Shown here: positions 1 to 64,000 of the stretch, one piece after another
Layout of the letters: each line of letters begins with the position of its first letter
Position numbering within the stretch: position 1 is the stretch's first letter
IMG/VR virus record: IMGVR_UViG_3300032516_000003
Span: 65,341 to 129,340 of that record
Reading direction: 5' to 3' (one strand)
DNA from: a virus
DNA length: 64,000 nucleotides
Notes under the pieces: generated by a model
Database searches by the model: none
The model's input: the letters and a program-made list of their open reading frames with translations, nothing else
What the model was told of the DNA's origin: nothing
Translations under genes and position numbers: made by a program

Positions 1-2
1 TG

Positions 3-455
3 ATGCCACACCGATCGTATGGCGTTACCGGTCAGCTGAGGGACATGGGCATGCCGGCGGATCTCGTACCACGCGGGCAGTCGCGGATGGCCACCGAGTC
101 CCTGATGCGCGGCCACGAGATGGATGAGCTGGCGCTGGGAGCCAGGAAATCCCACCTCGCCTACGCCGCAAAGGCCACGCACATGAGCCCTGACGTCATC
201 CTCCGGGAGCGCAATCGCCTGGTGACCATGCCGGAGAAGATGCGCTCGGATGTGGCTGGCGTCATGGAACCGCTGCGGGGCTACGAGTCGCCGGTGCTGG
301 AGCAGGCTACTCGTGGCGTCTCCGGCAAGGGACTGGACTACGCCACTGGTCCACGGCTGAGTCGGCATGCACGCCACCGCGTCAGCCAAAAGATGGAAGA
401 GATCACGCTGCGGCCAGAGACGCCGGGCCCTCTGGATGCTCTGCGTGGTGGGTAG
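3..455 (+). CDS. hypothetical protein, 5' end outside window
   Basis: Open frame running in from the window edge, same strand as downstream genes. No recognisable motifs. Confidence 0.4.
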   Translation: MPHRSYGVTGQLRDMGMPADLVPRGQSRMATESLMRGHEMDELALGARKSHLAYAAKATHMSPDVILRERNRLVTMPEKMRSDVAGVMEPLRGYESPVLEQATRGVSGKGLDYATGPRLSRHARHRVSQKMEEITLRPETPGPLDALRGG

Positions 456-464
456 GAGTCTACG

Positions 465-941
465 ATGCCACAGTGGATTCACGACCGTGCCGATCGCATC
501 AGGGCCGAGAACCCCACGATGCCGGAGAGCGAGTCCTTCGCCATCTCCACGCAGCAAGCACACAAGCTCGGCAAGACGCCCAAGGGATACGGCACTGCCA
601 AGGGAAAGCGCGAAGCCATGAAGAAGTACGACGAGCCCAAGAGTGAGTACCAGAAGACTGCCATGCTCATCGGCCTCTTCGATGAGCTCGACAAGATCGC
701 CAAGGTGAATCCGGCGGCGATGCGCGAGCTGGCCGAGCAGGCAGCCAAGCGGGCGGCTCAGCATCGAAAGAAGGGCAAGGAGAAGGGTAGCCAGGGCATG
801 GGCATGGATGCTGGTGGGGCTGCTGGTGGTGGTCCTGCAGCGGCCGCGGCCAGTGCACCTCCTCCACCGCCGCCACCTCCGCCGGCGGGAGGGGGCATGG
901 GCGCCGGTGGAGGGGCGGGTGGTCCAGGAGGCATGATGTGA
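465..941 (+). CDS. hypothetical protein with Pro9 / Gly-rich low-complexity C-terminal tail
   Basis: ATG preceded by GGTAGGAG. 158 aa ending in ...SAPPPPPPPPPAGGGMGAGGGAGGPGGMM. Confidence 0.55.
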   Translation: MPQWIHDRADRIRAENPTMPESESFAISTQQAHKLGKTPKGYGTAKGKREAMKKYDEPKSEYQKTAMLIGLFDELDKIAKVNPAAMRELAEQAAKRAAQHRKKGKEKGSQGMGMDAGGAAGGGPAAAAASAPPPPPPPPPAGGGMGAGGGAGGPGGMM

Positions 942-1168
942 ACCAGATCATGATGAAGGGTTTTCTGGACGAGCTCGGGAAGTTGAAGCTGGCAGGCAAG
1001 CTCCCGGAGGGGATCATTGAGAGTCTCCTCCGCCAGCCAGGCCGGTGGATCAACGCCAAGTACCAGGTGGATCGTGGCCGTGGTCTACAGCACGGCTTCA
1101 ACGAGGCAATCGAGCAGGGCTACCCAGCCGGGTGGGTCAGTTTGGGTATGCGTCCTCGTGTGGGCTGA
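938..1168 (+). CDS. small hypothetical protein (GTG start overlapping upstream stop, GTGA)
   Basis: 76-aa ORF, translationally coupled at both ends. Its stop overlaps the ligase start as ATGA. Confidence 0.4.
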   Translation: MNQIMMKGFLDELGKLKLAGKLPEGIIESLLRQPGRWINAKYQVDRGRGLQHGFNEAIEQGYPAGWVSLGMRPRVG

Positions 1169-3219
1169 TGCTACTGTTGCGCAAACTCGCCGCCGAGGTG
1201 TTGATCACCCCCGAGGAACATGCCCCAGGCATTCCAGCCTCGCGGGAAATCCACGCCGTCCCTACGGTAAAGTCACCACAGACCTGGGAGTTCGCCGCGC
1301 AGCGTCACGAAGCTGTGAAAGCGGGAACTCACCTCGACTTGAGGCTTGTAGACCCCTCTGGGAAGGCTCACAGCTGGGCGCTTCCCAAGGCCCGGCTCCC
1401 AGAGCCCGGAGAGCGGGTCCTGGCCGTCCCCCAGCCCACGCACACGCGCTCCTACGCGGCCCTCCGGGGCACGTTCGACATCGAGGAGGGGTACGGGAAG
1501 GGTCGCGTCACCTCGACCGGCCTAGAGCCTATAGAAGTGGTTCAAGCTCGTCCGGGGGTCATTCGGTTCAACCGCTACACCGGCACCAAGTCTGGTACGC
1601 AGGAATACATTCTCTCCCAGACTCCTGGTGGCCACCTGCTCCAGAATGTCACGGCCACCGCCGCCCACGGCATCCCGGGCACTGTAGGCGGGCCCATCCC
1701 GCAGTCCAAGCCGGCCTACCGCGAGGTCAAGGAGCCCGAGAAGCTCCAGTTCGAAGACTCCAGGACTGTCCACCAGACCAAGCTAGATGGGTCACATGTG
1801 ACCTATCATCTCTACGCCGGCCGACCGGTCAAGGTCTTCTCCTACCGGCCCACTGAACGGGCCAGCGGAGTGATCGAGCACACGCACAAGGTCCCTGGCT
1901 GGTTTGATCTGGTACCCCCAAAGGAGCTGCACAACACGGTGGTCCGGGGCGAGCTCTTCGGCATGCGCGGTGACAAGGCCATCCCCAACGCGGAGCTTGG
2001 TGGGCTGCTCAACGCCACCACCTGGAACAGCCGGAAGCAGCAGGAGGAGACTGGCGCTCAGCTTCGCCGTGCGATCTTCGACGTGGTCAAGTTCCGCGGC
2101 AAGAACATGGAGCAGGCGCCCTACGCGGAGAAGCTCGAAGTCCTCAAGCAGATCCAGGAGCGTCTCCCAGCCCTTCAGATCCCACCGACTGCAGCTACGA
2201 CTGCAGCCAAGCGCAAGCTCTTCGCGAAGATCGAAGCCGGCAAGCATCCGCTCACGGATGAAGGCGTGGTGGAGTGGCACCTCGATCGGCCACTGCCCAC
2301 CAAGTTCAAGTTCCGCCCCGACCACGATGCCGAGGTAGTAGGAGTCACCCCCGGCGCGGGCAAGTTCAAGGACGCCATTGGTGCCCTGCAGGTCAAGCTT
2401 CCCGGCAAGGATACGGTGACGCACGTAGGCACTGGCCTGAGCGAGGAACTCCGCCGGCAGATCGCCCAGAGCCCACAAGACTACATCGGCCGCGTGGCGA
2501 AAGTCAGGTCGCAGCAGGTCTTCCCCAGCGGTAAGATGCGAGCACCATCCTTCGCTGGGTGGCACCTGGAGAAGGGCAGGCCACTAGAGAAAAGCGCCGC
2601 AGTGACCACGCTCCTGCAACCTCATCAAGAACGTGTGGTCCGCCGCATGCGGCAGCCTGATCAACAAAGGGAAGCGCCCGGCAACGGCCATCCGCTCGCT
2701 CAGTTCCGTAGTATTCTAGCCAAGCAAGCTTCGGTCTACCACTTCACCTCACCGGAGACTCATGCGAAGATCAAGGCCCATGGTGCGATTCGTCCTGTAG
2801 ATGAACTTGATCCCGGACAGGTAAAGCGCTATCAAGGAAGGGACGAATCTACTGAGTCCATCCTCCGCAGAGTCAGGATACTCAAGCCAGAGGAGAAGTA
2901 CCGCAACTACGGTGTGTACACGACGCCGCTGGAACCAGGGTCGATAGATCTGAAGGCCTTCCGTGGCCCACACTTCAAGATCCCAGACGAGAATATCCCT
3001 AAGGATAGCCTCCTGATCTACCAGCACCCAGACACAGGAAGACGCATCAGAACGGAATACACCCCAGAAGCAGCTGAAAAAGCAAAGGCGGCCTGGACTC
3101 AGGACAAGATTGACAAGTGGCTAGAGATCTGTGAGGCACGCAAGGCTAGGGGTCTGAAAGGATTCCCCTTCTCCAAGCTGCCACAAGTCGTCAGCTTCGC
3201 TCCAGTGCCGGTGAGGTGA
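1168..3219 (+). CDS. LigD-type 3'-phosphoesterase domain fused to ATP-dependent DNA ligase, plus an unknown ~200-aa C-terminal domain
   Basis: N-terminal HLDLRLVD...SWALPKARLPEPGERVLAVPQPTHTRSY matches LigD PE-domain signatures (HxDLRLE, SWAVPKGPS, RLAV..EDHP). Ligase motif I is TKLDGSHV (KxDG adenylation lysine). Motif IV is EGVVEW. OB-domain motif VI is GKMRAPSFAGWHLEKG. The start was chosen at ATG 1168 (MLLLRK), which overlaps the upstream stop as ATGA. The C-terminal ~2590-3219 is visibly lower in GC. Confidence 0.7.
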   Translation: MLLLRKLAAEVLITPEEHAPGIPASREIHAVPTVKSPQTWEFAAQRHEAVKAGTHLDLRLVDPSGKAHSWALPKARLPEPGERVLAVPQPTHTRSYAALRGTFDIEEGYGKGRVTSTGLEPIEVVQARPGVIRFNRYTGTKSGTQEYILSQTPGGHLLQNVTATAAHGIPGTVGGPIPQSKPAYREVKEPEKLQFEDSRTVHQTKLDGSHVTYHLYAGRPVKVFSYRPTERASGVIEHTHKVPGWFDLVPPKELHNTVVRGELFGMRGDKAIPNAELGGLLNATTWNSRKQQEETGAQLRRAIFDVVKFRGKNMEQAPYAEKLEVLKQIQERLPALQIPPTAATTAAKRKLFAKIEAGKHPLTDEGVVEWHLDRPLPTKFKFRPDHDAEVVGVTPGAGKFKDAIGALQVKLPGKDTVTHVGTGLSEELRRQIAQSPQDYIGRVAKVRSQQVFPSGKMRAPSFAGWHLEKGRPLEKSAAVTTLLQPHQERVVRRMRQPDQQREAPGNGHPLAQFRSILAKQASVYHFTSPETHAKIKAHGAIRPVDELDPGQVKRYQGRDESTESILRRVRILKPEEKYRNYGVYTTPLEPGSIDLKAFRGPHFKIPDENIPKDSLLIYQHPDTGRRIRTEYTPEAAEKAKAAWTQDKIDKWLEICEARKARGLKGFPFSKLPQVVSFAPVPVR

Positions 3220-3222
3220 TCA

Positions 3223-4176
3223 ATGGCCGTCGAGACTGTCCGGGTCTACTCCGTCGATCAGAACGATGACGCTCTGCCTGGAGTGCTGGTCCGGGTCTTC
3301 GATGCGACGGGGACAACCTTCATCACGCAAGGCTATACGGCCACCGTGGGGGCCGAGGCCTATGTCGAATTCAGCCTGAACGGCAGCGACCCACCCGTGA
3401 GCTACACCATCCGCTTGGCCAAGACCGGAGTGGCCTTTGATGGCAGCCTCGGGGATGACAGCAAGACTCCGCAGCTCATTGCCATCTACAGTCCGCCAGG
3501 GACCCATCCCAACGGCTTCTCGGTCCAGGGCGAGACGTTTCCACTTCCATCAGCGACCGATCCGCGGCTATGTCGGGCTAGCGGGTGGTTCCGTGACGGC
3601 CAAGGTGCTCCCCTGGCCGGGCTGTACATCTCGATGATCAACCAGTTCAAGCCCGCCATCGTGGATGGGCGGGGCATCCTGGGTGGCAAGATCGACATCA
3701 AGACGGACGAGGACGGCTACGTCTCCATCGATCTCTTCCGCAGCGGCATCTACCGCGCCATGGTGGAGAGCATCCAGGCAGCCGAGGCCAGCCCCGAGGG
3801 CGCCATCGCCTTCTCCCGCGACATCCGGGTGCCTGACCGGCCCTACGTGAATCTGGTCGACCTGCTCTTCCCGGTGGTGATGGAGATCACGTGGGATCCA
3901 GCCACGCTTGCGGTGGCCGTAGGCGCGACGCTGGACGTGGTGCCGGAGATCACGTGTTCGGATGGCCGCGTGTTGACCGGTGCGGCAGTCGAGGACGTGC
4001 TCTACGCCACCGAGGACACCGACATCGCCAATGTGGGCGCCTGCGAAGACAAGATCGTGATTCTTGGCGTGGGACCAGGTACGACTCACCTGGTGGCCAC
4101 GCGCAAGGATCAGACCGTGGTGACGGTTCCCGTGACCGACATCATCGGTTCGCCGGTAGACATTGTGGTCACCTAG
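3223..4176 (+). CDS. virion structural protein with C-terminal Big_2-like Ig domain
   Basis: The N-terminus (VRVFDATGTTFITQGYTATVGAEAYVEF) resembles a carboxypeptidase-regulatory-like beta sandwich. The C-terminus (ITCSDGRVLTGAAVEDVLYATEDTDIANV...GPGTTHLVAT) is typical of bacterial Ig-like domain 2. Confidence 0.55.
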   Translation: MAVETVRVYSVDQNDDALPGVLVRVFDATGTTFITQGYTATVGAEAYVEFSLNGSDPPVSYTIRLAKTGVAFDGSLGDDSKTPQLIAIYSPPGTHPNGFSVQGETFPLPSATDPRLCRASGWFRDGQGAPLAGLYISMINQFKPAIVDGRGILGGKIDIKTDEDGYVSIDLFRSGIYRAMVESIQAAEASPEGAIAFSRDIRVPDRPYVNLVDLLFPVVMEITWDPATLAVAVGATLDVVPEITCSDGRVLTGAAVEDVLYATEDTDIANVGACEDKIVILGVGPGTTHLVATRKDQTVVTVPVTDIIGSPVDIVVT

Positions 4177-4178
4177 TC

Positions 4179-4586
4179 ATGCTCGTCGTGTCGCCCACCT
4201 GGCCAGCCCTGGAAGGGGAGAAGCTACTTCTTGCCTCGATCATCAGACGGGCGGCCTATGACATCGCCGAGTATCGCGGTTCAACGCGACTAGAGCACCA
4301 GAAGATCTGGCGCGATGCCTACGACTGGATGTTCCGCGAGCGAGAGAAGTACGAAGATCCGGACGACGAACTCATGTCGTTCCGCAGCATCTGCGAGATC
4401 TTGCGGACCAGCCCCAACTTCATCCGGGCTGTCACTAGGCTGATGTCGAAGAAGGACGTCAAGCGGGTTCAAATAGTGGAGCGCAACATAGTACCTCAGT
4501 TTGAGGAGATCATAGAGAAAGCCTCAGACGAGGAAGACCTCGATCGTCGAGTGGAGGAGTTCTGTGAGCGGATACAGCGACGATGA
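4179..4586 (+). CDS. hypothetical protein
   Basis: ATG 4179, 2 nt after the upstream stop. 135 aa, charged. No motifs recognised. Confidence 0.45.
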   Translation: MLVVSPTWPALEGEKLLLASIIRRAAYDIAEYRGSTRLEHQKIWRDAYDWMFREREKYEDPDDELMSFRSICEILRTSPNFIRAVTRLMSKKDVKRVQIVERNIVPQFEEIIEKASDEEDLDRRVEEFCERIQRR

Positions 4587-6966
4587 AATCCTGGAAGTCG
4601 CCGCCAAGTTCGTTCGCAGTGACGTCCAGGTCCAACGCGATCAGCTTGGTCCCATCGACATCGACAACAAGTTCGACGAGATGCGACAACTCGTCTCGTC
4701 GACGTTGATCTTCGAGCCGAACTCGATCTTCTACCTCATCTACCTGGCGACCAACCAGCTCAACCAGACGGTAGACACCATGGTGGGGTGGGTGGACGAC
4801 CTGCTCCAGGCGGTACAGGAGGTCAGCCATCTGACCAAAGAGGTGGAGAAGACCTCCCTGCTTGGAGATGCAGCTACGGCCCTATTGACCGTGGACTCAA
4901 TCCTCACCAACAACCAAGCCATCAGTTCCAGCGCCTTCACTCGCTACCAGAATGCCGTCGACCAATTCATCGCGGCCTCGGTGGCGCCCAACATCAAGGA
5001 TGCGGGGGAGATCGTCCGTCCGCCGCAGTTGGCTCGTTCGGCGGCCATCACCGATCTGAGCGACCTGTCAGCTCGCTACAGCGAGCTGCTGGTCACGCTG
5101 GCAGATGTGCGTGCGATGATGGACCAATTCCTGGGGCTCAACCTGCCGGTGATCGCCGCCCAGCTTTCGGTCCGGTCCACCCGTCTTGACGTCAAGGATC
5201 TGCAGAAGTACTTCGAGAGCAGCGCTTCCCGCGATGACAAGATTGCCAAGTGCCGAGAGGCCTTCCTCCGCCTCACCACCGGCAAGTCGGTGCTGCAGCA
5301 GTACACCTCGGTGGTTGACCCAACCCAACCACGACTACCAGTCTCAGCCAGTCGCCTGGGCCGGGCGTCGGTGCTAGATCTGGTGCCCGCCTCGGTGGCT
5401 ACTGGTCGCTCAGCCCCCTGGGAAGTGGCTGCAGGCAGCACACTGATCTTGGCCGCCGATGGCCTGGCACCAGTCACACTGGTCCTCAGCCCGATCCAGG
5501 CGACCCTGCTTGGCTATCAGACTGAGTTGTTCACCATCGCGGGCGAGACCTTGGAGCTTGATGGCCTGACACCCGCTATCGCCCTGACAGCAGGTTCACG
5601 TACAGCGGCGCAGATCGCGAGTGACGTCAATGCCTGGGCAGCCGCCAACTACCCGGGGCAGTACAGCAGTGCTGCCATAGGTGGCAAGGTATCTCTCACC
5701 AAGACAGTGGTCGGGGCTCAGCGTCTTACGATCAGTGGGGGCACAGCGCTCGACATCCTGGGATTCTACTTGGGGCAGTACGATACCGGCTCGGCAATGA
5801 GCCCGGCCGAGTTGGCAGCGGCGATCAACGAGGACGGATCTGCCAGGGCCGAGACTACCCTGACCAAGTCCGAGTCTGGCTTGGAGGGAGAGAACGACAC
5901 CACCTCCAGGCTGCGGGTGCCTCTCAACACGGTCGCCGATCTCAATCACGCCAACGACCAACTGCTGATCACCACCGGTCCCAATGCCGGCTACCATCGG
6001 ATCAGCAGCATCGTGCGTGCCAGTCCCTACGACCTCATCAACGTCTCCGTGCCATTTTCACTCCTGGTCGGCTCACAGGCCTGGTCCATCGTCCGCGAGG
6101 GGGTGGTGATTGCCTCCAAGGCGACAGACCTGACCACGCAGATCAGCATCGGTGCGGGCACGGCCAACAGTGCTCTCGGCCTCACTGCCGCGGCCCATTA
6201 CGGTCAGTCATCCGGCTTCGTGGCCACTGAGGCGGGAAGAGACGTAGACTTTGCCGTTGCCCGGGTAGCTGCAGACGACCGCCTCTATCTGGGTAGCGCG
6301 GAGCACCTCGTGGTTGGTCTCGATACGGACACCCAATTGGAGGTCGATCCACCACTGAGCACCAGTGTGAGTGGGGCCACCTTCTCCATCCTGAGTGGGG
6401 CAGCGCTTGCTCATCAGCAGTTCGTTACGGCCCTGGACCAGTGGTACGAGCAGCAAGCAGCTTCGGTCTTTCACGAAGACACCCGCGAACTCGATCGGGT
6501 GATGAACCCGCTCATCTTCAACAAGAACCCGTCGCTGTCGCAGCGGAACGATGCCAGCAGCACCTTGACGTCGTTCCGGACGCTGTTGTCGGACTTGTCC
6601 ATCGTGCTGATCGACTTCTTCGTCCACACCTCCAGCCGCATGGACGCCTCTCTGAAGATGCTGAATGAACGCGGCATGGACCGTGCCTACGACACGCTCA
6701 TGGGCGGCCGAATCGCCGAGTTCTTCGGCATGGACAAGGACGACGCCGCCAACAGCGCCTACCTACTGAAGACGATGCGCGCGATCGCACAGCATGACTT
6801 GCCGATCTCCAAGGAAGGCGAGGCTGGGGATGATCTCATTCTGGCACAGACGGTTAGCGAAACCGACGCTGATTACGACTTCAGCGACATGGATGACGAG
6901 AGCGACAAGACCCTTGGAAACGCGTACACTACGGAAGACAACGCGAACACGAAGCAGAGGCTCTGA
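4564..6966 (+). CDS. large virion protein (800 aa), function unknown
   Basis: Long ORF in an operon with structural genes. Ala/Ser/Thr-rich. No motifs recognised. Confidence 0.6.
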   Translation: MSGYSDDEILEVAAKFVRSDVQVQRDQLGPIDIDNKFDEMRQLVSSTLIFEPNSIFYLIYLATNQLNQTVDTMVGWVDDLLQAVQEVSHLTKEVEKTSLLGDAATALLTVDSILTNNQAISSSAFTRYQNAVDQFIAASVAPNIKDAGEIVRPPQLARSAAITDLSDLSARYSELLVTLADVRAMMDQFLGLNLPVIAAQLSVRSTRLDVKDLQKYFESSASRDDKIAKCREAFLRLTTGKSVLQQYTSVVDPTQPRLPVSASRLGRASVLDLVPASVATGRSAPWEVAAGSTLILAADGLAPVTLVLSPIQATLLGYQTELFTIAGETLELDGLTPAIALTAGSRTAAQIASDVNAWAAANYPGQYSSAAIGGKVSLTKTVVGAQRLTISGGTALDILGFYLGQYDTGSAMSPAELAAAINEDGSARAETTLTKSESGLEGENDTTSRLRVPLNTVADLNHANDQLLITTGPNAGYHRISSIVRASPYDLINVSVPFSLLVGSQAWSIVREGVVIASKATDLTTQISIGAGTANSALGLTAAAHYGQSSGFVATEAGRDVDFAVARVAADDRLYLGSAEHLVVGLDTDTQLEVDPPLSTSVSGATFSILSGAALAHQQFVTALDQWYEQQAASVFHEDTRELDRVMNPLIFNKNPSLSQRNDASSTLTSFRTLLSDLSIVLIDFFVHTSSRMDASLKMLNERGMDRAYDTLMGGRIAEFFGMDKDDAANSAYLLKTMRAIAQHDLPISKEGEAGDDLILAQTVSETDADYDFSDMDDESDKTLGNAYTTEDNANTKQRL

Positions 6967-7307
6967 TGGCGCAGAATCCTCAGACTGCCCAGACACAGCT
7001 CAACCTGCAGATGCGGGAGATCTTGGGGAATGCCTACCTCTTCGTGCGCAGCCGGGAGTACACCAAGACCATCGCCAACTTGACCTACGAGGAACTGCTG
7101 GATGCGGCCATTGGCCGCATCGAGGGTACTCAGGGACGTACTGAGATCCGACCCACACTGCTAGAGCGCATCGCCAAGATCAAGAATGAGATCGTGTCGG
7201 CGGTGAAGACGGTCAAGTCCAAGCCGCCCAACGAGTGGGTGATCGCCAGCGAGGACCAGAATCTGGACGCCAACCAGTTGGCCAACCCACCACCGGAGCT
7301 GGGGTAA
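6966..7307 (+). CDS. hypothetical protein
   Basis: 113-aa ORF, start coupled to the upstream stop. Confidence 0.5.
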   Translation: MAQNPQTAQTQLNLQMREILGNAYLFVRSREYTKTIANLTYEELLDAAIGRIEGTQGRTEIRPTLLERIAKIKNEIVSAVKTVKSKPPNEWVIASEDQNLDANQLANPPPELG

Positions 7308-7961
7308 ATGGCTGACCTGCAATACTTCCAGTTCAGCGATGCACTGGAGCTCACTGGGGCCCGAGAACTGCCCGGCTTTCTGCCCCGGACATTGGAACTC
7401 CACGGACCGAGCTTCAGCACGGCAGTGGAGGTCTACATCAACGAGTCCAAGTCACCGTCCTTCGTCATCAGCAGTTCGCGGGTAATCTTGGCTCAGGTGC
7501 CGGATGCCGTAGTGGACCAGCCGGTACGCAACATCTCGATTCTCAGCTCCGAGTTCACCGCCACCATCCGCAGCCAGATTCGCTTCCGCATCGGAGTCAA
7601 TCCGGCCAAGGTCAGCGGCCTGAAGGCGATGATGCAGACCTTCCTCAAGTTGTTGTTCACGACCCCAGGCACGGATGCCTTCGTCAAACGCCTGGGAGGA
7701 GCGGCCTTGCGAAATGTCGGCCGCAACTTCGACCTGGGACAGAGCTCAGACCTGGTGGCCGACTTCTCTGTAGCCGTCTCGCGGTCCGAGAGCCAGATGC
7801 GCGCCCTGCAGGGCTACCAGCCACGGCTGCCGGACGACGAACGGCTGCTCTCGGCGAAGCTGCTGAACGTCAGATTCGACCCGGCCACGACTGCCCTGAT
7901 CGCCCGTGTGGAGCTGATCTCCCAGTCCGGCATCCGGGCCATCACCAATCTGGAGCTGTAG
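7308..7961 (+). CDS. hypothetical virion-associated protein
   Basis: 217-aa ORF tightly packed between structural genes. Confidence 0.5.
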   Translation: MADLQYFQFSDALELTGARELPGFLPRTLELHGPSFSTAVEVYINESKSPSFVISSSRVILAQVPDAVVDQPVRNISILSSEFTATIRSQIRFRIGVNPAKVSGLKAMMQTFLKLLFTTPGTDAFVKRLGGAALRNVGRNFDLGQSSDLVADFSVAVSRSESQMRALQGYQPRLPDDERLLSAKLLNVRFDPATTALIARVELISQSGIRAITNLEL

Positions 7962-10900
7962 ATGGGTACTGTCGACCTTCGTCAATACGTGCAGGATCGG
8001 CTCCTAGCCTACGACCCCACGATCGACCTGAGTGAGGGATCGCCGGCACAGGTGCAGATCGTGGACCCCATCGTTCGCCGGTTCACTCCCGATCCGTTCG
8101 AGATGAACATCGACGCGTACATCGACGCGCTGCTTACGCAGCAGTTCCCGGATTACAACTTCAGGGAAGGTAGTGGAATCCGCGACCTGCTGGTGAAGCC
8201 AGCCACGCTGTTGATGGACCCAGTCAGTCGCGAGGTGCAGCTCATCAAGCAGGGGCAGTCTCTGTCGCAGCCAGATCTCCTCGCCAGCACCGAGGCCGAT
8301 GCCCTAGTGGCCAACTTGTTCGTAAGCCGTTCCACTGGCGGGCTCTCTGCTGGTAGCGTGCGTGCCTACTTCGCGACGCCCATGCCGATCGGCATTGGAG
8401 TGGGGAACATCGGCTTCACTGGTGACGGGCTGCGTTTCATTCCGACCAGTCTTCAGAGCATCTCCGCTGAGGCAATGATCTTCAACCAGGACGGCAACCT
8501 CTACTACTTCGACATCAACTACGTGGCTGAGGCGCCCGGTACCCAGTACAACGTCGACAAAGGTGCCATCATTGGCATCACCAACCTCAACGCGGCAGTC
8601 CGGGTCACCAACCTGGAGAAGTTCGAGAACGGCCTTGATGAAGAGAGCACCGATGAACTGATTGACAAGGCCGAAACGGGCATCACCGAGCGATCACTGG
8701 TCACTGCCCGTGGGGTCTCCTCCCGCCTACGCAACCAGTTCAGCGACCTGAAACATCTCCAGATCGTGGGTTTCAATGACAGTGAGATGGAGCGGGATGT
8801 TGTCACTGGTGGTGATCTTGGTCCGGCACTACTCTCGGGCAACGATGGCTATACTGAGGACAGCGGTGATGGTTCCGGGGTGACTCGCTACTTCAAGTCG
8901 CGGTACGTGGAGTTCACTGATCTCTTCAGTACCACGGGCGCGGTGGAGAACTACTACTTGAGTTCGTCCCAGATGCACCGCGGGACGGATGCCGCAGTAG
9001 TCATCTCCGACTTCACGCACGTCTACGTGGCTTCCCTCACCTTCACGGACGAGGACGTGGGCCGCACCTTCGCGATGATCGGCACTACCGATCCAGCGAA
9101 CACCGGCTACTTCCGCATCGTGGCCATCGTCGGCCCACACGAGGTGAAGCTCGACCTGGGTTCGGCCCCGTGGGTCGGGGTGTACGAGACGGGCATGACG
9201 TGGATGTTCGAACGGCCCAACTCAGACCTGCTCATCGAGTCGGTCGTAGGCACGCATGAGCTCAAGCTGGTGGCGGGCAACGAGCTCGACATCGACACCG
9301 ACTCGCTGATCTGGTCCGTCAGGAAGAAGGAGATCACCATCTCGGACATCCCCGGAGGAATCATCTTCACCGAGGACGAGAGCATCAGTATCCAGTCGGA
9401 TGAGATTCATATCGGTGGCTGCAGTGACTTCTTCGTCCGTGGGGTGTCAGTCGATGAGGAGACCCTAGACCTGACGGCCATCTCGGGCGAGTCCTCGGTG
9501 ACCAAGGGCACCGGCCTGTCAGCCGACACCACCCTCTCGCATTTCGTGCGGCATGAGGGAAAGAACTTCGTCACTGCAGGAGTCAAGGTCGGCCACTCGC
9601 TGATCATTGAAGATGGCATCAATGCGGGAACCTACACGCTCTTGCGTGTGGGAGAGAAGCCAAGTGCAGCACCCGGCGCCGCCACCGAGTACCTGCAGGT
9701 CGATCCGCCCATCACCTCCACAGAGAGTGGGCTGCGCTACCGGGTAGTGGACACCATCGACATCGACCTGGTGGAGCCCAAGACCATTCGCGGTGAGGGG
9801 ACTGACGGGCAGGTCATTCAGCTGAGCACCGTGATGACCACCGCGGCGGCCATCGACTTCCTGGCGCTGGGGATCGAGGTCGGGGACATCCTGGAATTCC
9901 TCACGGGCGCCAACAAGGGCGAGTACACCATCAAGCAGATTGGTGGGGTTGGGAATCGTGATCTGACACTGGACCGCCAGTTCATGACCACCGAGACGAA
10001 CGTCTCTTGGAAGGTGTACAGCCGCCACACCGGGCTGGACCTGCCGCTGGTGCGCGTCAGCTCGATCGAGATGCTGGACAGCTCCAGTCAGCCGACTGGG
10101 GATGGCATCCCGCTCGCCGATCCAGTCGACGCGCGTTCCACCTCGTTCTCCAACGCTGGCCGTGGCGTCAAGGTCAGCACCCGCGATGCGCGCACCGGCA
10201 TCATCGGCACAGTGGACCTGACGGCTGGCGGAGTCTTCCCTCTGGGCACCTGTGTCCTGCAGGTGAGCCTCAATGGTGCTGCGGCTGTCCCTATCACCTT
10301 GACCGGGGCGGCGTCGATCAGTGAGTTGCTGAATCTCATCAATGTGGCGTGTCCCAACATCGCCGGCACGATCACCTACGACAGCAAGACCTACCTGACA
10401 CTCCGCTCCAGCGATCGCTGGATCCAGGTACAGGCCGGCGCCGACAACGCTGAGGTGGGCCTGGACGTGTTGGGGGAAGACAACCGACAGATTAAGAGCG
10501 CCGGAGTCATCACTGACTGGACCAGTGCCGCGTACGACCTCAAGGCGATCGAAGACGTCGTGTCGATCACTACTGGAGACAACATCGGCTTCCTCTACTT
10601 GGTGGCCATGGCGTCATCGCCCAATCGTCTCCTCGCGGTGCTCTTCGATGAGGAGACTGGCAGGGTCCGGTTCCTGCAGCCCAACGTCGGGGTTTCGATG
10701 AGCGTGGGCAGCCGTTCCTACGGCAAGGCCCGTGTGTACTTCCTGGAACCGGTCTCCTTCCAGGTCAAGGGTGGCTGGCGGCCGTCACTGAAGAACTCCA
10801 CCGACTACCCGGCCAATCAGGCCATCGGCGCCTCGATCCCGCGTGACGAAGAGGCGGTAGCCTTCTTCACGGCCGTGGTGAATGGGGCGACGCTGCGCTT

Positions 10901-12257
10901 CATGCCCGACCCAGAGCTGGACTACCAGATCGTCCCGTCCCCAGAAGGCAGTGTGCCCAACAACCTCGATACGACCAACGGCAATCCCCTCATCATCTCT
11001 GATGCCCTGCCGGCCGGAGACTTGGGGAAGAACTCCAGAGATTCGGTGCTCAACTTCCTGAAGCGAGAGGTCCGCGTCGGCGATGTGGTCGAGCTCACGT
11101 ACCAGCCCATCCAGGGTACGGCAGATCTGAATAGCCTGGACTATCTGCCTGATCCACCAACGCTGGCAGGAGAGACACTCATCATCTCGATTGATGGCGC
11201 CCCCGCACGGACGTTCTCCTTCTCCGACCAGTTGACCGACCCTAGCAAGGTGGCAGAGGAGATCAACAAGTTCTTCGGCTCGACCATCGCCTACATCGAG
11301 ACGGTCGCCACGGACAAGTACCTACGACTGGAGGCAGACTTCGAGATCGTGCTGTACGGCTCGGGAACAGCCAACACGGACCTGGGTCTACCTACCAGCG
11401 ACACGAACAACCGGGCGGCCGCTGCTGTCGCCGGCAACTACGCGGTCACTGTGCTGGGTAATCCTAGCGATCTCACTCAGTCAGATCGATTGACCGTCTC
11501 GCCTACGCCAACCGCCAACAGTCAGGCACAGCACTTCAAGGTGTGGCGCCCTGGTATGCAGCGGCTGCACTCCACGGCCATGAACAACCAGACGGAGAAT
11601 GGCCTCTACTACATGGACGTGGAGTTGCTCTCGGAGGGCTCCGGCGACCAGTGGAACCTCGACGCTGGCGTACTGTTGGTGTTGGAGGGCTACGAGTCGG
11701 AGGGCTATCGCCTGGTGGTGGCCGACGCCAACCTGTCCTACTCCACGCAGGAGCAGGTCAAGCTGCTCCTCAGCCGTCGTCTGCTGCTGGTCGGCTCTTC
11801 CGACCGACCGGATGAGGCCACCCTGCTCTCGGGACAGAACACCCAGTTGAACTACGATCGTTCCTCCCTGACTGCACAGATCCAGAGCTTCGCTTCGTCG
11901 GAGCTGGAGCGAGTGCTCACGGCCAGCATCGTCGTGCGTCACCTCCAGCCCCACTACTTGAACTTCACGCTCAACTACCGCGGTGGTTCCGACTCCCCTG
12001 TCGTGGAGCAGGACATCTTCGACTACTTGAACGGGCTAACTCCTGATGAACGGGTCGAGGTGTCGGAGATCCAAGATCGGGCGAGTCGACGAAGCGCCGA
12101 CTACGTGGAGAATCCCATCGAACTGGTGGCCGTGGCCCATGCTGCTGACCGCAGCATCTCGGTAGACCGCTCTGAGGACTACGTGACCAAGGGGCGGCTG
12201 GCGACGTTCTTCCCGGGCGAGGTGGTGGTGACCAGGGAGACGCCCACGGCGCTCTAG
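7962..12257 (+). CDS. very large virion protein (1431 aa), possibly internal-core, tail or baseplate
   Basis: Uninterrupted 4.3-kb ORF. The size class of podovirus internal core or tail proteins. No catalytic motifs recognised. Confidence 0.6.
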   Translation: MGTVDLRQYVQDRLLAYDPTIDLSEGSPAQVQIVDPIVRRFTPDPFEMNIDAYIDALLTQQFPDYNFREGSGIRDLLVKPATLLMDPVSREVQLIKQGQSLSQPDLLASTEADALVANLFVSRSTGGLSAGSVRAYFATPMPIGIGVGNIGFTGDGLRFIPTSLQSISAEAMIFNQDGNLYYFDINYVAEAPGTQYNVDKGAIIGITNLNAAVRVTNLEKFENGLDEESTDELIDKAETGITERSLVTARGVSSRLRNQFSDLKHLQIVGFNDSEMERDVVTGGDLGPALLSGNDGYTEDSGDGSGVTRYFKSRYVEFTDLFSTTGAVENYYLSSSQMHRGTDAAVVISDFTHVYVASLTFTDEDVGRTFAMIGTTDPANTGYFRIVAIVGPHEVKLDLGSAPWVGVYETGMTWMFERPNSDLLIESVVGTHELKLVAGNELDIDTDSLIWSVRKKEITISDIPGGIIFTEDESISIQSDEIHIGGCSDFFVRGVSVDEETLDLTAISGESSVTKGTGLSADTTLSHFVRHEGKNFVTAGVKVGHSLIIEDGINAGTYTLLRVGEKPSAAPGAATEYLQVDPPITSTESGLRYRVVDTIDIDLVEPKTIRGEGTDGQVIQLSTVMTTAAAIDFLALGIEVGDILEFLTGANKGEYTIKQIGGVGNRDLTLDRQFMTTETNVSWKVYSRHTGLDLPLVRVSSIEMLDSSSQPTGDGIPLADPVDARSTSFSNAGRGVKVSTRDARTGIIGTVDLTAGGVFPLGTCVLQVSLNGAAAVPITLTGAASISELLNLINVACPNIAGTITYDSKTYLTLRSSDRWIQVQAGADNAEVGLDVLGEDNRQIKSAGVITDWTSAAYDLKAIEDVVSITTGDNIGFLYLVAMASSPNRLLAVLFDEETGRVRFLQPNVGVSMSVGSRSYGKARVYFLEPVSFQVKGGWRPSLKNSTDYPANQAIGASIPRDEEAVAFFTAVVNGATLRFMPDPELDYQIVPSPEGSVPNNLDTTNGNPLIISDALPAGDLGKNSRDSVLNFLKREVRVGDVVELTYQPIQGTADLNSLDYLPDPPTLAGETLIISIDGAPARTFSFSDQLTDPSKVAEEINKFFGSTIAYIETVATDKYLRLEADFEIVLYGSGTANTDLGLPTSDTNNRAAAAVAGNYAVTVLGNPSDLTQSDRLTVSPTPTANSQAQHFKVWRPGMQRLHSTAMNNQTENGLYYMDVELLSEGSGDQWNLDAGVLLVLEGYESEGYRLVVADANLSYSTQEQVKLLLSRRLLLVGSSDRPDEATLLSGQNTQLNYDRSSLTAQIQSFASSELERVLTASIVVRHLQPHYLNFTLNYRGGSDSPVVEQDIFDYLNGLTPDERVEVSEIQDRASRRSADYVENPIELVAVAHAADRSISVDRSEDYVTKGRLATFFPGEVVVTRETPTAL

Positions 12258-12568
12258 TCTTCTGTCTTGAGCACCGGCACCACTGGTACGAAGGCCTGTC
12301 CCAGATTCCCGAGCTTCTCGATCACGTTGGTGAACGGATCCCAGACGCACTCACAGTTGAGACAGCGCAACTGGTACTTGGGCAGGGGCTCCCCGGCCAC
12401 GATCATGCGTCGTGGATCGGCTTCCTTCACTGTCTCCTCCCCATCACAGCGAGGACACCGTTGCTGCCGGTAGAACTCCTCCCGCTCCGCAGCCAGGGGC
12501 CCAATCACATTCTTGTGGCCTTCGAGCAGCTTGACCAGGATGCGCGGGTCCATCGTCTTCAGGGCCAT
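12254..12568 (-). CDS. small zinc-ribbon protein (CxxC...CxxC)
   Basis: 104-aa ORF antisense to the flanking structural operon. Contains RCPRCDGEE ... RCLNCEC. Confidence 0.4.
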   Translation of the reverse strand: MALKTMDPRILVKLLEGHKNVIGPLAAEREEFYRQQRCPRCDGEETVKEADPRRMIVAGEPLPKYQLRCLNCECVWDPFTNVIEKLGNLGQAFVPVVPVLKTED

Positions 12569-12588
12569 GCGCAGATCTTAGCATAGCG

Positions 12589-12618
12589 TTGACCTAAGTC
12601 GGTGTAGAAGCATAGAAT
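12589..12618 (+). promoter_or_regulatory. sigma70-like promoter candidate (TTGACC -18- TAGAAT)
   Basis: Hexamers sit in a 70-nt intergenic gap just upstream of the 1195-aa structural gene. Confidence 0.3.
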
Positions 12619-12639
12619 CGTCGAAGACGAGGTGACCCG

Positions 12640-15600
12640 ATGGCGATTCCTACCAGCGATGCCTGGCCGTGCATGGACGTCGGTCCCAGTTCCATGCCCA
12701 GCCTGCTCGTTGAGCCAGGTGTGGAAGCCTCTCGCGGCAGCCCGTACTTCTCGATCGACGGCGACAACAACCTCGTCATCTACAGCGACGATGACGTAAG
12801 CAGCTGGTTGCACATCGACCTACCGGTCTCGGAGACGGCCACCTTCCAGGTCCAGTTCAAGCCGTCAGCACTGCCGCCAGACCTGGGAGCCGCCGCCCGC
12901 TACTTTTTGGGCCTGTACAACCATCAGGGACGTGGTGGCGGCGTCCTCCTCTCTCGCACTGGTCTGTGCATCGTCTCCGGTGCCGCCTCTCCCGCGATCG
13001 CTTTCCCTGGCAGCCAGGACCTCTGCCCACAGGGTGAGGACTACTACACGCTCCGCCTGGTGCTCGACGGCAGCACCATGGGCGTCTACCTGACGAAGAC
13101 CGAGCTGCTGCCGTTCATCGGCCATCAGCTGCGCTACACCTCGGCCGCCCCTCTGGCGCCAGCGGGAGTTGTTGACGGGGCTCTGATCGAGATCCTCGGC
13201 ACGTCGGGTGCAGTCAGTCGCATCAAGCTCGACACGCTTCAGATGAACTGCCTGGAAGCAGTCATCCCCAACCAGCGACCCACGGCAGACCCAGGTGCAG
13301 ATCAAACCGCCAACATTGGTTCTGCAGTCACCTTCACTGGTGACAACAGCCTCGATCCAGAAGGCAAGCCACTGTTCTATCGCTGGGCACTCTTGGACGC
13401 CCCAGATGGCACGCGCTTCAAGAGCTCGGGGACTGGTGGCTTCACGATCGACGACGGAGACGCCGACGGCTTCACCAACATCTTCAAGGTGCTGGATGAC
13501 GAGTTCAGCGCCGACAACATGCCTCTGCTCCAGCCTGGTGATCACCTCGAAGTTGCCGGTGTCTACTACCAGGTCGCGACTACCAGGTGGACGCTGAACA
13601 CCACGACTGGCAAGTACGAGCGTGACGACACGCTTTGGAATGACAACGAATTGGTCGTCACCGAGGAAACCATCCCTGACGACCTGTCCAACCAGGCCTG
13701 GAAGGTACTGCACACTGCCACCTTCTTCAGCGATGTCGACAACTTCAACCCCTATGCCATCGCCGACAAGGCAGGCCTCTACACCGTGCAGTTGACGGTC
13801 AACGATGGCGAGCTCGATTCGCTGCCCGCCCAGGCGCTGTTGAACGTGTCGCAGACATCGGTGCCACTAGGCTGTGTCCCGGATGTGAGCTGGATCTGGA
13901 ACTCCCTCTCTGACTTCTGGCCCCTGGTCGAAGATCGGGCCGTGGTGGAGATGGTGTGGTCGGGTTTCGCGCAGGCGGCCGCGGCCCAGTTGTTGACCGC
14001 CTGGCAAGTCGACTACAACAAGAGCCTATTGGATATCCAACGGACCTTCCAACGGCGGTGGCTGCCCTACAGCACTCTGCTCGATGACGATCCCGAGACC
14101 GCCATGGTCAGGATCATCAGAGGTCCCATCTTCAGCCGGTCTTTTCTTGAGGGTGTCCACTTCACGGCGGGCAACAACACCCTGCAGCTGATCCTCGACT
14201 CAGGTGACATCGAGACGGTCACTTTCGCAATCAACTCGCCCGACCCACTGGACCCCGACTACTACACCAGCGCGGCCTCAATGGCCGAGCAGATCAACAC
14301 CCAGTTGGGCTTCCGTGGCGCCCCGTTGGCAACGGCAGAGACGAAGTACTCCTACACCTTCGTGAAACTGGAGTACGCCACGCTGCTGCGTATCCGGCCT
14401 ACAGGCACGGCCAACGTCGAGATGGGGTTCTCCTCTACGGAGTACACCAAGAACGATCTGAAAGGCGGCTACGGCGGGATTGAGGCACCGGGGAAGGTTA
14501 CCGCCTTCGTGACGTACCAGTTGAGTCCATACGATGGTGGCCCACTCTACCCATTCGCGCTTCCAGAGACGCCCATCAGTGGGGGCTCGGGACCGTACGG
14601 CGGCGTGCCCATTTACGATCCGCCAATCCTCGACTTCGACCACGAGGGCATTGGCGGCTCTGATCTGCTGGTGTGGGATGCAATCGGCTACCGCATCCTC
14701 AAGACGGCCTACACCGGCACCGAGAAGCGGGCACTGACACTGCGGGATGAGATGCCTGACTCCGAGGCGCCAGACCGCAAGCCCTGGATCGTGCCCTCCA
14801 TCGTGACCTCCATCGATCTGGACTTCAACGAGGAGCTGGTCACGGCCGGGGACATCGCACGCTTCGAGGTCAAGAACCTCACCACCAACACCACGGTGGA
14901 GATCGACTGCCCGGTGCTGGGGGTGCGTGACTCACTGCTCGGCTTCGATCCCCAGCTGCTGTTGGAGACCTATGCTGGCGTGCCCAGCAACTACCGCACC
15001 AGGTTCCTCGGCGTGCGCCGGGTCAACAACCTGCCGGTCGATGGTCTGGTGGTGGAGATTCCACGCCTCCAAGGACAGTTGCGCGAGCCACAGATCTACT
15101 GGTCGCAGAACGAGCACTACCTCATCAACGACAGCCTGGGCCGGAACTCGATCCAGTTCCGTGTGGGCACCTTTAGCGCCCTTGACCCACCACCAGATGT
15201 CCTCTGGGCCGAGGTCACGCACCTGGACAATCGGCCGGCCATCGAGGCCAACTTCGGTCACCTGGTGAACTTCAGCCTGGAGGCGTTGGAGACCCACACA
15301 GACAACCTGGACTATCTCTCCGCAGTTCGGGGTCTCTGGTGGGCATACTTCGGCGGGCCAGCCTTGGACAAGGTACGCACGGGCACGCAGATCTTGCTGG
15401 GGCTGCCCTTCGCCGAGGCTGATGGCACAGTGGAGTCGATCGATGCCAGCTTCAGCACCACGGAGGGGCGGATTGTAGTCCGCGATGCGAAGAACACCAA
15501 CGTGGTGCGGACCTACTACTACCCCGTCCAGGCGGGCCTATCGATCAACGCTGCCACAGGTGAGCTCCTGAAGGTCGGGGATGCAGTCACCCAGTTCGCC

Positions 15601-16227
15601 CCGTTGAGCGGCGGCATCGAGGTCAAGGACTGTGCTTCCGATCCCTACTGGATGCAGCTCTACTATCGGCTGGGTGGACTCACTGAGATTGAGAAGTTCT
15701 TCCGCTTCATGGTCCGGGGTGACGTCGACACGTTCAACCTGATCAACTTGTCCTTCGCCATCGACTTCGTGCGGAAGATCAAGCCCCACTACTCCTTCCC
15801 ACTCTTCACGCTGTTGAAGAACATCGGTCCCACGGAAGTCGACGTGGACGACCAGGTGTACTTCAACATCACCCAGATCTTCCGCGATGCCATCTGCTAC
15901 ACGGCCGGGGCCCTAGCCTGGGACGACCAGGACGGTTCTGGAGCCTGCCGGAATCATTACGATGACCCACCACCGCAGTTCGTCCACGATACTCACCGCC
16001 TGTGTCCCAGCATGGACATCTGGGCGGTGCTGGCGTACTCTCATCCGGGAGGTAGCGGCTGGCCATGGGACACGATCTGGGCCTACGATGATGGCGGGGG
16101 TACGGACAGAGTCCCGCTCAGCGGCCCGGACAGCAGTCCGCCAGCTCCGTATGGGCCGGTTGTCGGCATCATCGAGCATGATGCAACCGTAACCGCCGGC
16201 GTGTATCATCGCGAGAAGACGCTCTAG
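12640..16227 (+). CDS. large virion/tail protein (1195 aa) with PKD-like domain
   Basis: ADPGADQTANIGSAVTFTGDNSLDPEGKPLFYRWALLDAPDG resembles a PKD/Ig-like motif. Confidence 0.6.
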   Translation: MAIPTSDAWPCMDVGPSSMPSLLVEPGVEASRGSPYFSIDGDNNLVIYSDDDVSSWLHIDLPVSETATFQVQFKPSALPPDLGAAARYFLGLYNHQGRGGGVLLSRTGLCIVSGAASPAIAFPGSQDLCPQGEDYYTLRLVLDGSTMGVYLTKTELLPFIGHQLRYTSAAPLAPAGVVDGALIEILGTSGAVSRIKLDTLQMNCLEAVIPNQRPTADPGADQTANIGSAVTFTGDNSLDPEGKPLFYRWALLDAPDGTRFKSSGTGGFTIDDGDADGFTNIFKVLDDEFSADNMPLLQPGDHLEVAGVYYQVATTRWTLNTTTGKYERDDTLWNDNELVVTEETIPDDLSNQAWKVLHTATFFSDVDNFNPYAIADKAGLYTVQLTVNDGELDSLPAQALLNVSQTSVPLGCVPDVSWIWNSLSDFWPLVEDRAVVEMVWSGFAQAAAAQLLTAWQVDYNKSLLDIQRTFQRRWLPYSTLLDDDPETAMVRIIRGPIFSRSFLEGVHFTAGNNTLQLILDSGDIETVTFAINSPDPLDPDYYTSAASMAEQINTQLGFRGAPLATAETKYSYTFVKLEYATLLRIRPTGTANVEMGFSSTEYTKNDLKGGYGGIEAPGKVTAFVTYQLSPYDGGPLYPFALPETPISGGSGPYGGVPIYDPPILDFDHEGIGGSDLLVWDAIGYRILKTAYTGTEKRALTLRDEMPDSEAPDRKPWIVPSIVTSIDLDFNEELVTAGDIARFEVKNLTTNTTVEIDCPVLGVRDSLLGFDPQLLLETYAGVPSNYRTRFLGVRRVNNLPVDGLVVEIPRLQGQLREPQIYWSQNEHYLINDSLGRNSIQFRVGTFSALDPPPDVLWAEVTHLDNRPAIEANFGHLVNFSLEALETHTDNLDYLSAVRGLWWAYFGGPALDKVRTGTQILLGLPFAEADGTVESIDASFSTTEGRIVVRDAKNTNVVRTYYYPVQAGLSINAATGELLKVGDAVTQFAPLSGGIEVKDCASDPYWMQLYYRLGGLTEIEKFFRFMVRGDVDTFNLINLSFAIDFVRKIKPHYSFPLFTLLKNIGPTEVDVDDQVYFNITQIFRDAICYTAGALAWDDQDGSGACRNHYDDPPPQFVHDTHRLCPSMDIWAVLAYSHPGGSGWPWDTIWAYDDGGGTDRVPLSGPDSSPPAPYGPVVGIIEHDATVTAGVYHREKTL

Positions 16228-16235
16228 GAGACCAC

Positions 16236-16916
16236 ATGTTCAAGGACATCATCCCGGTCAAGAACAACGTCTTCATCATCGCTCGCGAACGGGGAAAGAA
16301 GGTCCCTGGGCTCTGCCGCGAAGGCCACAACACCTGGGTCAACCTCGGTCGTCAGTTCTTGCCTGAGGTCATGTCTCCCCTGAACTCCAGCTTCAACGCG
16401 CACTACAACGACTCTCCGATCCAGGTCGTGCGCTACATGGCCCTAGGCATCGGTGGCGACGCGCAGCTCGCTGATTTGCCCAGCGACTTCCCGACTCTGA
16501 ACACCGACCACCCGGGCCAGAACATCTACGACGACGCCTCACTCGACACCCAGTACCTGGAACGTCCCCTGCGGGTGACTGGCACTCCCGGTGGCACAGG
16601 AACCAGCGGCGTGTGGATGAGCGACGTCGCGGCTCCTCCGACGTTCGGCACCAGCAAAGTCACCTACGTGACCCTGTTCGGCACTTCTGACCTTCATCTC
16701 AGCGGGGCGTATCCCTCAGTGCCGCTGTCGGAGATCGGACTGCTGCTCTCTTCACAGACAGCCTCACTGACGTGGGATCAACTCTACGACCCCACCAATC
16801 CGCCGTCGTACATCAAGGTCGCCTCGCGTCCACGACTGGTGGCCTACAACACGTTCGACACTCTCAGCAAGACAGCAGCCGTCTCGCTGGAGATCCACTG
16901 GGAGATAGAACTCTAG
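16236..16916 (+). CDS. hypothetical virion protein
   Basis: 226-aa ORF between two tail genes. Confidence 0.5.
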   Translation: MFKDIIPVKNNVFIIARERGKKVPGLCREGHNTWVNLGRQFLPEVMSPLNSSFNAHYNDSPIQVVRYMALGIGGDAQLADLPSDFPTLNTDHPGQNIYDDASLDTQYLERPLRVTGTPGGTGTSGVWMSDVAAPPTFGTSKVTYVTLFGTSDLHLSGAYPSVPLSEIGLLLSSQTASLTWDQLYDPTNPPSYIKVASRPRLVAYNTFDTLSKTAAVSLEIHWEIEL

Positions 16917-16925
16917 GAGAGGGAC

Positions 16926-18950
16926 ATGCCACTTCCGTTCCCACATGGTATTGGTTCCGGCCAGATCGGCAATAACGCGGACATCAACACCAGCGACACA
17001 CCCGGATCAACTGGTGGCCGATTCATTGGTTTTGGCGAAGAGGGTACGTCGGCGATTGCGAATCGTGCCCACTGGGCGCTCTCCTCGAACGACGACTACT
17101 TGTACGGCAAGGTCACTCGTGACATTGCCGTAGGCAGTGGTGCGGCGTTCACGTCCTCCAGCCAGAGCACCTACCACCTCACCGGTGATGTGTTCTGTGG
17201 GGACGACACCTATCCGGGAACTCCTGGTACCTACGATGACGACTACGCCGAGGGCATGCTGCTGCTCTTCTCCGTCCTCGACGACAAGTACAACGAGCTG
17301 ACCGACGCGCTAGGGAATGAGGTCCGCGTTGCGGTGGTGCGGGACACCACCAACGCCGTGGACATGTACAAGGGCGGCACGGTTCCACCTCCTGGCTACG
17401 TGGGCTTCGTCACCAATCCATGGGTGACCTTCCGCACGGTCGACGCCAGTGGTGCCGAGGTGCAGAACCCCTACACCATTCCCGTCTCCCAGAAGGTGCG
17501 TCTACTGTTCGGGATCAAGAGCACACTGGAGGCCTTGCCGCGCGATGCACTCACGCGCTACCACCTCAATGCAGCAGACGAAGCTCCTGCAGGTGTGGTG
17601 CTGCAAGACGGCACGCGGAAGATGACGGGAAGTTTCCTCCCATACACAAATGGCACCCTGACTCTCGGCGACGCCTCACACCAGTGGGCCGATCTCTACA
17701 TCAATGGACCGCTTCACATTGGGGCCAGTGCCACTATCACCGGGGACTTGATCCCAACCAGCAGTACTCACGATTTGGGCTCGTCTGGCACTCGTTGGGA
17801 TGATCTATTCGTCAAGAAGATCAGTGCTGTTGCGTCTTCTGGCAACGACACAGCCATCACCGCCACAGGATACGGTTCGGGTCGTGGTGTCACAGCTAAG
17901 GGGGGCGACAGCGGTTACGGCGTCTATGGGCAGGGTGGCGACCTCGGCAGTAATGAGGGGGTCTATGGACTCGGTGGCACTCCCGGAGGTTCGGGGGTTA
18001 AGGGGCAAGGTGTTGGATCGGGCTACGGTGTTAAGGGGCTAGGTGCAGTTGGAAGTAGCGCAACTGGTGTGCACGGCGAAGGTGGCAGTGTCGACGGTTA
18101 TGGCGTCGTCGGCCAGGGCCACGGCACAGGTTATGGAGTTTACGGCTCTGGTGGTGGTTCATGTCCGGCGGGCGTGTATGGGCAGAGTGGTTCAAATAAA
18201 GGCGTACACGGTAGGGGCAGTCCCGGCGTGTATGGTGAAGGCTACTCTGCCGGTCTCTCTGGTGTCTCTGGACTAGGTCTAGGTACAGGCGGGGGGGTCA
18301 TTGGTACGGGTGGCAATACCGACGGCAGCGTAGGTGTGTACGGCACGAGCAGTGCTACTAACGGTGTAGGAGTCCAGGGCGTTGGAACCGGTACGGGCGT
18401 TGGCGTGGTGGGTACATCCTTTGCTTTAGACGCAGACGCGTCTATCGTCATTCCGATTCCGCTCAATTTCGGTTTGGGATCGCGGGCGGACGGAACAACA
18501 CCTTCCCCATGGTTCATGGGTAACGACTGGATCTGGAAGGTAAACACGTCAATTGCCAAGCGCCTGCACCTGGCTTGTATGCTGCCCCATGGTTTCAGAC
18601 CAGAGACACTGCATCTACACTGGTATGTAGATCACGGAGACGGGCCAGATACGCCGATGTACGCCGTCTGTTACGTTGTTCGCCACACACCTTCCAGCAG
18701 CCCAACCACATTCACATTGAATGCGGCGATTAACTGCACCAAGGTAGCAGATGGTTGGGATTCTGGTTCGTTGACAGGTACAACAGATCATCGGATCGAT
18801 TTCACGTCTTCGTACGGAGATTGGCTGGTAGTAGACATCCTGTCTGGCGCTCATGCTGCCGGCGCCATTGACTACTTGGTGTTGGAGGTCGGCATTGTGG
18901 GCAAGATCAGCGCACCTGGCTGCTACCACGCTGGCCGACATGTTACCTAG
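16926..18950 (+). CDS. tail fibre with glycine-rich degenerate repeats and a distinct C-terminal tip domain
   Basis: The central ~180 aa is made of GYGV(Y/K)GxG-type units. The C-terminal ~170 aa (about 18440-18950) is lower in GC. Confidence 0.6.
   Translation: MPLPFPHGIGSGQIGNNADINTSDTPGSTGGRFIGFGEEGTSAIANRAHWALSSNDDYLYGKVTRDIAVGSGAAFTSSSQSTYHLTGDVFCGDDTYPGTPGTYDDDYAEGMLLLFSVLDDKYNELTDALGNEVRVAVVRDTTNAVDMYKGGTVPPPGYVGFVTNPWVTFRTVDASGAEVQNPYTIPVSQKVRLLFGIKSTLEALPRDALTRYHLNAADEAPAGVVLQDGTRKMTGSFLPYTNGTLTLGDASHQWADLYINGPLHIGASATITGDLIPTSSTHDLGSSGTRWDDLFVKKISAVASSGNDTAITATGYGSGRGVTAKGGDSGYGVYGQGGDLGSNEGVYGLGGTPGGSGVKGQGVGSGYGVKGLGAVGSSATGVHGEGGSVDGYGVVGQGHGTGYGVYGSGGGSCPAGVYGQSGSNKGVHGRGSPGVYGEGYSAGLSGVSGLGLGTGGGVIGTGGNTDGSVGVYGTSSATNGVGVQGVGTGTGVGVVGTSFALDADASIVIPIPLNFGLGSRADGTTPSPWFMGNDWIWKVNTSIAKRLHLACMLPHGFRPETLHLHWYVDHGDGPDTPMYAVCYVVRHTPSSSPTTFTLNAAINCTKVADGWDSGSLTGTTDHRIDFTSSYGDWLVVDILSGAHAAGAIDYLVLEVGIVGKISAPGCYHAGRHVT
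17868..18415 (+). repeat. in-frame degenerate tandem repeats encoding Gly-Tyr-Gly-Val units
   Basis: Repeated ggttacggcgtctatgggcagggtggc-like units visible in the DNA, all inside the tail-fibre CDS. Confidence 0.55.
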
Positions 18951-18969
18951 GCTTGCATAGGAGTGACCA

Positions 18970-19398
18970 ATGGATCAGATCAAAGAGTTCTTCCTCAACT
19001 GGCAGGCACTGGCGGCCGCCTTCGGTTCGTCCATCTTGCTCGGTATCGTGCGCCGACTGGGCACCAAGAAGAACAAGGCCGGCAAGGTCACGGGTGGCTT
19101 CGCCCAGAGCAAGTGGTTCAATGCCTTCACGCCGCTCTACCCTTACATCCTGGCGATCGCTGTGGTCTTCCTCCTCCCGATGCCCAAGATCATCGTGGAG
19201 CTGGGCAAGAAGACCATCATGGCCAAGATCCTCTTCGGCCTCTACGCCGGCTGGCTGTCGGGCTACAGCTTCCAGGTGATCAAGAAGTTCCTGGAGAATG
19301 CTTTCAGCATGAAATTCGACCCCGAGCCAGGTGAGCCGGACAAGAAGCCCGATCCGCCGGCTCCTGCGCCAACTCCACCGCCCCTCCCGAGCCTGTAG
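18970..19398 (+). CDS. membrane protein with ~3 TM segments and a Pro-rich tail (holin-like candidate)
   Basis: Hydrophobic segments AAAFGSSILLGIV, YPYILAIAVVFLLPM, ILFGLYAGWLSGYSF. C-terminus PDPPAPAPTPPPLPSL. Lies directly after the tail fibre. Confidence 0.4.
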   Translation: MDQIKEFFLNWQALAAAFGSSILLGIVRRLGTKKNKAGKVTGGFAQSKWFNAFTPLYPYILAIAVVFLLPMPKIIVELGKKTIMAKILFGLYAGWLSGYSFQVIKKFLENAFSMKFDPEPGEPDKKPDPPAPAPTPPPLPSL

Positions 19399-19400
19399 TC

Positions 19401-19721
19401 ATGCGCAAAGCGTGGGCGTGGCTGAAGAAGAACTGGAAGTACCTGCTCTTCCCACTGTGGGTGCTGTCGCTTATCCTGGTGTGGGTGCTCAGTGGCGGGA
19501 AGGCCAAGCCCTCCATCTCCGGCACCTCAGACCAGGCAGCTGACGAGGCAGTGAAGGCGAAGGACGAGGCCGTCCAGCAGTTCCGTGACCGTCTTGACCA
19601 GTTGGCCAAGATGCTAGAAGAGAAGCTGCAGAGCGCGTCCAAGGAGCAACTGGACGAATTCAAGAAGCTGAAGGACAAGCCCTTGGACGAGGTGGCAAAA
19701 TGGGTCGACAACATCCAGTGA
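19401..19721 (+). CDS. N-terminally membrane-anchored coiled-coil protein
   Basis: TM segment LLFPLWVLSLILVWVL followed by a charged helical region. Confidence 0.45.
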   Translation: MRKAWAWLKKNWKYLLFPLWVLSLILVWVLSGGKAKPSISGTSDQAADEAVKAKDEAVQQFRDRLDQLAKMLEEKLQSASKEQLDEFKKLKDKPLDEVAKWVDNIQ

Positions 19722-20746
19722 GTGGCTCCGAGGCGGTGGCCTACATCCTCAAGGTGGCCGACCACATGAGTCAGGCTCGGCGGGAGAGTCTATCCACCAG
19801 CCAGTTCGCCGTGCCGGCCCCGAAGGCCAAGAAGCTCGGAGTCGGCCATGAAATCAAGGGGGAAGCCAAGGGCAAGTACCCCATCCCCGACCTCAAGCAC
19901 GCCCGCAACGCTCTGGCGCGGGTCTCCCAGCATGGCTCTCCAGGTGAGCGTGAGGCGGTGCGGGGGAAGGTGTACGCCAAGTACCCCGAGCTCAAGGAGG
20001 GCTTCCAGGAGTCCCATGGAGGTGAGAGCCCGACTGCCAAGGTGAATATCAAGAAGCAGGAGCAGGGTGGCGTGGGCAAGGAGGGGTGCGCCTTCAAGAC
20101 GGCGGCCATCGAGCATCTCTCTGGCTACCTTGGCCACATCGCGGCCAAGCTGGCGCCCACCACCCAGACCATGGGAGCGGCACTGAGCACCATGAAGCCG
20201 GCAGGGTTGAAGGCGTTGCGGGCGATACCCTCGGCGCCAAAGCTTCCGACCTCAGCCCTAGGCCTGGAGACCCTACGCAAGACCTCGTCTGCTCTGTTCG
20301 ATGAGCTCCAGAAGATCGCTCTGGTGCCACAGCTCGCCTCATCTCTGGCCGGCAGGGGTGTCAGTGGTGCGGCACATCTCGTCGGTGGCAAGGGAGAGGC
20401 GGTTGCCAAGGCCCTGAGCGGGTTGAAGCCACGCGCTGGTGCCACCCCGCTCGCGACTGCTCAGCGGGAGCTTGGTGGGTTCAGGAGCCTCGCCGGCGGC
20501 GGCCCGATCATGCCCGGCGGCCAGCTGGTGAAGGGCTCCTCCATGGAGAAAGAAGAAGGGCTCTGGGGCAAGCTGGTAGGTAAGGGCTCTGCTCCTGCGG
20601 TACGAACTGCGCGGCAGCTTGCCACCACGGGTGGCGAAGTGGGAATCCCAACTCATCTACTGAGTCGGGCTCCTGCTGTTCCTCATGCGGCGAGACCGAT
20701 CGGCAGCCTCCAGCAGAACATCGCTGAGCGGGGCATCAGCCTCTAG
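19700..20746 (+). CDS. hypothetical basic protein
   Basis: 348-aa ORF. No motifs recognised. Confidence 0.45.
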   Translation: MGRQHPVSGSEAVAYILKVADHMSQARRESLSTSQFAVPAPKAKKLGVGHEIKGEAKGKYPIPDLKHARNALARVSQHGSPGEREAVRGKVYAKYPELKEGFQESHGGESPTAKVNIKKQEQGGVGKEGCAFKTAAIEHLSGYLGHIAAKLAPTTQTMGAALSTMKPAGLKALRAIPSAPKLPTSALGLETLRKTSSALFDELQKIALVPQLASSLAGRGVSGAAHLVGGKGEAVAKALSGLKPRAGATPLATAQRELGGFRSLAGGGPIMPGGQLVKGSSMEKEEGLWGKLVGKGSAPAVRTARQLATTGGEVGIPTHLLSRAPAVPHAARPIGSLQQNIAERGISL

Positions 20747-20748
20747 CC

Positions 20749-22575
20749 ATGGACGCTGACCTGGCAACGATCGTCGGTGCTGCCCCCGAGCCGAAGACTC
20801 CAAAGGCCCGCATCGGCCGCCTCAAGAAGCTCAGTGACTACGACGATCCGTGGGGTGGAGACGGCACCAAGCTCATGCCCTACCTACGCCGCATCCATAA
20901 GATGGGTGCGGTGAAACTGGCCGAGCCTCCACCGCCAAAGGGCGTGTCGGTGAAGGAGTGGGACAAGATCTTGGCCGGCAAGCTGAAGACCGCCGAGGAT
21001 CGGCCAGTCGCCGAGACCAAGTTCCAGGACCTCAAGATCGGCATCGAGAACCCCAAGGGATCGGTGCGTGAAGGGACCGATCGGAACGGCCATCACTGGC
21101 GCACCGAGATGAAACTCCTCTATGGTTTCATCAGGGGCGTCAAGGGCAAGGATGGGGACAGCGTGGACGTCTTCGTCGGCCCGGACAAGGAAGCCGACAA
21201 GGCCTTCGTCGTCCACCAGAAGACACCGGACGGCAAGAATTACGACGAGGATAAGGTCTTCCTCGGACTGCACTCCAAGCAGGAAGCCAAGGAGGCCTTC
21301 ATGGCCCACAACGACAACCCCAAGGCCTTTGGTGACGTCGCCGAGGTTTCGATGGACCGACTGCAGCAACTCTGTGAAGAGAAGGGCCGGCTCACCAAGA
21401 TCTCCCAGGCCTCCTATGTCTCCTTCCTCCAAGAGACGATGAAGCTGGCCTCGGAAGCGGAGCAACTGCGCCAAGGTGAGAAGGTCGAGCGGGAGCATGA
21501 GGGCACCATCGAGTACCTCAAGCGTGAGCCGAACATGCCTGTGGGCAAGGTCGAGCGGCTCATCGCCTCAGATCATCTGCGTGAGATCCCCGACTACTAC
21601 ACCCGGCTCAAGAAGATGGAGGAAGGAGCCAAGGAGAAGCAGGCAGCGCCAGTTGGTCTGATCGGCAAGCTTCTCTCCTCTGGCCCGGCCAAGAACCTCG
21701 CGAGCATGGCGGTGAGGAACCCGACCTCGACCTTGCGGCTGGCAGGTGGCGCGGGTGGGGCTCTGGTCGGTGCTGGCGTTGGTGCAGCCTCGGCCGAGCC
21801 TGGCAGTCGCATGAGCGGGGCCCTGAAGGGCGGTCTCATTGGTGGCGGTCTCGGTCTCGGCGCCGGTCATCTTGCCGGCAAGAGCAAGGCCATTCTTGGC
21901 GGCACGAGAAGCCTGGGAACCCGACTGGGCGGCACGGCGACTGGAGCGGGACAGGCTGCTGCCAAGGCACCAGGCGCGATCAAGATGGGTCCAGCGGTCC
22001 AGAGGACTCCCGGCACGCCGCCCCCTCCGGCCGCCGGCGTGGCAGGACCCACGCCAGTCGAAGCTGGAGCCGCACCGAAGATCGCCTCAGCGAAGCTGGC
22101 CTGGAGTTGGGAGGGCTTCAAGGAAGGCCTTCAGGACGAAGGCATCCCACTCTCAGGCGCGACGATCGGCGCTGGACTAGGCCACGCCATCAAGAAGGGC
22201 AAGGGTCTGACTGGCGCTGCTCTAGGATATGCCGCAGGCAGTGGCGCCTCCATCTTGCAGTCAAAGCTCAAGGGTGAGGAACCCTCTACCGCGCGGAAAG
22301 TGCTGGCCCTCAGTGGCATGGGCTATGGCATGGGCGGTCTTACTCACGCTGGGCTGGAACGCATCACCAAGAACATCAAGCCCGGGGCACTCAAATCGAT
22401 CTTCCACGAAGGGGCCAAAGACACGTGGAAGGCGCGCCTCATGCAAGCCGGAGCAGAAGAGGGCATCCCAGCTCTGGGGGCTACCGCCATGACGGGGGTA
22501 GCATTGGCCACTGACAAGTCGCATCGGGGCGGTCACGTTACCCCACCAACGGAGCGTGGAGCGCCGATAGGATAG
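20749..22575 (+). CDS. protein with N-terminal inorganic-pyrophosphatase-like domain, coiled coil and Gly-zipper C-terminus
   Basis: KIGIENPKGSVREG...YGFIRGVKGKDGDSVDVFVGPD...DEDKVFLGLH parallels family-I PPase motifs. The C-terminus is rich in GxxxG repeats. Confidence 0.45.
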   Translation: MDADLATIVGAAPEPKTPKARIGRLKKLSDYDDPWGGDGTKLMPYLRRIHKMGAVKLAEPPPPKGVSVKEWDKILAGKLKTAEDRPVAETKFQDLKIGIENPKGSVREGTDRNGHHWRTEMKLLYGFIRGVKGKDGDSVDVFVGPDKEADKAFVVHQKTPDGKNYDEDKVFLGLHSKQEAKEAFMAHNDNPKAFGDVAEVSMDRLQQLCEEKGRLTKISQASYVSFLQETMKLASEAEQLRQGEKVEREHEGTIEYLKREPNMPVGKVERLIASDHLREIPDYYTRLKKMEEGAKEKQAAPVGLIGKLLSSGPAKNLASMAVRNPTSTLRLAGGAGGALVGAGVGAASAEPGSRMSGALKGGLIGGGLGLGAGHLAGKSKAILGGTRSLGTRLGGTATGAGQAAAKAPGAIKMGPAVQRTPGTPPPPAAGVAGPTPVEAGAAPKIASAKLAWSWEGFKEGLQDEGIPLSGATIGAGLGHAIKKGKGLTGAALGYAAGSGASILQSKLKGEEPSTARKVLALSGMGYGMGGLTHAGLERITKNIKPGALKSIFHEGAKDTWKARLMQAGAEEGIPALGATAMTGVALATDKSHRGGHVTPPTERGAPIG

Positions 22576-22598
22576 TTTCCACGGTTTACTGTGGAAAC
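22575..22598 (+). terminator. hairpin directly after stop codon (gtttccacgg-ttta-ctgtggaaac)
   Basis: 10-bp stem with one mismatch and a 4-nt loop, overlapping the TAG of the upstream gene. Confidence 0.35.
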
Positions 22599-22625
22599 TA
22601 TTCCATGAGATTCCAGGAGGTTATC

Positions 22626-23144
22626 ATGCGCCCATTGGTAGCCCTCATCCTGGTCCTCCTGCAGCTCTGGCCGGTGATCACCTTCGCTGATCCCTGCACT
22701 CGACAGGACTACTCGAACCCCAAGGTGGAGCCGAACTACGACTGCCCCGGGCCGGACGAGGACTCCATGATCCCCCAGCTCCAGATGCGAGACTCCGCGG
22801 AGCTGCTCAAGGGCAAGCCAGCGCCGTGGGACGGGGTGCTCATGGACAAGAATCGGGTGCTCTTCCTCGGCCTGCGCGTCAAGGGTCTGCGGCGCATCCG
22901 CTACATCGAGCGCCAGAGCTTCGTGCAGAAGATCGAAGCAGAGTCCACCTTTCTCAAGGCCTCAGCTAGGGCTGACCTCGATCTGCGTACCTCCCAGCGT
23001 GACAGCTACAAGGAGCAACTAGTGCAGGCGCAGAAAGATCTGGCCAGGGCTCACGCCTGGTATCGGTCCTGGTCCTTCGGCCTGGTTCTCGGCATCGTGG
23101 TCACGGCCGCCGGGGCCACCGCACTAGGGTTCGCCCTGCGCTGA
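22626..23144 (+). CDS. secreted/membrane protein (signal peptide plus C-terminal TM)
   Basis: ATG 22626 sits 5 nt after AGGAGG. N-terminus MRPLVALILVLLQLWPVITFADPC. C-terminal TM WSFGLVLGIVVTAAGATALGF. Confidence 0.5.
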   Translation: MRPLVALILVLLQLWPVITFADPCTRQDYSNPKVEPNYDCPGPDEDSMIPQLQMRDSAELLKGKPAPWDGVLMDKNRVLFLGLRVKGLRRIRYIERQSFVQKIEAESTFLKASARADLDLRTSQRDSYKEQLVQAQKDLARAHAWYRSWSFGLVLGIVVTAAGATALGFALR

Positions 23145-23186
23145 TCTGAGGGCTAAGGGAGAACTGCGGGGGGGGATCAGAGGGAG

Positions 23187-23224
23187 GAGGACCGCAGGAC
23201 CTGGCGAAGCGTCCTGCAGTCCTC
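23187..23224. terminator. 14-bp-stem hairpin between convergent gene blocks (candidate bidirectional terminator)
   Basis: gaggaccgcaggac / ctggcgaagc / gtcctgcagtcctc, one mismatch. Preceded by a G8 run. Confidence 0.4.
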
Positions 23225-23340
23225 CGCGGGTGGGCCGGGGAGGGATGCGTTCTCGGCCACTGCTGCGCCGTGGAACGCGATCAGTTCAGGTAGGGATGCT
23301 GCATCCAGTGCTTCTTCGGCGATGATGAGGATCTCATCAG

Positions 23341-23364
23341 CACAGGGCCGCCGAGGGCCCTGTG
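23341..23364 (-). terminator. hairpin abutting the stop of the last minus-strand gene
   Basis: cacagggcc-gccgag-ggccctgtg, a 9-bp perfect stem ending 1 nt before the TAG at 23365-23367. Confidence 0.4.
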
Positions 23365-23811
23365 CTAGTTTCCCTCGTCAGCGAACTCCTTCTCCAGCTC
23401 GCCGATGCGCTCTTCGAGCTCCTCCTTGCCGCCGACCTGGGCCAGCCAGAGGTCGGAGAGCAGACCGAAGAGCATGTACTGCTGGCGCTCCAGGCCCTTG
23501 AGGCGCTCCTCGACGTCGTCCACGACCTTGCCCAGGGCGTCGAGCTGCTCGTTGGAGCCCTCGCCGTCCGACTCCTTCTCCTCTTCCTTCTCCGGCTCCT
23601 TGTCCTCCTTGGGCTTGGTGCTGGACTTGTCGGATTTCTTGTCGGACTTCTTGCCACCACCACCCTGCTTCTCCAGGATGGCCTCGATGATGTTCTCGGA
23701 CTTCATCTCCGAGACCTGGCGGGCGGTGAGGCTCAGCACCTTCATCGCGATCTGCCGCAGGCTCACGCGGCTCTCGGCCTTCAGGTTCTCCTTCGTGTAC
23801 GTCTCAGCCAT
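23365..23811 (-). CDS. acidic/K-rich protein with Rho-N/SAP-like helix-turn-helix
   Basis: Start taken at MAETYTKENLK. The segment SLRQIAMKVLSLTARQVSEMKSENIIEAILEKQ is followed by a KKSDKKSDK / EEEKE low-complexity stretch. Confidence 0.45.
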   Translation of the reverse strand: MAETYTKENLKAESRVSLRQIAMKVLSLTARQVSEMKSENIIEAILEKQGGGGKKSDKKSDKSSTKPKEDKEPEKEEEKESDGEGSNEQLDALGKVVDDVEERLKGLERQQYMLFGLLSDLWLAQVGGKEELEERIGELEKEFADEGN

Positions 23812-24046
23812 GGGATCTCTTTCTCCTTGTAGTGTGCGTGGCACGCACGAGTCGGGGCACGGCGTAGCGCAGTGCCCAGATGCCGAAGTCCTGCTCGATG
23901 CTTTGTCGCGCGGCCAGCTCTGCCTCATCGGCCGCCTTCCACAGGCTGCAGTGCTCCCGGTTCAGTATGTGCTGCTCGGTCACCTCCTGGCAATCCTTCA
24001 AGTAGGCACAGGTCCCGCACTCTGAAGGCGTCTTACCACTGGCCAC
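23804..24046 (-). CDS. small Cys-containing hypothetical protein
   Basis: 80-aa ORF. Confidence 0.3.
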   Translation of the reverse strand: MASGKTPSECGTCAYLKDCQEVTEQHILNREHCSLWKAADEAELAARQSIEQDFGIWALRYAVPRLVRATHTTRRKRSHG

Positions 24047-24413
24047 GATACTTCCCCTCGCGGACCCGTTCCATCAGGATGGGATCCACGTTCTCGCGGG
24101 CGCAGGCCACCGCGCGTGCGGGAGGACACTCCCAGCACATGCGTAGCGCGTCCTTGGCGACGCTCACTTCGCAGTAGAGCTGTCTTCGAATTGACGGGTA
24201 CTCTTCCTGCATCATGAGCATGGCATTCCGATCGCCATCGACTGGGTCTGCGGGCATCTCCTCCGGATCGAGATGCCCTTCCAGTACAGCGATGAGATCA
24301 TCGCGGCTGACTCCGCGGTGTAGACCGCCCAAGAAACCGTCGCGATAGGCTAGGGCGATCAGTTCGGTGTGGTTCAGCTGGTCGTAGTTGTAGAGTTCGT
24401 CCTCTGGCCTCAT
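24033..24413 (-). CDS. hypothetical protein
   Basis: 126-aa ORF. Its 5' end overlaps the RusA gene, so the true start may be internal. Confidence 0.35.
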   Translation of the reverse strand: MRPEDELYNYDQLNHTELIALAYRDGFLGGLHRGVSRDDLIAVLEGHLDPEEMPADPVDGDRNAMLMMQEEYPSIRRQLYCEVSVAKDALRMCWECPPARAVACARENVDPILMERVREGKYRGQW

Positions 24414-24852
24414 AACTCTCCTTGGTGAGCCCCACCTCCGTTTCCGGCACCTGCCCTAGGTGCACGTAGATGCCAGGGCTATCTGGGTCGCAGTGCTTTT
24501 CGATCACCAGCCGGAAGTTGTGACAGTCATCCAAGCCGATGGCCTCAGCAACCGTATCTTCTATGAGCTTGATCCGGTTGCTAAGATCCATCTTCTTGTA
24601 CCTGGCCCCGGTCGTACTTTTCCGGTTCTCGACCTGCTCGAAGAAGATCGCCAGTCGCAGCTCGTAGGGTACGTTCTGCTGGAGCTGCATGCTGACCAGA
24701 CGGCCGTCAGACTGCACGGCTCTCATGGCCTTGATCTTGAAGATCCGCGCCTGGGCGCTGAGGATGCGTCCCTTCCCCTGGGGATGGCGCACGTAGATGT
24801 TGTTCGAGGTGGGCGGCAACAGCGGCACCCACACCTCCAGGGGCCAGGTCAT
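24298..24852 (-). CDS. rusA: RusA-family Holliday-junction resolvase
   Basis: LPPTSNNIYVRH and KMDLSNRIKLIEDTVAEAIGLDDCHNF align with E. coli RusA PPSNNRYYRH and RDLDNLQKAAFDAL..LDDAQV. Confidence 0.7.
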   Translation of the reverse strand: MTWPLEVWVPLLPPTSNNIYVRHPQGKGRILSAQARIFKIKAMRAVQSDGRLVSMQLQQNVPYELRLAIFFEQVENRKSTTGARYKKMDLSNRIKLIEDTVAEAIGLDDCHNFRLVIEKHCDPDSPGIYVHLGQVPETEVGLTKESYEARGRTLQLRPAEPHRTDRPSLSRRFLGRSTPRSQPR

Positions 24853-25460
24853 CGACGCCTCACTCCCGAGCGGAACATCTGGCTCAGCGAGTCGTGCTTC
24901 TGGGCCCGATCTTCACGGACCATAGCGCGGTTGGCCTGGCGTCCCATGCCTACGTTGCGTCCTTCGAGATCGATGCGCTGCCGGAGCACCTCGAAGGACC
25001 GCGAGATGGTCTCGGTCTCCCGCTTGAGGGCTTCCACCATGCCGGCAAGGAAGGAGTGCTTGGCATCATGGTAGCGGTACTGCGCCTCCACCTCAATGTA
25101 CCGCACGTCGATGCCAGTAGCGTCGTCCTTGTCCGACACAGTGCCTTCCTTCAGCCGGCGAATGCGCTTCCAGGCGAAGGCCTTCTTCTCCGCCGCGGCG
25201 TCCCGTTGGTTGCCGGCGATGATCTTCTGGCCGATGGCGTAGGAGTGCCACTTGGTGAGCACCCCCAACAGGTTCCCCAGCTCGGACAGCCCGAGCTCGG
25301 ACAGGTTGTCGGGGATCTGCGGCCGCTCGGCCGGCTTGGTGCCGTAGAAGGGCCGCGGCGAGACGCCCAGCCCCAACTTGACGACATCATCCTCAGCGTT
25401 GCCGATGGCGTCGTCGTACTTCGCTAGGCCCTCCTCGTAAGGGCACTCGAATGCTGGCAT
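24849..25460 (-). CDS. hypothetical protein (position suggests a recombination accessory protein)
   Basis: 203-aa ORF between the exonuclease and RusA. No motifs recognised. Confidence 0.45.
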   Translation of the reverse strand: MPAFECPYEEGLAKYDDAIGNAEDDVVKLGLGVSPRPFYGTKPAERPQIPDNLSELGLSELGNLLGVLTKWHSYAIGQKIIAGNQRDAAAEKKAFAWKRIRRLKEGTVSDKDDATGIDVRYIEVEAQYRYHDAKHSFLAGMVEALKRETETISRSFEVLRQRIDLEGRNVGMGRQANRAMVREDRAQKHDSLSQMFRSGVRRR

Positions 25461-25463
25461 GAG

Positions 25464-26357
25464 CTACTCCTTGGTCTCGCGCGATGCGGTCACCATGGAG
25501 TTCCGGAACGCCGAATGCACGTTCCGATCGAGCCTACCCAGTGACCGCGGCGGCTTGCACGCACCCTTGTACTGGCACGTGCGACAGCTGAAGGTGACCT
25601 CCTGCTCTGGCATCTCGTCGACCAGAGCCTTCGAGCGCACGTAGTCCACCTTGGCGACGACCGCCTCCCAGCGCGCCTCGTCGAACACCTGGATGTACTC
25701 TGCAACCTGGCAGTCGTTGACATTCCAGTAGAGGAACAGCATCAGGGGCAGATCGAGGCACTTCTGGTAGATCGTCCCCTGGATGAGATGCTCGGGATGC
25801 GGGCCGGAGGTGGCCTTGAAGCCGTCCATGCTGATGGACTTGATCTCCAGCCCGAACCGCAGCTTGCCCTTGGGAGTCACTACAGTGTAGATCCCGTCCG
25901 CATGGCCAGACAGATCGTAGCGGTCGGCGACTTCGTTCGTGTCGGGACTGACCCGCGCCTCAGACTCGAAGTGGTCGGTGTCGGCGTTCTCGCGGGCGAA
26001 CTCGTGCAAGTAGGTCTGCACGAGCGCGTGGACCGCAGTGCCCTCGTCCAGACGTCGGCGTAGCCGTGGCTCCCAGGCCCCAGCCGATGTCGTACCCGTG
26101 TAGGCGTAGAACAGCTTGCGGCCGCATCCCATGGGGTAGCGGTTGTTCAGCGACTTGCCTGAGATCTCGCCAATCATGGATGCAGAGAAGACACCCTTCG
26201 GCCGCCCCGCATTGCCCAGTGTGAACTCCACCGGGATCTTGACGATCAGGGCGTTCATGTCCTCCAGATGGGCCTCGATGCGGTCTACCACCGAAGCTTG
26301 CTTGATCATGTGCTTATCCACCTTCTCCAGGTGGGCGATACTGGTCAGGTCGGGCAT
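25464..26357 (-). CDS. PD-(D/E)xK exonuclease, Cas4/RecB-like, with C-terminal Cys cluster
   Basis: ADGIY...GLEIKSIS (D..ExK), QGTIYQKCLDL (QhxxY motif), and C-terminal CRTCQYKGAC. Confidence 0.6.
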   Translation of the reverse strand: MPDLTSIAHLEKVDKHMIKQASVVDRIEAHLEDMNALIVKIPVEFTLGNAGRPKGVFSASMIGEISGKSLNNRYPMGCGRKLFYAYTGTTSAGAWEPRLRRRLDEGTAVHALVQTYLHEFARENADTDHFESEARVSPDTNEVADRYDLSGHADGIYTVVTPKGKLRFGLEIKSISMDGFKATSGPHPEHLIQGTIYQKCLDLPLMLFLYWNVNDCQVAEYIQVFDEARWEAVVAKVDYVRSKALVDEMPEQEVTFSCRTCQYKGACKPPRSLGRLDRNVHSAFRNSMVTASRETKE

Positions 26358-26554
26358 GAGATGATCCTGTCGAAGTGAAGCTCCTCGACGTGCATCACTT
26401 CCCGCCAGTGCTCATCGATTCCTAGGCGCTTGCACTCGACCACGACCAGATCTGTGGCCTGCGCCATGTCTCGGGCGTCAATGACGAGATGCCGTTCCTT
26501 GTTCCTGGTCACCACCAGGAACAGCCTGCGTTCCTTCCGCTCAGTGTGCCCCAT
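26345..26554 (-). CDS. small hypothetical protein
   Basis: 69-aa ORF bridging two genes with short overlaps. Confidence 0.3.
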   Translation of the reverse strand: MGHTERKERRLFLVVTRNKERHLVIDARDMAQATDLVVVECKRLGIDEHWREVMHVEELHFDRIISCPT

Positions 26555-27074
26555 GTGTCTTCTCCACCATCTCCAGGAACAGCTCGTAGGGGATGATCAC
26601 GAACTTCCTGGCGAGTTTCCGGAAGGTGATGACAAGGCCTGGCCACTCCAGGGCCAGGTTGGCGTGTCGGACCACGGCGGCCAGATCTGCCACCAGCAGC
26701 GTGTAGCTCTTGATGCTGTCAGTGAACTTGTGCTCCAGTCGCCACTCATCAACCACCCGGACATCATCCTTGGCATCCTGGTTGCCAGAGCCAGGCTGGA
26801 CCTTCCCGCCCATATCACGGGCCAGTCCCTGCTCCAATTTCCGCGACAACCGCACGCGTCGGCGCCGATCTAGGGGGGAACCAACCGAGTCGCGCTTGGG
26901 AGTGAACTTGATGACGTAGCCCTTGTCTTGGCATGCGTCGCACAAGGCGAATTCCTGGATGGGCCGCCCATCCAGACTCAGAATGTAGCTGGTGGTCTCG
27001 CGGTTGCGTCCGCAGTGGGAGCAATTCTTCCCGGTGCCGCGGAAGTGAATGGCGAGTTCGGCGATCATGACCAT
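26541..27074 (-). CDS. Zn-ribbon protein with possible PD-(D/E)xK-like core
   Basis: N-terminal CSHCGRN...CDAC. Central DDVRVVDEWRLEHK. Confidence 0.4.
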   Translation of the reverse strand: MVMIAELAIHFRGTGKNCSHCGRNRETTSYILSLDGRPIQEFALCDACQDKGYVIKFTPKRDSVGSPLDRRRRVRLSRKLEQGLARDMGGKVQPGSGNQDAKDDVRVVDEWRLEHKFTDSIKSYTLLVADLAAVVRHANLALEWPGLVITFRKLARKFVIIPYELFLEMVEKTHGAH

Positions 27075-27077
27075 CTC

Positions 27078-28397
27078 CTAGAGCGTGCGGTTCCGGATAT
27101 GCGCCAGGTTGGCCTGGCGCAGCATCAATCGCCACAGCATGTTCTTCAACTCCGGGTCATCAGCCAGCGCCTCCAGCACCTCGCCCTGACCCTTGAACTT
27201 GTACTGCTTGTCACTCAGGTTCTGCAGATCGATCGCGTAGATCGAAGTGCCTGCCTTGGTGATGATGCCGTTGGCCAGGCAGTAGCCGAAGAAGTCCAGA
27301 TCGACATCGACCTCTGGTGGCTCGAAGTAGTACTTGAAGGAGCCTGTCTTGCCTTCGTGCGTCCCTGCCTTCCCCTTGGTGATCTCCCAGACGATCTCCT
27401 TGCCGATGCGGGTGCCGTCCTTGTCCTTGAGCTGCTCTCCCGGCCGGAGCTGGATGTCCACCAGCTTGCCATGCTTCAGTGCATGCGAGCCGCCAACCTT
27501 CCAGTCGCGGGAGTGCATGCCCATCTTGTGGAGGTTAGCGCGGACCTGACGTATACCAATGATCGTGGTCTCGTTTTCCTCCAGGAAGGGGTCCCGTCCC
27601 TTCCAGCCGCAGTTCTTGTCGCTGCAGTAGTAGCCCCAGCCGCCATTGGCCGTCTTCTTGAACTCGATGTCGAGGCTCCTGCACTCGTGGCAGAGCTTCT
27701 TCGGCGCCAGCGCGCCCTGGACCTTCTTCATCCAGCGGGTCTGGACACTGGCTGGGCTGGCGATGCGGGGATCTTCTCCCAGCGGTGTCTCTTCTTCCGG
27801 GGCGGTCAGCATGGAGTCCCAGGAGTCGATCGCGCCGAGCTGGAACTTGTTGGAGGAGATCAGTTGAACCACTGCCTCCAGGTTGCCTTCGGCCGATCCA
27901 CCACGGGGGATCACGAACACCCCGGTGTCGGTGTCGTCCTGCAGGGCTTCGACCTCCTTCTTGGTCAGGGGCTCCTCACCCCGTTCCTTCCGCCCGCGTT
28001 GTTCCACTCCGATCTCGTAGTCCGAGAACGGCACGCGGAAGCCGACCTTGTAGGCGAACATCTTGTCGAAGGGAAACTCCATGCACAGCATGAAGATCCT
28101 GGTGTTCTCCTTGTAGAGCTTCTGCACCTTCGCGAAGTAGTGGTAGATGAGCAGGTTCTTCCCCGTGCCCTCCGGGCCGTCGATCTGGGATAGCCCTCCG
28201 GCCGGCAGCCCTCCACCCGTGGCGATGTCGAGCGCGGGGATGCCACAGGGACGGCGCAGGTCGAAGCGGCCTTCCAGCTCGCGACCACGTTGAAGCATGA
28301 CCCCGGTGCTGCCGAGGTCGGCCTGGATGCCTGCCAGCAGCTCGTCGATGTCCTCACGTGAGGAGTGCTTGCTGGGTGTCGCTTTGTCCTTGGCCAT
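27078..28397 (-). CDS. RecA/UvsX-like recombinase with zinc-ribbon insertion
   Basis: GIPALDIATGGGLPAGGLSQIDGPEGTGKN (RecA N-domain and Walker A). Inserted CHEC...YYCSDKNC. Start set at MAKDK, 9 nt after AGGAGG, and it does not overlap the upstream stop at 28406. Confidence 0.7.
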   Translation of the reverse strand: MAKDKATPSKHSSREDIDELLAGIQADLGSTGVMLQRGRELEGRFDLRRPCGIPALDIATGGGLPAGGLSQIDGPEGTGKNLLIYHYFAKVQKLYKENTRIFMLCMEFPFDKMFAYKVGFRVPFSDYEIGVEQRGRKERGEEPLTKKEVEALQDDTDTGVFVIPRGGSAEGNLEAVVQLISSNKFQLGAIDSWDSMLTAPEEETPLGEDPRIASPASVQTRWMKKVQGALAPKKLCHECRSLDIEFKKTANGGWGYYCSDKNCGWKGRDPFLEENETTIIGIRQVRANLHKMGMHSRDWKVGGSHALKHGKLVDIQLRPGEQLKDKDGTRIGKEIVWEITKGKAGTHEGKTGSFKYYFEPPEVDVDLDFFGYCLANGIITKAGTSIYAIDLQNLSDKQYKFKGQGEVLEALADDPELKNMLWRLMLRQANLAHIRNRTL

Positions 28398-28405
28398 GGT
28401 GCCTC

Positions 28406-28942
28406 CTAGGACTGGATCAGCTCCTCGTAGTTGAAGTTGTGGACGCCACGGATGTTGATGACTTCGAAGTCGTCCAGACCCAGACATTCGCCGTTGAAGT
28501 CGAATGCATGCGAGGCGACACGCACCTCACCGCGGGCGAACCGGATGCCGAGGAGCGTGATCTTCCACGACCCGTTGCGGTTGCTGCCGTCCGCGCGCAG
28601 ACCAGTGGCCTGTTCGAGCAGGCCCCAGTAGCGGAGCTTGGCGTAGTCACCGCCCCACTCGCCGTTGCTCCAGCGGCGGGGCGTGTTCTTGAGCAGGTGG
28701 GGGACATCGATCCACTCCTGCTCGGGGTGTCGGTCGTGCTCCTGCTTGATGCGCACCAACGCCTCGGCCATGTTGCTGTTCAGGAGCCGCCGATAGCGCT
28801 TGGCCGGCTGGCCGCAACAGGGGCAGCGAGGGATTTTGCCCTTCTGCACCATGGCCAGGCGGACGTTCTCCTGGGCCTCGCGAAGTGTGATCTCGTGCGG
28901 GTGGGGGATCCGTGCGGTTGCCGCTGTCGCTGCAGTAGTCAT
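28406..28942 (-). CDS. zinc-finger hypothetical protein
   Basis: 178 aa, contains RCPCCGQPAKRY. Confidence 0.45.
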   Translation of the reverse strand: MTTAATAATARIPHPHEITLREAQENVRLAMVQKGKIPRCPCCGQPAKRYRRLLNSNMAEALVRIKQEHDRHPEQEWIDVPHLLKNTPRRWSNGEWGGDYAKLRYWGLLEQATGLRADGSNRNGSWKITLLGIRFARGEVRVASHAFDFNGECLGLDDFEVINIRGVHNFNYEELIQS

Positions 28943-29466
28943 AGTTGCTTCCCTCCGTGAAGATGAGGCCGGCCCCTGTTGTATTTCAGCTTCAGACGCA
29001 GGGCGGCCTCCAGATCGATCCCATGCGTCTTGCTGACGTCGAAGATACGGATGAGGACGTCGGCCAGTTCGATCGGCACACCCTCAGGCTTCTTCACCAG
29101 GCCGAGATCAGCCGGGTGGTAGTAGATCTCGTTCGGCTTGTGGCCGTTGCGGTACTCCTCCAGGGCCTCGGAGATCTCCGAGTGGAAGAGGGCACAATCC
29201 TCGGCGAAGGTCTTGTTGGCCGCGTGGAAGCCCTTGTTCTCGGCGTGCTGCCAGGACTCGTCCATCAGCTCCCGGATGGTCAGAGGTGATGGTTCCAGTG
29301 CGACCGAGGGGGCACCCGTCTGGTAGGCCAAGTCGAACATCTCGGCCAACAGGCTAACCTCCTGGGGGACCAGGTCGTAGACGATGCTGTTGAGGAGCTC
29401 CCAGTGGAGGTCGGAGAGCTTCACACTGTAGTGCTCCAGCGTCTCCTGTGGGCTCAGGCAGGTCAT
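28939..29466 (-). CDS. MazG-like nucleoside triphosphate pyrophosphohydrolase
   Basis: ELADVLIRIFDVSKTHGIDLEAALRLKLKYNRGR plus an upstream EISEALEEY helix pattern. Confidence 0.6.
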   Translation of the reverse strand: MTCLSPQETLEHYSVKLSDLHWELLNSIVYDLVPQEVSLLAEMFDLAYQTGAPSVALEPSPLTIRELMDESWQHAENKGFHAANKTFAEDCALFHSEISEALEEYRNGHKPNEIYYHPADLGLVKKPEGVPIELADVLIRIFDVSKTHGIDLEAALRLKLKYNRGRPHLHGGKQL

Positions 29467-29560
29467 CTACTTCTCCTCCGGCTGCTTCTCGTAGGGCTCA
29501 GAACCCTTCACGGGATCGAGGGGAATGTTGCTGTCTGGATGCTCGACCGTGTTGCCGGCC

Positions 29561-29956
29561 TCACCCTTCTTCTCCTTCTCCGGAACCTTCTTCGGGTCGA
29601 TCACTACCGCGTACTTGTCCATTGTCCTTCTCCTTGAGCCCGAAATGCTCCGCCGGATCAATCTTGGCGAAGAGCTTGTGGCTCTCTCTGATCTTGTGCT
29701 TCACGAAGCGTGAAGGCACGAACTTGACCCGCCGGGTGGCGGGCATGATGAACTGCCGCTTGGTCCGCGGGTCCATCACCGAGCGGGCTGCAGCCGGGAC
29801 GTTCAGGAAGAAGCCTAGACTCTCTACGTAGACGTCCCGGCCGGAGAACAGGGCCTCCTGTATCACCTTGGAGAAGGCCCGCAGGACGGCCCTGATCTCC
29901 CGCTTGGTGTAGCGTGTGTCCTCAGCCACGTGTTCAATGAGCTCTTGGTAGTTCAT
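29561..29956 (-). CDS. HU/IHF-family DNA-binding protein with acidic C-terminal tail
   Basis: KREIRAVLRAFSKVIQEALFSGRDVYVESLGFF...DPRTKRQFIMPATRRVKF. Confidence 0.65.
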   Translation of the reverse strand: MNYQELIEHVAEDTRYTKREIRAVLRAFSKVIQEALFSGRDVYVESLGFFLNVPAAARSVMDPRTKRQFIMPATRRVKFVPSRFVKHKIRESHKLFAKIDPAEHFGLKEKDNGQVRGSDRPEEGSGEGEEG

Positions 29957-29958
29957 GG

Positions 29959-30672
29959 CTATCCTCGGCTAGGGTCGAGGCTCTCCACATAGCCGTCAAA
30001 GAGATGGCTCTTATGCCTAATGGCGGCGAGGATGTTAGGCACCAGATCGACGAACTTCCCGCTCCTGATCTCCGCAAAGCCCCGATGGATCGCCATGTGG
30101 TGAGTGGGACAGAGGTAGTGCTTCCTAGATGCTTTGTTTGACCGGTATGAGAATTCCTCATGGTGTTCGTCGAGGATCAACCGCTCTCTGCAGTTGGGGA
30201 CCATACACTTGACCTTGCGATCAAGCAGTCGGCGATACCACCCGGTCTTGCGGCGAGTGTGGGCCAGGTTCGAGTGCTTCTCACAACAGAAGCGTTTACC
30301 GGCACCCTTTCGCAATGGCATGAGGGTCGGTTTCTTCTCTGGATGCACGTACACTACAGTGTTGGTGCACTCGGGTATCGCACACGGCAGGATCGAGACG
30401 TGCAAACCAAGATCACGTCTGGTGGACAACCGTTTAAGGTGCTTACGACAGCAGCACTTATGTTTTTGCCTAGTAGACTGGAATCGCTTTTGGCATTCTG
30501 GCAGCTCGCATATATGCCAGAAGAGCCGCTTAAATCCACGGCTCTTGAAGAGCATAGATACTGCTTCGGGAGTCGTTTTCCGCTCCTTTGCTATCATCCG
30601 AAGCGTCACTCCTGCACAGTGGCGCTGCCATAGGTGTTCTACTCTCTCTTTAGAGACCGGCACAGTGCTCAT
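29959..30672 (-). CDS. free-standing HNH endonuclease with multiple zinc-finger repeats (homing-endonuclease-like)
   Basis: ILDEHHEEF...RKHYLCPTHHMAIHRG plus several CxxC...HxxH pairs. The gene is visibly lower in GC than its neighbours. Confidence 0.6.
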   Translation of the reverse strand: MSTVPVSKERVEHLWQRHCAGVTLRMIAKERKTTPEAVSMLFKSRGFKRLFWHICELPECQKRFQSTRQKHKCCCRKHLKRLSTRRDLGLHVSILPCAIPECTNTVVYVHPEKKPTLMPLRKGAGKRFCCEKHSNLAHTRRKTGWYRRLLDRKVKCMVPNCRERLILDEHHEEFSYRSNKASRKHYLCPTHHMAIHRGFAEIRSGKFVDLVPNILAAIRHKSHLFDGYVESLDPSRG

Positions 30673-30680
30673 GGTTTGGT

Positions 30681-30709
30681 AGATTACCAGCGATTACTCG
30701 CGTTGTCAA
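30681..30709 (-). promoter_or_regulatory. sigma70-like promoter (TTGACA -17- TAATCT) for the HNH gene
   Basis: Near-consensus hexamers in the 38-nt AT-richer gap between the polA stop and the HNH start. Confidence 0.4.
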
Positions 30710-30710
30710 G

Positions 30711-33700
30711 TTATGCTTTGGCGCTCGACCATGCGTAGCCAGCACCCATATCCACGTTCAGGGGCACCAGCAGATCGAACGGCAGTGGGTGCTCCATGAG
30801 CTCGCGGATGATCGGCATGGCCTCCACCACAGTCTCTTCTGGCACCTCGAACACCAGCTCATCGTGGACCTGGAGCAGCATCTGCACGCCCAGGCTCCGC
30901 AAACGGGGATCGAGTTCACACTTCAGCATGGCGGCCTTGGCCACGTCAGCAGCCGATCCCTGGATCACCGAGTTGACCGACTGACGTTCGTTGCGGGCCA
31001 GGTTGGCTTTCTCACTGCCGCGCATGTGGTAGCGCGACATGTGCCCCAGGGTGGCCATCTCGGGGAACCGGCGGGGCCGGTTCAGGATGGTCTCGACGAA
31101 GTGGATGTCGGCGATGACGGCGTGGATGTCGTCGATGAAGTTCTTGATGTGAGGGTAGGGCTGGAAGTACTTCGCGATCTTCGCCTTGGCCTCGTCGACT
31201 GTGCAGTCTAGCGCCTTCGCCAGCTTCTTGGGGCCCTCGCCGTAATTCAGCGCGAAGCCGATTGTATTGTGCGTGATGAGGCCGTTAGCCAGGTAGAGGT
31301 GGTCGTCATCGGCCAATTCCAGATCGACACAGGGCCCGGGTCCCACAGGAATAACTGTCATGACTTGATCAGGCAGCTGCTTATGGGATGCCTTGCGCCG
31401 GATTCGATCACGCTTGCCCGGGTGCCTGATGTAGGATCTTAGAGTTGGCCCATCAGACCCCATCACTTTTAGTCGGAAGTACCATCTCCTGTACGTAGAG
31501 TTCCACCCCGGATCGAGCCCGATCTTCAGTCCACAAGCACGTGCCATGAAAGCCAGCTGTCCGGCAAAGATGCCATCCTTTGTCGTGAGGGATATGTCTC
31601 CATCCCTCTTGTCCACTGTGCCATCTGTGTCGATCAGGCCGCCTAGGAAATGCAGTGCCGCTTCCCTACCAGCCTGTAGGATCCATGAGGGCACCCTGAG
31701 CAATTTCTTACTGTTGCGGATCAAATCCAGCGCCTCTAAGTACTCGCCCGTATGCCTGCTCCCTATGTACAGGCTAGTGTTATGGCGTCTCACCGAATCG
31801 AGCCCGATGCGAGTGCAGGCGTGGTACAGATCATCCTGCCACGAACTGTAGGGATACCCGGATGCGTCGCTACTGCCACACGGCCCGTGAGCAAATCCGT
31901 ATGCGTGGTCGCTGCTCCTACATCCATCACCGAGAAAGAGCCCGGCAAAGTATGAGACGTCGTGGTCTAGGCACAGCACAGAAGCAGGTATGCCGCTGGT
32001 CATTTTCCGTTTCCAATGCGGATACGGATGAGTTCCGAGCTGAGGCACGGCTGCCTCAGCCAATCTATCACCGGGCATGAGATCTTCTGCCTTTCGCAGT
32101 GTGCCGTCTGCTAGCAGGAAGCGGTGATTGTGAGAGCACGTAAGTACACCGCGTCGGGCCACAACCTGTAGCAGTTCTTTTTCTCCTCCATTGTAGGTAG
32201 CTTTGACGGCTACTGCGCTTTCGCGCCTGCCAGTAGCGACCTGAATGCCCGAGCTGATCTCCAGGAAGGTGTCTGGATCTTCGCCGAACCGGAAGCTCTC
32301 CATGGGGCGCAGACCGTCAGACCACACCAACGTAGTCGGATGTACACACTTGGCGTCCTGTCGGTGCAGGACCATGGCCTTCTCTTCGTCACTCAGCTTG
32401 ATCGACGAGTCCTTGGCCGCAGCCTTCTTCTTCTTGATGGCCGCGATGAGCTCGTCGTAGTCGTGGTCGTACATCAGCGCCGCCGAGCCGGAGTGGATGT
32501 CCCAGCCTCGATTGATGACGCCGATCATGTTGGGGTCTTCCGAGAAGTGAGCGAGCAATCTCATCTCCAACTGCTCGTAGTCAGAGATCACTAGGACATG
32601 GCCATCCTTGGGCATGAACGCCTGTCGGATGACGTACTTGTCATTATCCGGCCTGGGAAGGTTTTGCAGATTCGGATCAACCGAGCTGAGGCGACCAGTG
32701 ACGGTGACGTGCTGGGTCATGGTGGCATGGATGCGCCCGTCCTGATCGGTCCACTTGCGCATGCCATCCACGTAGGTGCCCTTGAACTTGCTGAGCTCGC
32801 GGAGTTGCATCAGAAGCACGGCTGCTTCAACGCCGTCATCAGCCCAGATCTGCAGGCACTCCTCGTCTGTGGATGGTTGCCGATTGCCGCTATCCCCGCC
32901 CGAGGTCATCTTGATCGGCTTCAGCCCCAGCTTGGTGAAGAACAGTTCCCGGAGCTGAGGATTGCTGCGTGGATTGATCTCCTTACCCGCGACCTTGACC
33001 AGCTGCTTTTCTAGTCGGTCAATGTCCACTTGGATCGCCGGTGAGAGCGAGTCCAGATAGCCGACGTCGACCATGATGCCGCGGCGACAGCAGTTGTGGA
33101 GCACCCGGGTGAAGGGCATCTCGTAGGTCACGAAGTAGTCCCAGAGGGACTGCCCGAGGGTGTTGGTCTCCTTCTCCAATGCCGCCTTCAGGTAGCGGAA
33201 GACCTTGAGAGTGGCGTAGGCGTCCAGCGATGCGTAGGAGACCGCCTTCTCGAAGTCATCCCGCAGGCCACGCTGCAGCCGCTCCGGGATGGTCTCATTG
33301 CGCTTGACCGTGCCGAAGGTGTCTTTGAAGGACTTCATCTGCAGCTGGTGGTAGTCCCACATGGTCTCCTTGAGACCGTGTCGGCCCTGGCGATTCTCGT
33401 CATGCAGCCAATCCATCGCCAGGGTGCAGTAGGTATCCCCTTCGGGAACACGCACGCCGGAGTTGGCGAGCATGGAGAAGTCGAAGGTCTGGTTGGTGAA
33501 GTACCACTTGAGGTCCGGATCGGGAGCCAGCTCCCGGTCCCAGATCTTCAGCATGTTGGGGCTGAAGCAGTAGCGGGACTTCTCATCAGGACTGGCCGAC
33601 CAGAGAACTATGTGGTCCTTGCGTCGATCCAGTCCGGTGGTCTCGGTGTCCATGGCGCACTCGCCGGTGTCACGGACATGGCGCACGAACTTCATCATCT

Positions 33701-33749
33701 CGTCGGCCCTGTCCACGTACGTGACAGGGGGGACCCACTGGATCATCAT
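30711..33749 (-). CDS. polA: family-A DNA polymerase with 3'-5' exonuclease domain, interrupted by an intein
   Basis: Exo I AMDTETTGLD. Motif A DYEQLEMRLLAH. Motif B RQDAK|...|TIGFALNYG, split by the insert. Motif C VHDELVFEV. Confidence 0.85.
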   Translation of the reverse strand: MMIQWVPPVTYVDRADEMMKFVRHVRDTGECAMDTETTGLDRRKDHIVLWSASPDEKSRYCFSPNMLKIWDRELAPDPDLKWYFTNQTFDFSMLANSGVRVPEGDTYCTLAMDWLHDENRQGRHGLKETMWDYHQLQMKSFKDTFGTVKRNETIPERLQRGLRDDFEKAVSYASLDAYATLKVFRYLKAALEKETNTLGQSLWDYFVTYEMPFTRVLHNCCRRGIMVDVGYLDSLSPAIQVDIDRLEKQLVKVAGKEINPRSNPQLRELFFTKLGLKPIKMTSGGDSGNRQPSTDEECLQIWADDGVEAAVLLMQLRELSKFKGTYVDGMRKWTDQDGRIHATMTQHVTVTGRLSSVDPNLQNLPRPDNDKYVIRQAFMPKDGHVLVISDYEQLEMRLLAHFSEDPNMIGVINRGWDIHSGSAALMYDHDYDELIAAIKKKKAAAKDSSIKLSDEEKAMVLHRQDAKCVHPTTLVWSDGLRPMESFRFGEDPDTFLEISSGIQVATGRRESAVAVKATYNGGEKELLQVVARRGVLTCSHNHRFLLADGTLRKAEDLMPGDRLAEAAVPQLGTHPYPHWKRKMTSGIPASVLCLDHDVSYFAGLFLGDGCRSSDHAYGFAHGPCGSSDASGYPYSSWQDDLYHACTRIGLDSVRRHNTSLYIGSRHTGEYLEALDLIRNSKKLLRVPSWILQAGREAALHFLGGLIDTDGTVDKRDGDISLTTKDGIFAGQLAFMARACGLKIGLDPGWNSTYRRWYFRLKVMGSDGPTLRSYIRHPGKRDRIRRKASHKQLPDQVMTVIPVGPGPCVDLELADDDHLYLANGLITHNTIGFALNYGEGPKKLAKALDCTVDEAKAKIAKYFQPYPHIKNFIDDIHAVIADIHFVETILNRPRRFPEMATLGHMSRYHMRGSEKANLARNERQSVNSVIQGSAADVAKAAMLKCELDPRLRSLGVQMLLQVHDELVFEVPEETVVEAMPIIRELMEHPLPFDLLVPLNVDMGAGYAWSSAKA
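31266..32348 (-). mobile_element. intein (361 aa, LAGLIDADG type) in Pol A motif B
   Basis: Starts at Cys468 (CVHPTTLVW). Contains YFAGLFLGDGC and LGGLIDTDGTV. Ends ...LYLANGLITHN with +1 Thr. The surrounding DNA is lower in GC. Confidence 0.8.
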
Positions 33750-33837
33750 CTACCTCCAAGGTGAAGGGGGGGGGTGGCAGGCGCCTTGTGCGGAGCCAAC
33801 CGTTCCTGCACGCCTGCCACTCCCCAGGTTCATCGGC

Positions 33838-35028
33838 CTAGAACGGGATCCCGTCGTCTGCCGCCACTTCTACGGCGCCATCCTTGCCGTAGTCCTCCGC
33901 GTGGTGATCAGCTTCTTCGTTCGCGTAGGGATTCTCGATCTTGAGCATTTTGGCCTGGATCGAGAATGGGTCTGCCTCGAAGATCTTCCGGAACGGCCAA
34001 GGCTGAGTCAGCTCCTTCAGCTCCTCGGTGAGCTCAATCTTCTCCCACCGGGGCACCTGGACGGTGGAGCCGGTCTTCTCTCCTGTCCGCTTGACTTCGA
34101 TGTTGCAGTCGAAGATCGTGACCGGCGTTGGGTCCTGGCACGAATTGCACTCGTTCTGCTTGAGCGGGAAATCCTCCTTGCTGCACTTGGGGCACTTGCG
34201 GGCCGCGCCGCCGAACGTGTCGGCTTCGTCGGGCTTGACGTCGGTGATGTCCAGGAGCATGGCCCCACACTCGCCGCATTCGTAGGCGACTTCGGTGATC
34301 CGGCCACCGCAGGTGCAGTCCTTGCCGATCTCCCGCTCGATGCCACCGAGCTGCTCTAGGTGGGAGTTGCCCATCGCCCAGTGGACCTTCTTGCCGAAGA
34401 TCTTCTCGACCTTCTCGCCGCACAGCTTGCAGCGCCGGCCCTCGCAGAGGACCTTGTCCATGATGACTTCGCCCTGGTGCCGGCCGTGCTCGTACTTCCG
34501 CGGACGGTCGTGCTCGTCGAGCACGGGGCTGAGGTGATACCAGGCGAGGTGGATGGCGTTCCACACGTGCATGACCCGCCAGCTGATGTTCTTGGCGTCG
34601 CTCTTGTCGTCGCTCTTGTCGTCGCTCTTGTCGCGGTGCTCACACGTCAGGCACTTGCCGGCCACGGTGGTGATCTCACCCTCGACGTACTTGTACTGCT
34701 TGGAGCAGATCAGCGACTTGTCCGGCCCGGCGATGAAGTGCTCCACATACGAGTAGTACGGCAGCGGGAAGTCTTCGAACGTGATGTAGCTGCCGGGGAG
34801 CATGCGCAGCTCGGTGGTCACGTTCTTCGGGGGCTTCCAGCGAGCCCCCCAGCGGATGTTGAGGGAGCGGCCGCGGCTCATCCGGCCGCGGCTCATCCGG
34901 CCGCCGCCGCCTCCGGTATCAGCACGGCGAGCGCTGGCGCCGCGAATCAGCTGACTGAATGGAACTCTTGGGGCTCCTCTGAAGTCCATTGTCTCTCCTC
35001 CACACGCGGAAGTCCGGTGCAGCGTCAA
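33838..35028 (-). CDS. multi-zinc-ribbon protein with short tandem repeats
   Basis: Four CxxC...CxxC pairs and a (KSDD)3 tract. The true start may be internal (MSRGR) because the 5' 110 nt overlap the primase gene. Confidence 0.45.
   Translation of the reverse strand: MTLHRTSACGGETMDFRGAPRVPFSQLIRGASARRADTGGGGGRMSRGRMSRGRSLNIRWGARWKPPKNVTTELRMLPGSYITFEDFPLPYYSYVEHFIAGPDKSLICSKQYKYVEGEITTVAGKCLTCEHRDKSDDKSDDKSDAKNISWRVMHVWNAIHLAWYHLSPVLDEHDRPRKYEHGRHQGEVIMDKVLCEGRRCKLCGEKVEKIFGKKVHWAMGNSHLEQLGGIEREIGKDCTCGGRITEVAYECGECGAMLLDITDVKPDEADTFGGAARKCPKCSKEDFPLKQNECNSCQDPTPVTIFDCNIEVKRTGEKTGSTVQVPRWEKIELTEELKELTQPWPFRKIFEADPFSIQAKMLKIENPYANEEADHHAEDYGKDGAVEVAADDGIPF
34591..34632 (-). repeat. 3 x 12-nt tandem repeat (gtcgctcttgtc) encoding DKSD-DKSD-DKSD
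   Basis: Direct repeats visible in the DNA. A second 2 x 15-nt repeat (MSRGRMSRGR) lies near 34867-34896. Confidence 0.5.
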
Positions 35029-35980
35029 TGACGCTCTGTATGACTTCCCTACTGAGGTTGTCGGGTTGTACCTTCTCGTCTTCGTAGTGCTCGGGGTACT
35101 CGCACACCTTGACGTCCAGGCCGCGCTCAGCTAGTCGGCAGCCTGTGTCGAGGGTTCCCTCCAATCCCGCTTGGTCATGATCCAGGAACAGGTAGATTGT
35201 CGCTCCCAAGCGGCTGAGCGTCAGTTCCTGGGCCCGGCTCATCCGGCTGCCCTGTAGGGCCACGGTCCATGGCCAGCCCTGCTGGATGAGCCAGATGCAG
35301 GCCTTGTATCCCTCCGCGATGATCAGCGTGTCCAGATCACCGTAGAAGATGTCCGGGAACACGTTGTGCATGTTCCACAGGAAGTTGTGGTTCCTGATCT
35401 CGTACCGCTCGTAGCGCGCCTTTACCGTGACGTCATCAGGCGCGTACTGCAACAGGTCAGCCGCCTTGTACACCTTGTAGCGCGGGCTGTCCTCATCTCT
35501 GACCGCTCGGCCAGAGATCCCCACCAAGTTGCCGTACAGATCCCGGATGGGGAAGGTGATTCGCAGCTCCCGCTTGTCGAAACCGATCTCCAGCTCTGCC
35601 AGCAGCTGCTTGTCAAAGCCAGCCTTCACCAGATCTGTTGGGCAGTACTGGAACACGCCCAACAGACTCTCGTTGATGAAGTGCTCACCCTTGCCCGGGT
35701 CGCGATCCTTGAGTGGATCCTTCGCCGGCTTGAGCTGCACGTTCTCCATGATCTGGTCGATCTGGGTGGAGGGGGCCCGCATCGCCTTGAGGAACTGGAG
35801 CAGCGTGCCCTTGGCGTGACAGGTGTGGCAGTACCAGAGACCGGTCTCGACGTTGATGTAGAAGCTGGGGTGCGACTCCTGGCCACCCTTGTGGAATGGA
35901 CAGGGGCCGCCCACGTTGTTGTTGCCTGAGGGCTTCACGAACCTCAGGAACTTCTGGGCGATGTCGAGTACGGTGCTCAA
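34919..35980 (-). CDS. DnaG-like DNA primase (zinc-binding plus Toprim)
   Basis: CPFHKGGQESHPSFYINVETGLWYCHTCHAKG (CHC2 zinc finger). IIAEGYKACIWLIQ...LFLDHDQAG (Toprim E...DxD). Confidence 0.7.
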   Translation of the reverse strand: MSTVLDIAQKFLRFVKPSGNNNVGGPCPFHKGGQESHPSFYINVETGLWYCHTCHAKGTLLQFLKAMRAPSTQIDQIMENVQLKPAKDPLKDRDPGKGEHFINESLLGVFQYCPTDLVKAGFDKQLLAELEIGFDKRELRITFPIRDLYGNLVGISGRAVRDEDSPRYKVYKAADLLQYAPDDVTVKARYERYEIRNHNFLWNMHNVFPDIFYGDLDTLIIAEGYKACIWLIQQGWPWTVALQGSRMSRAQELTLSRLGATIYLFLDHDQAGLEGTLDTGCRLAERGLDVKVCEYPEHYEDEKVQPDNLSREVIQSVIDAAPDFRVWRRDNGLQRSPKSSIQSADSRRQRSPC

Positions 35981-38745
35981 TTCTTCCCTTTCTCCTTTTT
36001 GCCCTTGAACGCCTTGGCCGCGACGGTATGTACGATGTTGGAGAGAGCCGCCGGCGTGCGCGGCCCATCGCTGTTCTTCTTGCGCTCCGCCTTGAGATTG
36101 TCGGAACCCTTGAAGAAGGCCGCGACGTCCTTGCGCTGGTAGAAGATTACCGGTTCCGTTTGAGGCTCACCCGCTTCATTGGTGAGCACCACACCCTCGT
36201 CGTTGCGCTTCTTGCGCATGACCACGCCGAAGTCGGTGGCCGCGTTGCCGTGGATGACGAAGCCGTACAGGTTGATCTCACGTGCGGCAGGGATGCAGAG
36301 CGCCAACAGGTTGCGCTCCGGGTCTCCGGTCTCTTCCTTGTTCACCTCCATGCACAGGTCGGCGTTCATCCCGTAGGCATCCGCGAAGGCGATGTTCCGC
36401 ACCGAGTAGCCTCGGGAATCCTCGGAATCACGGTTGGCCTGGGTGGTGATGACAATGGGACGCCGGTAGACCATCGCCGTCTCCTTCAGCTCCGTGACGA
36501 TGTCGGCCTGGTCCTCCCACTTGATCGACCGCTTGCCCGACTTGTCGTTCTTCATCAGGTAGGCGGCGTCCACGTAGATGATGTCCGGGTTGTGGTCGCG
36601 GATCTTCTGCTTGAGTCCTTCTACGCCACCACCATACTCGCCGCGGCGAGACTGATCTGTGGTGATGATGAAGCCCTTGTTGAACCCGGACTCCAGCCGG
36701 CAAGTCTCCTCATCAATCACCACCGTGTCCATCAGCGTGCGCAGGCGGTCCTTCATGGTGCCACCTTCCCAGACGGCAATCTGGTCCAGGCGACCCTTCC
36801 GGTAGGCGGAGTAGGGAGCATTGATGAGCAGACATGCAGTCCGGTCCATCATCTGCTCGGGCGACATCTCCCGGGTGTAGACCAGCACCCGGCGGTTGTG
36901 GTTGTAGGCGTGGACCGCCATTGACAGCAACACCCAGGTGTTATGCACGATGAAGTTCTCGACCACGAAGTTCGGATCTTGGCCATCCTCGATGCAGATG
37001 TCGTAGCAGGGGAGCACTCCGAGGTGCTCGATGCTCTTGATGCGCTCCCAGATGATGTCGCTGTCTGCCACCTTCTGCAGTTCGGGACTTTCGAGGGCCC
37101 GCGCCAAGAGCTGGAGCAGGTGCCTGCTGATGCGACCGGTCCTACGGAAGAACTTGCTCGCATCCAGCTTTGATCCGCCCCAGCGGGGCCAGGGCTTATC
37201 GACCTTGGCCTCCAATATCTGGGCCATGAGTCGATCGCTGTAAGGCACAGCATCGGCGTTCCTCTTCTCCATGACGTCGAGCATTGCCAGGCGCTCTAGG
37301 GCCTGCCGCTTTCGTGTCAGGCACAGATGGCTGCCGAGTACCTCATGGAGTTGCTGATGCTGTTCCTTGGAGTAAACCACCAGCATGTATGCGAACGTGT
37401 CGAAGTTGGTGACCAATTCTTGGATTCTCCCGCGGATACCAAAACGAGAGAGCAGATGCTGCACCCCTTCAAGTAGCTTTCTGCTGGCGCTGCTCCAGGA
37501 CACCGTGCTGCGAGAAACATGCCCATCCGTGTCTAGCAAGCCGGCGAGGAAAGCTGCCACAGATGCGGGGCTCGATCTGAAGATGCTTTCGGGGACCTCC
37601 TTGTCTGGTCCCTTCTTACCGTGCATCCCCAATTCGTGCAGACGATCTAGCAGTAGGTTGTGTTTACCCGATGCACGTACAATGCGGTATTCGATGGGTC
37701 GTGTCTCTTGGTGCAGCTCACAGTTGAACAGCGAAGAGGAGAGGCGCTCTACGAGAGCCTTCAATTCTTCATCCTCAGTGGTGAACTGCACCTCGTCCCT
37801 GGTGTAGTTGCCATCCCCAACGAGCATTCCTAGTAGTTGCGCTTCATCGGTTTCGATCTTGCTGCTGGGTTCCGTCTCTGGCAGTCGTCGTGCAGTGGCT
37901 ACGTAGTCTCCAGGTTGGAGCTCGCAGATGCGGCGATAACCACCGCCTGGCACCATGTAGAGGTGCTCTGTGCTGGTTCGCAGCAGAAGACCTGACTCAG
38001 TCTCAACCTCTACTGAGTCTTTCTCTCCGCTTACCACGCGCCGAGCTCGTGCCCACCTGGTCTTTCCCGTCTTTTCGGTGTAGGAGGGTACATCGAGCGA
38101 CTCAGGTAGCTGCTCGATGGGAACCAAGGAACCGTCACGCAGCATGATCTTCTGGCCGACCGGAACGCACTTCATCGACTTGGGCCGGCCGTATAGGACG
38201 ATCAGCTCTCGATTCTGGATACCACGAGTCTCCTCGTTCAGCGGCTTCCAGGGGTACGGGATGCCTTGGACGCTCTCCGGATTCTCGTACCGCTCGTAGC
38301 GCGCCATCGTCTCCTGCATGTAGCTGGAGACCTCGATGTCCTTGCCGATGCGGCGATCCTTGGAGACGGCTTCCAGGCGAGAGAGCGAGCGCGCCAGCAG
38401 CGCGTCAACATCCTTATGCTTCTTGTTGTTGTCCAGGATGTCATCGCATAACGCGCCCAGCTCCCGATTGGTGCGGTAGTCGAGCAGGTCCTTGATGTGT
38501 ACTGCCAGTGGTGTGCGGCTGGTGCGCGGCAGGGAGATGTGTGGGAACTTCTCCTCCAGTCGTTCACGGGTGGGTACTGTGCCCTTGCTCTCATCCGACT
38601 CGTAGAACGCGGCGATGTCATTCCACAGCTGCCGCGCCCCATCATCGGCGAAGCACTCGGCCGAAACCCCTTCGTCGACTGCCAGCCGGAAGTTGCCTTC
38701 CTCGACGAGCTTGGCGATGAACAGCAGCTCTTCGTTGGCCGGCAT
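35977..38745 (-). CDS. DnaB-like replicative helicase interrupted by an intein in the P-loop
   Basis: Walker A GRPKSMK|...|TWVLLSMAV. Downstream SxEMS-like REMSPEQM and Walker B IIYVDAAYLM. Start set at MPANEE (TGATG overlap with the upstream stop). Overlaps the primase start as ATGA. Confidence 0.75.
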   Translation of the reverse strand: MPANEELLFIAKLVEEGNFRLAVDEGVSAECFADDGARQLWNDIAAFYESDESKGTVPTRERLEEKFPHISLPRTSRTPLAVHIKDLLDYRTNRELGALCDDILDNNKKHKDVDALLARSLSRLEAVSKDRRIGKDIEVSSYMQETMARYERYENPESVQGIPYPWKPLNEETRGIQNRELIVLYGRPKSMKCVPVGQKIMLRDGSLVPIEQLPESLDVPSYTEKTGKTRWARARRVVSGEKDSVEVETESGLLLRTSTEHLYMVPGGGYRRICELQPGDYVATARRLPETEPSSKIETDEAQLLGMLVGDGNYTRDEVQFTTEDEELKALVERLSSSLFNCELHQETRPIEYRIVRASGKHNLLLDRLHELGMHGKKGPDKEVPESIFRSSPASVAAFLAGLLDTDGHVSRSTVSWSSASRKLLEGVQHLLSRFGIRGRIQELVTNFDTFAYMLVVYSKEQHQQLHEVLGSHLCLTRKRQALERLAMLDVMEKRNADAVPYSDRLMAQILEAKVDKPWPRWGGSKLDASKFFRRTGRISRHLLQLLARALESPELQKVADSDIIWERIKSIEHLGVLPCYDICIEDGQDPNFVVENFIVHNTWVLLSMAVHAYNHNRRVLVYTREMSPEQMMDRTACLLINAPYSAYRKGRLDQIAVWEGGTMKDRLRTLMDTVVIDEETCRLESGFNKGFIITTDQSRRGEYGGGVEGLKQKIRDHNPDIIYVDAAYLMKNDKSGKRSIKWEDQADIVTELKETAMVYRRPIVITTQANRDSEDSRGYSVRNIAFADAYGMNADLCMEVNKEETGDPERNLLALCIPAAREINLYGFVIHGNAATDFGVVMRKKRNDEGVVLTNEAGEPQTEPVIFYQRKDVAAFFKGSDNLKAERKKNSDGPRTPAALSNIVHTVAAKAFKGKKEKGKN
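36940..38169 (-). mobile_element. intein (410 aa, LAGLIDADG type) in the helicase P-loop
   Basis: CVPVGQKIMLRDG... with LLGMLVGDGNY and LAGLLDTDGHV. Ends NFIVHN with +1 Thr. Confidence 0.8.
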
Positions 38746-39104
38746 CAGTTCACCTTGCGGAGCACGATCTGACTCTTGGGAAAGATCAAGGTGCCGGCCG
38801 TGCCTTCGACTAGACATAGCGTGTAGCGGTCGATCCACTTGAGCGTGCCGGCGTACTCTTTCTCGCCATACATCACCACTACGACCGACCCAATCCAGTC
38901 GCGCACCTCGGTGTGCCAGTTGTCCTGGACGTTCAGCAGATCCTTCAGCTGCCGCACGTCCTTCTCCAGCCGGTCCACCTTGTCCTTCAGACTCTGTAGC
39001 TTCTTGGACTGATCATTCTGGGGCATGGGAGGTCTCCTGAGGGTGGGGGGAGTGGCAGCATCTACTGCCTCGAATTGAACGTCAAGACAGTAGATGCCAA
39101 CCAC
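38745..39104 (-). CDS. coiled-coil protein with possible Sm/Hfq-like C-terminal domain
   Basis: SVVVVMYGEKEYAGTLKWIDRYTLCLVEG...IFPKSQIVL resembles the Sm1/Sm2 pattern. Confidence 0.35.
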   Translation of the reverse strand: MVGIYCLDVQFEAVDAATPPTLRRPPMPQNDQSKKLQSLKDKVDRLEKDVRQLKDLLNVQDNWHTEVRDWIGSVVVVMYGEKEYAGTLKWIDRYTLCLVEGTAGTLIFPKSQIVLRKVN

Positions 39105-39114
39105 CGGAGACTCC

Positions 39115-40248
39115 TTATGCCCGAGCCACGAGTCGCTGCATCACACGACCGGCCATAGCCTCATACTCGAAGCGGCGGTCCATGTCGTCGCTGTCCTGCG
39201 CCGCCCTGGTGATGGCCTGGAGGATTCCGTACCCGTCACCGAGTGGCTCCTCCTCGTACTTCTTGATCGCCAGGTCGATGAACTTCTTCGGCGCCTCCAG
39301 CTTCTTCAGCTCCTCGGAAATGACCAGGTTCGGCTGGTCGATGACCACGTCGTGTAGCTTGGTGAGGTTCTGTCGGGTGTGCTCCCAGCGAACCGGCACC
39401 TTCTCGAACACCTTCTTTAGCAGCGAGTCGAGCTCGCTGTTCGCGATGGGGCGGTGTTGCCGGTATAGCAGGCGGCTGTCACCGGTGGTGACCATCATGC
39501 CGTTGAGGCAGATGAGTCGGAAGCTGAACTCATCGATGGTGATGGCCGTGAAGCCGACCTCCGAGTTGCGCAGATGGAAGCCGGGGTATACGTAGTCGGC
39601 GGCGGGCAGCGTGCCCAGGCGCTCGGCCATGTCGTAGCCGTGCCGCACCCGCTCGTCCGCGTGCTGCCGGTCGATGGGGCCCATGTCGAGCGGCGATCCG
39701 ACCATGGTGTAGTGGTTGCAGTGGTCATTGCCCCAGCTCGACTTCTTGCTGAGATGGTTGGGCATGAATTTCAGCCCCTCCAGATCGCCGCAGAACTGCT
39801 TCTCCAGCCGATCGAAGACTCGCTCGTCGTCGATGGGGTGGAAGGTCGGGCCAACTACCGCCCGGATGTAGCCGTCGCAGCCGGGTACGCCTGGGGTGCC
39901 GGGACGGAAGCGGCAGGTGCGGAGCTGGCGGATGTCCTTCTCCTGGATGAAGCGCCGCTGGATCTCTTCCTGCACCTGGGTGTAGCTGACCTTCTTCAGG
40001 TCGAACCATTTGTCCCAGTGCACGCCAAGGATGGTGCCCAGCTGCTTCTTGGCCCATTCGGTCATGTTGTAGGTCCCCTGGTTGGGGATCTCGATGTTCA
40101 GCTCGGGCGTGACGCGGAGCTTGTCGATCTCTATGAGCACATCCGGGTTCTGGAGCGCGTGCTGTTCGGCGACGTGTTGGCGCACCTCGTCAAACTTGCG
40201 CAGGTCCTTCCGTTCCTCGATCGGAAGCCCTCTCCTCATCAGTGCCAT
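39115..40248 (-). CDS. DUF932-like phage/plasmid protein
   Basis: FRLICLNGMMVTTGDSRLLYRQH resembles the DUF932 R..VC.NG signature. Start chosen at MALMRRG; the longer ORF runs to 40398. Confidence 0.4.
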   Translation of the reverse strand: MALMRRGLPIEERKDLRKFDEVRQHVAEQHALQNPDVLIEIDKLRVTPELNIEIPNQGTYNMTEWAKKQLGTILGVHWDKWFDLKKVSYTQVQEEIQRRFIQEKDIRQLRTCRFRPGTPGVPGCDGYIRAVVGPTFHPIDDERVFDRLEKQFCGDLEGLKFMPNHLSKKSSWGNDHCNHYTMVGSPLDMGPIDRQHADERVRHGYDMAERLGTLPAADYVYPGFHLRNSEVGFTAITIDEFSFRLICLNGMMVTTGDSRLLYRQHRPIANSELDSLLKKVFEKVPVRWEHTRQNLTKLHDVVIDQPNLVISEELKKLEAPKKFIDLAIKKYEEEPLGDGYGILQAITRAAQDSDDMDRRFEYEAMAGRVMQRLVARA

Positions 40249-40540
40249 GTGAATCCTCCTTGTTGACGTTGAAGTGTCGGGGTAGTAGGTCTTCTTCCAT
40301 GGACTCGAATAGCGTCCGGAGGAGCTCGTAGGTCTTGGCAGACCAGTTGTTGGGATACGCCGTGCACTTGCCGTGGGTCTGGATGTTGCGCGGCCCATCA
40401 GGGTCGCCTTCCTGCATCGGCGTGATCTGGGCGAGGGCGTAGGTGGCGTCCATCTTCAGCACCAGGATGTTGGTCGCGTCGATACGCGCCTCCATGATGT
40501 GGACGCCATTCACGAACGAGGTCGCACCGGCGATCTTCAC
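40190..40540 (-). CDS. hypothetical protein
   Basis: 116-aa ORF. Confidence 0.35.
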   Translation of the reverse strand: MKIAGATSFVNGVHIMEARIDATNILVLKMDATYALAQITPMQEGDPDGPRNIQTHGKCTAYPNNWSAKTYELLRTLFESMEEDLLPRHFNVNKEDSHGTDEERASDRGTEGPAQV

Positions 40541-40890
40541 TTCACGTCCTCCACGAACTTCTTGATGTAGAGGTCCATGTCTTCACAACCGGCCACTGCC
40601 AGCTTCTCGGCCATCTTCCCAGCCTCCTCCGCTGCCTGGCCGATGGCGTCGTACTCTTGGGCGCAGCTGAGTGTGACAGTCATGGTGGCCTCAACCGTGA
40701 TGCCGGCCTCTCTGGTGCTGAACCAGTGCTTGAAGCCTCTGGTAGCCGCCACTGAGGCGTCACCCGGAGGGATGTCCACCGGGTGGTCGTCCGAGTAGTC
40801 CTTGCGCTTCTCGACCCGTTCGTCAGTCTTGTTGGTGCGAGTAGCGGAGCCGCTGGCGTGTGCCGTCTGCCTGGGCCGTGGGAGCTTCAT
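40537..40890 (-). CDS. hypothetical protein
   Basis: 117-aa ORF, coupled to its neighbours. Confidence 0.4.
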   Translation of the reverse strand: MKLPRPRQTAHASGSATRTNKTDERVEKRKDYSDDHPVDIPPGDASVAATRGFKHWFSTREAGITVEATMTVTLSCAQEYDAIGQAAEEAGKMAEKLAVAGCEDMDLYIKKFVEDVK

Positions 40891-41369
40891 GACTGCACCG
40901 GGAGGGCCGGGATGAAGTACGGCTTCGGCGTGCCAGGCAGTGCAGAGGGGTTCTGCTCCTCCTCCTTGTAGGCGCGGCGCACCAGGTTGTTGTCCACCTC
41001 ACCTTGCCGGCATAGCTGTTCCAGCCGGGTCTCGTTGACCTCGTAGACGATCTTCTCGGTGAGGACTTCATCCGCCTGGTCGCTGGGCAGCAGCTTCGCC
41101 AGGATGTCGGCGTCGTACCAGCGCTTGTACTTCTTCTGCGCACCGATGCCACCGAGGATCAGCTTGTCTGAGTCGGAGCGGCGCAGCTCGTTCTTCACCG
41201 ACCGCACAGCTTCATCCAGACGCTCATTGAAGTTGGTGATCAACTGGTTGTACTGCTCGAAGACTGGCCGCGTCTCCGGGTCGTTCAGCAGGTCGTTGAG
41301 CTCGGCCTCGGCCTCGCGAAAGGCCGTGACAGCCTGCTCAGCCGGATTCTTGTTCAGTTGCCTTGCCAT
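40887..41369 (-). CDS. hypothetical helical protein
   Basis: Start at MARQLNK with GGAG 8 nt upstream. Confidence 0.4.
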   Translation of the reverse strand: MARQLNKNPAEQAVTAFREAEAELNDLLNDPETRPVFEQYNQLITNFNERLDEAVRSVKNELRRSDSDKLILGGIGAQKKYKRWYDADILAKLLPSDQADEVLTEKIVYEVNETRLEQLCRQGEVDNNLVRRAYKEEEQNPSALPGTPKPYFIPALPVQS

Positions 41370-42114
41370 GGATGATCTCCTCTCGGTCGACTTCAATCCC
41401 GTAGTAGGCGGACCGTAGGTGGTCGACGATCTTGCAAGCCAGTACGAAGTCCCGCGCTGATTTGCCCCACGCTCCATCCTCTCTCCGGTCGAACGTACGC
41501 AGGAGAAAGGCCGTGTGGTAGACCGGCATCACCGTGTAGCGGATGGGTACGTGTCGGCCCTCGATGGTGGCGGCATACAGCTTGCCGTGCATGTTATCCA
41601 CGGTGGAGATCTTGCCCAGCAGTGCTGCCGCCGGCACCTTGCCCACCGCGATGATCAGCAGCGGGTCGACGATGTAGATGGTCTCCAGTAGCCGCCGCCG
41701 ACAGGCCTCACGCTCGGGCTTGGAGGGTGGGCGATTCTCGATGCGATTCTTGCCATCCTCACCACGTACCTCCTGGGTAGGACGGCAGGCCGCAGTGTTG
41801 GTGATGTAGAGGTCCTGCTCACGATCCCAGCCGACTGCCTGGATGAGATCGTTCAGGACGTCGCCGGAATCGCCCACGAAGGGCTCGCCAGTCTCATCCT
41901 CCTCCTTGCCCGGCGCTTCGCCGACGATCAGCACGTCGGCGTCGGGGTTGCCAGTACCAAACACCACGTTGGTCCGGGTCTGGCACAGCTCGCAACGCTG
42001 GCAGTCGATCCAGTCTTTGCGGAGGTTGGCGAGCAGCTCTTCCTTCCGTTCCAGCGTCCTCTGCCGTTCCTGCCCTTGCCGGCGTTCCAGCTCGCTCAGC
42101 TCCGCCCCACTCAT
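41338..42114 (-). CDS. uracil-DNA glycosylase, family 4
   Basis: [54 protein letters not shown] matches the family-4 UDG signature. Confidence 0.7.
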
Positions 42115-42551
42115 TCGACCAGCCTCCCGAGCTTCGGCCGGGCGACGACTAGACCAGCCGCCTTGGCCCGGTGCTCCTGTTCGTTCCGCTCACACGAGGC
42201 GATGCTCTGCACCAGCTTGTCGAAGTCGCCGTCGTTCTGGCCGGCCCAGTAGTACATGGTCGGCTTGATGCGTAGCATGATCGCGCAGTTCGACATGCCG
42301 AGCGACATGACGCTGTTGTTGACCCCGATCCCCTCGGGGGTGGGCACCATGATGGTCCGAATGCACCGGCACTCGTACACGGTGACGTAGCCGTCGTCGT
42401 CCGGGAGCAGCCGCAGTTCCTTGCCGATTCGTGGGTACTCGACGATCTTGCACTTGTCCTGTGGCACCTTGCCCACATAGAGCATCTGTGGCGTGCCATC
42501 GGAGAGCACGAAGAGCTGGGCGTTCACTGACGTGTTTTCTTGATCGTTCAC
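42111..42551 (-). CDS. hypothetical protein, GTG start overlapping the helicase stop (GTGA) with AGGAGG
   Basis: AGGAGGACAACAAGTGA. 146 aa. No motifs recognised. Confidence 0.45.
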
Positions 42552-43993
42552 TTGTTGTCCTCCTGGTATGACCGGATGATGGTGAACTCCAGCGGCCCGC
42601 CTTGGTCCTTCGGCCACTGAGCCAGGCGCCGTTTGAGCGTGGTGCACATCTTGTGGAACTTGGGGATGAAGATGTGATCAATGATGACCACGATCGGCTG
42701 CTTCTTGTCCTTCCGGAAGCGCAGGATGCGCCCCATCCCCTGTTGCAGGGTGTTGGCCCCGCCGTCGTCGATGTCGGCTCGACCGAAGGGCGTGAGGAAG
42801 AACAGCGTGTCCAGACTGGCCTCATCCAGCGCCTCGCGAACGAGCTGGAGGGTGCCAAAGCTGATCTGCTTGTTCCTCAACGTCTCGATACGGGCGGCTG
42901 GTCGCTCCTTGCCCGTGCACAGGCCAGAGTCACCAAACATCCCGTGTAGTAGTCGTAGCTGCTCGACACTGTGGCTGAGGGCCAGGATCTTCCTCCCGGC
43001 CGCCAGTGGCTTGCGGAGCTTCTCGGCGATGAAGTCGTTCCCCTCAGGCAGCCGCCCTAGATACGTGCGCAGCTTGGGGATGCTCAGCTTGCCGCCCTTG
43101 TCTGTGACTTCATGAAGCACCGCACGGTCCTTCATGTTGATCTGCACCGGACACATCTGGAAGAAGATGGCCGGCTTGAGCTCCTGCATCAGGTCACGGT
43201 AGTAGATCTGCCCGATGTGGTACTGGTAGATCGTCTCCAGCCCATCTTCCCTGGTGGTCGTCGCCGTCAGTCCATGGCGCTCACCGAAGAACATCGGGGC
43301 GGTCTTCACGAAGAGTGGGGCGCTGAGGTGATGGGCCTCGTCGAAGTACACACCAGCGAAGTAGCGGTCGAATCCCAGCGGCAACTCGTCAGCGCGTAGT
43401 GCCAGCGAATTGATCATGCCGACGACGATGCCACGCCCCTGCCAGTCCCATTCTGCCGGTGGGCCCTGAGCCACTCCGACTCCACCCGGGACGTCGAGGA
43501 ATTCAGCGATGCGCTCCTGCCACTGATCGATAAGCGTCGTATTGTTCACCACTACGAGGGCCGGCATCTTGCGACAGGCAATGTGATGCAACGCGATGTT
43601 AGTCTTGCCCCGACCACATGCCAGATTCAGTAGCCCGCCACGGGACGCCCTCATGGCCGCGAAAGCATCACGCTGCAGGTGCTTGTCCGGCTCCTGCTTA
43701 TCCAGCACTACCCGGCTGCGGAACTCTACCCGGGGATACTGTTCAGGCCCGACGTCGATGATCGGGAACGGCAGGTTGTTGTACTGTCGCGCGGGGACGT
43801 ACTCGCGGGGGACGATCAGGTGGGTGTCGTTCTCAGACCACAGCTGGATGTACTTGATCCCGTCTGCGTCCATGACGGGAAACTCCAACCCGCGCTTGAT
43901 CGACCTGGTGTTGATGAGGGACTTGGGGAGCCAGAGCTGGCGGCCGTAGTAGCCTTTGTCCGACTCCCTGCGGACGAACCGCAGATCAGCCAT
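42548..43993 (-). CDS. SF2 DEAH-box DNA helicase
   Basis: LACGRGKT (motif I), FDEAHH (motif II), LTATT (motif III), QQGMGRILR (motif VI). The start has AGGAGG. Confidence 0.7.
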   Translation of the reverse strand: MADLRFVRRESDKGYYGRQLWLPKSLINTRSIKRGLEFPVMDADGIKYIQLWSENDTHLIVPREYVPARQYNNLPFPIIDVGPEQYPRVEFRSRVVLDKQEPDKHLQRDAFAAMRASRGGLLNLACGRGKTNIALHHIACRKMPALVVVNNTTLIDQWQERIAEFLDVPGGVGVAQGPPAEWDWQGRGIVVGMINSLALRADELPLGFDRYFAGVYFDEAHHLSAPLFVKTAPMFFGERHGLTATTTREDGLETIYQYHIGQIYYRDLMQELKPAIFFQMCPVQINMKDRAVLHEVTDKGGKLSIPKLRTYLGRLPEGNDFIAEKLRKPLAAGRKILALSHSVEQLRLLHGMFGDSGLCTGKERPAARIETLRNKQISFGTLQLVREALDEASLDTLFFLTPFGRADIDDGGANTLQQGMGRILRFRKDKKQPIVVIIDHIFIPKFHKMCTTLKRRLAQWPKDQGGPLEFTIIRSYQEDNK

Positions 43994-44036
43994 TGAAGCC
44001 TCCTACCTGGCAGTGCTCCCGCGCCTGGTAAGCCCT

Positions 44037-44065
44037 GTTGTACATACGTTGTGGGGCCAAGTCAA
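44037..44065 (-). promoter_or_regulatory. sigma70-like promoter candidate (TTGACT -17- TACAAC) upstream of the SF2 helicase
   Basis: Hexamers found on the minus strand in the 68-nt gap. Confidence 0.3.
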
Positions 44066-44556
44066 GCCACATTCAAGTAACGTGCCGCCCTCCTTAGAAG
44101 TTCGGGGTTATCTCTGAAGTATCCTATGCCGTGGTTGCAGGCATGGCAGAGCAAGCCGCGAATGCGCCCAGTCCTATGATCGTGGTCAATGTGGAGCTTG
44201 CCCCACCTCTTTTCGGGTTGGTGCGGAGCCTTGCATAAGGCACATCGGTTGCGCTGTTTCTTGAGAAGCTGCTCGTAGGCTTCTGGAGTGAGACCGTACC
44301 TCTTCAGCCATGTCCTGTGAGACATGGCCTTGACCCGATCTGGGTGGGCGTCATCCCACTCCCGCTTCTTGACGGTGCCGTATCCCGGGTGTCTAGCCCT
44401 CCAGTTGCGTGTGTAATTCAGGCAGCGCTCACAGGCGGCGAAGCCGTTCGGCTCCTTTGTATGCCCGCACCACCTACAGCGCTTACTTGATTCTGTAGGA
44501 GCGCCAGAAACTGTACATCTCCCAGAATGTGCCACGAAGGGCGCCGGCAGCAGCAT
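44062..44556 (-). CDS. endonuclease VII-family resolvase with extra N-terminal zinc-binding region
   Basis: CALCKAPHQ...KLHIDHDHRTGRIRGLLCHACNHGIGYF matches T4 endo VII (CLICQ...HLDHDHELNG..GKVRGLLCNLCN). Confidence 0.65.
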   Translation of the reverse strand: MLLPAPFVAHSGRCTVSGAPTESSKRCRWCGHTKEPNGFAACERCLNYTRNWRARHPGYGTVKKREWDDAHPDRVKAMSHRTWLKRYGLTPEAYEQLLKKQRNRCALCKAPHQPEKRWGKLHIDHDHRTGRIRGLLCHACNHGIGYFRDNPELLRRAARYLNVA

Positions 44557-44845
44557 CCTTCAAGAAGCGTTCGATGGGCTTTTCATGCTCCTCCACCTGG
44601 CCGCCTTCATACCGGCCGACCACTCCATCGTCACGGCGACCACTGCCGGTCACCCGAATGCTGGTGCCACTACCGCTGCTGCTGCTTCCTCGCTCGGCCC
44701 GGCTCTCCCGCTCGATCGAGGCGGCGCAGGAATGGCGGAATCGACAGCCGGAGCACTCGCTGTCACTGGGGTCGAAGGACCGCTCATTGCCCCAGCAGTT
44801 GGGCTTCTGAGCGGCCGTTGATCTGAGGTACTCTGCGTAGCTCAA
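44483..44845 (-). CDS. Cys-containing hypothetical protein
   Basis: 120-aa ORF and the first gene of the minus block. It overlaps endo VII by 74 nt, so one of the two starts is probably internal. Confidence 0.3.
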   Translation of the reverse strand: MSYAEYLRSTAAQKPNCWGNERSFDPSDSECSGCRFRHSCAASIERESRAERGSSSSGSGTSIRVTGSGRRDDGVVGRYEGGQVEEHEKPIERFLKDAAAGALRGTFWEMYSFWRSYRIK

Positions 44846-44884
44846 GTTGGCCTCCTTTCATGGGGCGTGCTTGGGGGTTCAGAA

Positions 44885-44921
44885 CAAGGAGCTTATGCCA
44901 CCGAACCTGCCAGAGTTGCGG
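44885..44921 (+). promoter_or_regulatory. conserved 37-nt motif, copy 1 (caaggagCTTATGCCACCGAAcctgccaGAGTTGCgg)
   Basis: 28/37 identical to 55881-55917, including an identical 14-mer. Lies in the divergent intergenic region. Confidence 0.4.
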
Positions 44922-44923
44922 GG

Positions 44924-44953
44924 TTGACCCAGGGGTAGGTACATGGGTACTAT
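44924..44953 (+). promoter_or_regulatory. sigma70-like promoter candidate (TTGACC -18- TACTAT)
   Basis: Immediately downstream of motif copy 1, 24 nt before ATG 44977. Confidence 0.35.
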
Positions 44954-44976
44954 CGGGAGATCGCGAGAGGGACACC

Positions 44977-46185
44977 ATGCAGACTGGCCAAGTGCTGGAC
45001 TTCTACGATGACCCGACCGGCATGGTCCTGAAGACCAAGCTGGCCTATGGGCAGCTCCCGGAATTCATCAAGACAGCCCAGCACCTGGACGAGGCAGCCC
45101 GGGAGAGGCTGCCAGATGACGTCTTCGCCTTGATCATGGTGGACCAGGGCCAGCCCTTCCGGAAGTACGCCTGCCAGGACCAGGGCAACACTGCTCTCAG
45201 CGTCATCTACTTCCTGGAGAACCACCACAAGCTGCCCGAGGAGGCCCAGAAGGTGGCTGCGGCCAACCTCCTCACGGCCTGTGGCTGGTACGACCTGGAG
45301 CCCCCGGCGCAGCTCCACAAGCTGGCCGCTGGTAGCAAGGTGAAGCGCTCTGAACTGGTGGGCTCAGAGATCATGCCCAAGTCCGGTCCCGAGAAGCAGG
45401 CGGCAGGAGACGAAGGCAACCCCGATCAGAGCACCCAGAATCCCGGCCGGGAAGAGCCATCCAAGCTGGGCTCCGCCCGCTACGTGGATGTGACTGGCCT
45501 GTCGTCTCCAGTCCGCTTGGTCGACCAGAAGGCCGAGCGATACGGGCTGGTCAAGGAGGGCGCGGCCAGGTTCCCGCTCGACGGCTATGGCGAGGTCAAG
45601 CAAGCGTCGGCCTGGTTCGATGAGTACCACCAGAGCCTGCACCCAGCCGACCGGCACGAGTTCGCCACCAAGCTGGCGGCCCGCGCCAATGAGCTGGACA
45701 TCAAGGTCTCGGACCTGATCAAGAAGTACGGCTCGACCGACTACGCCCCGAGTGGTGAGGTCAACCTCGCCATCCACACCCGCATGCAGCACTGGGCCGA
45801 GGATGCGCCCGAGCGGGACATGCTCAAGGGGCTGATGGGCAAGTATGCCAGCGTCCAGCCCGAGGTCTTCTGTGAGGCGCTGCGCCAGTTCGACGAGCTG
45901 CACGACCTCGACCGCGAGTGGGACGAGACGATCTACGATCCCTGGTACTCTACCTACGGCTTCGACAAGACGGCCGAGGAGTGGGTCTTCTCCCATGCGG
46001 GGGAGAGGATCACCAGCGAGCAGCTGCGCAACTTCGCCAAGAGCGAGCGCTACTGCAAGATCAAGCACATGTTCGGCGATGAGCTGGCGGATGGGCTGAA
46101 GAAGAACCCCGAGAAGATCTTCGATTCCCTTCCGCTGGACTCCAAGCGTATCATCATGCGACTGGCTGCCGATCCGCAGCCCTAA
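44977..46185 (+). CDS. hypothetical virion-module protein (403 aa)
   Basis: The first gene of the second plus-strand block, starting MQTGQV. No motifs recognised. Confidence 0.5.
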   Translation: MQTGQVLDFYDDPTGMVLKTKLAYGQLPEFIKTAQHLDEAARERLPDDVFALIMVDQGQPFRKYACQDQGNTALSVIYFLENHHKLPEEAQKVAAANLLTACGWYDLEPPAQLHKLAAGSKVKRSELVGSEIMPKSGPEKQAAGDEGNPDQSTQNPGREEPSKLGSARYVDVTGLSSPVRLVDQKAERYGLVKEGAARFPLDGYGEVKQASAWFDEYHQSLHPADRHEFATKLAARANELDIKVSDLIKKYGSTDYAPSGEVNLAIHTRMQHWAEDAPERDMLKGLMGKYASVQPEVFCEALRQFDELHDLDREWDETIYDPWYSTYGFDKTAEEWVFSHAGERITSEQLRNFAKSERYCKIKHMFGDELADGLKKNPEKIFDSLPLDSKRIIMRLAADPQP

Positions 46186-46200
46186 GGCAAGGAGAGAGCA

Positions 46201-47241
46201 ATGAAGCAGAGCAAGTCTTTCGGAGCGGAGCGTGCGTTTCGGCAGCACATCCTCATGGGGCATGGGCTGGCGAGGGAGGTCGTTGACCTCCGTGCTGACG
46301 TAGAGGAAGGTTTCCAGAACAACGAGGCACGGGCCAGCTTCCCGCACCTCGACTGGCTGGATGCCACGACTGGTGTCCTGCTGGCAGCGGGTGGCCCGAT
46401 CAAGCTGTTGGGCCGCAACCTGTGGCAGGATCAGACCTTCGACACACTGACCCTGGGCACGGGCACTGCCGGCGTCATCTTCACGATGCTCAAGCCAGGT
46501 GACAGCAACACCTTCGTCAAGATCGTGCAGGGTGCGGGCGGTAGCGCCACGGCAGCCTTTGACGCCAACACCAAGTCCCACCACACCTTCGCGAGCGCCC
46601 ACATTGACACAGTGGTGCGGGCAGTCACGGCAGGTCCTGCTGGTGATGGCCTCCTCGTCGCACTGGTCGGCGACTCGCCCACTAGCAGCGGCGTGCTGAT
46701 CGAGGAGTCCGGCAAGCACATCTACATCCACTACGAGGTGGGTGTCTCCACGCGCGCCAACGTCGAGACGGCCATTGGTGCCAGCGCGACTCTGATCGAG
46801 GTCGCCACGGCTGGTTCCGCTACTGGCGCCATCACGGCTGCGGAAGCGGTCACTCCGACCAACCTGGTCGGCGGTGGTTGTCAGCTGCTCACGGTCACGC
46901 TCAAGGGCGCCGGCAGCACCGCGACGGAGGTCTGCACGGCAGTCAATGCTGAGGCGACGGCGATCGGCGTCATCTTCGCCAAGGTCCTCAGTGGTGGTAG
47001 TGGCACCGTGCTGGTAGCAGCCGAGACGGCTATGGCCGGTGGTGATGGCCTGTACGCGGGCAACAAGATCTGGGTCGCTGGTGTGGAATGCCTGCCGACG
47101 CAGATGAATGCGGCCTGGACGAACACGGAACTCTACGTGACGGTTCCGGCGCTGACAGGCAAGGCAGCCACCGACCTGGTGAATGTCATGGTCTCCAGCA
47201 ACGGAGTCACCAGCGAGGCGCTCAGCGGCGTCCTGGCATAG
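46201..47241 (+). CDS. Ala/Gly/Thr-rich 346-aa protein, candidate capsid or decoration protein
   Basis: Strong RBS AAGGAGAGAGCA-ATG. The composition is typical of abundant structural proteins. Confidence 0.5.
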   Translation: MKQSKSFGAERAFRQHILMGHGLAREVVDLRADVEEGFQNNEARASFPHLDWLDATTGVLLAAGGPIKLLGRNLWQDQTFDTLTLGTGTAGVIFTMLKPGDSNTFVKIVQGAGGSATAAFDANTKSHHTFASAHIDTVVRAVTAGPAGDGLLVALVGDSPTSSGVLIEESGKHIYIHYEVGVSTRANVETAIGASATLIEVATAGSATGAITAAEAVTPTNLVGGGCQLLTVTLKGAGSTATEVCTAVNAEATAIGVIFAKVLSGGSGTVLVAAETAMAGGDGLYAGNKIWVAGVECLPTQMNAAWTNTELYVTVPALTGKAATDLVNVMVSSNGVTSEALSGVLA

Positions 47242-47277
47242 CCGGTGTCGACCCACAGTAGATGCTGACGCCCAGCT

Positions 47278-47478
47278 TTGCAGGTGGACCACATAGACGG
47301 AGGTGGTACTAGGGAGCGCAGAGGCTGCGGCATGTGGCAGTACTACAAGAGCATGCTGCTGCCTGGAGCCAAAGATCGATACCAGCTGCTCTGCGCCAAC
47401 TGCAACTGGATCAAGCGATACGAAGAAAACGAAGATCGGCGAGGTCGCCTGCAAATAGAGATGGCTACACATGTCTAG
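47278..47478 (+). CDS. mini HNH-motif ORF (possibly a truncated HNH endonuclease)
   Basis: VDHIDGGG...LLCANCNWIK. TTG start. It lacks the usual N-terminal Cys pair. Confidence 0.35.
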   Translation: MQVDHIDGGGTRERRGCGMWQYYKSMLLPGAKDRYQLLCANCNWIKRYEENEDRRGRLQIEMATHV

Positions 47479-48307
47479 CACCGACCATGAACAGCGGCTA
47501 CTCGCCGTCCTCGAAAAGATCGGTCAGGCGGAGGAGCAGGCTGGGCTTCCTCCGCCCATGCCAGAGGCTGCGGGTCCAGCATCAGGAGCCAGCACGACCG
47601 AGCGTGCTGGCGCACCAGATGCGCCTGCGCCGGTCACCCGCAAGAACTTCTTCGCCCACTACGACACGCATCCCGTGGTCTTCGATGTAGCGCTGCTCCA
47701 CAAGTACAACGCGGACTGGTACGGCTGGGAGCCGGCCACCTTGTGGCAGGAGATTCTGGCCGACTTCCACGTGCCTTCAATCAGCGACCACAACAAGGCC
47801 AAGATCCAGGCGATCAGAACGCTGCACATCAACGAGTGGTTCTGGATCCAGTGGGAGGTCTTCAACTGGATCACTCAGGCGCTGAACGGCAACATCCCTG
47901 ACTTCCAGGTCATCCAGAAGCCCACCGTGGCGCAGCTGGTGAACGCGGTGGACATCGCGACACTCGTTCGCGACGGGGAGCAGTTTGGCCCCGAGGTGCA
48001 GATGTACACGGCCGCGGCAATGGCGGACGAGGGTGTGTACCATGCCCCCAAGCCGCTCACCTACTGCCAGGATGAGATCAAGCAGCTACTCGAAGTGACC
48101 CGGGCCGAGCATGTCCAGTCCACGATCCAAGACGTGCGGAATCGCCTGGCTGAGATCATGGCACTCAACGATGCCGACTGGGCCAAGGCAGATCCGATCC
48201 TGCACGAGAACTCAGTCGACATCCAGGTGGCCAAGCTCAAGGTGGCACTCGACTACCTCGGGCTACGACGGCGACAACTCCGGGCGCAGCTAGGACTACT
48301 GCAATGA
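47471..48307 (+). CDS. hypothetical protein
   Basis: 278-aa ORF. Confidence 0.5.
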   Translation: MSSTDHEQRLLAVLEKIGQAEEQAGLPPPMPEAAGPASGASTTERAGAPDAPAPVTRKNFFAHYDTHPVVFDVALLHKYNADWYGWEPATLWQEILADFHVPSISDHNKAKIQAIRTLHINEWFWIQWEVFNWITQALNGNIPDFQVIQKPTVAQLVNAVDIATLVRDGEQFGPEVQMYTAAAMADEGVYHAPKPLTYCQDEIKQLLEVTRAEHVQSTIQDVRNRLAEIMALNDADWAKADPILHENSVDIQVAKLKVALDYLGLRRRQLRAQLGLLQ

Positions 48308-49218
48308 GACACGTTGATGCCGCGCGCATGTCCGCCTTCGTGGACGAGCTGAACAAGACGGCCGGGTGGATGGGCACGCTGGGTAGAACCGCGCTCCGTA
48401 CCGGAGCCGCCATGGCCGGCGCCCCCGGTTCCTACGGGCGCCGTCTGGCTATAGGTGCAGGCGTCGGGGCGCTTGGTGGTGGTGCCGTCGATGAGGAGAA
48501 CCGACTGCGGGGCGCCTTGATCGGTGCCGGTCTCGGGGCAGGTGCCACTGGTGGGGCGATCCTCTCAACTCCCGCTGGCCGTGAGGAGGCCAAGAAGCTG
48601 GTGAAGCGCCAGGTGTACTCGCTCACGGGTCGGGGGGTAAAGGACCTTGAACATGCCCGTGAGCTGGGCATCGTCGCCAAAGACCCCACCGAAGCCACCC
48701 TCCGCCCAGGGCTGATCAACCGCGTCTTGGGTCGGACTCCTAAGGACCTACACGAGCGGGCTCTGGCGCAGGTCAAGCGGGAAGAAGAAGCTTTCACTGC
48801 CGGCCACTTGCATGCTCCAGGCATCCTCAAGGGCATGGTCACTCACCCATTGCAGACACTGAAGAGCGGCTGGCAGAGGTCGGGCGTTTTGGGCAAGGCC
48901 TTCACCGGACTCGGCGCCTACGAAGCTGGCAAGGGCTTCATCAAGAAGCCGGAGGAGGGTGGGCCAGGTCGGGCTGAGAGTGGGCTCAGGGCGCTTGGTA
49001 GCACCGCTGGAATGGTTCTCGCCCCACCGGTCCTTGCTGGTGGTATGCTGGTGAGCGAAGGACTTGGACAGACCGGCAAGTGGCTTGGCCGAGGTGTTGA
49101 TCGCGCAACGGGCCGGCTCAAGTCCCCAACGCATGACACAGCGGTACAGCGACCGGGACGCGAGATCATTCGACAGCATGTGGTCTCGCCCATTCAACAG
49201 ACGCTGGGAGTGACCTAA
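48304..49218 (+). CDS. Gly-zipper-rich hypothetical protein
   Basis: GAGVGALGGGAV...GALIGAGLGAGATGGAIL. Confidence 0.5.
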   Translation: MRHVDAARMSAFVDELNKTAGWMGTLGRTALRTGAAMAGAPGSYGRRLAIGAGVGALGGGAVDEENRLRGALIGAGLGAGATGGAILSTPAGREEAKKLVKRQVYSLTGRGVKDLEHARELGIVAKDPTEATLRPGLINRVLGRTPKDLHERALAQVKREEEAFTAGHLHAPGILKGMVTHPLQTLKSGWQRSGVLGKAFTGLGAYEAGKGFIKKPEEGGPGRAESGLRALGSTAGMVLAPPVLAGGMLVSEGLGQTGKWLGRGVDRATGRLKSPTHDTAVQRPGREIIRQHVVSPIQQTLGVT

Positions 49219-49219
49219 C

Positions 49220-52200
49220 GTGGCTACCTCCTCGATGTTCGGCGGCTCCCAGAGCGCGATGCGCTTCTCCCACACCCGTGGGAGAATCAGCGGCAGTCAG
49301 GACTACGGGCTTCAGTACCCCAGCCCCTTCTTCGACATCGCCCACACGTACCTGCCGGCCACCGTCAAGCAGATGTTCCGGTGGTGCCGGTACTACTTCC
49401 TCGTCAACCCACTGATCAACGCCATCGTAGCCAAGATGTCCGAGTACCCGGTCACGGACATCATCTTCGACACGGAGAAGCCGGAGCTCAAGCAACAGTG
49501 GAAGGACTTCCTGCTGGAGCACCTGCGCTATCGAGCGTTCCAGATCGAGACGGGCCTCGACTACTACACCTACGGCAACACCCTGATCAGCATCTTCTAC
49601 CCCTTCATCAAGCTGCTGGTCTGCCCATCTTGTGGCAAGAAGACGCCGGCCCGCGAGGCGGAGTACCGCTTTCAGAACTTCCAGTTCATCATCAGCTGCA
49701 GCTGTGGTCACCACGGCCCGGCTGATACGGTGGACCACTACATCCGGGCGCCCAAGGGCATCCGGCTGCTGCGCTGGAATCCTGAGGACGTGGACATCCG
49801 CTACAACGACATCACCGGCGAGTACGAGTACTACTACACGGTCCCCACGCCACTGCGGAACGACATCATCATGGGCCGCAAGTCGACGGTGGAGACTGTG
49901 CCCCAGTTGTTCATCGACGCCTTGAGGCTAAAGAAGGCGGTCGTCTTCAGCCGTGACAACATCTACCACTTCAAGCGCCCCACCTTGGCCACCAAGGATC
50001 GCGGCTGGGGCACGCCGATGATCCTGCCGGTGCTGAAGGACACCTTCTACCTGCAGATCCTGCGGAAGGCCCAAGAATGCGTGGCACCCTCGACACTCAT
50101 CGAGTCTGTTAATGGCCTGGTGCCGGCTGATGACGTACGGGTGGGGGATCTAGTTAGAACGCACACCGGCCAGTGGCAGCCAGTGGAGAAGAAGTGGTAT
50201 CGAGATGCCCGCGAGGAAGAGATCGGACGCAAAATCATACTGGCTGGGCTGCGACCGTTTGGTGCTGTCTACTCTCCACAGCACCCGGTGTTTAGCCTTC
50301 GTCGCAACGAGGAGGGTCGGAGGATTGATACCAAGGATCGCCAGCGATCTTCTGTGATCTTGCGCAACCCACACCTCTACGAAGAAGTGCTGTGTCCCGC
50401 CGAGCAGCTACAGGTAGGAGACTACGTGCTCTACCCGCGTCGGCTTCCGACGGAAGATACGACGGTAGACGTAGCCCAGTATACTGGACTGACATCTACA
50501 GATGGCTGGGTCTACAGTGGTTGCGGGGAAGAGACGGCACAGGCGTTTGAGGCTTTGGAGCGCGGTGAACATGTCACGCACGACAATGCAGGGCAGGTGG
50601 CAAAGAGGATCCTGAAGGAGGGCCGTACCCCCAAGCGTATGGCAGCCTCTAGGCTCATGACTGAGGACTTCGCCTACGTCTTGGGCTGGTACGCAGGAGA
50701 CGGCAGTTGTGGCACTCGCCACGTCACATTTTCCTTGGGCAAGAAGGACGACCCAGCGCCATTGATGGCCGCCATCAAACGCGAGTTCGATTCGGTCGCT
50801 ACTGTCGAGATGGGGGAGTCAATCAATTCGGTGGTACTGTCTGATGTCATAGTGCGTCAGCTGATCAAAGGCATGATCCCCGGCGTAGCCAGGATCAAGC
50901 GCGTCCCGATTGAGGTACTGAACGGCACGGATAAGGTGAAGTTGGCCTATCTGCGCGGGCTGTGGGAGGCCGATGGCTGCAGGAGCGAGCATCAAGCGAC
51001 GCTGGCTACCAGCAGCCGCGAGCAGGCGTACGACGTCTATCGCCTGCTGCTACACTTCGGCTGCATTGCTAGCGTAAACCAGCGTCAAACGGCTGACTCG
51101 CAGCTGTCTGACGGCAGAGTCATCGTTGGTGGTACCCACTACCATACAGTGGCCTGCAGTGCGTCTCGTGATCGCCTCATGTCTCTGCTGGAGTGCGGAG
51201 GTGGGCCAGAGATCACTTCAGGCAAGAGCGGCTTCTTCTGGAAGGACTATTTCGCGTCTAGGGTAAGCGCGATCGAGGAGTCTGATGAGGAGCAATACAT
51301 CGACTTCAAGGTCAAGAACGACACCACCTTCTGTACGCCGGGCACAGCGACGAAAAATTCTATTGCGCTCGAACACATCGTGCCTCTGCGAATCCTCTTC
51401 CCACAAGCCGGGTCTGCCACCAGCGACCCGTACTGTCTATCGGTCAGTACATTGGTGGAGATCAATAAGGGATATCTCCCCGCAGGCGAGGTGAAGGTAG
51501 GCGATCTGGTTAAGACCTATCGTGGCAAATACCTTCCGGTGATTGCGATCAAGCGACGCCTGGTCAAGAAAGCGGAGAAGGTGTACGCGATCGGGGTGGT
51601 TGGTATGTCGGCCTTCCCCGTGGAGGCGTCTGAAGACCATCCTTTCTTTGCGGTCCAAGCTGAGGGCCGGCAGAAGAGGTATATCGCGGACTGGCAGCCA
51701 GATTGGGTAGCGACTAAAGACCTGCAGATCGGGGACTATGTTGCCTATCCGTTAGCACGAGAGATCAAGAATAGCCTCTCGGTTGACGTAGCGCAGTATC
51801 TGAGCTCCTACGTGGCTACTGACGAGTGGGTATATCGGCAGATCACGAAGGAGGGGGCAGAAGTCTACGAGTATGTAGAGCAGAGAGAGCAGCGACTATT
51901 TGCGGGAGGAGAGCTGCAGCAAACTGCTGCACAACACGGCTGGTCAGTGCCCACTCTGCAAACTACCGCCAGCCGCTATCGGCGTGGCCATCGAACCTCC
52001 AGGATCCCGCGACATCTCTCATGGTCCAAGCATCTTGCTACGATCGTAGGGTACTACCTGGCCGAGGGTTGCATTGGGAATCATATTACCTTCTCTTTGC
52101 ATAAGAAGGAGACTTGGATCTGCGACGAACTAGATGTCGCCTTCACGGCGCTGTTGGGTAAGAAAGGCACCCGGCGAACTCATGGCGACAATGGCTTGGT

Positions 52201-55075
52201 CTACGAGATCAGTGACAGTATCTTCGGAGAGTTCCTCCAGAACTACCTCGGTCACTTGGCCTGGAACAAGCGACTGCCACAAGAGGTCGTGCATCTTCCA
52301 GACGAGGTCATTCGCGAGCTTGTACGCTGTCTAATCAATGGTGACGGGGGCCGCGAGGAATGTTACCGAGACAACGGTACAGGCAGAGCCTGCCGTACTT
52401 CTTCGATGACGTTCACTTCAACTTCCAGAGACTTGGCCTTGAAGCTACGAGAGTTGTTGCTCTACTTGAGGGTAGTGGGCAAGGTACACCGGACACCTGT
52501 CCGTGAGAGACGCAAGCACGAGATCTTCCGCGTGAAAGTGTCTGGTGCGGAGGCCGTGGGGCTTTGGCAGCAGCTTGGTTGGGCCCTCCCCGAATTGGAG
52601 GTCAAGAAGGACACCACACGTTCCTTCATCCAGGGAGACTACGCCTTCTTCAGGGTGCAGAAGAAGGCGGAGCTCCATGATGTTGACTTCGTCTATGGCT
52701 TCCAGGTGGATGGAGACAAGAGCTTCTGTGTTCCGGCGTGCGCCACCCACAATACCACGGTCAACCTCCAAGACTGGCGTGACCACGTCGCCGGGGAGAT
52801 CAGACGGTGGCGTTGCGTATCACCCGACTCCATGGTTGAAACCATGGAGGGGCTGCGCCCGGCCGGAGAAGTGACAGTAGGAGATTGGCTGAAGAACCGG
52901 CTTGGAGGTTACGATCGCGTAGTCAAGCGTCACGAACGCGCGCTTGATCCAGGGGAGTTGGCGTATCGCCTGAGGGTGCGTGGGCAGCACGCTATTCAGA
53001 CCGTCTACTCTGAGGAACACCCCATCTTTGCCGCGCGCAAGCAGAACAACGGCAACGGCCATAAGCTGGGGGCACGCGAGTTCATTCCTGTAGCTGCACT
53101 CTCTGTCGGTGACTATGTAGGTTATCCTACCCGACGAGATGTCGTAAAGTATGTTGATCTGGACATCTCAGCTCACGTAGATCGGGCGGCTACAGATAAG
53201 TTCGTGTACACCGACTACCTGGAGTCCGATACGCCTCTGGCGTTCGAGTACCTTGAGGCACATCCGCAGGCGGGGGCCGCAGAGGCGGCCGCGGCCTCGG
53301 GGTGTCCAATTACCCCGGCCAAGACGGCGCATAACGCCGTTCGGGAAGGGCGTACGCTTAGACGCATCCCACGGTACCTCCCGTTTGACAAAGATCTGAT
53401 GTACGTGCTCGGCCTCTACGTGGCCGAAGGCAACGCTACACCCAAGCAGGTGATGTTCTCCTTGCACAAGGACGAGACCGAGATCTGTCAGCGTCTGGAC
53501 AGCTTCTTCCTGTCACGGTTTGGTGCGCACAGAACTGGCGGGCAGAAGACTGAGAATGGGATCCAGATCGCTTACAGCAGTGTCATCGCTGCTCAGGTAT
53601 TCCATGGGCTGGTTCCTGGTATAGCCATGAACAAGCGTCTGCCAGAAGCAGTTCGCCAGGCATCAGACGAACTAGCACTTGAGGCAGTGCGTGGCGTACT
53701 TGATGGTGATGGGTGCTACTATACCGACAAGACGGTGTTGGGAACCGCTAGTCGGCAGCTAGCAGAAGATGTGCGTCAACTGCTGCTATCTTGGGAAATC
53801 ATGCCCGGCATTTCTTTTGTTTCGGGCGGTCCCACCATCATCTGTGGTCGCGAGACCGTAGGCCACGGCTGCTACCTCGTTCAGGTCTCTGGTGACCAGC
53901 ACGCCAAGCTACAGGCACTCTTGCAAGGGGTGTCCTATACGGGTGCTGAGCACTGTAGATCAGGGCTATTCCGGGATGGCTTTGCCTGGTTCCGCATTGA
54001 GGCCATCGAAGAAGCTGAGCCGGAGAAGGTAGTGGCCTTCCAGATGGATGGTGACAGCACCTTCTGTACCTGGGGCGTGGCCACTCACAATAGCGACAAC
54101 AACTACATCCCCATCATGCCGCTGCCCATCGGCAACCAGACTATCGGCGGGGATGGCCGGGCCCTGCTTCTCAGCCAGGAGATCCGGGTATGGTCGGAGC
54201 ACATCGTGGCTGGGATGGGCGTACCAGTAGAGCTCATCTTCGGCGGCATGAGCTACTCGGGTAGCAACGTGTCGCTGCGCATGCTGGAGAACACCTACCT
54301 CGGCTACCTGCAGGACCAGCTCTCACTGCTGCGCTGGGTCATCCGCAACGTGTCCTCCTACTTGGGCTGGGCACCAGTGCGGGCCCGCTTCAAGCCGTTC
54401 AAGATGGCCGACGACCTGCAGCGGAAGGCCTACCTGTTCCAGCTGAGCCAGGCCGGCAAGCTCTCGGACGAGTCACTCCTGGCGGACGCCGACTTCGACT
54501 CGACCAAGGAAGACGCGATCATAGAGCGTGAGGCCTCCCGCCGTTCGGAAGCGCTACGCAAGCAGCAACTCATGCAGGCTGACATCCAGGGTGAAGCCCA
54601 GATGCAGAGCATGAAGTGGCAGACCAAGGCGCAGACCAAGGCGCTGAAGGAGCAGACGGCCATGCAGAACGAGATGGCCAAAGATCAACTGGCTACTCAA
54701 GCCGCCGCGCAGCAGGGACAGATCCCGCCGCCGCTGCCTCCTCGACCTGACCTGATTCAGCCGCCTCAGGAAGTGAAGTCACCACTCACCCTGCAGTCGG
54801 TGCAGCCCATCACCCCGGCCACCACCGGCGAATCCCTGGTCGGCCAGCAGAACATCGACCTGCTCTACCTCGGCCGCCAGCTCGCCGATCGCATCAACAA
54901 CATGGATGAGCTGCAGAAGCCGCAGGCCTTGGCGCAGCTGCGTGAAGACTCACCACAACTCTATGACGTCGTCTTGGGGCTAATGGCAAGCGGACCGAAG
55001 GGTCAAGTATCCGCCGGGCGGCCCCTGCCTGAGCAGAGACCGCCACGGCGGGGTCCAGAGAGCAGCTTGATCTAA
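49220..55075 (+). CDS. portal (T7 gp8-like head-tail connector) carrying three inteins. Mature extein about 658 aa
   Basis: Extein NNYIPIMPLPIG...GDGRALL resembles T7 gp8 YIPIRMVRLDGESYG, and the Q-rich C-terminal helix resembles gp8's C-terminus. The 1951-aa ORF minus inserts of 427, 440 and 426 aa gives about 658 aa. Confidence 0.65.
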   Translation: MATSSMFGGSQSAMRFSHTRGRISGSQDYGLQYPSPFFDIAHTYLPATVKQMFRWCRYYFLVNPLINAIVAKMSEYPVTDIIFDTEKPELKQQWKDFLLEHLRYRAFQIETGLDYYTYGNTLISIFYPFIKLLVCPSCGKKTPAREAEYRFQNFQFIISCSCGHHGPADTVDHYIRAPKGIRLLRWNPEDVDIRYNDITGEYEYYYTVPTPLRNDIIMGRKSTVETVPQLFIDALRLKKAVVFSRDNIYHFKRPTLATKDRGWGTPMILPVLKDTFYLQILRKAQECVAPSTLIESVNGLVPADDVRVGDLVRTHTGQWQPVEKKWYRDAREEEIGRKIILAGLRPFGAVYSPQHPVFSLRRNEEGRRIDTKDRQRSSVILRNPHLYEEVLCPAEQLQVGDYVLYPRRLPTEDTTVDVAQYTGLTSTDGWVYSGCGEETAQAFEALERGEHVTHDNAGQVAKRILKEGRTPKRMAASRLMTEDFAYVLGWYAGDGSCGTRHVTFSLGKKDDPAPLMAAIKREFDSVATVEMGESINSVVLSDVIVRQLIKGMIPGVARIKRVPIEVLNGTDKVKLAYLRGLWEADGCRSEHQATLATSSREQAYDVYRLLLHFGCIASVNQRQTADSQLSDGRVIVGGTHYHTVACSASRDRLMSLLECGGGPEITSGKSGFFWKDYFASRVSAIEESDEEQYIDFKVKNDTTFCTPGTATKNSIALEHIVPLRILFPQAGSATSDPYCLSVSTLVEINKGYLPAGEVKVGDLVKTYRGKYLPVIAIKRRLVKKAEKVYAIGVVGMSAFPVEASEDHPFFAVQAEGRQKRYIADWQPDWVATKDLQIGDYVAYPLAREIKNSLSVDVAQYLSSYVATDEWVYRQITKEGAEVYEYVEQREQRLFAGGELQQTAAQHGWSVPTLQTTASRYRRGHRTSRIPRHLSWSKHLATIVGYYLAEGCIGNHITFSLHKKETWICDELDVAFTALLGKKGTRRTHGDNGLVYEISDSIFGEFLQNYLGHLAWNKRLPQEVVHLPDEVIRELVRCLINGDGGREECYRDNGTGRACRTSSMTFTSTSRDLALKLRELLLYLRVVGKVHRTPVRERRKHEIFRVKVSGAEAVGLWQQLGWALPELEVKKDTTRSFIQGDYAFFRVQKKAELHDVDFVYGFQVDGDKSFCVPACATHNTTVNLQDWRDHVAGEIRRWRCVSPDSMVETMEGLRPAGEVTVGDWLKNRLGGYDRVVKRHERALDPGELAYRLRVRGQHAIQTVYSEEHPIFAARKQNNGNGHKLGAREFIPVAALSVGDYVGYPTRRDVVKYVDLDISAHVDRAATDKFVYTDYLESDTPLAFEYLEAHPQAGAAEAAAASGCPITPAKTAHNAVREGRTLRRIPRYLPFDKDLMYVLGLYVAEGNATPKQVMFSLHKDETEICQRLDSFFLSRFGAHRTGGQKTENGIQIAYSSVIAAQVFHGLVPGIAMNKRLPEAVRQASDELALEAVRGVLDGDGCYYTDKTVLGTASRQLAEDVRQLLLSWEIMPGISFVSGGPTIICGRETVGHGCYLVQVSGDQHAKLQALLQGVSYTGAEHCRSGLFRDGFAWFRIEAIEEAEPEKVVAFQMDGDSTFCTWGVATHNSDNNYIPIMPLPIGNQTIGGDGRALLLSQEIRVWSEHIVAGMGVPVELIFGGMSYSGSNVSLRMLENTYLGYLQDQLSLLRWVIRNVSSYLGWAPVRARFKPFKMADDLQRKAYLFQLSQAGKLSDESLLADADFDSTKEDAIIEREASRRSEALRKQQLMQADIQGEAQMQSMKWQTKAQTKALKEQTAMQNEMAKDQLATQAAAQQGQIPPPLPPRPDLIQPPQEVKSPLTLQSVQPITPATTGESLVGQQNIDLLYLGRQLADRINNMDELQKPQALAQLREDSPQLYDVVLGLMASGPKGQVSAGRPLPEQRPPRRGPESSLI
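50078..51358 (+). mobile_element. portal intein 1 (427 aa, LAGLIDADG type)
   Basis: ...RKAQE|CVAPSTLIES... with VLGWYAGDGSC and LRGLWEADGC. Ends TFCTPGTATKN with +1 Ser, so the penultimate residue is Lys rather than His. Confidence 0.75.
51434..52753 (+). mobile_element. portal intein 2 (440 aa, LAGLIDADG type)
   Basis: ...SDPY|CLSVSTLVEINKG... with IVGYYLAEGCIG and LVRCLINGDGG. Ends SFCVPACATHN with +1 Thr. Confidence 0.75.
52814..54091 (+). mobile_element. portal intein 3 (426 aa, LAGLIDADG type)
   Basis: ...IRRWR|CVSPDSMVETMEG... with VLGLYVAEGNAT and VRGVLDGDGCY. Ends TFCTWGVATHN with +1 Ser. Confidence 0.75.
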
Positions 55076-55533
55076 CTGACTGCTTCTAGGAGGGCCTTGC
55101 CCTCCTCCATGTCTCCCTCGCCGAAACCTTCGTACGCACACGAGGCGCACATGATCCCGGCGGACTTCTCCCGGTTGTGGGGCACGAAGACCAGCGTGTC
55201 TGTGTCGACGTTGCCGACCTTCAAGTAGAACGCCCGGTCTCCCTCTCGCAGCTTGCGTCCGCACCAGCACTGCCACCCAGTGTCCTCTCCCCAATTCAGG
55301 TGGAGATCGAAACGCGTCAGCAAGCAATGCACGTGGAAGAGACCCAAGACTGCACGATTGCAGTCGTCGGGACGGTCCCGATCGGGGGCGAACGTGAGAA
55401 ACCGCTTGTCCCGCCGCATGGAGACCATCCACCCAGATTCGATCAACACTAGGTCGTTCTCTTCGAGGAGTGGCTCTCCGCAGAGGGCGCAGTTCTCCTC
55501 CGGTTCGACGTCGATCCGTGGATCGATCTCCAT
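55072..55533 (-). CDS. Cys-rich hypothetical protein
   Basis: 153-aa ORF convergent with the portal, sharing overlapping stops. Has NCALCGE, WQCWCG and CASC. Confidence 0.4.
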   Translation of the reverse strand: MEIDPRIDVEPEENCALCGEPLLEENDLVLIESGWMVSMRRDKRFLTFAPDRDRPDDCNRAVLGLFHVHCLLTRFDLHLNWGEDTGWQCWCGRKLREGDRAFYLKVGNVDTDTLVFVPHNREKSAGIMCASCAYEGFGEGDMEEGKALLEAVS

Positions 55534-55569
55534 GGCGTTAATCCTGTAGCAAGATGTGGGGATGCCTGA

Positions 55570-55689
55570 TCAGCGACCCCCGGGATCTCCATCCCTTCTC
55601 AGGTTATCTGCCAGTTCACAGAGCCCCTGAGCGACCTCGTCCGCAGCCGCGGAAGCGAAGCACAGGATGAAGATCCAGAGCAGCGGCAT
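55570..55689 (-). CDS. 39-aa hydrophobic micro-protein (MPLLWIFILCFASAAA...)
   Basis: Below the 60-aa track cutoff. Its ATG follows directly on the TAG of the acidic ORF upstream. Confidence 0.25.
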   Translation of the reverse strand: MPLLWIFILCFASAAADEVAQGLCELADNLRRDGDPGGR

Positions 55690-55836
55690 CTACTCGTCGT
55701 CCTCGCTGCCTGGTTTGTCGGTGTTGTCCTCTTGTTCCTGGTCGTCTCCTCCAGATGGATCGGTGGTGGGGTCGAGCGCGTCATCAAGCTCGTCTTCGAG
55801 CTCACCCAGTGAGCCACGTCCTGGGGAACACAGCAT
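55690..55836 (-). CDS. 48-aa highly acidic micro-protein
   Basis: AAGGAG sits 8 nt before the ATG. MLCSPGRGSLGELEDELDDALDPTTDPSGGDDQEQEDNTDKPGSEDDE has 19 D/E in 48 residues. Confidence 0.3.
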   Translation of the reverse strand: MLCSPGRGSLGELEDELDDALDPTTDPSGGDDQEQEDNTDKPGSEDDE

Positions 55837-55880
55837 GAGATAGGTCTCCTTTCTCTATGATACTTATACCTCAGGGCGAA

Positions 55881-55917
55881 CAAGAGTCTTATGCCACCGA
55901 ATGTTGCGGAGTTGCAG
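55881..55917 (+). promoter_or_regulatory. conserved 37-nt motif, copy 2 (caagagtCTTATGCCACCGAAtgttgcgGAGTTGCag)
   Basis: Lies 49 nt upstream of the RNAP start codon. See copy 1. Confidence 0.4.
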
Positions 55918-55965
55918 AAGGATGGGACTCTCTGATACCCTCTACCCATGTGATGGAGGACATAG

Positions 55966-58900
55966 ATGGCACGCCTGTCCCCGGAAGAGGGCTTTCAAGT
56001 CCTCGGAGACCGGGTCAAGGAGACGCTGACGGGCCTGTTCCCGATCGTAGGCAAGAAGCACACCCTGAGCCTTGATCAGGTAGAGGTCAAGGACAACCTC
56101 GATCTGGACGACATCCGCAGCCAGAAGGAAGCGCGCCTCAGCGGGCGCTCCTGGGCTGTTCCCGTTGAGGGTCGGGTGGCACTGGTGGACAATGCCACTG
56201 GTCGCGCCGTCGACTCGCAGAAGATCCGGCTGCTCAGCCTGCCCAAACACACCCGCCGCTACACGCACATCGTCAACGGCCGCGAGAAGCAGATCGACAA
56301 CCAGTGGCGGTTGAAGTCCGGCGTGTACGCTCGCATCAAGGAGAACGGCGAGCTGCAGTCGGACTTCAATCTGCGCAAGGGTGGCCGCGGCTTCGACATC
56401 GAATTCGATCCCAAGACCCACCAATTCAAGCTGGCGTACGGCACCTCGAACATCCCGCTCTCGCCACTCATGCAAGAGCTTGGCGTCCCGCGCGACACCA
56501 TTGAGCAGCAGTGGGGCAAGGAGATCACCAGCGCCAATCATGCTGATCGCGACCAGGCGGTGGCCAAGTTCTACCGCGCCTCGGTGGGCAAGCCCCCAGA
56601 GAGTCTGGAGCAGGCACGGGCCCATCTGCGTGACTCCTTCCAGAAGATGGAGGTCCGGCCGGACACCACGAGGATCACCTTGGGCAAGGAGCACACCCAG
56701 GTCACTGGTCACACACTGATGGACGCGGCCACCAAGCTGCTCCACGTCAGCCAGGGCAAGGCCCAGCCGGATGCTCGTGATGCGCTCATGTTCAAGGAGC
56801 TCCACTCGGTCGAGGACTTCATGGCTGAGCGGCTGCGTAAGGGCTCCCGCGACATCTTCCGCCGCATCCAGAACACCCTCGACAAGAAGACCAGTGTCCG
56901 CGACATCGTCGGTCCTAACATCTTCCACGGACCGATCGAGACGATGTACCGCACCTCACTGGTGAACGAGCCCAAGCAGATCAATCCGCTGGAGATGATC
57001 TCCGGCCAGATGAAGACCACCATCACTGGCGAGGGTGGCATCCAGAATGTCTACGGCATCACTGACGACGCCAAGCTGGTAGATGCCTCTCATCTGGGCT
57101 TCCTTGATCCCATTCACACGCCCGAGGGTGAAGCGACCGGCGTCAACCTGCGCTTGCCGTTGGGGGTCAAGAAGGTCGGTCACGACGTCGTAGTCCGAAT
57201 GTTCAACGTCCGGACTGGCAAGATGGAGCAGATCAATCCTGAGAAGGCGATGAATGCCACGGTAGCCCTGCCAGATCAGGTGAAGTGGGTTGGCGGCAAG
57301 CCCCACCCACTCGGCAAGGACGTACAAGTCAGTGGCCCCGGGAATGAGATCAAGACGGCCCCATTCAAGTCGGTCGACTACGTCATGCGAGACCCATCGC
57401 AGATGTTCTCGGTGTCGTCCAACCTGATCCCTTTCTTGCCCGCTGACCACCCCAACCGTAGCACCATGGCTGGCCGTCACATGGAGCAGGCCATATCACT
57501 GGTCCATCGCGAGCCGCCGCTGGTCCGGTCTGCCATCGTCGGCGGCAAGAAGATCATAGATGAGTGGGTCGGCAAGTTCGCTGGCCACAGCTCTCATGTG
57601 GATGGCACGGTGACGAAGGTGCAGAACGACGCCATCCACGTCAAAGACAAGGATGGCAAGAAGCACGAGATCCAGATCTACGATCACTTCCCGCTCAACG
57701 ATGACAAGTCTTTCCTCCACTCCACCCCGCTGGTGAAGGTGGGCGACCGAGTCAAGAAGGGCCAGCCGATCGCGGACAGCAACTTCACGCGTGGTGGCAC
57801 CCTGGCCTTGGGCACGAACCTGAAGGTCGGCTACTTGCCCTACAAGGGCTACAACTTCGAGGACGGTGTGGTCATCAGTGAGTCTGCGGCCAAGCAGCTC
57901 ACCAGCGAGCACCTGCACCAGAAGTCACTGGCTCTGGACAAAGAGCATGTGCTGGACAAGGCCAAGTACCAGGCCTACATGCCTGGTCGCCTGAATCGCG
58001 ATCAGATGGCCAAGATGGATGACGACGGGGTGGTCAAGCCGGGGCAGCTCGTGATGCCTGGCGACCCGCTAGTGCTGGCTCTGAAGAAGCACTCCGACCG
58101 GGGAGAGGATCGAGATCTGGCGCGGTTGCACCGCTCTCTGGTAAAGCCCTACCGAGATGACAGCATCATCTGGGAGCAGGATCATCCAGGTGTAGTGCAG
58201 GAGGTGGTGAAGCACGGCAAGCAGATCCTCGTGCACGTCAAGACCCAGGAGCAGGCAGAGATCGGGGACAAGGTGGCCGGCCGCCATGGCAACAAGGGGA
58301 TCATCACGTGTCATGATCAATGGACGGAGGTGCTGACTGGTCGCGGTTGGCTCAAATTCGAAGAGCTGCGCAAGGACGATCTCGTCTGCACTCTGAATCC
58401 AGAGACAGACGAGATCGAATATCACCGACCCACAGCCACTATCAGTCAGCAGCATCAGGGAAAGATGTTCCTGTTCGATGGGCCTCGTGTGAATCTATGT
58501 ACCACCCCTGAACATCGTCACTGGATACGCCCAATTCGTGGCGGGGCGTATCACTTCGAGACCTCGAAGGAGGTACACGCCCATGGCACGGTACACAAAC
58601 GTGGTGGATCGATTTGGGGTGGTACAGCAAAGAGACGAATCACGATCCCCGGTAGGCCAGCATTCAGGAAGGGTTGGCACGAGTACGATAGTCCGCGGTC
58701 TTACAACGCTGACGATTTCTTAGAATTCTTCGGGTACTGGATTACTGAAGGCTGCTTGTCTCGTAGTAGTGTGGTGATCGGGCAATCTCTTAACGCCAAT
58801 CCAGACACTTATGCGGCGATCAGGGCGTGTCTAGAGCGACTGGGGTACCGTGTGTCTGCGGGGTCGACCAGTTTGGCGATTGGGGATCCGCGGCTGGCCT

Positions 58901-61900
58901 ACTGGTTGCGCCAGTTCGGTCTATCTAAGAACAAGTCCATTCCGCGAACGTTCATGAGCTTGACCAAGCACCAATTGGCGATCTTGATGGATGCTATGAT
59001 GGCTGGGGATGGATGCATCTATTACGATGCCCGCCACAACCACACCAGACACGAGTTCTGCACCTCTTCCAAGCGGCTTGCAGATGACGTCCAAGAACTA
59101 GCACTGAAGCTGGGTCACAGCGCCAATATTAAGGTGAACATTCGTAAGAAGACGGGTGCTCACGAATACGTGGTGCGTTTTAGCTTCAAGGATGAAGTCT
59201 TCGTCAACAACGATAAGCGGGTGAATTGCTCTCGTTGGATCGATTACGCGGGACCAGTCTATTGTGTGGACGTGCCCAACCACATCGTCTACGTGCGCCG
59301 TAACGGTGTCCCAGTCTGGTCTGGCAATTGCATCATCCCAGATCATGAGATGCCCAAGACAGCAGATGGTCCGCTCCATATTCTCCTGAACCCGGCCGGC
59401 GTTCCTGGTCGTACCAACCTGGGGCAGGTCTTGGAGACCGCAGTCTCCAAGGTGGCGCTGAAGACGGGCAAGCCCTATCTGGTGCAGAACTTCGCCCCCA
59501 ACGCCGACTTCCACACCCAAGTATCGCAAGAGCTCAAGAAGCACGGCCTCACTGACAAGGAAGAAGTCTTCGACGGCGTCTCCGGCAAGAAGCTGGGAGA
59601 GGCACTGGTTGGCGTCCAGCACATCCTCAAGCTGCAGCACCAGGTGGAGAAGAAGCTCTCGGCTCGTGCTGGTGGTCCTGGTTATGCCTATGATCGCAAC
59701 TTGATCCCCCGTGGTGGTGGCGCTCACGGTGCCCAGTCACTAGGCGCTCTCGGCCTGTATGCCATGTTGGCCCATGGGGCCAAGGCCAACCTGCGCGAGA
59801 TGCAGACGGTGAAGAGCGACTCCGAGCAGAGCGATGAGTTCTGGGCCGCACTGCAGGCCGGTGAGCCACTTCCTGCCCCACGCCCGACCTTCGCCTACAA
59901 GAAGTTCCTGGGCTACATGACCGGCCTGGGATTGAACGTGAAGAAGGAAGGCAACAACCTCCAGCTCATCCCCTTCACCGACAAGCAGGTGGAGCAGATG
60001 AGCAACGGTGCCTTGCCTGATGCCGCGAAGATGGTCCACGCCAAGAACCTCAAGCCAGAGGTGGGTGGCAGCTTCGATCCCCACCTCACTGGCGGAGAGA
60101 GCGGCACCAAGTGGACCCACATCCGGCTGCCAGAATCCTTCCCCAACCCAGTCTTCGAGCATCCGATCCAAGCCCTGCTGGGCATCACGCACAAGGACTT
60201 CGAGGCGGTGATCGCCGGCCAGAAAGGACTGCATCCCACCACGGGGAAGCTCGTCGAGTCACATCTGGGACTCACTGGCGGTCATGCCTTCGACCAGGCC
60301 TTGGGCAGGATCGACGTGCAGAAGGAGCTGCGCACCGCCACCACCCAGCTAGCCAATCCCGGGCTCAAGGGCAACCGCCTCGACCAGATCAACAAGAAGA
60401 TCAAGTTCTTGAAGGCACTGGACAGCGCCGGCCTGTCTCCACGTGAAGCCTACATGCAGCAGAACATCCCGGTCATGCCGCCGGTGTTCCGCCCGGTCTC
60501 CCAGCTACCCAACGGCGACCTGAACGTCGATGACGTCAATCACATGTACAAGGGCATCGCCCTGTCGGCCAGCCGTCTCAAGGTGATGTCACCGCTGCTG
60601 CCGCCGGAAGAGAAGAACGAGGTCCGGGCCGAGGTCTACGACGGCCTGCGCTCACTGGCGGGTCTGGGCGGCCACATGAACCGGAAGTTCCGCGGCATCC
60701 TCGACATCATCTCTGGCCACCGTCCCGACAAAGAGACCGGTGAGAAGGTCGGCGCCCCCAAGTACGGCTACTTCCAAGATCGACTGGTGAAGCGGAAGCA
60801 GGACCTGAGCATGCGCTCCACCATCATCCCCGAGCCGTCTCTTGGTCTGGACGAGGTGGGCATTCCGCGGAAGGCCGCAGTCGAGCTCTACAAGCCCTTC
60901 ATCGTCAGGGAGTTGCGGACTCTGGCCGGCATGACCCCGCTGGAGGCCCAGCAGCACATCAAGGACAATGCCCCCATCGTTGATCGGGCATTGGAGCGGG
61001 TGATCACTGACCGTCCCATCCTGCTCAAGCGCGATCCAGTGCTTCACAAGTATGGGGTGCAGGCCTTCAAGCCGCGCATCGTTGGCGGCAAGGCGGTGCA
61101 GATCCACCCGCTGGTGACCTCGGGCTACAACGCCGACTTCGACGGCGATGCCATGAGCGCCTTCGTCCCAGTCGGCAATGAGGCCGTGGCTGAAGCGCAC
61201 AAGATGTTCCCCTCCAACAACCTGTTCAGCCCGGCCACCGGCTCGATCGCCTATGCCCCGACCCATGAGGCTCTACTCGGACTCTATGGGGTCACCAGGA
61301 CCGGGGGCAAGACCAACAAGACCTTCAAGAATGTAGAGGAGGTAGAGGCCGCTCTACGCAAGAGTGAGTTGCAGCTGAACGACCAGATCAAAGTGGGTGG
61401 CCTGGCTAGTACTGCTGGTCGTTTCCTCGTTGGCGGGGCGCTTCCCGAGCCGATGCGGCGACCGTTCCTCACCAAAACTGAGCCGCTGGACAAGAAGGCC
61501 CAGCAAGAGCTGTTGACTCACTTGGCCACGAACCACCCCCACGATTACGGCCCGGTGGTGGACAAACTGAAGAATCTCGGCAACCGCTGGTCTACCGACA
61601 CGGCCTTCTCGATCGGCTTGGAGGACATCAAGCCGGAGAAGGAAGCGCGAGACAAGATCTTGGCGGCCGCGCACAAGGCGGCCGCGGGGACCACCGGCAC
61701 CCAGCACGAGCGGGATCGAAAAGCCATCGACATCTACTCGCAGGCCACGGAGCAGATGCACAAGGAGCTAGGGAAGCTGGACGAGCAGCACAGCTCGCTG
61801 ATCACCATGAGTCGGGCCGGAATCAAGCCGACGATGGACACGCTCCGTCAGATCAAGATGGCGCCGATGCTGTTCATGAACGCCAAACGGGAGGTCATCC

Positions 61901-63141
61901 CCTCACCCGTGACCAAGTCCTTCGCTGAGGGCCTGGATCTGGCCGGCTACTGGACTTCAATGAGTGGGGCTCGCAAGGGCATCATCCAGAAGGTCCAGGC
62001 CGTGCAGGAGCCAGGCTACGTCACCAAGATGATCATGAACTCGGTCATGGATAACCTGATTATGGACCATGACTGTGGTACCGACAAGGGCATTGCTCTA
62101 CACATCGACGAGAAGGATATCCTCGATCGGCACCTGGCGATCGACCACAAGGCTGGCAAGCACGTCTTCAAGGCTGGCACCCTGGTCACGCCAGAAGTAC
62201 GGACTGCCCTGCGGAACAACAAGGTGGGTCGAGTAGTAGTTCGCTCCCCGCTGCGCTGCCAGCATGGGCCGGGGGTCTGTCAGAAGTGCTTCGGTCTGGC
62301 CGAGAACGGCAGACACCCGGAGATCGGGACGAACATCGGCGTGATGGCAGGCCAGGCCATTGGCGAACGCGCCACGCAGCTGGCGATGAAAAGCTTCCAT
62401 ACTGGTGGCACGGCAGCCACGTTCACCGGGCTCGTGGATGAGTTCAGCCGGGTGAAGAACCTGTTGACGTTCCCGTTGACCCTGCCGAACTCGGCCACGC
62501 TCAGCTCCGTCTCGGGGCGGGTAGAGAAGGTCGAGAAGGACCCGGCCGGTGGCCACAACGTCTTCATCGGTGGCACGCGCCACTACGTGCCCCAGAGTCG
62601 TGGCATCCCGCAGTTCGATGGAAAGTCACTCAGGTCGGGGGTGGAGATCAAGAAAGGCTCGCCGATCTCCGCCGGCCCGGTCAATCCCCACGAGATGCTG
62701 CCACTCACTGGCATTGAAGCAGTACAGGGTCACCTGTCTGATGAGCTGCACAAGCTCTATGCCTCTGAAGGTATCCGGCGGCGCAACCATGAGGTCGTGG
62801 TGAAGGCCATGACCAGCGTCACCAAGATTGAAGATCCAGGCAGCCATCACGGCTTCATCCGGGGGGACTTTGCACCGGCCGCGCTGGTTGCTAATCTGAA
62901 TCGGACAGCACCCAAGACGGCCAAGCCCATCATTCACAAGCCGGTGCTGCGCGGAGTGAACATCCTGCCACTGGACCTGCACGAGGACTGGATGGCGCGA
63001 TTGAATCACGAGCGGCAGACCCAGACAGTACTGGAAGCCGCGCAGAAGGGCTGGATCAGCAAGATCCACGGCACCCACCCCATCCCAGCGATTGTGCATG
63101 GGGCCGAAGTGGGTAGAGGAGACAAACCATGGCTCTACTAG
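55966..63141 (+). CDS. single-polypeptide bacterial-type RNA polymerase: reduced beta fused to beta', with an intein in beta
   Basis: Beta motifs: GFLDPIHTPEGEATG, HPNRSTMAGRHMEQAISLV, GYNFEDGVVISE, GDKVAGRHGNKG|intein|IIPDHEMP...LNPAGVPGRTNLGQ, and ..LREMQTVKSDS. Beta' follows without a stop: IPVMPPVFRP, LKRDPVLHKYGVQAF..GKAVQIHPLVTSGYNADFDGDAMS, GERATQLAMKSFHTGG. No zinc-binding CxxC is present at the beta' N-terminus. Confidence 0.85.
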   Translation: MARLSPEEGFQVLGDRVKETLTGLFPIVGKKHTLSLDQVEVKDNLDLDDIRSQKEARLSGRSWAVPVEGRVALVDNATGRAVDSQKIRLLSLPKHTRRYTHIVNGREKQIDNQWRLKSGVYARIKENGELQSDFNLRKGGRGFDIEFDPKTHQFKLAYGTSNIPLSPLMQELGVPRDTIEQQWGKEITSANHADRDQAVAKFYRASVGKPPESLEQARAHLRDSFQKMEVRPDTTRITLGKEHTQVTGHTLMDAATKLLHVSQGKAQPDARDALMFKELHSVEDFMAERLRKGSRDIFRRIQNTLDKKTSVRDIVGPNIFHGPIETMYRTSLVNEPKQINPLEMISGQMKTTITGEGGIQNVYGITDDAKLVDASHLGFLDPIHTPEGEATGVNLRLPLGVKKVGHDVVVRMFNVRTGKMEQINPEKAMNATVALPDQVKWVGGKPHPLGKDVQVSGPGNEIKTAPFKSVDYVMRDPSQMFSVSSNLIPFLPADHPNRSTMAGRHMEQAISLVHREPPLVRSAIVGGKKIIDEWVGKFAGHSSHVDGTVTKVQNDAIHVKDKDGKKHEIQIYDHFPLNDDKSFLHSTPLVKVGDRVKKGQPIADSNFTRGGTLALGTNLKVGYLPYKGYNFEDGVVISESAAKQLTSEHLHQKSLALDKEHVLDKAKYQAYMPGRLNRDQMAKMDDDGVVKPGQLVMPGDPLVLALKKHSDRGEDRDLARLHRSLVKPYRDDSIIWEQDHPGVVQEVVKHGKQILVHVKTQEQAEIGDKVAGRHGNKGIITCHDQWTEVLTGRGWLKFEELRKDDLVCTLNPETDEIEYHRPTATISQQHQGKMFLFDGPRVNLCTTPEHRHWIRPIRGGAYHFETSKEVHAHGTVHKRGGSIWGGTAKRRITIPGRPAFRKGWHEYDSPRSYNADDFLEFFGYWITEGCLSRSSVVIGQSLNANPDTYAAIRACLERLGYRVSAGSTSLAIGDPRLAYWLRQFGLSKNKSIPRTFMSLTKHQLAILMDAMMAGDGCIYYDARHNHTRHEFCTSSKRLADDVQELALKLGHSANIKVNIRKKTGAHEYVVRFSFKDEVFVNNDKRVNCSRWIDYAGPVYCVDVPNHIVYVRRNGVPVWSGNCIIPDHEMPKTADGPLHILLNPAGVPGRTNLGQVLETAVSKVALKTGKPYLVQNFAPNADFHTQVSQELKKHGLTDKEEVFDGVSGKKLGEALVGVQHILKLQHQVEKKLSARAGGPGYAYDRNLIPRGGGAHGAQSLGALGLYAMLAHGAKANLREMQTVKSDSEQSDEFWAALQAGEPLPAPRPTFAYKKFLGYMTGLGLNVKKEGNNLQLIPFTDKQVEQMSNGALPDAAKMVHAKNLKPEVGGSFDPHLTGGESGTKWTHIRLPESFPNPVFEHPIQALLGITHKDFEAVIAGQKGLHPTTGKLVESHLGLTGGHAFDQALGRIDVQKELRTATTQLANPGLKGNRLDQINKKIKFLKALDSAGLSPREAYMQQNIPVMPPVFRPVSQLPNGDLNVDDVNHMYKGIALSASRLKVMSPLLPPEEKNEVRAEVYDGLRSLAGLGGHMNRKFRGILDIISGHRPDKETGEKVGAPKYGYFQDRLVKRKQDLSMRSTIIPEPSLGLDEVGIPRKAAVELYKPFIVRELRTLAGMTPLEAQQHIKDNAPIVDRALERVITDRPILLKRDPVLHKYGVQAFKPRIVGGKAVQIHPLVTSGYNADFDGDAMSAFVPVGNEAVAEAHKMFPSNNLFSPATGSIAYAPTHEALLGLYGVTRTGGKTNKTFKNVEEVEAALRKSELQLNDQIKVGGLASTAGRFLVGGALPEPMRRPFLTKTEPLDKKAQQELLTHLATNHPHDYGPVVDKLKNLGNRWSTDTAFSIGLEDIKPEKEARDKILAAAHKAAAGTTGTQHERDRKAIDIYSQATEQMHKELGKLDEQHSSLITMSRAGIKPTMDTLRQIKMAPMLFMNAKREVIPSPVTKSFAEGLDLAGYWTSMSGARKGIIQKVQAVQEPGYVTKMIMNSVMDNLIMDHDCGTDKGIALHIDEKDILDRHLAIDHKAGKHVFKAGTLVTPEVRTALRNNKVGRVVVRSPLRCQHGPGVCQKCFGLAENGRHPEIGTNIGVMAGQAIGERATQLAMKSFHTGGTAATFTGLVDEFSRVKNLLTFPLTLPNSATLSSVSGRVEKVEKDPAGGHNVFIGGTRHYVPQSRGIPQFDGKSLRSGVEIKKGSPISAGPVNPHEMLPLTGIEAVQGHLSDELHKLYASEGIRRRNHEVVVKAMTSVTKIEDPGSHHGFIRGDFAPAALVANLNRTAPKTAKPIIHKPVLRGVNILPLDLHEDWMARLNHERQTQTVLEAAQKGWISKIHGTHPIPAIVHGAEVGRGDKPWLY
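58309..59328 (+). mobile_element. intein (340 aa, LAGLIDADG type) in RNAP beta between GNKGIIT and IIPDHEMP
   Basis: Starts at Cys782 (CHDQWTEV). Contains FFGYWITEGCLS and LMDAMMAGDGCI. Ends ...NGVPVWSGN with +1 Cys, so the penultimate residue is Gly rather than His. Confidence 0.7.
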
Positions 63142-63773
63142 TTTTAGTAGAGCCTGGACGTCCAGGACCGAAGCCCAAAGACATCACGGGCATGAAGTTC
63201 GGGATGCTCACTGCTGTCCAACCCACAGGGAAGAGTAACCACTATGGCATAATCTGGCTGGCCCGGTGTGATTGTGGCAACGAGATCGAAAGGGGTGCTT
63301 CGGAACTGCTCAGGAAGCCGAAGAGGAAGACACAGGTGCCCCAGAACTGTGGTTGCTACCGCAAGAGGAACCGCAGCCCAAAGTACAAGGGTGTGGGTGA
63401 TCTATCGAGCACTAGATTCAGGAGGGTGCTAGCACAAGCTAAGCAACGGGGCATTCCCTTCAAGATCACGATTCGTCAAGCCTGGGATCAGTTCCTGCGA
63501 CAAGATGGCAAATGCTCCTTGACTGGGGTTGCCCTTGCCATGAGTCCCAGCAGTATGAAGGAGGGGGCTAGCACGGCCTCTCTTGATCGAATCGACAGTA
63601 CCAAAGGTTACGTCCTGGGCAATATCCAGTGGGTCCATGTAGCAATCAACTTCATGAAACACTCGCTTCCGGAGGAGGAGTTCGTGCGCTGGTGTTGTCT
63701 GGTAGCTAAGCATAAGGGCCGTGCATGGGGCCGAGATTGGCAAGGGCAAGCATCCATGGGAGTACTGACATGA
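63129..63773 (+). CDS. HNH-type homing-endonuclease-like protein
   Basis: WLARCDCGNE...CGCY and SLDRIDSTKGYVLGNIQWVHVAINFMK fit an HNH_3-like LDRID..GNY..N..W pattern. GAGGAG SD. Lower GC. Lies directly after the RNAP gene. Confidence 0.45.
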   Translation: MALLVLVEPGRPGPKPKDITGMKFGMLTAVQPTGKSNHYGIIWLARCDCGNEIERGASELLRKPKRKTQVPQNCGCYRKRNRSPKYKGVGDLSSTRFRRVLAQAKQRGIPFKITIRQAWDQFLRQDGKCSLTGVALAMSPSSMKEGASTASLDRIDSTKGYVLGNIQWVHVAINFMKHSLPEEEFVRWCCLVAKHKGRAWGRDWQGQASMGVLT

Positions 63774-64000
63774 TCGAGAACTTCGAAGCAGTCACCGAGT
63801 CTTTCATCGATGAGCTGGAGAAGATCGGGAGCACCTTGGGCACGATTGGGTCTCGTGCGGCAGAGGGCGTCGGCCAGCTGTTCGGACCCGGGAGAGCGGG
63901 ATTCTTCGGCCGAGTCGGGGAGGCCTGGAAGAAGTCTGGCAAGCTCATTCCCGGTGAAGGTCAGGCGAGTCCGGGAATCGTGCGGAGGCTGCGGCATACG
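63770..64000 (+). CDS. hypothetical protein, 3' end outside window
   Basis: ATG overlaps the upstream stop as ATGA. The frame stays open to the window edge. Confidence 0.35.
   Translation, partial: MIENFEAVTESFIDELEKIGSTLGTIGSRAAEGVGQLFGPGRAGFFGRVGEAWKKSGKLIPGEGQASPGIVRRLRHT

Follow-up and report, generated by a model that had tools for sequence, protein, structure and literature searches.

The 64,000-nucleotide stretch of viral DNA analyzed here (the window; positions 65,341 to 129,340 of IMG/VR virus record IMGVR_UViG_3300032516_000003) contains a long reading frame in which three intein-like inserts, together making up 66.2% of the frame, fall within 45 residues of an apparent phage portal protein. 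A portal requires 12 correctly spliced subunits per virion, and the locus raises the questions of whether the interrupted protein is indeed a portal, whether each insert is an intein, and whether the three inserts arose from one another or arrived separately. Taken together, the data make it very probable that the frame encodes the portal of a ~193-kb tailed phage, interrupted by three independent mobile class-1 inteins that were assembled stepwise.

The portal reading frame and its inserts

The frame and its parts are listed below by position in the window, with slashes marking the predicted splice junctions.

49220..55075, + strand: portal precursor ORF, 1951 aa, GTG start, stop codon counted in
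49220..50077, + strand: N-extein, portal residues 1-286, ending ...LRKAQE; GC3 0.91
50078..51358, + strand: putative intein 1 (I1; site s1, KN lineage), 427 aa, aa 287-713; junction QE/C...TATKN/S; GC3 0.67
50273-50293, + strand: I1 block B, SPQH
50678-50707 and 50951-50980, + strand: I1 LAGLIDADG motifs, YAGDGS and WEADGC
51359..51433, + strand: extein spacer 1, 25 aa, SIALEHIVPLRILFPQAGSATSDPY
51434..52753, + strand: putative intein 2 (I2; site s2, window-type lineage), 440 aa, aa 739-1178; junction PY/C...CATHN/T; GC3 0.66
51629-51649, + strand: I2 block B, SEDH
52043-52072 and 52322-52351, + strand: I2 LAGLIDADG motifs, YLAEGC and INGDGG
52754..52813, + strand: extein spacer 2, 20 aa, TTVNLQDWRDHVAGEIRRWR
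52814..54091, + strand: putative intein 3 (I3; site s3), 426 aa, aa 1199-1624; junction WR/C...VATHN/S; GC3 0.62
53009-53029, + strand: I3 block B, SEEH
53405-53434 and 53687-53716, + strand: I3 LAGLIDADG motifs, YVAEGN and LDGDGC
54092..55075, + strand: C-extein, portal residues 332-658, starting SDNNYIPIMPLPIG; GC3 0.82

The insert lengths, junctions, spacer lengths and the 66% share of the frame reported in the first-pass annotation were all reproduced exactly, and the ending of I1 in KN instead of HN, also remarked upon there, is present. Removal of the inteins in silico yields a portal of 658 aa. Calculated masses are 219 kDa (precursor), 74.9 kDa (spliced portal), 47.4 kDa (I1), 50.1 kDa (I2) and 46.8 kDa (I3). 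Few stretches of the portal family are as conserved as spacer 1, and the N-extein contains four conserved Cys residues (CPSC...CSCG) that likely form a Zn ribbon.

Identification of the host protein as a portal, as originally proposed, is backed by extein alignment, gene order, and a structure-model search. Specifically, no gap at s1, s2 or s3 interrupts the alignment of the spliced extein to gp204 of Salmonella phage Arash and to the corresponding protein of Vibrio phage D69, at 33-34% identity (34% to the Arash portal by tblastn); Arash and Vibrio D69-type phages are the nearest cultured relatives of this portal, and Arash Gp204 is an annotated portal that has been detected by mass spectrometry in virions (PMC10585845). 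Gene order (portal, then a small ORF, then the giant RNA polymerase) is kept among the relatives compared. Profile and nucleotide searches contributed little: a weak match to the portal family phrog_2833 was obtained in PHROGs (E = 4e-5, covering 73 residues only), the portal has no match in Pfam, and GenBank phages yielded no near-identical DNA match to the ORF. An AF2 model of P0001, an intein-free homolog 93% identical to the window portal, reached a pLDDT of 71, and when this model was compared with the PDB using Foldseek, the top 50 matches were portal proteins only (HK97, lambda, T4, G20c, SPP1 and others), each with a probability of 1.00 and with TM-scores, normalized to the target, of 0.27-0.52. 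No second portal-like locus was found within the window, which represents about a third of the ~193-kb genome.

Intein and endonuclease features of the inserts

The initial reading of the inserts as LAGLIDADG-type inteins at QE/S, PY/T and WR/S agrees with the residues found in each. I1, I2 and I3 all carry Cys1, an SxxH block B at residues 66-69, two LAGLIDADG motifs that each retain an acidic residue, and a terminal Asn, and they are followed by a +1 Ser, Thr and Ser, respectively. Pfam LAGLIDADG_3 scores over cut-off in all three (4e-12, 1e-5 and 5e-8), Hint_2 covers the first ~48 residues of each at scores under the curated cut-off, Intein_splicing matches I2, likewise under cut-off, and all NCBIfam matches lie within the intein parts of intein-containing models. 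When the three inteins were combined into a profile, PDB matches were to PI-PkoII (2cw7), VMA inteins and the gp41-1 intein; a single-sequence phmmer search with I1 gave no match there, and an AF2 model of I1 built from a three-sequence alignment (pLDDT 50) was too poor for a fold search. Within each lineage, no variation is seen at Cys1, the His of block B, the LAGLIDADG residues or the terminal Asn while the remaining intein positions vary, a pattern that points to selection for function. By these sequence features all three inserts are class-1 inteins, and they are predicted both to splice and to home.

The inteins carry foreign codon usage, with GC3 values of 0.62-0.67 as compared to 0.80-0.91 in the exteins. 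Nor is the portal the only gene of the window to be interrupted, given that at least six inteins reside in essential genes within the 64 kb, three in the portal and others in PolA, DnaB and the RNA polymerase.

Site occupancy and the origin of the triple allele

Empty target sites in related phages, a comparison suggested by the first-pass annotation, were found. An intein-free portal 93% identical to the window extein is located on a collinear contig, and contig L003, collinear with and ~80% identical to the window at the nucleotide level, is devoid of all three portal inteins as well as the RNA polymerase intein. The segments absent from L003 are exactly the three inserts, and their excision restores a contiguous portal homolog; so precise a match between the inserts and what a collinear relative lacks is not attributable to chance. 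The residue following the insertion point also varies with occupancy: occupied s1 and s3 sites always present a +1 nucleophile (Ser in the alleles counted, Cys in some others), and at empty sites the +1 residue is mostly Ala, Phe or Tyr.

The portal has abundant homologs: 1576 were counted in the protein database, and IMG/VR contributed 414 loci from a scan that returns the best contiguous matches and so favors intein-free loci. Occupancy was mapped in 225 homologs, a biased sample consisting of best matches only, from which occupancy frequencies and co-occurrence statistics are thus not derivable. Across the family, inteins are found at six or more sites spread over ~270 residues, and those at s1, like those at s2, are of two distinct types. 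In a monomer model with a low-confidence clip, the succession of secondary-structure elements would place these sites in the stem, clip and tunnel-loop part of the portal, which appears to be an intein hot spot in this phage clade. Among the 225 homologs, single inteins were observed at every site along with many doubles, nine triples (four being s1+s2+s3) and two quadruples. The triple arrangement of the window is not unique: s1, s2 and s3 are also filled in three other portals, including P0122, the extein of which is 78% identical to that of the window over its first 470 residues. Additionally, P0123, P0125 and P0126 have exteins and s3 inteins that are 99-100% identical, and they differ in the content of the other sites. 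At s1 they contain, respectively, an HN-type intein, an HN-type intein 88% identical to that of P0123, and a KN-type intein; at s2, a window-type intein, an intein of the other type, and no intein. Such differences between near-identical exteins would fit stepwise assembly, and together with the empty and occupied alleles of close relatives and the foreign GC3, these lineage mosaics suggest that the inteins are mobilized by homing.

Comparison of the inteins themselves bears upon the initial claim that the three are paralogous and "clearly derived from one another," a claim that is not borne out. Pairwise identity among I1, I2 and I3 is 30-32%, so that, common motifs notwithstanding, the claim overstates the sequence. 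Portal inteins from different sites are in general 25-35% identical, whereas I1, I2 and I3 are 63-74% identical to same-site inteins in other phages, and clustering goes by site: I1 is 65-74% identical to site-1 inteins of other phages, I2 is 70% identical to the inteins of P0086, P0122 and P0123, and I3 is 63-68% identical to other site-3 inteins. Inteins of unrelated host proteins are no more distant than those of other portal sites, and some are closer, at up to 36-39% identity; the exteins of the closest such hosts have no Pfam domain and no homolog in the 64-kb window. The shared motifs to which the first-pass annotation drew attention do exist, but the (S/T)FC..AT(H/K)N ending does not serve as a sign of shared derivation, being a trait of a wider intein family that is also seen in non-portal inteins (GVATHN/T). 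In a simple neighbor-joining tree (numpy bootstrap), the site-specific groups were recovered with values of 100 for s1, 99 for s3 together with s3b, and 100 for each of the two s2 types; the deep nodes are weak because the distances are near saturation. These comparisons indicate that three separate site-specific intein lineages have piled up in this gene, as opposed to one having been triplicated.

Alternative explanations differ in the part of this account that they challenge. Decay of one or more inserts, such as the KN-ending I1, could have abolished splicing and left either a dead portal gene or a phage reliant upon a second copy, and in favor of this stand the Lys of I1 in place of the usual penultimate His, the HINT scores under Pfam cut-off, and the fact that the window covers only a third of the genome. 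It is nonetheless very improbable that the inserts are decayed. The frame is open across 1951 codons, I1, I2 and I3 have all kept their catalytic residues (Cys1, the His of block B, the terminal Asn and a nucleophile at +1), the trio is found again in diverged phages (P0122), and the window itself holds no other portal locus. Moreover, all 16 alleles of the s1 KN lineage have Lys at the penultimate position, which points to selection and not decay, and a penultimate His is also missing from some natural inteins, such as the DnaE inteins of cyanobacteria, in which Ser or Ala takes its place (PMC5874633); the KN ending of I1 is best read as no defect. A chimeric metagenome assembly, in which single-intein variants were merged via the shared spacers of 60-75 nt, is conceivable insofar as neither spacer reaches the length of a typical read or k-mer and natural single-intein variants exist at each site. 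This explanation is scarcely credible in light of an identical 1951-aa protein (P0121) found in two records (contigs of 193,340 and 193,704 bp, from JGI and ENA) and a P0122 cluster in which five triple-intein members, near full length and each on its own contig, come from JGI and ENA, which together argue that the triple allele is no assembly artifact; further triples and quadruples come from additional sources, NCBI among them.

The remaining alternatives accept three functional inteins and differ as to their origin or purpose. Duplication within the gene, whereby one invading intein was copied to two nearby sites in this lineage to give recent paralogs, would account for the common architecture (426-440 aa, Cys1, SxxHP and the shared ending), and it draws on the grouping of s1 with s3/s3b in 50 of 100 bootstraps as well as on s3 and s3b, sites two residues apart whose inteins share an ancestor (99/100) and thereby demonstrate that short site shifts have happened in the portal-intein family. 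Such an origin is very unlikely when set against the identities described above, both within and outside of portals, the failure to find any DNA-level repeat among I1, I2 and I3, the single occupation of every site in many relatives, and the tree, in which all portal inteins were monophyletic in 3 of 100 bootstraps and the two s2 types formed one group in 10 of 100, setting the I2 lineage apart from the second s2 lineage. A different possibility is that the inteins are kept for a benefit to the phage, either by cutting the essential portal gene of intein-free relatives that co-infect, a form of interference competition, or through conditional splicing that times portal maturation. The presence of six or more inteins in essential genes of the window and the conservation of endonuclease motifs are compatible with such use, and in one jumbo phage, a homing endonuclease encoded within an intron has been demonstrated to confer an advantage over a relative during co-infection (PMC11620839). 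Adaptive retention is nevertheless unlikely, since the sites are patchily occupied, with turnover between near-identical exteins, and the 93%-identical portal has zero inteins; selfish gain and loss fits these observations better than fixation by benefit. It is a doubtful speculation that the portal, RNA polymerase, DNA polymerase and helicase genes of a widespread ~190-kb environmental phage clade form an arena of endonuclease warfare, in which the three endonucleases of stacked inteins would jointly disable and convert the portal gene of co-infecting intein-free relatives, acting as competitive weapons rather than pure parasites, with the 20-25-residue spacing linking the three inteins into a single cassette inherited together.

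Proposed mechanism, significance and known systems

Under the preferred reading, that of independent inteins assembled stepwise, the 219-kDa precursor would be translated first. Each intein would then undergo an N-S acyl shift at Cys1, after which the N-extein would be transferred onto the +1 residue (Ser, Thr and Ser, respectively); the terminal Asn would cyclize and an O-N shift would complete each excision, the expected products being a 658-aa, 75-kDa portal and three free endonucleases of ~47-50 kDa. During mixed infection, each endonuclease could cut the intein-free copy of its own site in the portal gene of a related phage, and recombinational repair of the cut would copy the intein in. 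The triple allele was probably built step by step, through separate invasions of alleles that already bore inteins at other sites and with no duplication inside the gene.

Portal-gene inteins and multi-intein proteins have both been described before, and no new mechanism is implied by finding the two phenomena together. The value of the locus instead lies in the system to which it belongs: a large natural population with states ranging from zero to four inteins and near-identical exteins that differ in content. A six-site portal with all of these occupancy states offers a ready-made data set on whether neighboring inteins help or hinder homing, effects that, to our knowledge, have so far been tested in haloarchaeal MCM only. 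Diverged inteins that presumably splice side by side with exteins of 20-25 residues would, if confirmed, be of interest to protein engineers. On a practical level, portals of this kind will emerge from gene callers and annotation pipelines as 2000-aa proteins labeled "hypothetical" or "homing endonuclease."

Several known systems bear comparison. Like class-1 inteins of the PI-PkoII and PI-SceI type, each portal intein appears to comprise an N-terminal splicing half, a LAGLIDADG domain and a C-terminal splicing half, and in the three-intein profile the endonuclease domain matches PI-PkoII (2cw7) and VMA inteins, the C-terminal splicing block the gp41-1 intein. Unlike in those inteins, a Ser replaces the block B Thr and, in I1, a Lys replaces the penultimate His, and the similarity is remote. 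The inteins of actinobacteriophage portals likewise lie inside phage portal genes (Kelley et al., 2016; PMC5050341), and a 2025 survey describes portal inteins as polyphyletic, with five groups (bioRxiv 10.1101/2025.01.02.630785). The window portal differs in belonging to another family, one with no Pfam match, and in its number of inteins: the passages compared from both reports describe a single intein per portal, and a text search of the two papers retrieved no relevant mention of several inteins in one protein.

The closest parallel is provided by the inteins of haloarchaeal MCM (CDC21), which occupy sites a-d (Turgeman-Grott et al., 2023; PMC10643990). There the host is a cellular replicative helicase and has four sites, whereas the window host is a phage virion protein of a family with at least six sites, two intein types at each of s1 and s2, and spacers of just 25 and 20 residues, and the portal case is known from sequence. 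In other respects the two systems are alike. Each involves an essential, ring-forming, DNA-translocating host with closely spaced sites in conserved regions, a LAGLIDADG intein particular to each site, patchy occupancy that includes singles, doubles and more, and intein trees that conflict with extein trees. Empty alleles often lack the +1 nucleophile in both, from which it follows, by comparison with MCM, that invasion would require co-conversion. Finally, the stepwise model put forward for MCM, in which singly occupied alleles are invaded anew (PMC10643990), fits the mosaics observed among the portals.

The interrupted portal gene

Scripted location of the junctions reproduced every figure given in the first-pass annotation for the sizes, sites and spacing of three inserts (I1, I2 and I3) in one large ORF, and for their share of it (↓ marks a junction):

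49220-55075, + strand: portal precursor ORF, 1951 aa, GTG start
50078-51358, + strand: I1, aa 287-713, 427 aa, KAQE↓CVAPSTL...TATKN↓S
51434-52753, + strand: I2, aa 739-1178, 440 aa, SDPY↓CLSVSTL...CATHN↓T
52814-54091, + strand: I3, aa 1199-1624, 426 aa, RRWR↓CVSPDSM...VATHN↓S

Extein spacers of 25 and 20 residues separate I1 from I2 and I2 from I3, and the inserts make up 66.2% of the ORF. The precursor has a calculated mass of 219 kDa and the spliced product one of 74.9 kDa; I1, I2 and I3 come to 47.4, 50.1 and 46.8 kDa. Their identification as LAGLIDADG-type inteins is borne out by conserved catalytic residues and motifs common to all three: Cys1, the block B motif SxxHP (residues 66-70), a pair of LAGLIDADG motifs in which the acidic residue is kept, and a block F/G ending in (S/T)FC....AT(H/K)N followed by a +1 Ser or Thr. 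Pfam LAGLIDADG_3 scores above cut-off in 3/3 inserts and Hint_2 below cut-off over their N-terminal ~48 residues; in the PDB, a profile built from the three finds the endonuclease of the PI-PkoII intein, two VMA inteins and, from the gp41-1 intein, the C-terminal block; and all NCBIfam matches fall within the intein portion of intein-containing models (Tes, RNR, DnaB, GyrA, VMA, RFC, RpoA''). The predicted structure model of I1 is too poor (pLDDT 50) to bear on the HINT fold. Codon usage of the inteins is foreign relative to the exteins, with GC3 values of 0.62-0.67 and 0.80-0.91, respectively, and the intein of the RNA polymerase gene displays the same contrast.

The host protein had been named a portal, and several findings agree. 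The 658-aa spliced sequence has no match in Pfam and only a weak portal match in PHROGs; tblastn yields one contiguous match to Salmonella phage Arash gp204, annotated 'portal protein' (34% identity), and one to Vibrio phages D69, D181 and D148 (33%), with a weaker match to the portal of Bacillus phage G. Alignment of the spliced portal with Arash gp204 and D69 contains zero gaps at all three junctions, and the window, Arash and D69 share one gene order, with the portal followed by a small ORF and then by a very large RNA polymerase gene. When P0001, a 93%-identical, intein-free homologue, was modelled with AlphaFold2 from 72 intein-free homologues (mean pLDDT 71), the best 50 Foldseek matches in the PDB were all portal proteins (probability 1.00 each), including those of HK97, lambda, T4, G20c, SPP1 and phage 812. 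Arash Gp204 has been found in purified virions by mass spectrometry (PMC10585845). Residues ~135-165 of the N-extein (49220-50077) contain four Cys (CPSC...CSCGHHG) that are invariant in the 72 homologues and present in Arash and D69; this region, a small beta-rich insertion in the predicted model, is likely a zinc ribbon within the portal wing, and one homologue is named 'Zn-ribbon protein' by JGI.

The canonical portal layout runs wing, stem helix, clip, stem helix, tunnel loop, long wing helix, crown. The P0001 model, whose residue numbers are 5 lower than those of the window extein, shows in succession a long helix (264-294), a loop of low confidence, a helix (311-327), a loop (328-351), a helix (352-368), a short loop and a long helix (384-417). 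Read against the canonical layout, this order would place s1, the site of I1, midway along the first stem helix, the sites of I2 and I3 (s2 and s3) and the adjacent s3b in the clip, and a further family site, s5, at the tunnel loop. Inteins tend to sit in conserved functional sites, with which the stretch LRKAQE-SIALEHIVPLR.LFPQ, among the most conserved of the portal family, agrees.

Empty sites and intein lineages

A protein search with the spliced extein returned 1576 homologues, of which the best is P0001 (653 aa); ~100 of the best 120 are intein-free. L003, the 53.8-kb contig encoding P0001, runs collinear to window 38288-61152, with 75-83% nucleotide identity. The large segments that it lacks number four: the portal's three inteins and ~1 kb of the RNA polymerase gene, itself a fourth intein. 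The comparison with related phages proposed in the first pass finds all three target sites empty at the codon level: KAQE↓SIAL, SDPY↓TTVN and RRWR↓ADNN. At site 3, the +1 residue is Ala in this empty allele versus Ser in the occupied one. Across homologues, +1 at occupied s1 and s3 is always a nucleophile (Ser; Cys in some alleles), whereas at empty sites it is mostly Ala at s1 and mostly Ala, Phe or Tyr at s3; invasion would therefore have to co-convert the +1 codon. Empty portal alleles resemble in this respect those of MCM-d, a haloarchaeal MCM helicase intein for which the same need has been described (PMC10643990).

At least six inteins lie in the window, every one in an essential gene; those outside the portal are as follows:

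55966-63141, + strand: RNA polymerase beta + beta' fusion gene, 2391 aa, Rpb2 and Rpb1 Pfam domains, NADFDGD motif; next large gene after the portal
58309-59328, + strand: its LAGLIDADG intein, 340 aa, inside GNKGIIT↓C...SGN↓CIIPDHEMP; GN ending, +1 Cys; absent from L003
31266-32348, - strand: family A DNA polymerase intein (gene 30711-33749), 361 aa, in motif B, HRQDAK↓C...THN↓TIGFALNYG
36940-38169, - strand: DnaB-like helicase intein (gene 35977-38838), 410 aa, in the P-loop, GRPKSMK↓C...VHN↓T

On L004, a second related contig, the RNA polymerase gene exceeds 3591 aa and has several intein and LAGLIDADG matches. A 752-aa ResIII helicase on the same contig (3017-5275, -) matches Intein_splicing and HNH_3, its homologues in the window (42548-43993, -) and L003 being 481 aa; it is another variable intein site, with an HNH rather than a LAGLIDADG endonuclease.

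The first-pass description of I1, I2 and I3 as paralogous and clearly derived from one another is not supported. Pairwise identity is 30-32%, no DNA repeat shared among the three was found, and each site is singly occupied in other phages' portals. Portal inteins cluster according to site rather than genome: I1 shares 65-74% identity with other site-1 inteins, I2 70% with the site-2 inteins of three other portals (P0086, P0122 and P0123) and I3 63-68% with other site-3 inteins, against 25-35% across sites. Site 1 hosts two types, ending in Lys-Asn (KN, 16 alleles) or His-Asn (HN, 15 alleles), that are ~35-40% identical yet form a joint clade (100% bootstrap); the inteins of s3 and s3b share an ancestor (99/100), while the two site-2 lineages group together in only 10/100 bootstraps. 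In a joint NJ analysis with non-portal inteins, the clade of all portal inteins receives 3/100 support. A whole-library search with I3 recovered inteins 28-34% identical over their full length in unrelated giant proteins that lack Pfam domains and have no window homologue, and the I2 lineage, at a maximum of 36% to non-portal inteins and 28-34% to other portal sites, is at least as close to the former. The C-terminal motif of the three also occurs in non-portal inteins. Given these site-wise lineages, low cross-site identity and poor support for monophyly, the three are best read as separate lineages within one broad family, and any common origin long predates the window phage.

The closest non-portal relatives of the portal inteins reside in very large proteins (1.5-3.1 kaa; P0237, P0245, P0250, P0252, P0270, P0275, P0282, P0295, P0302, P0307 and P0312) without a Pfam domain, at a conserved site, ...NP.PN.MP.WLPG...(H/R/K)GDPY↓C...ATHN↓TK.P.GE.RLPGPGYE. 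Their DPY↓T junction residues are those of portal site 2 (SDPY↓T), and they were placed with the second site-2 lineage in an NJ tree drawn without support values for this grouping, which hints at a jump between genes via a similar target. Separately, I3 matches 5 to 8 stretches in each of P0232, P0233, P0234 and P0247 (2729-4920 aa), with eight in the 4920-aa P0234; these may be many-intein proteins.

Occupancy and turnover across the portal family

Querying with the entire precursor brought up, besides many multi-intein portals, the protein of the window itself (P0121; 193,340-bp contig), and insertions were mapped onto extein coordinates in all 225 retrieved homologues. Six sites emerged: s4 after Y116, s1 at E286↓S, s2 at Y311↓T, s3 at R331↓S with s3b two residues beyond it, and s5 near 385-387. 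Occupancy is combinatorial, with states that include 86 singles, many doubles, nine triples and two quadruples (P0129, 2351 aa; P0132, 2405 aa). The s1+s2+s3 triple occurs four times (P0121, P0122, P0123, P0125), the other triples being s1+s3+s5, s4+s1+s2, s2+s3+s5, s1+s2+s5 and s1+s3b+s5.

The four s1+s2+s3 alleles are mosaics of lineages: P0122 has the same three as the window, P0123 an HN type at s1, and P0125 other lineages at s1 and s2. Independent turnover is supported most strongly by P0123, P0125 and P0126, whose exteins and s3 inteins are 99-100% identical. Their s1 inteins are HN, HN (88% identical to each other) and KN, respectively, and their s2 is occupied by the window type, occupied by the other type, and empty. 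The turnover here is recent and independent, at sites lying only 25 and 20 codons from a neighbour that stayed the same.

Assembly chimerism was considered and is unlikely, because the identical 1951-aa sequence recurs in a second record (P0352, 193,704-bp contig) and the P0122 cluster has five near-full-length triple-intein members, from JGI and ENA.

The KN ending of I1 noticed in the first pass is confirmed at its junction. Divergence elsewhere in the intein has reached 64-86% identity, yet the penultimate Lys is invariant in 16/16 alleles of the KN lineage, which speaks for maintenance rather than decay; natural inteins lacking His at this position have been documented (PMC5874633).

One intein-free portal homologue (P0094, 54% identical) is encoded in a genome record of 13.6 Mb, that of Pendulispora rubella (Myxococcota), and P0086, which has a site-2 intein, comes from a 'Candidatus Eisenbacteria' MAG. 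These two records may hint at hosts, or may represent prophage or contaminating phage contigs.

Proposed mechanism and known systems

The best-supported account of the portal ORF is that of three independent class-1 inteins, which would splice after translation to release a 75-kDa portal and whose LAGLIDADG domains would cleave empty alleles during co-infection and drive homing into them. Assembly and packaging in a tailed phage depend on the portal, and no second portal locus was found within the 64-kb window; therefore all three inteins would have to splice well enough to yield the 12 subunits that each virion requires.

Mycobacteriophages and other actinobacteriophages are already known to have portal inteins, and these are polyphyletic (PMC5050341; bioRxiv 10.1101/2025.01.02.630785). 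Several inteins in one protein, with four sites in MCM, are likewise known (PMC10643990). A search of open-access text yielded no account of a portal that carries three or four inteins, nor any of this portal family as a hot spot with six sites. For haloarchaeal MCM, it has been proposed that multi-intein alleles arise stepwise by invasion of occupied alleles, co-homing being inefficient (PMC10643990), and the turnover at the portal sites fits such a model. The portal family thus implies no new mechanism, and provides a useful natural system in which to analyze interactions between neighbouring inteins.

Follow-up and report, generated by a model that had tools for sequence, protein, structure and literature searches.

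In cellular RNA polymerases (RNAPs), an alpha-dimer scaffold together with omega is needed to unite the beta and beta' subunits. Engineered beta-beta' fusions reportedly exist for E. coli, and the RpoB-RpoC fusions that occur in cells keep the zinc ribbon of beta'. Natural RpoB-RpoC fusions of about 2900 aa are known from Helicobacter and Wolinella (Zakharova et al. 1999; PMC1557499). In these proteins as well as in the engineered fusions the C-terminus of beta is joined to the N-terminus of beta', which is also the order found in the phage protein described here, and the join in the cellular fusions and in the phage protein exploits the proximity of both termini in the assembled enzyme. However, the cellular fusions work with alpha2, omega and sigma, whereas the phage protein has 2051 aa and no linker, has dropped the first ~20 residues and the zinc ribbon of beta', and is encoded in a phage structural module.

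Multisubunit RNAPs of the phiKZ/AR9 type are likewise relatives of beta and beta', which work without alpha or omega, and one set of them is packaged into the virion for host-independent early transcription. In contrast to the enzyme studied here, which is one chain and is readily recognised by bacterial profiles, they consist of four or five or more separate polypeptides, have diverged strongly and occur as two paralogous sets. The statement of a first-pass annotation of this DNA that the multisubunit RNAPs of jumbo phages (phiKZ, AR9) are split into several genes agrees with the reviews (PMC7598289, PMC7824862). Ralstonia phage RP13, for which 'subunit beta/beta'' is given, is an example; we considered it as a fusion and rejected it, its arrangement being split and phiKZ-like. 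Other phage RNAPs, i.e. crAss-like gp66, YonO and the tape-measure-fused RNAP of P23-45, resemble the present enzyme in that the whole catalytic centre lies in one large polypeptide, but they consist of hardly more than the two barrels and are missed by RpoB/RpoC profiles, whereas the enzyme here has a near-full beta/beta' domain set. The RNAPs gp66, P23-45 and N4 are packaged and injected; the N4 vRNAP is a functional analogue, which is T7-like and unrelated.

The mReC (multisubunit-RNAP-encoding Caudovirales; Weinheimer & Aylward 2020, PMC7481178) are similar to the phages studied here in that they are tailed phages from metagenomes with near full-length beta and beta', which contain NADFDGD, are recognisable with cellular profiles and do not belong to the fragmented phiKZ type. 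However, the definition of mReC asks for a Caudovirales contig on which beta (COG0085) and beta' (COG0086) are different proteins with at least 800 aa each, whereas both are found in one protein here, and in 48 rows of the supplementary table beta and beta' are separate throughout, with about 1000-1400 and 900-1390 aa, respectively. Judged by these rows, mReC is therefore not the fused family, and we rejected the identity of the two. The paper makes no mention of a fusion in mReC (PMC7481178). Most of the database-matched large terminase subunits (TerL) of mReC fall into PF03237 and VOG01069, and a T4-like major capsid protein (PF07068) is a further mark of this clade; the TerL here matches GpA_ATPase. 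Open-access papers and bioRxiv yielded no text that explicitly describes a beta-beta' fusion in a phage, and the single-gene beta-beta' layout in phages appears to be undescribed.

A single phage gene encodes beta and beta'

The window, i.e. the whole stretch of 64,000 nucleotides of viral DNA that was analysed, contains a fused rpoB-rpoC-like gene on the plus strand (55966..63141). Its ORF runs from ATG to TAG over 2391 codons with no internal stop, and the longest ORF overlapping it in another frame has 328 aa. A Shine-Dalgarno sequence (GGAGGA, 55955..55960, +), read from the sequence, is located 5 nt 5' of the ATG at 55966. Directly from the sequence, translation would yield a precursor of 2391 aa and 264 kDa, and after computational removal of an intein the predicted spliced product has 2051 aa, 225 kDa and a pI of 9.3, which matches the ~225 kDa that had been proposed.

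The beta motifs and the subsequent beta' motifs quoted in the first-pass annotation were each found in the ORF in the order claimed. They comprise TPEG (aa 385), GYNFED (628), GDKVAGRHGNKG (767), LNPAGVPGR (1141) and VKSD (1282) for beta, followed by PVMPPVFRP (1502), NADFDGD (1722; 61129-61149, +) and the trigger loop MKSFHTGG (2141; 62386-62409, +) in the beta' part. The Pfam matches follow the same order along the ORF, with Rpb2_2, Rpb2_3 and Rpb2_6 ahead of Rpb1_1, Rpb1_2, Rpb1_3 and Rpb1_5, in addition to LAGLIDADG_3; strong Pfam and PDB matches extend over almost the whole length of the enzyme. According to Pfam and the residue alignment, the one polypeptide carries both double-psi beta-barrel (DPBB) domains. 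Judged by its sequence, the phage gene is a bacterial-type beta-beta' fusion, which is predicted to provide the full catalytic core in one chain.

The beta half is complete and the beta' half lacks the N-terminal zinc ribbon

The complete bacterial-type beta is made up of ORF residues 1-781 and 1122-1329. The N-extein (beta residues 1-781; 55966..58308, +) ends with GDKVAGRHGNKGIIT and corresponds to about residues 52 to 1076 of E. coli beta, while the C-terminal part (aa 1122-1329; 59329..59952, +), which holds LNPAGVPGR and VKSD, ends with LGLNVKKEG, the counterpart of the E. coli beta C-terminus LGINIELE. On the beta part, Pfam reported Rpb2_6 (7.7e-54), Rpb2_3 (3e-5) and, weakly, Rpb2_2, and the family HMM aligned with E. 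coli beta residues 52-228, 422-932 and 1048-1338 (span 52-1338). An AlphaFold model of the N-terminal 781 aa reached a pLDDT of 90, and in a Foldseek search with it all of the 50 best PDB matches were bacterial beta chains (TMq 0.79-0.84, E <= 5e-54). Thus, both profiles (Pfam, family HMM) and structure bear out the RpoB-like nature of the N-terminal half.

The stretch of beta ahead of TPEG had been described as short (~380 aa compared with ~560 in E. coli), and indeed residue 385 is the counterpart of E. coli T563. Most of the shortening of beta is confined to the equivalent of E. coli beta residues 228-422, which hold the lineage-specific insertion SI1 and are represented by only ~62 family positions. 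Since whole bacterial beta chains superpose on the N-terminal 781 aa, we conclude that the domains of the enzyme are not truncated. To call the enzyme reduced, as had been done, is therefore too strong, because its smaller size is mainly due to the absence of E. coli-specific insertions and the loss of the zinc ribbon. In the profile alignment, the E. coli beta active-site residues R678, E813, D814, K1065, K1073, R1106 and H1237 are all identical in the phage protein. The rifampicin pocket is substituted (Q513N, D516K, H526G, S531T and I572N in the profile alignment), and the enzyme is therefore predicted to be rifampicin-insensitive.

The beta' part (ORF aa 1330-2391; 59953..63138, +) is equivalent to residues ~17-27 to 1347 of E. 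coli beta', with SI3 absent. The family HMM covered E. coli beta' 141-1347, and a phmmer search against PDB gave a beta' match at 1e-106. The AlphaFold model of this part had a pLDDT of 84, and bacterial beta' chains again made up 50 of the 50 best Foldseek matches in PDB (TM ~0.70, E <= 1e-55). Profile alignment against E. coli indicated conservation of the beta' residues R425, D460/462/464, M932 and H936, and at the second zinc site (62071-62289, +) the four cysteines C814, C888, C895 and C898 are all kept. Among 64 homologs with identities down to 45%, many positions of the active site do not vary, from which we conclude that they are under purifying selection. The two double-psi beta-barrels, NADFDGD, the beta lysines, the bridge helix, the trigger loop and the second zinc site would together form a normal active centre, and the conservation of this centre as well as the fold suggest that the protein would be an active polymerase.

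As had been noted before, beta' has no N-terminal zinc ribbon. According to hhalign and the family alignment, E. coli residues ~67-98 are missing at the deletion site, which reads TGGESG (60088..60105, +); in the hhalign alignment (91% probability, E = 1e-6), a gap of 32 residues coincides exactly with E. coli beta' C70/C72/C85/C88, and the ribbon is missing from 25 out of 25 aligned family members.

The junction is conserved in a large metagenomic family

A search for other fused rpoBC genes, which had been suggested by the first-pass annotation, revealed a large family, which has 702 representatives in a library of 1.84 billion proteins (E <= 1e-30). At least 120 of the homologs are full-length with 44-68% identity; most of them align from end to end, and the longer ones contain insertions. 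The fused layout, which had been regarded as unusual, is thus no rarity and is common to hundreds of uncultured phages. Fused sequences are already present in NCBI, where they are simply labelled rpoB. When the gene was compared with 50,697 phage records by megablast, no match was obtained, and relatives were found by protein-level searches only.

At the beta/beta' junction (...KKEG|NNLQLIPFTDKQ...; 59950..59958, +), there is no linker, stop or change of frame, and this holds family-wide. Placing the junction required a profile comparison with hhalign, since a pairwise alignment to the N-terminus of E. coli beta' was too weak and not significant (score 29 compared with a shuffle mean of 27.5). 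The window derives from a short-read metagenome assembly, in which a lost stop or a frameshift could in principle have merged adjacent rpoB and rpoC genes into a single ORF. A genuine stop or frameshift at the boundary had accordingly been named as the observation that would speak against the fusion; instead, the homologs show an unbroken and conserved junction, which contains no stop in an alignment of 25 homologs that stem from many independent samples, and which is covered by all of the best 150 of the 702 representatives. Furthermore, beta' begins at the junction without its first ~20 residues and with no intergenic remnant, and the cultured phages Arash and D69 likewise read through the junction. 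Because hundreds of independent sequences share the junction, we conclude that it is not a frameshift artefact, and we consider the probability of an assembly or sequencing error to be negligible. The exact same protein occurs on two contigs.

Cultured phages carry the same gene in pieces

Salmonella phage Arash and the Vibrio phages D69 and D181 have the same gene after the portal gene, in two or three pieces. Arash Gp206 and Gp216 and the homologs of D69, D181 and D148 are orthologous to the window protein, with 31-34% identity and colinearity over 97% of the length. They share with the window gene both the read-through from beta to beta' and the position behind the portal gene, but beta is joined only to the N-terminal half of beta' in these phages, and the C-terminal half is a separate gene. 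The cut within beta' results in proteins of 1525 and 606 aa, whereas the window gene is uninterrupted except for its intein; the equivalent of the gene break of Arash (Gp206|Gp216) and D69 (0261|0264) is located at 61398..61411 (+), at about residues 553-571 of E. coli beta', where the window protein is continuous. In D181 and D148 there is a second cut within beta, beside a homing endonuclease gene. The Arash paper labels Gp206 simply as beta subunit (PMC10585845). A tblastn search against the Arash record gave matches in two places only, which are the two pieces of the same RNAP.

The gene lies in a phage structural module

The upstream neighbour of the RNAP gene is the portal gene (49220..55075, +), which contains three inteins and has a total extein length of ~650 aa. 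It was identified by tblastn with D69 0259 and with Arash Gp204 (E = 5e-47), so that the portal noted earlier next to the RNAP gene is homologous to that of Arash. This structure is also supported by blastp with the intein-less portals of the loci L009 and L010 and by Pfam matches to Hint and LAGLIDADG. The order of portal, RNAP, baseplate-spike-like gene and TerL is conserved in L003, L009 and L010, and the TerL (positions 24066-26990 of L003) matches PF05876 GpA_ATPase and phrog_675, and not PF03237. The 194-kb contig carries phage replication and tail genes, and the RNAP gene is located within the structural module.

Helicobacter and Wolinella have fused rpoB-rpoC (PMC1557499), which raises the question of a cellular origin, either as mis-binned bacterial DNA or as a recent capture of such a fused gene. 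However, the gene is flanked by portal and baseplate-spike/terminase genes on a 194-kb phage contig, this synteny is kept in other phage contigs, and the aligned bacterial beta and beta' chains share only ~18-25% identity with the phage protein. The protein also has no zinc ribbon and has 2051 aa, compared with ~2900 aa for the cellular fusion. We therefore regard a cellular gene as extremely unlikely and consider the RNAP to be a phage protein.

No alpha, omega or sigma homolog had been seen near the gene, and this observation held in our searches: among the ~50 ORFs of the window, none had a Pfam match to alpha, omega or sigma, and no sigma of the Arash Gp10 type was detected in 84 kb of the 194-kb contig. 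A tblastn search for sigma with Arash Gp10 gave no match. An HMM built from 124 sigma-like proteins, which recovered Arash Gp10 at 1e-83 as a positive control, had no match in the window, L003, L008, L009 and L010. Database searches with Gp10 and its profile returned many sigma-like proteins, some of them on contigs of 150-182 kb, none of which is tied to this contig. A single RNAP set was seen in the 84 kb. No promoter was found in a scan for the sigma-70 consensus upstream of the RNAP gene, an 8-mer enrichment screen of the intergenic regions for a promoter motif gave weak repeats only, and a search of the window for tRNA genes was negative. The surfaces for sigma docking (clamp helices and flap tip) are retained in the phage enzyme, and a sigma-like protein is packaged by Arash, but the 84 kb searched here yielded no sigma gene.

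Probable virion packaging and possible function

In the virion proteome of Arash, Gp206 had the highest number of spectra of all proteins (3516), and Gp216 had 1210 (PMC10585845). Gp206 thereby ranked ahead of the major capsid protein, and a sigma-like protein was present in the particles too (PMC10585845). The proteome listed 116 of ~270 proteins, and the authors point out that some enzymes are possibly carry-over (PMC10585845). Since the gene is located in the structural module and its orthologs are most abundant in Arash virions, the enzyme is most likely packaged into the capsid, which the first-pass annotation had not anticipated; this probable packaging is based on the module location and on Arash as one distant relative with 31-34% identity. 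Overall, it is likely that the gene encodes a single-chain, alpha/omega-independent RNAP, which is packaged in the virion and delivered for early transcription.

Alternatively, the enzyme could be a non-virion polymerase, which is made after infection for middle and late genes like the non-virion RNAPs of phiKZ and AR9. The caution of the Arash authors that abundant enzymes may co-purify with particles would fit this, and expression with the late/structural module points to a late protein, which would be equally suited as a late-gene polymerase. On the other hand, Gp206 has the most spectra in purified Arash particles, even ahead of the major capsid protein, and both RNAP pieces are present in these particles together with the sigma-like protein. 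Moreover, tblastn revealed one set in Arash, and a phage bypassing or shutting off the host RNAP would need that set at the start of infection. We thus consider an exclusively post-infection role to be rather unlikely and favour a virion RNAP.

A capsid-packaged enzyme that is delivered with the DNA would be able to transcribe early genes without the host polymerase. The linker-free covalent link could replace the alpha-dimer scaffold and omega, for which the Helicobacter fusion and the engineered E. coli fusions are precedents, and a single chain would guarantee reassembly after ejection. As a more tentative possibility, which we consider conceivable but less probable than not, the fusion could itself be an adaptation to injection, with the 225-kDa chain being packaged, passing through the tail in an unfolded state and regaining its fold in the host with no need for alpha, omega or another assembly partner; as its zinc ribbon is lost, the enzyme might use a non-canonical specificity factor or none. 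If this were true, it would be the simplest natural bacterial-type RNAP, and a widespread one.

The family would represent a natural, abundant and minimal enzyme of 2051 aa with a full bacterial active centre, apparently without alpha, omega and the beta' zinc ribbon, and it adds a group outside the published mReC clade to the known phage RNAPs. If active alone or with a small factor, the enzyme would be a compact model for how multisubunit RNAPs assemble and evolve, a candidate for a rifampicin-insensitive transcription tool, and a third way to deliver a polymerase through a phage tail, beside the phiKZ type and the N4 vRNAP. With Arash as a cultured relative, the hypothesis is directly testable.

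Inteins and homing endonucleases

The catalytic GNKG motif of beta is interrupted by a class-1 intein (58309..59328, +), which is 340 aa long and includes a LAGLIDADG homing endonuclease. It starts with Cys1 (CHDQW...), has TPEH as block B and ends with SGN followed by Cys+1; its two LAGLIDADG motifs are LEFFGYWITEGC and LMDAMMAGDGC (Pfam LAGLIDADG_3, 1.9e-7). The penultimate residue is Gly instead of the usual His. The GC content of the intein is 0.53, compared with 0.61 in the exteins. The alignments to Arash Gp206 and D69 0261 break at 58311 and 59326, in agreement with the intein boundaries. Intein-less homologs read GNKGIITKIIPD, and excising the insert gives a conserved, colinear protein. 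Judged by its intact splicing residues, the intein would self-excise from GNKG and thereby release the 225-kDa enzyme.

A catalytic motif that is split by an intein with an atypical penultimate residue could also belong to an inactive relic, which is either disabled by the intein or retained for a role in the particle structure or in ejection, with no activity as a polymerase. Against this, every catalytic residue checked is conserved, and many active-site positions are invariant in the 64 homologs, which indicates purifying selection. In addition, the intein retains Cys1, TxxH, the terminal Asn and Cys+1, and many homologs are free of any intein. A relic is therefore very unlikely, and we favour a functional polymerase.

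Downstream, a free-standing HNH endonuclease gene (63129..63773, +), which matches phrog_3322 (1.3e-23) and phrog_374, shares 13 nt with the end of the RNAP gene including its stop codon; L009 and L010 have no HNH gene at this position. Homologous inteins occur in the same motif of the homologs P0050 and P0080. The fused RNAP gene is an unusually dense target for inteins.

One chain carries bacterial-type beta and beta'

The fused rpoB-rpoC-like ORF at 55966-63141 (+) starts with ATG, stays open through 2391 codons up to a TAG stop, and is preceded by a Shine-Dalgarno sequence identified by inspection (GGAGGA, 5 nt 5' of the ATG on the same strand); the longest overlapping ORF in another frame spans 328 aa. 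Pfam searches identified Rpb2 domains 2, 3 and 6 (E = 7.7e-54 for domain 6), followed by Rpb1 domains 1, 2, 3 and 5; a LAGLIDADG_3 domain lies between the two series. All beta and beta' motifs quoted in the first-pass annotation were found in the order indicated there, and its reading of beta and beta' as one polypeptide is borne out by the stop-free frame and the succession of Rpb2 and Rpb1 domains.

The insert at nt 58309-59328 (+; aa 782-1121, 340 aa) lies within the beta motif GDKVAGRHGNKGIIT|C. It starts with Cys, has TPEH as block B, bears the LAGLIDADG motif twice and ends with SGN followed by Cys, i.e. its splicing residues are intact; its GC content is 0.53 compared to 0.61 in the flanks, and alignments with orthologs that lack the intein are interrupted precisely at its two ends. 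From the splice motifs, the LAGLIDADG motifs, the GC content and the alignment breaks we conclude that the insert is a class-1 intein with a homing endonuclease, which is expected to splice out. The protein without the intein has 2051 aa (computed 225.4 kDa, pI 9.3).

The fusion is seamless. The end of the beta part (...LGLNVKKEG) matches that of E. coli beta (...LGINIELE(DE)), directly after which the chain continues without a linker as NNLQLIPFTDKQVEQMSNG..., a stretch aligning to E. coli beta' from residue 27 (hhalign profile-sequence, 91% probability, E = 1e-6). When 25 family members were combined into a profile, it aligned to E. coli beta at residues 52-228, 422-932 and 1048-1338, and to beta' at 141-946 and 1133-1347; the unaligned parts coincide with the E. 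coli lineage-specific insertions SI1, SI2 and SI3. The catalytic core is conserved, including R678, E813, D814, K1065, K1073, R1106 and H1237 of beta (E. coli numbering) and R425, D460/462/464 and the trigger-loop residues M932 and H936 of beta', and the enzyme is likely to be active as a polymerase. While the second zinc site of beta' is kept (C814, C888, C895 and C898 all conserved), the N-terminal zinc ribbon (E. coli C70, C72, C85, C88) is covered exactly by a 32-residue gap in the hhalign alignment, and the motif GLFDPxxTGGxxGxKWSHI stands at this position in 25 of 25 aligned family members, which confirms that beta' has lost this element, as noted from the sequence before. The gaps relative to E. 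coli are lineage-specific insertions and the zinc ribbon. The earlier description of the enzyme as reduced holds for these missing parts, but needs softening, since the domain set is essentially complete.

AlphaFold2, run with a 64-sequence family alignment, yielded models of the N-extein (pLDDT 90, pTM 0.86) and of the 1179 post-intein residues (pLDDT 84, pTM 0.76). In Foldseek searches of the PDB, the former matched bacterial beta chains only (TMq 0.79-0.84, E <= 5e-54), so that the N-terminal half is indeed RpoB-like, and the latter matched bacterial beta' chains only (TM about 0.70, E <= 1e-55). From these exclusively bacterial matches we conclude that the enzyme is of the bacterial type, as opposed to the archaeal, eukaryotic and phiKZ-like ones. 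Of the sigma-docking surfaces, both the clamp helices of beta' and the flap tip of beta are retained and can be aligned. The rifampicin pocket carries the substitutions Q513N, D516K, H526G, R529K, S531T, L533T, I572N and R687E, and the enzyme would be insensitive to rifampicin.

The fusion is shared by a large phage group

A word-indexed search of 5.8 billion proteins placed the best 120 of 569 clusters of homologs at 44-68% identity; listed homologs of ~2030-2160 aa align end to end, and longer ones bear insertions. Their sources are JGI, ENA, Logan and NCBI, and their contigs reach about 200 kb; one of them is CAB4131671.1, labelled "rpoB [uncultured Caudovirales phage]". A 301-aa query centred on the beta/beta' junction gave 702 matches at E <= 1e-30 among 1.84 billion cluster representatives. 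The listed matches are mostly 2000-4700 aa long, shorter entries appearing to be contig-end fragments, and the junction is covered within the best aligned stretch in 150 of 150. A frameshift or missed stop at the boundary had been considered as a possible artefact; with the junction spanned in all of these representatives and full-length homologs, the fusion is genuine. The exact protein is present on two contigs, and the window lies within a 193,704-bp contig (ENA ERZ27248201 k141_3956766). The initial observation is real and its interpretation supported, except that the solution, described as unusual, is not unique in view of the 702 representatives. A large, unstudied group of phages, with cultured relatives in which the gene is partly split, has the single-chain RNAP as its type architecture.

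Fused rpoB-rpoC genes occur in Helicobacter and Wolinella (PMC1557499), whose enzymes, however, are cellular, about 2900 aa long and dependent on alpha, omega and sigma. Enzymes of the phiKZ/AR9 type are fragmented and highly divergent (PMC7598289, PMC7824862), whereas crAss gp66, YonO and the P23-45 enzyme are likewise single chains, yet retain little beyond the two barrels. Multisubunit-RNAP-encoding Caudovirales (mReC) have near-complete beta and beta' as two proteins in every supplementary-table row examined of the respective paper, which makes no mention of a beta-beta' fusion (PMC7481178). No description of a fused phage beta-beta' family was found in the open-access literature and bioRxiv. 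What is new is a phage-encoded, single-chain RNAP of the bacterial type without the zinc ribbon, which is probably virion-borne.

Cultured relatives and gene position

Among phage records, the nearest relatives are Vibrio phages D69, D181 and D148 (31% identity at 97% coverage) and Salmonella phage Arash; in each of them the RNAP gene follows the portal gene. In D69 (locus coordinates 7962-15013, two pieces) and Arash, beta and the N-terminal catalytic half of beta' make up a protein of about 1525 aa, and a separate protein of about 606 aa holds the remainder. RNAP is cut within beta' in these phages, whereas the window protein is continuous at the equivalent place (nt 61398-61411, E. coli beta' about 553-571); no sequence is missing at the break. 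D181 RNAP (locus coordinates 2962-10944) consists of three pieces, with beta split again and the first two pieces separated by a gene for a homing endonuclease; compared to D69, this is a natural example of a gene fragmented in association with a homing endonuclease and illustrates how splits can arise.

Arash Gp206 (locus coordinates 7920-12497) has been annotated and discussed as "beta subunit" (PMC10585845). An assignment to beta alone is ruled out, as its sequence also covers beta' in its N-terminal half, with the part that aligns to NADFDGD; Gp216 supplies the C-terminal half only. In purified Arash virions, Gp206 had the most spectra (3516) and Gp216 had 1210 among 116 listed proteins, which also included the sigma-like Gp10 (PMC10585845). 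Gp10 homologs bear a Sigma70 region-3 domain.

The window belongs to a tailed-phage genome with baseplate wedge/J-like and large tail proteins, DNA ligase, an InPase-domain protein and a minus-strand replication block (RusA, RecA-like, HU, PolA, primase, DnaB, UDG-family protein, helicase, endonuclease VII). The RNAP gene is placed in the structural module: the adjoining upstream 1951-aa ORF matches the Arash portal Gp204 (E = 5e-47), in agreement with the first-pass annotation, and downstream follow a free-standing HNH endonuclease gene (63129-63773, overlapping the last 13 nt of the RNAP ORF including its stop codon), a small ORF, a gene for a baseplate hub/spike-like protein (Phage_base_V, phrog_430), a 670-aa protein, further genes and an intein-bearing large terminase (TerL). 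Portal, fused RNAP, a 391-502-aa protein, a 657-670-aa protein and TerL keep this order in the loci of two more distant family members (L009, L010), as does the divergent replication block upstream; the HNH gene has no counterpart at the same position in either.

From homology and gene position we infer that the enzyme would be packaged in the virion and enter the cell together with the DNA to carry out early transcription. Packaging is probable, and it is the weakest link of this proposal, relying on a relative at 31-34% identity and its 116-protein proteome. Consistent with the earlier reading, sigma, alpha and omega domains were not found in about 50 window ORFs, and a search for an Arash Gp10-type sigma over 84 kb of this contig and over L009 and L010 was negative (positive control 1e-83). 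The enzyme may be independent of alpha and omega, the covalent link replacing the scaffold as it does in the Helicobacter and engineered E. coli fusions. The divergent region upstream of the gene (55837-55965) has the second-lowest GC content among intergenic regions (0.48), and no sigma-70-like promoter was found in it.

Several further features of these loci were observed. The motifs AGTGCTCCCG and the palindrome-like CAGTAGATGC recur between genes (23929-24032, 43994-44061, 44557-44859, 63774-64000; 38839-39114, 47242-47331) with weak intergenic enrichment, and might act as regulatory sites or form terminator stems. In both distant family members, the minus-strand replication block is headed by a gene for a small regulator of the HTH_3 (XRE) type (L009 1825-2241, L010 5198-5644), which faces the portal-RNAP module; the window has an endonuclease VII gene at the equivalent place. 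For the 608-aa InPase-domain protein (20749-22575; PF18823, 1.8e-38), the matching PHROGs carry the annotations minor head protein, virion structural protein and DarB-like antirestriction; it could be a further protein that is packaged or injected.

Inteins accumulate in catalytic motifs

Among the homologs compared (P0024, P0025, P0028, P0029, P0043, P0044, P0050, P0080), the fused gene is an intein hot spot with at least 7 distinct insertion sites, each within a catalytic motif: TPEG|, GDKL|, GNKGI|, LLNP|, HGAK|, NADFDGD| and the trigger-loop FH|TGG. Up to three insertions occur in one homolog, two of them 8 residues apart. The window intein and the clearly homologous P0050 intein occupy host-motif positions two residues apart (GNKGIIT|C|IIPD vs GNKGI|C|TKIIPD; intein-less consensus GNKGIITKIIPD), an apparent shift of the insertion point. 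Junction-query alignments are broken at about position 195, i.e. extein residue about 1045, the site of the zinc-ribbon deletion, in P0269, P0339, P0348, P0372, P0374, P0380, P0381 and P0394 among others; in some of them a large insertion may be present there, be it an intein or a domain that is retained or novel.

The portal gene (49220-55075) is interrupted by three inteins (about aa 288-722, 759-1196 and 1219-1644), of which two are set apart by extein pieces of about 20-40 residues only, and its extein pieces match the intein-less portals of L009 and L010 (657-675 aa). PolA (30711-33749), the DnaB-like helicase (35977-38838) and TerL (24066-26990 of L003, the TerL-bearing locus of the same genome) each contain a LAGLIDADG intein, which, including those of portal and RNAP, amounts to at least 7 inteins within about 45 kb. 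With the free-standing HNH gene at the RNAP stop codon and two endonuclease VII genes nearby (window 44062-44556, L003 21476-21997), homing endonucleases appear to have colonised this genome heavily.
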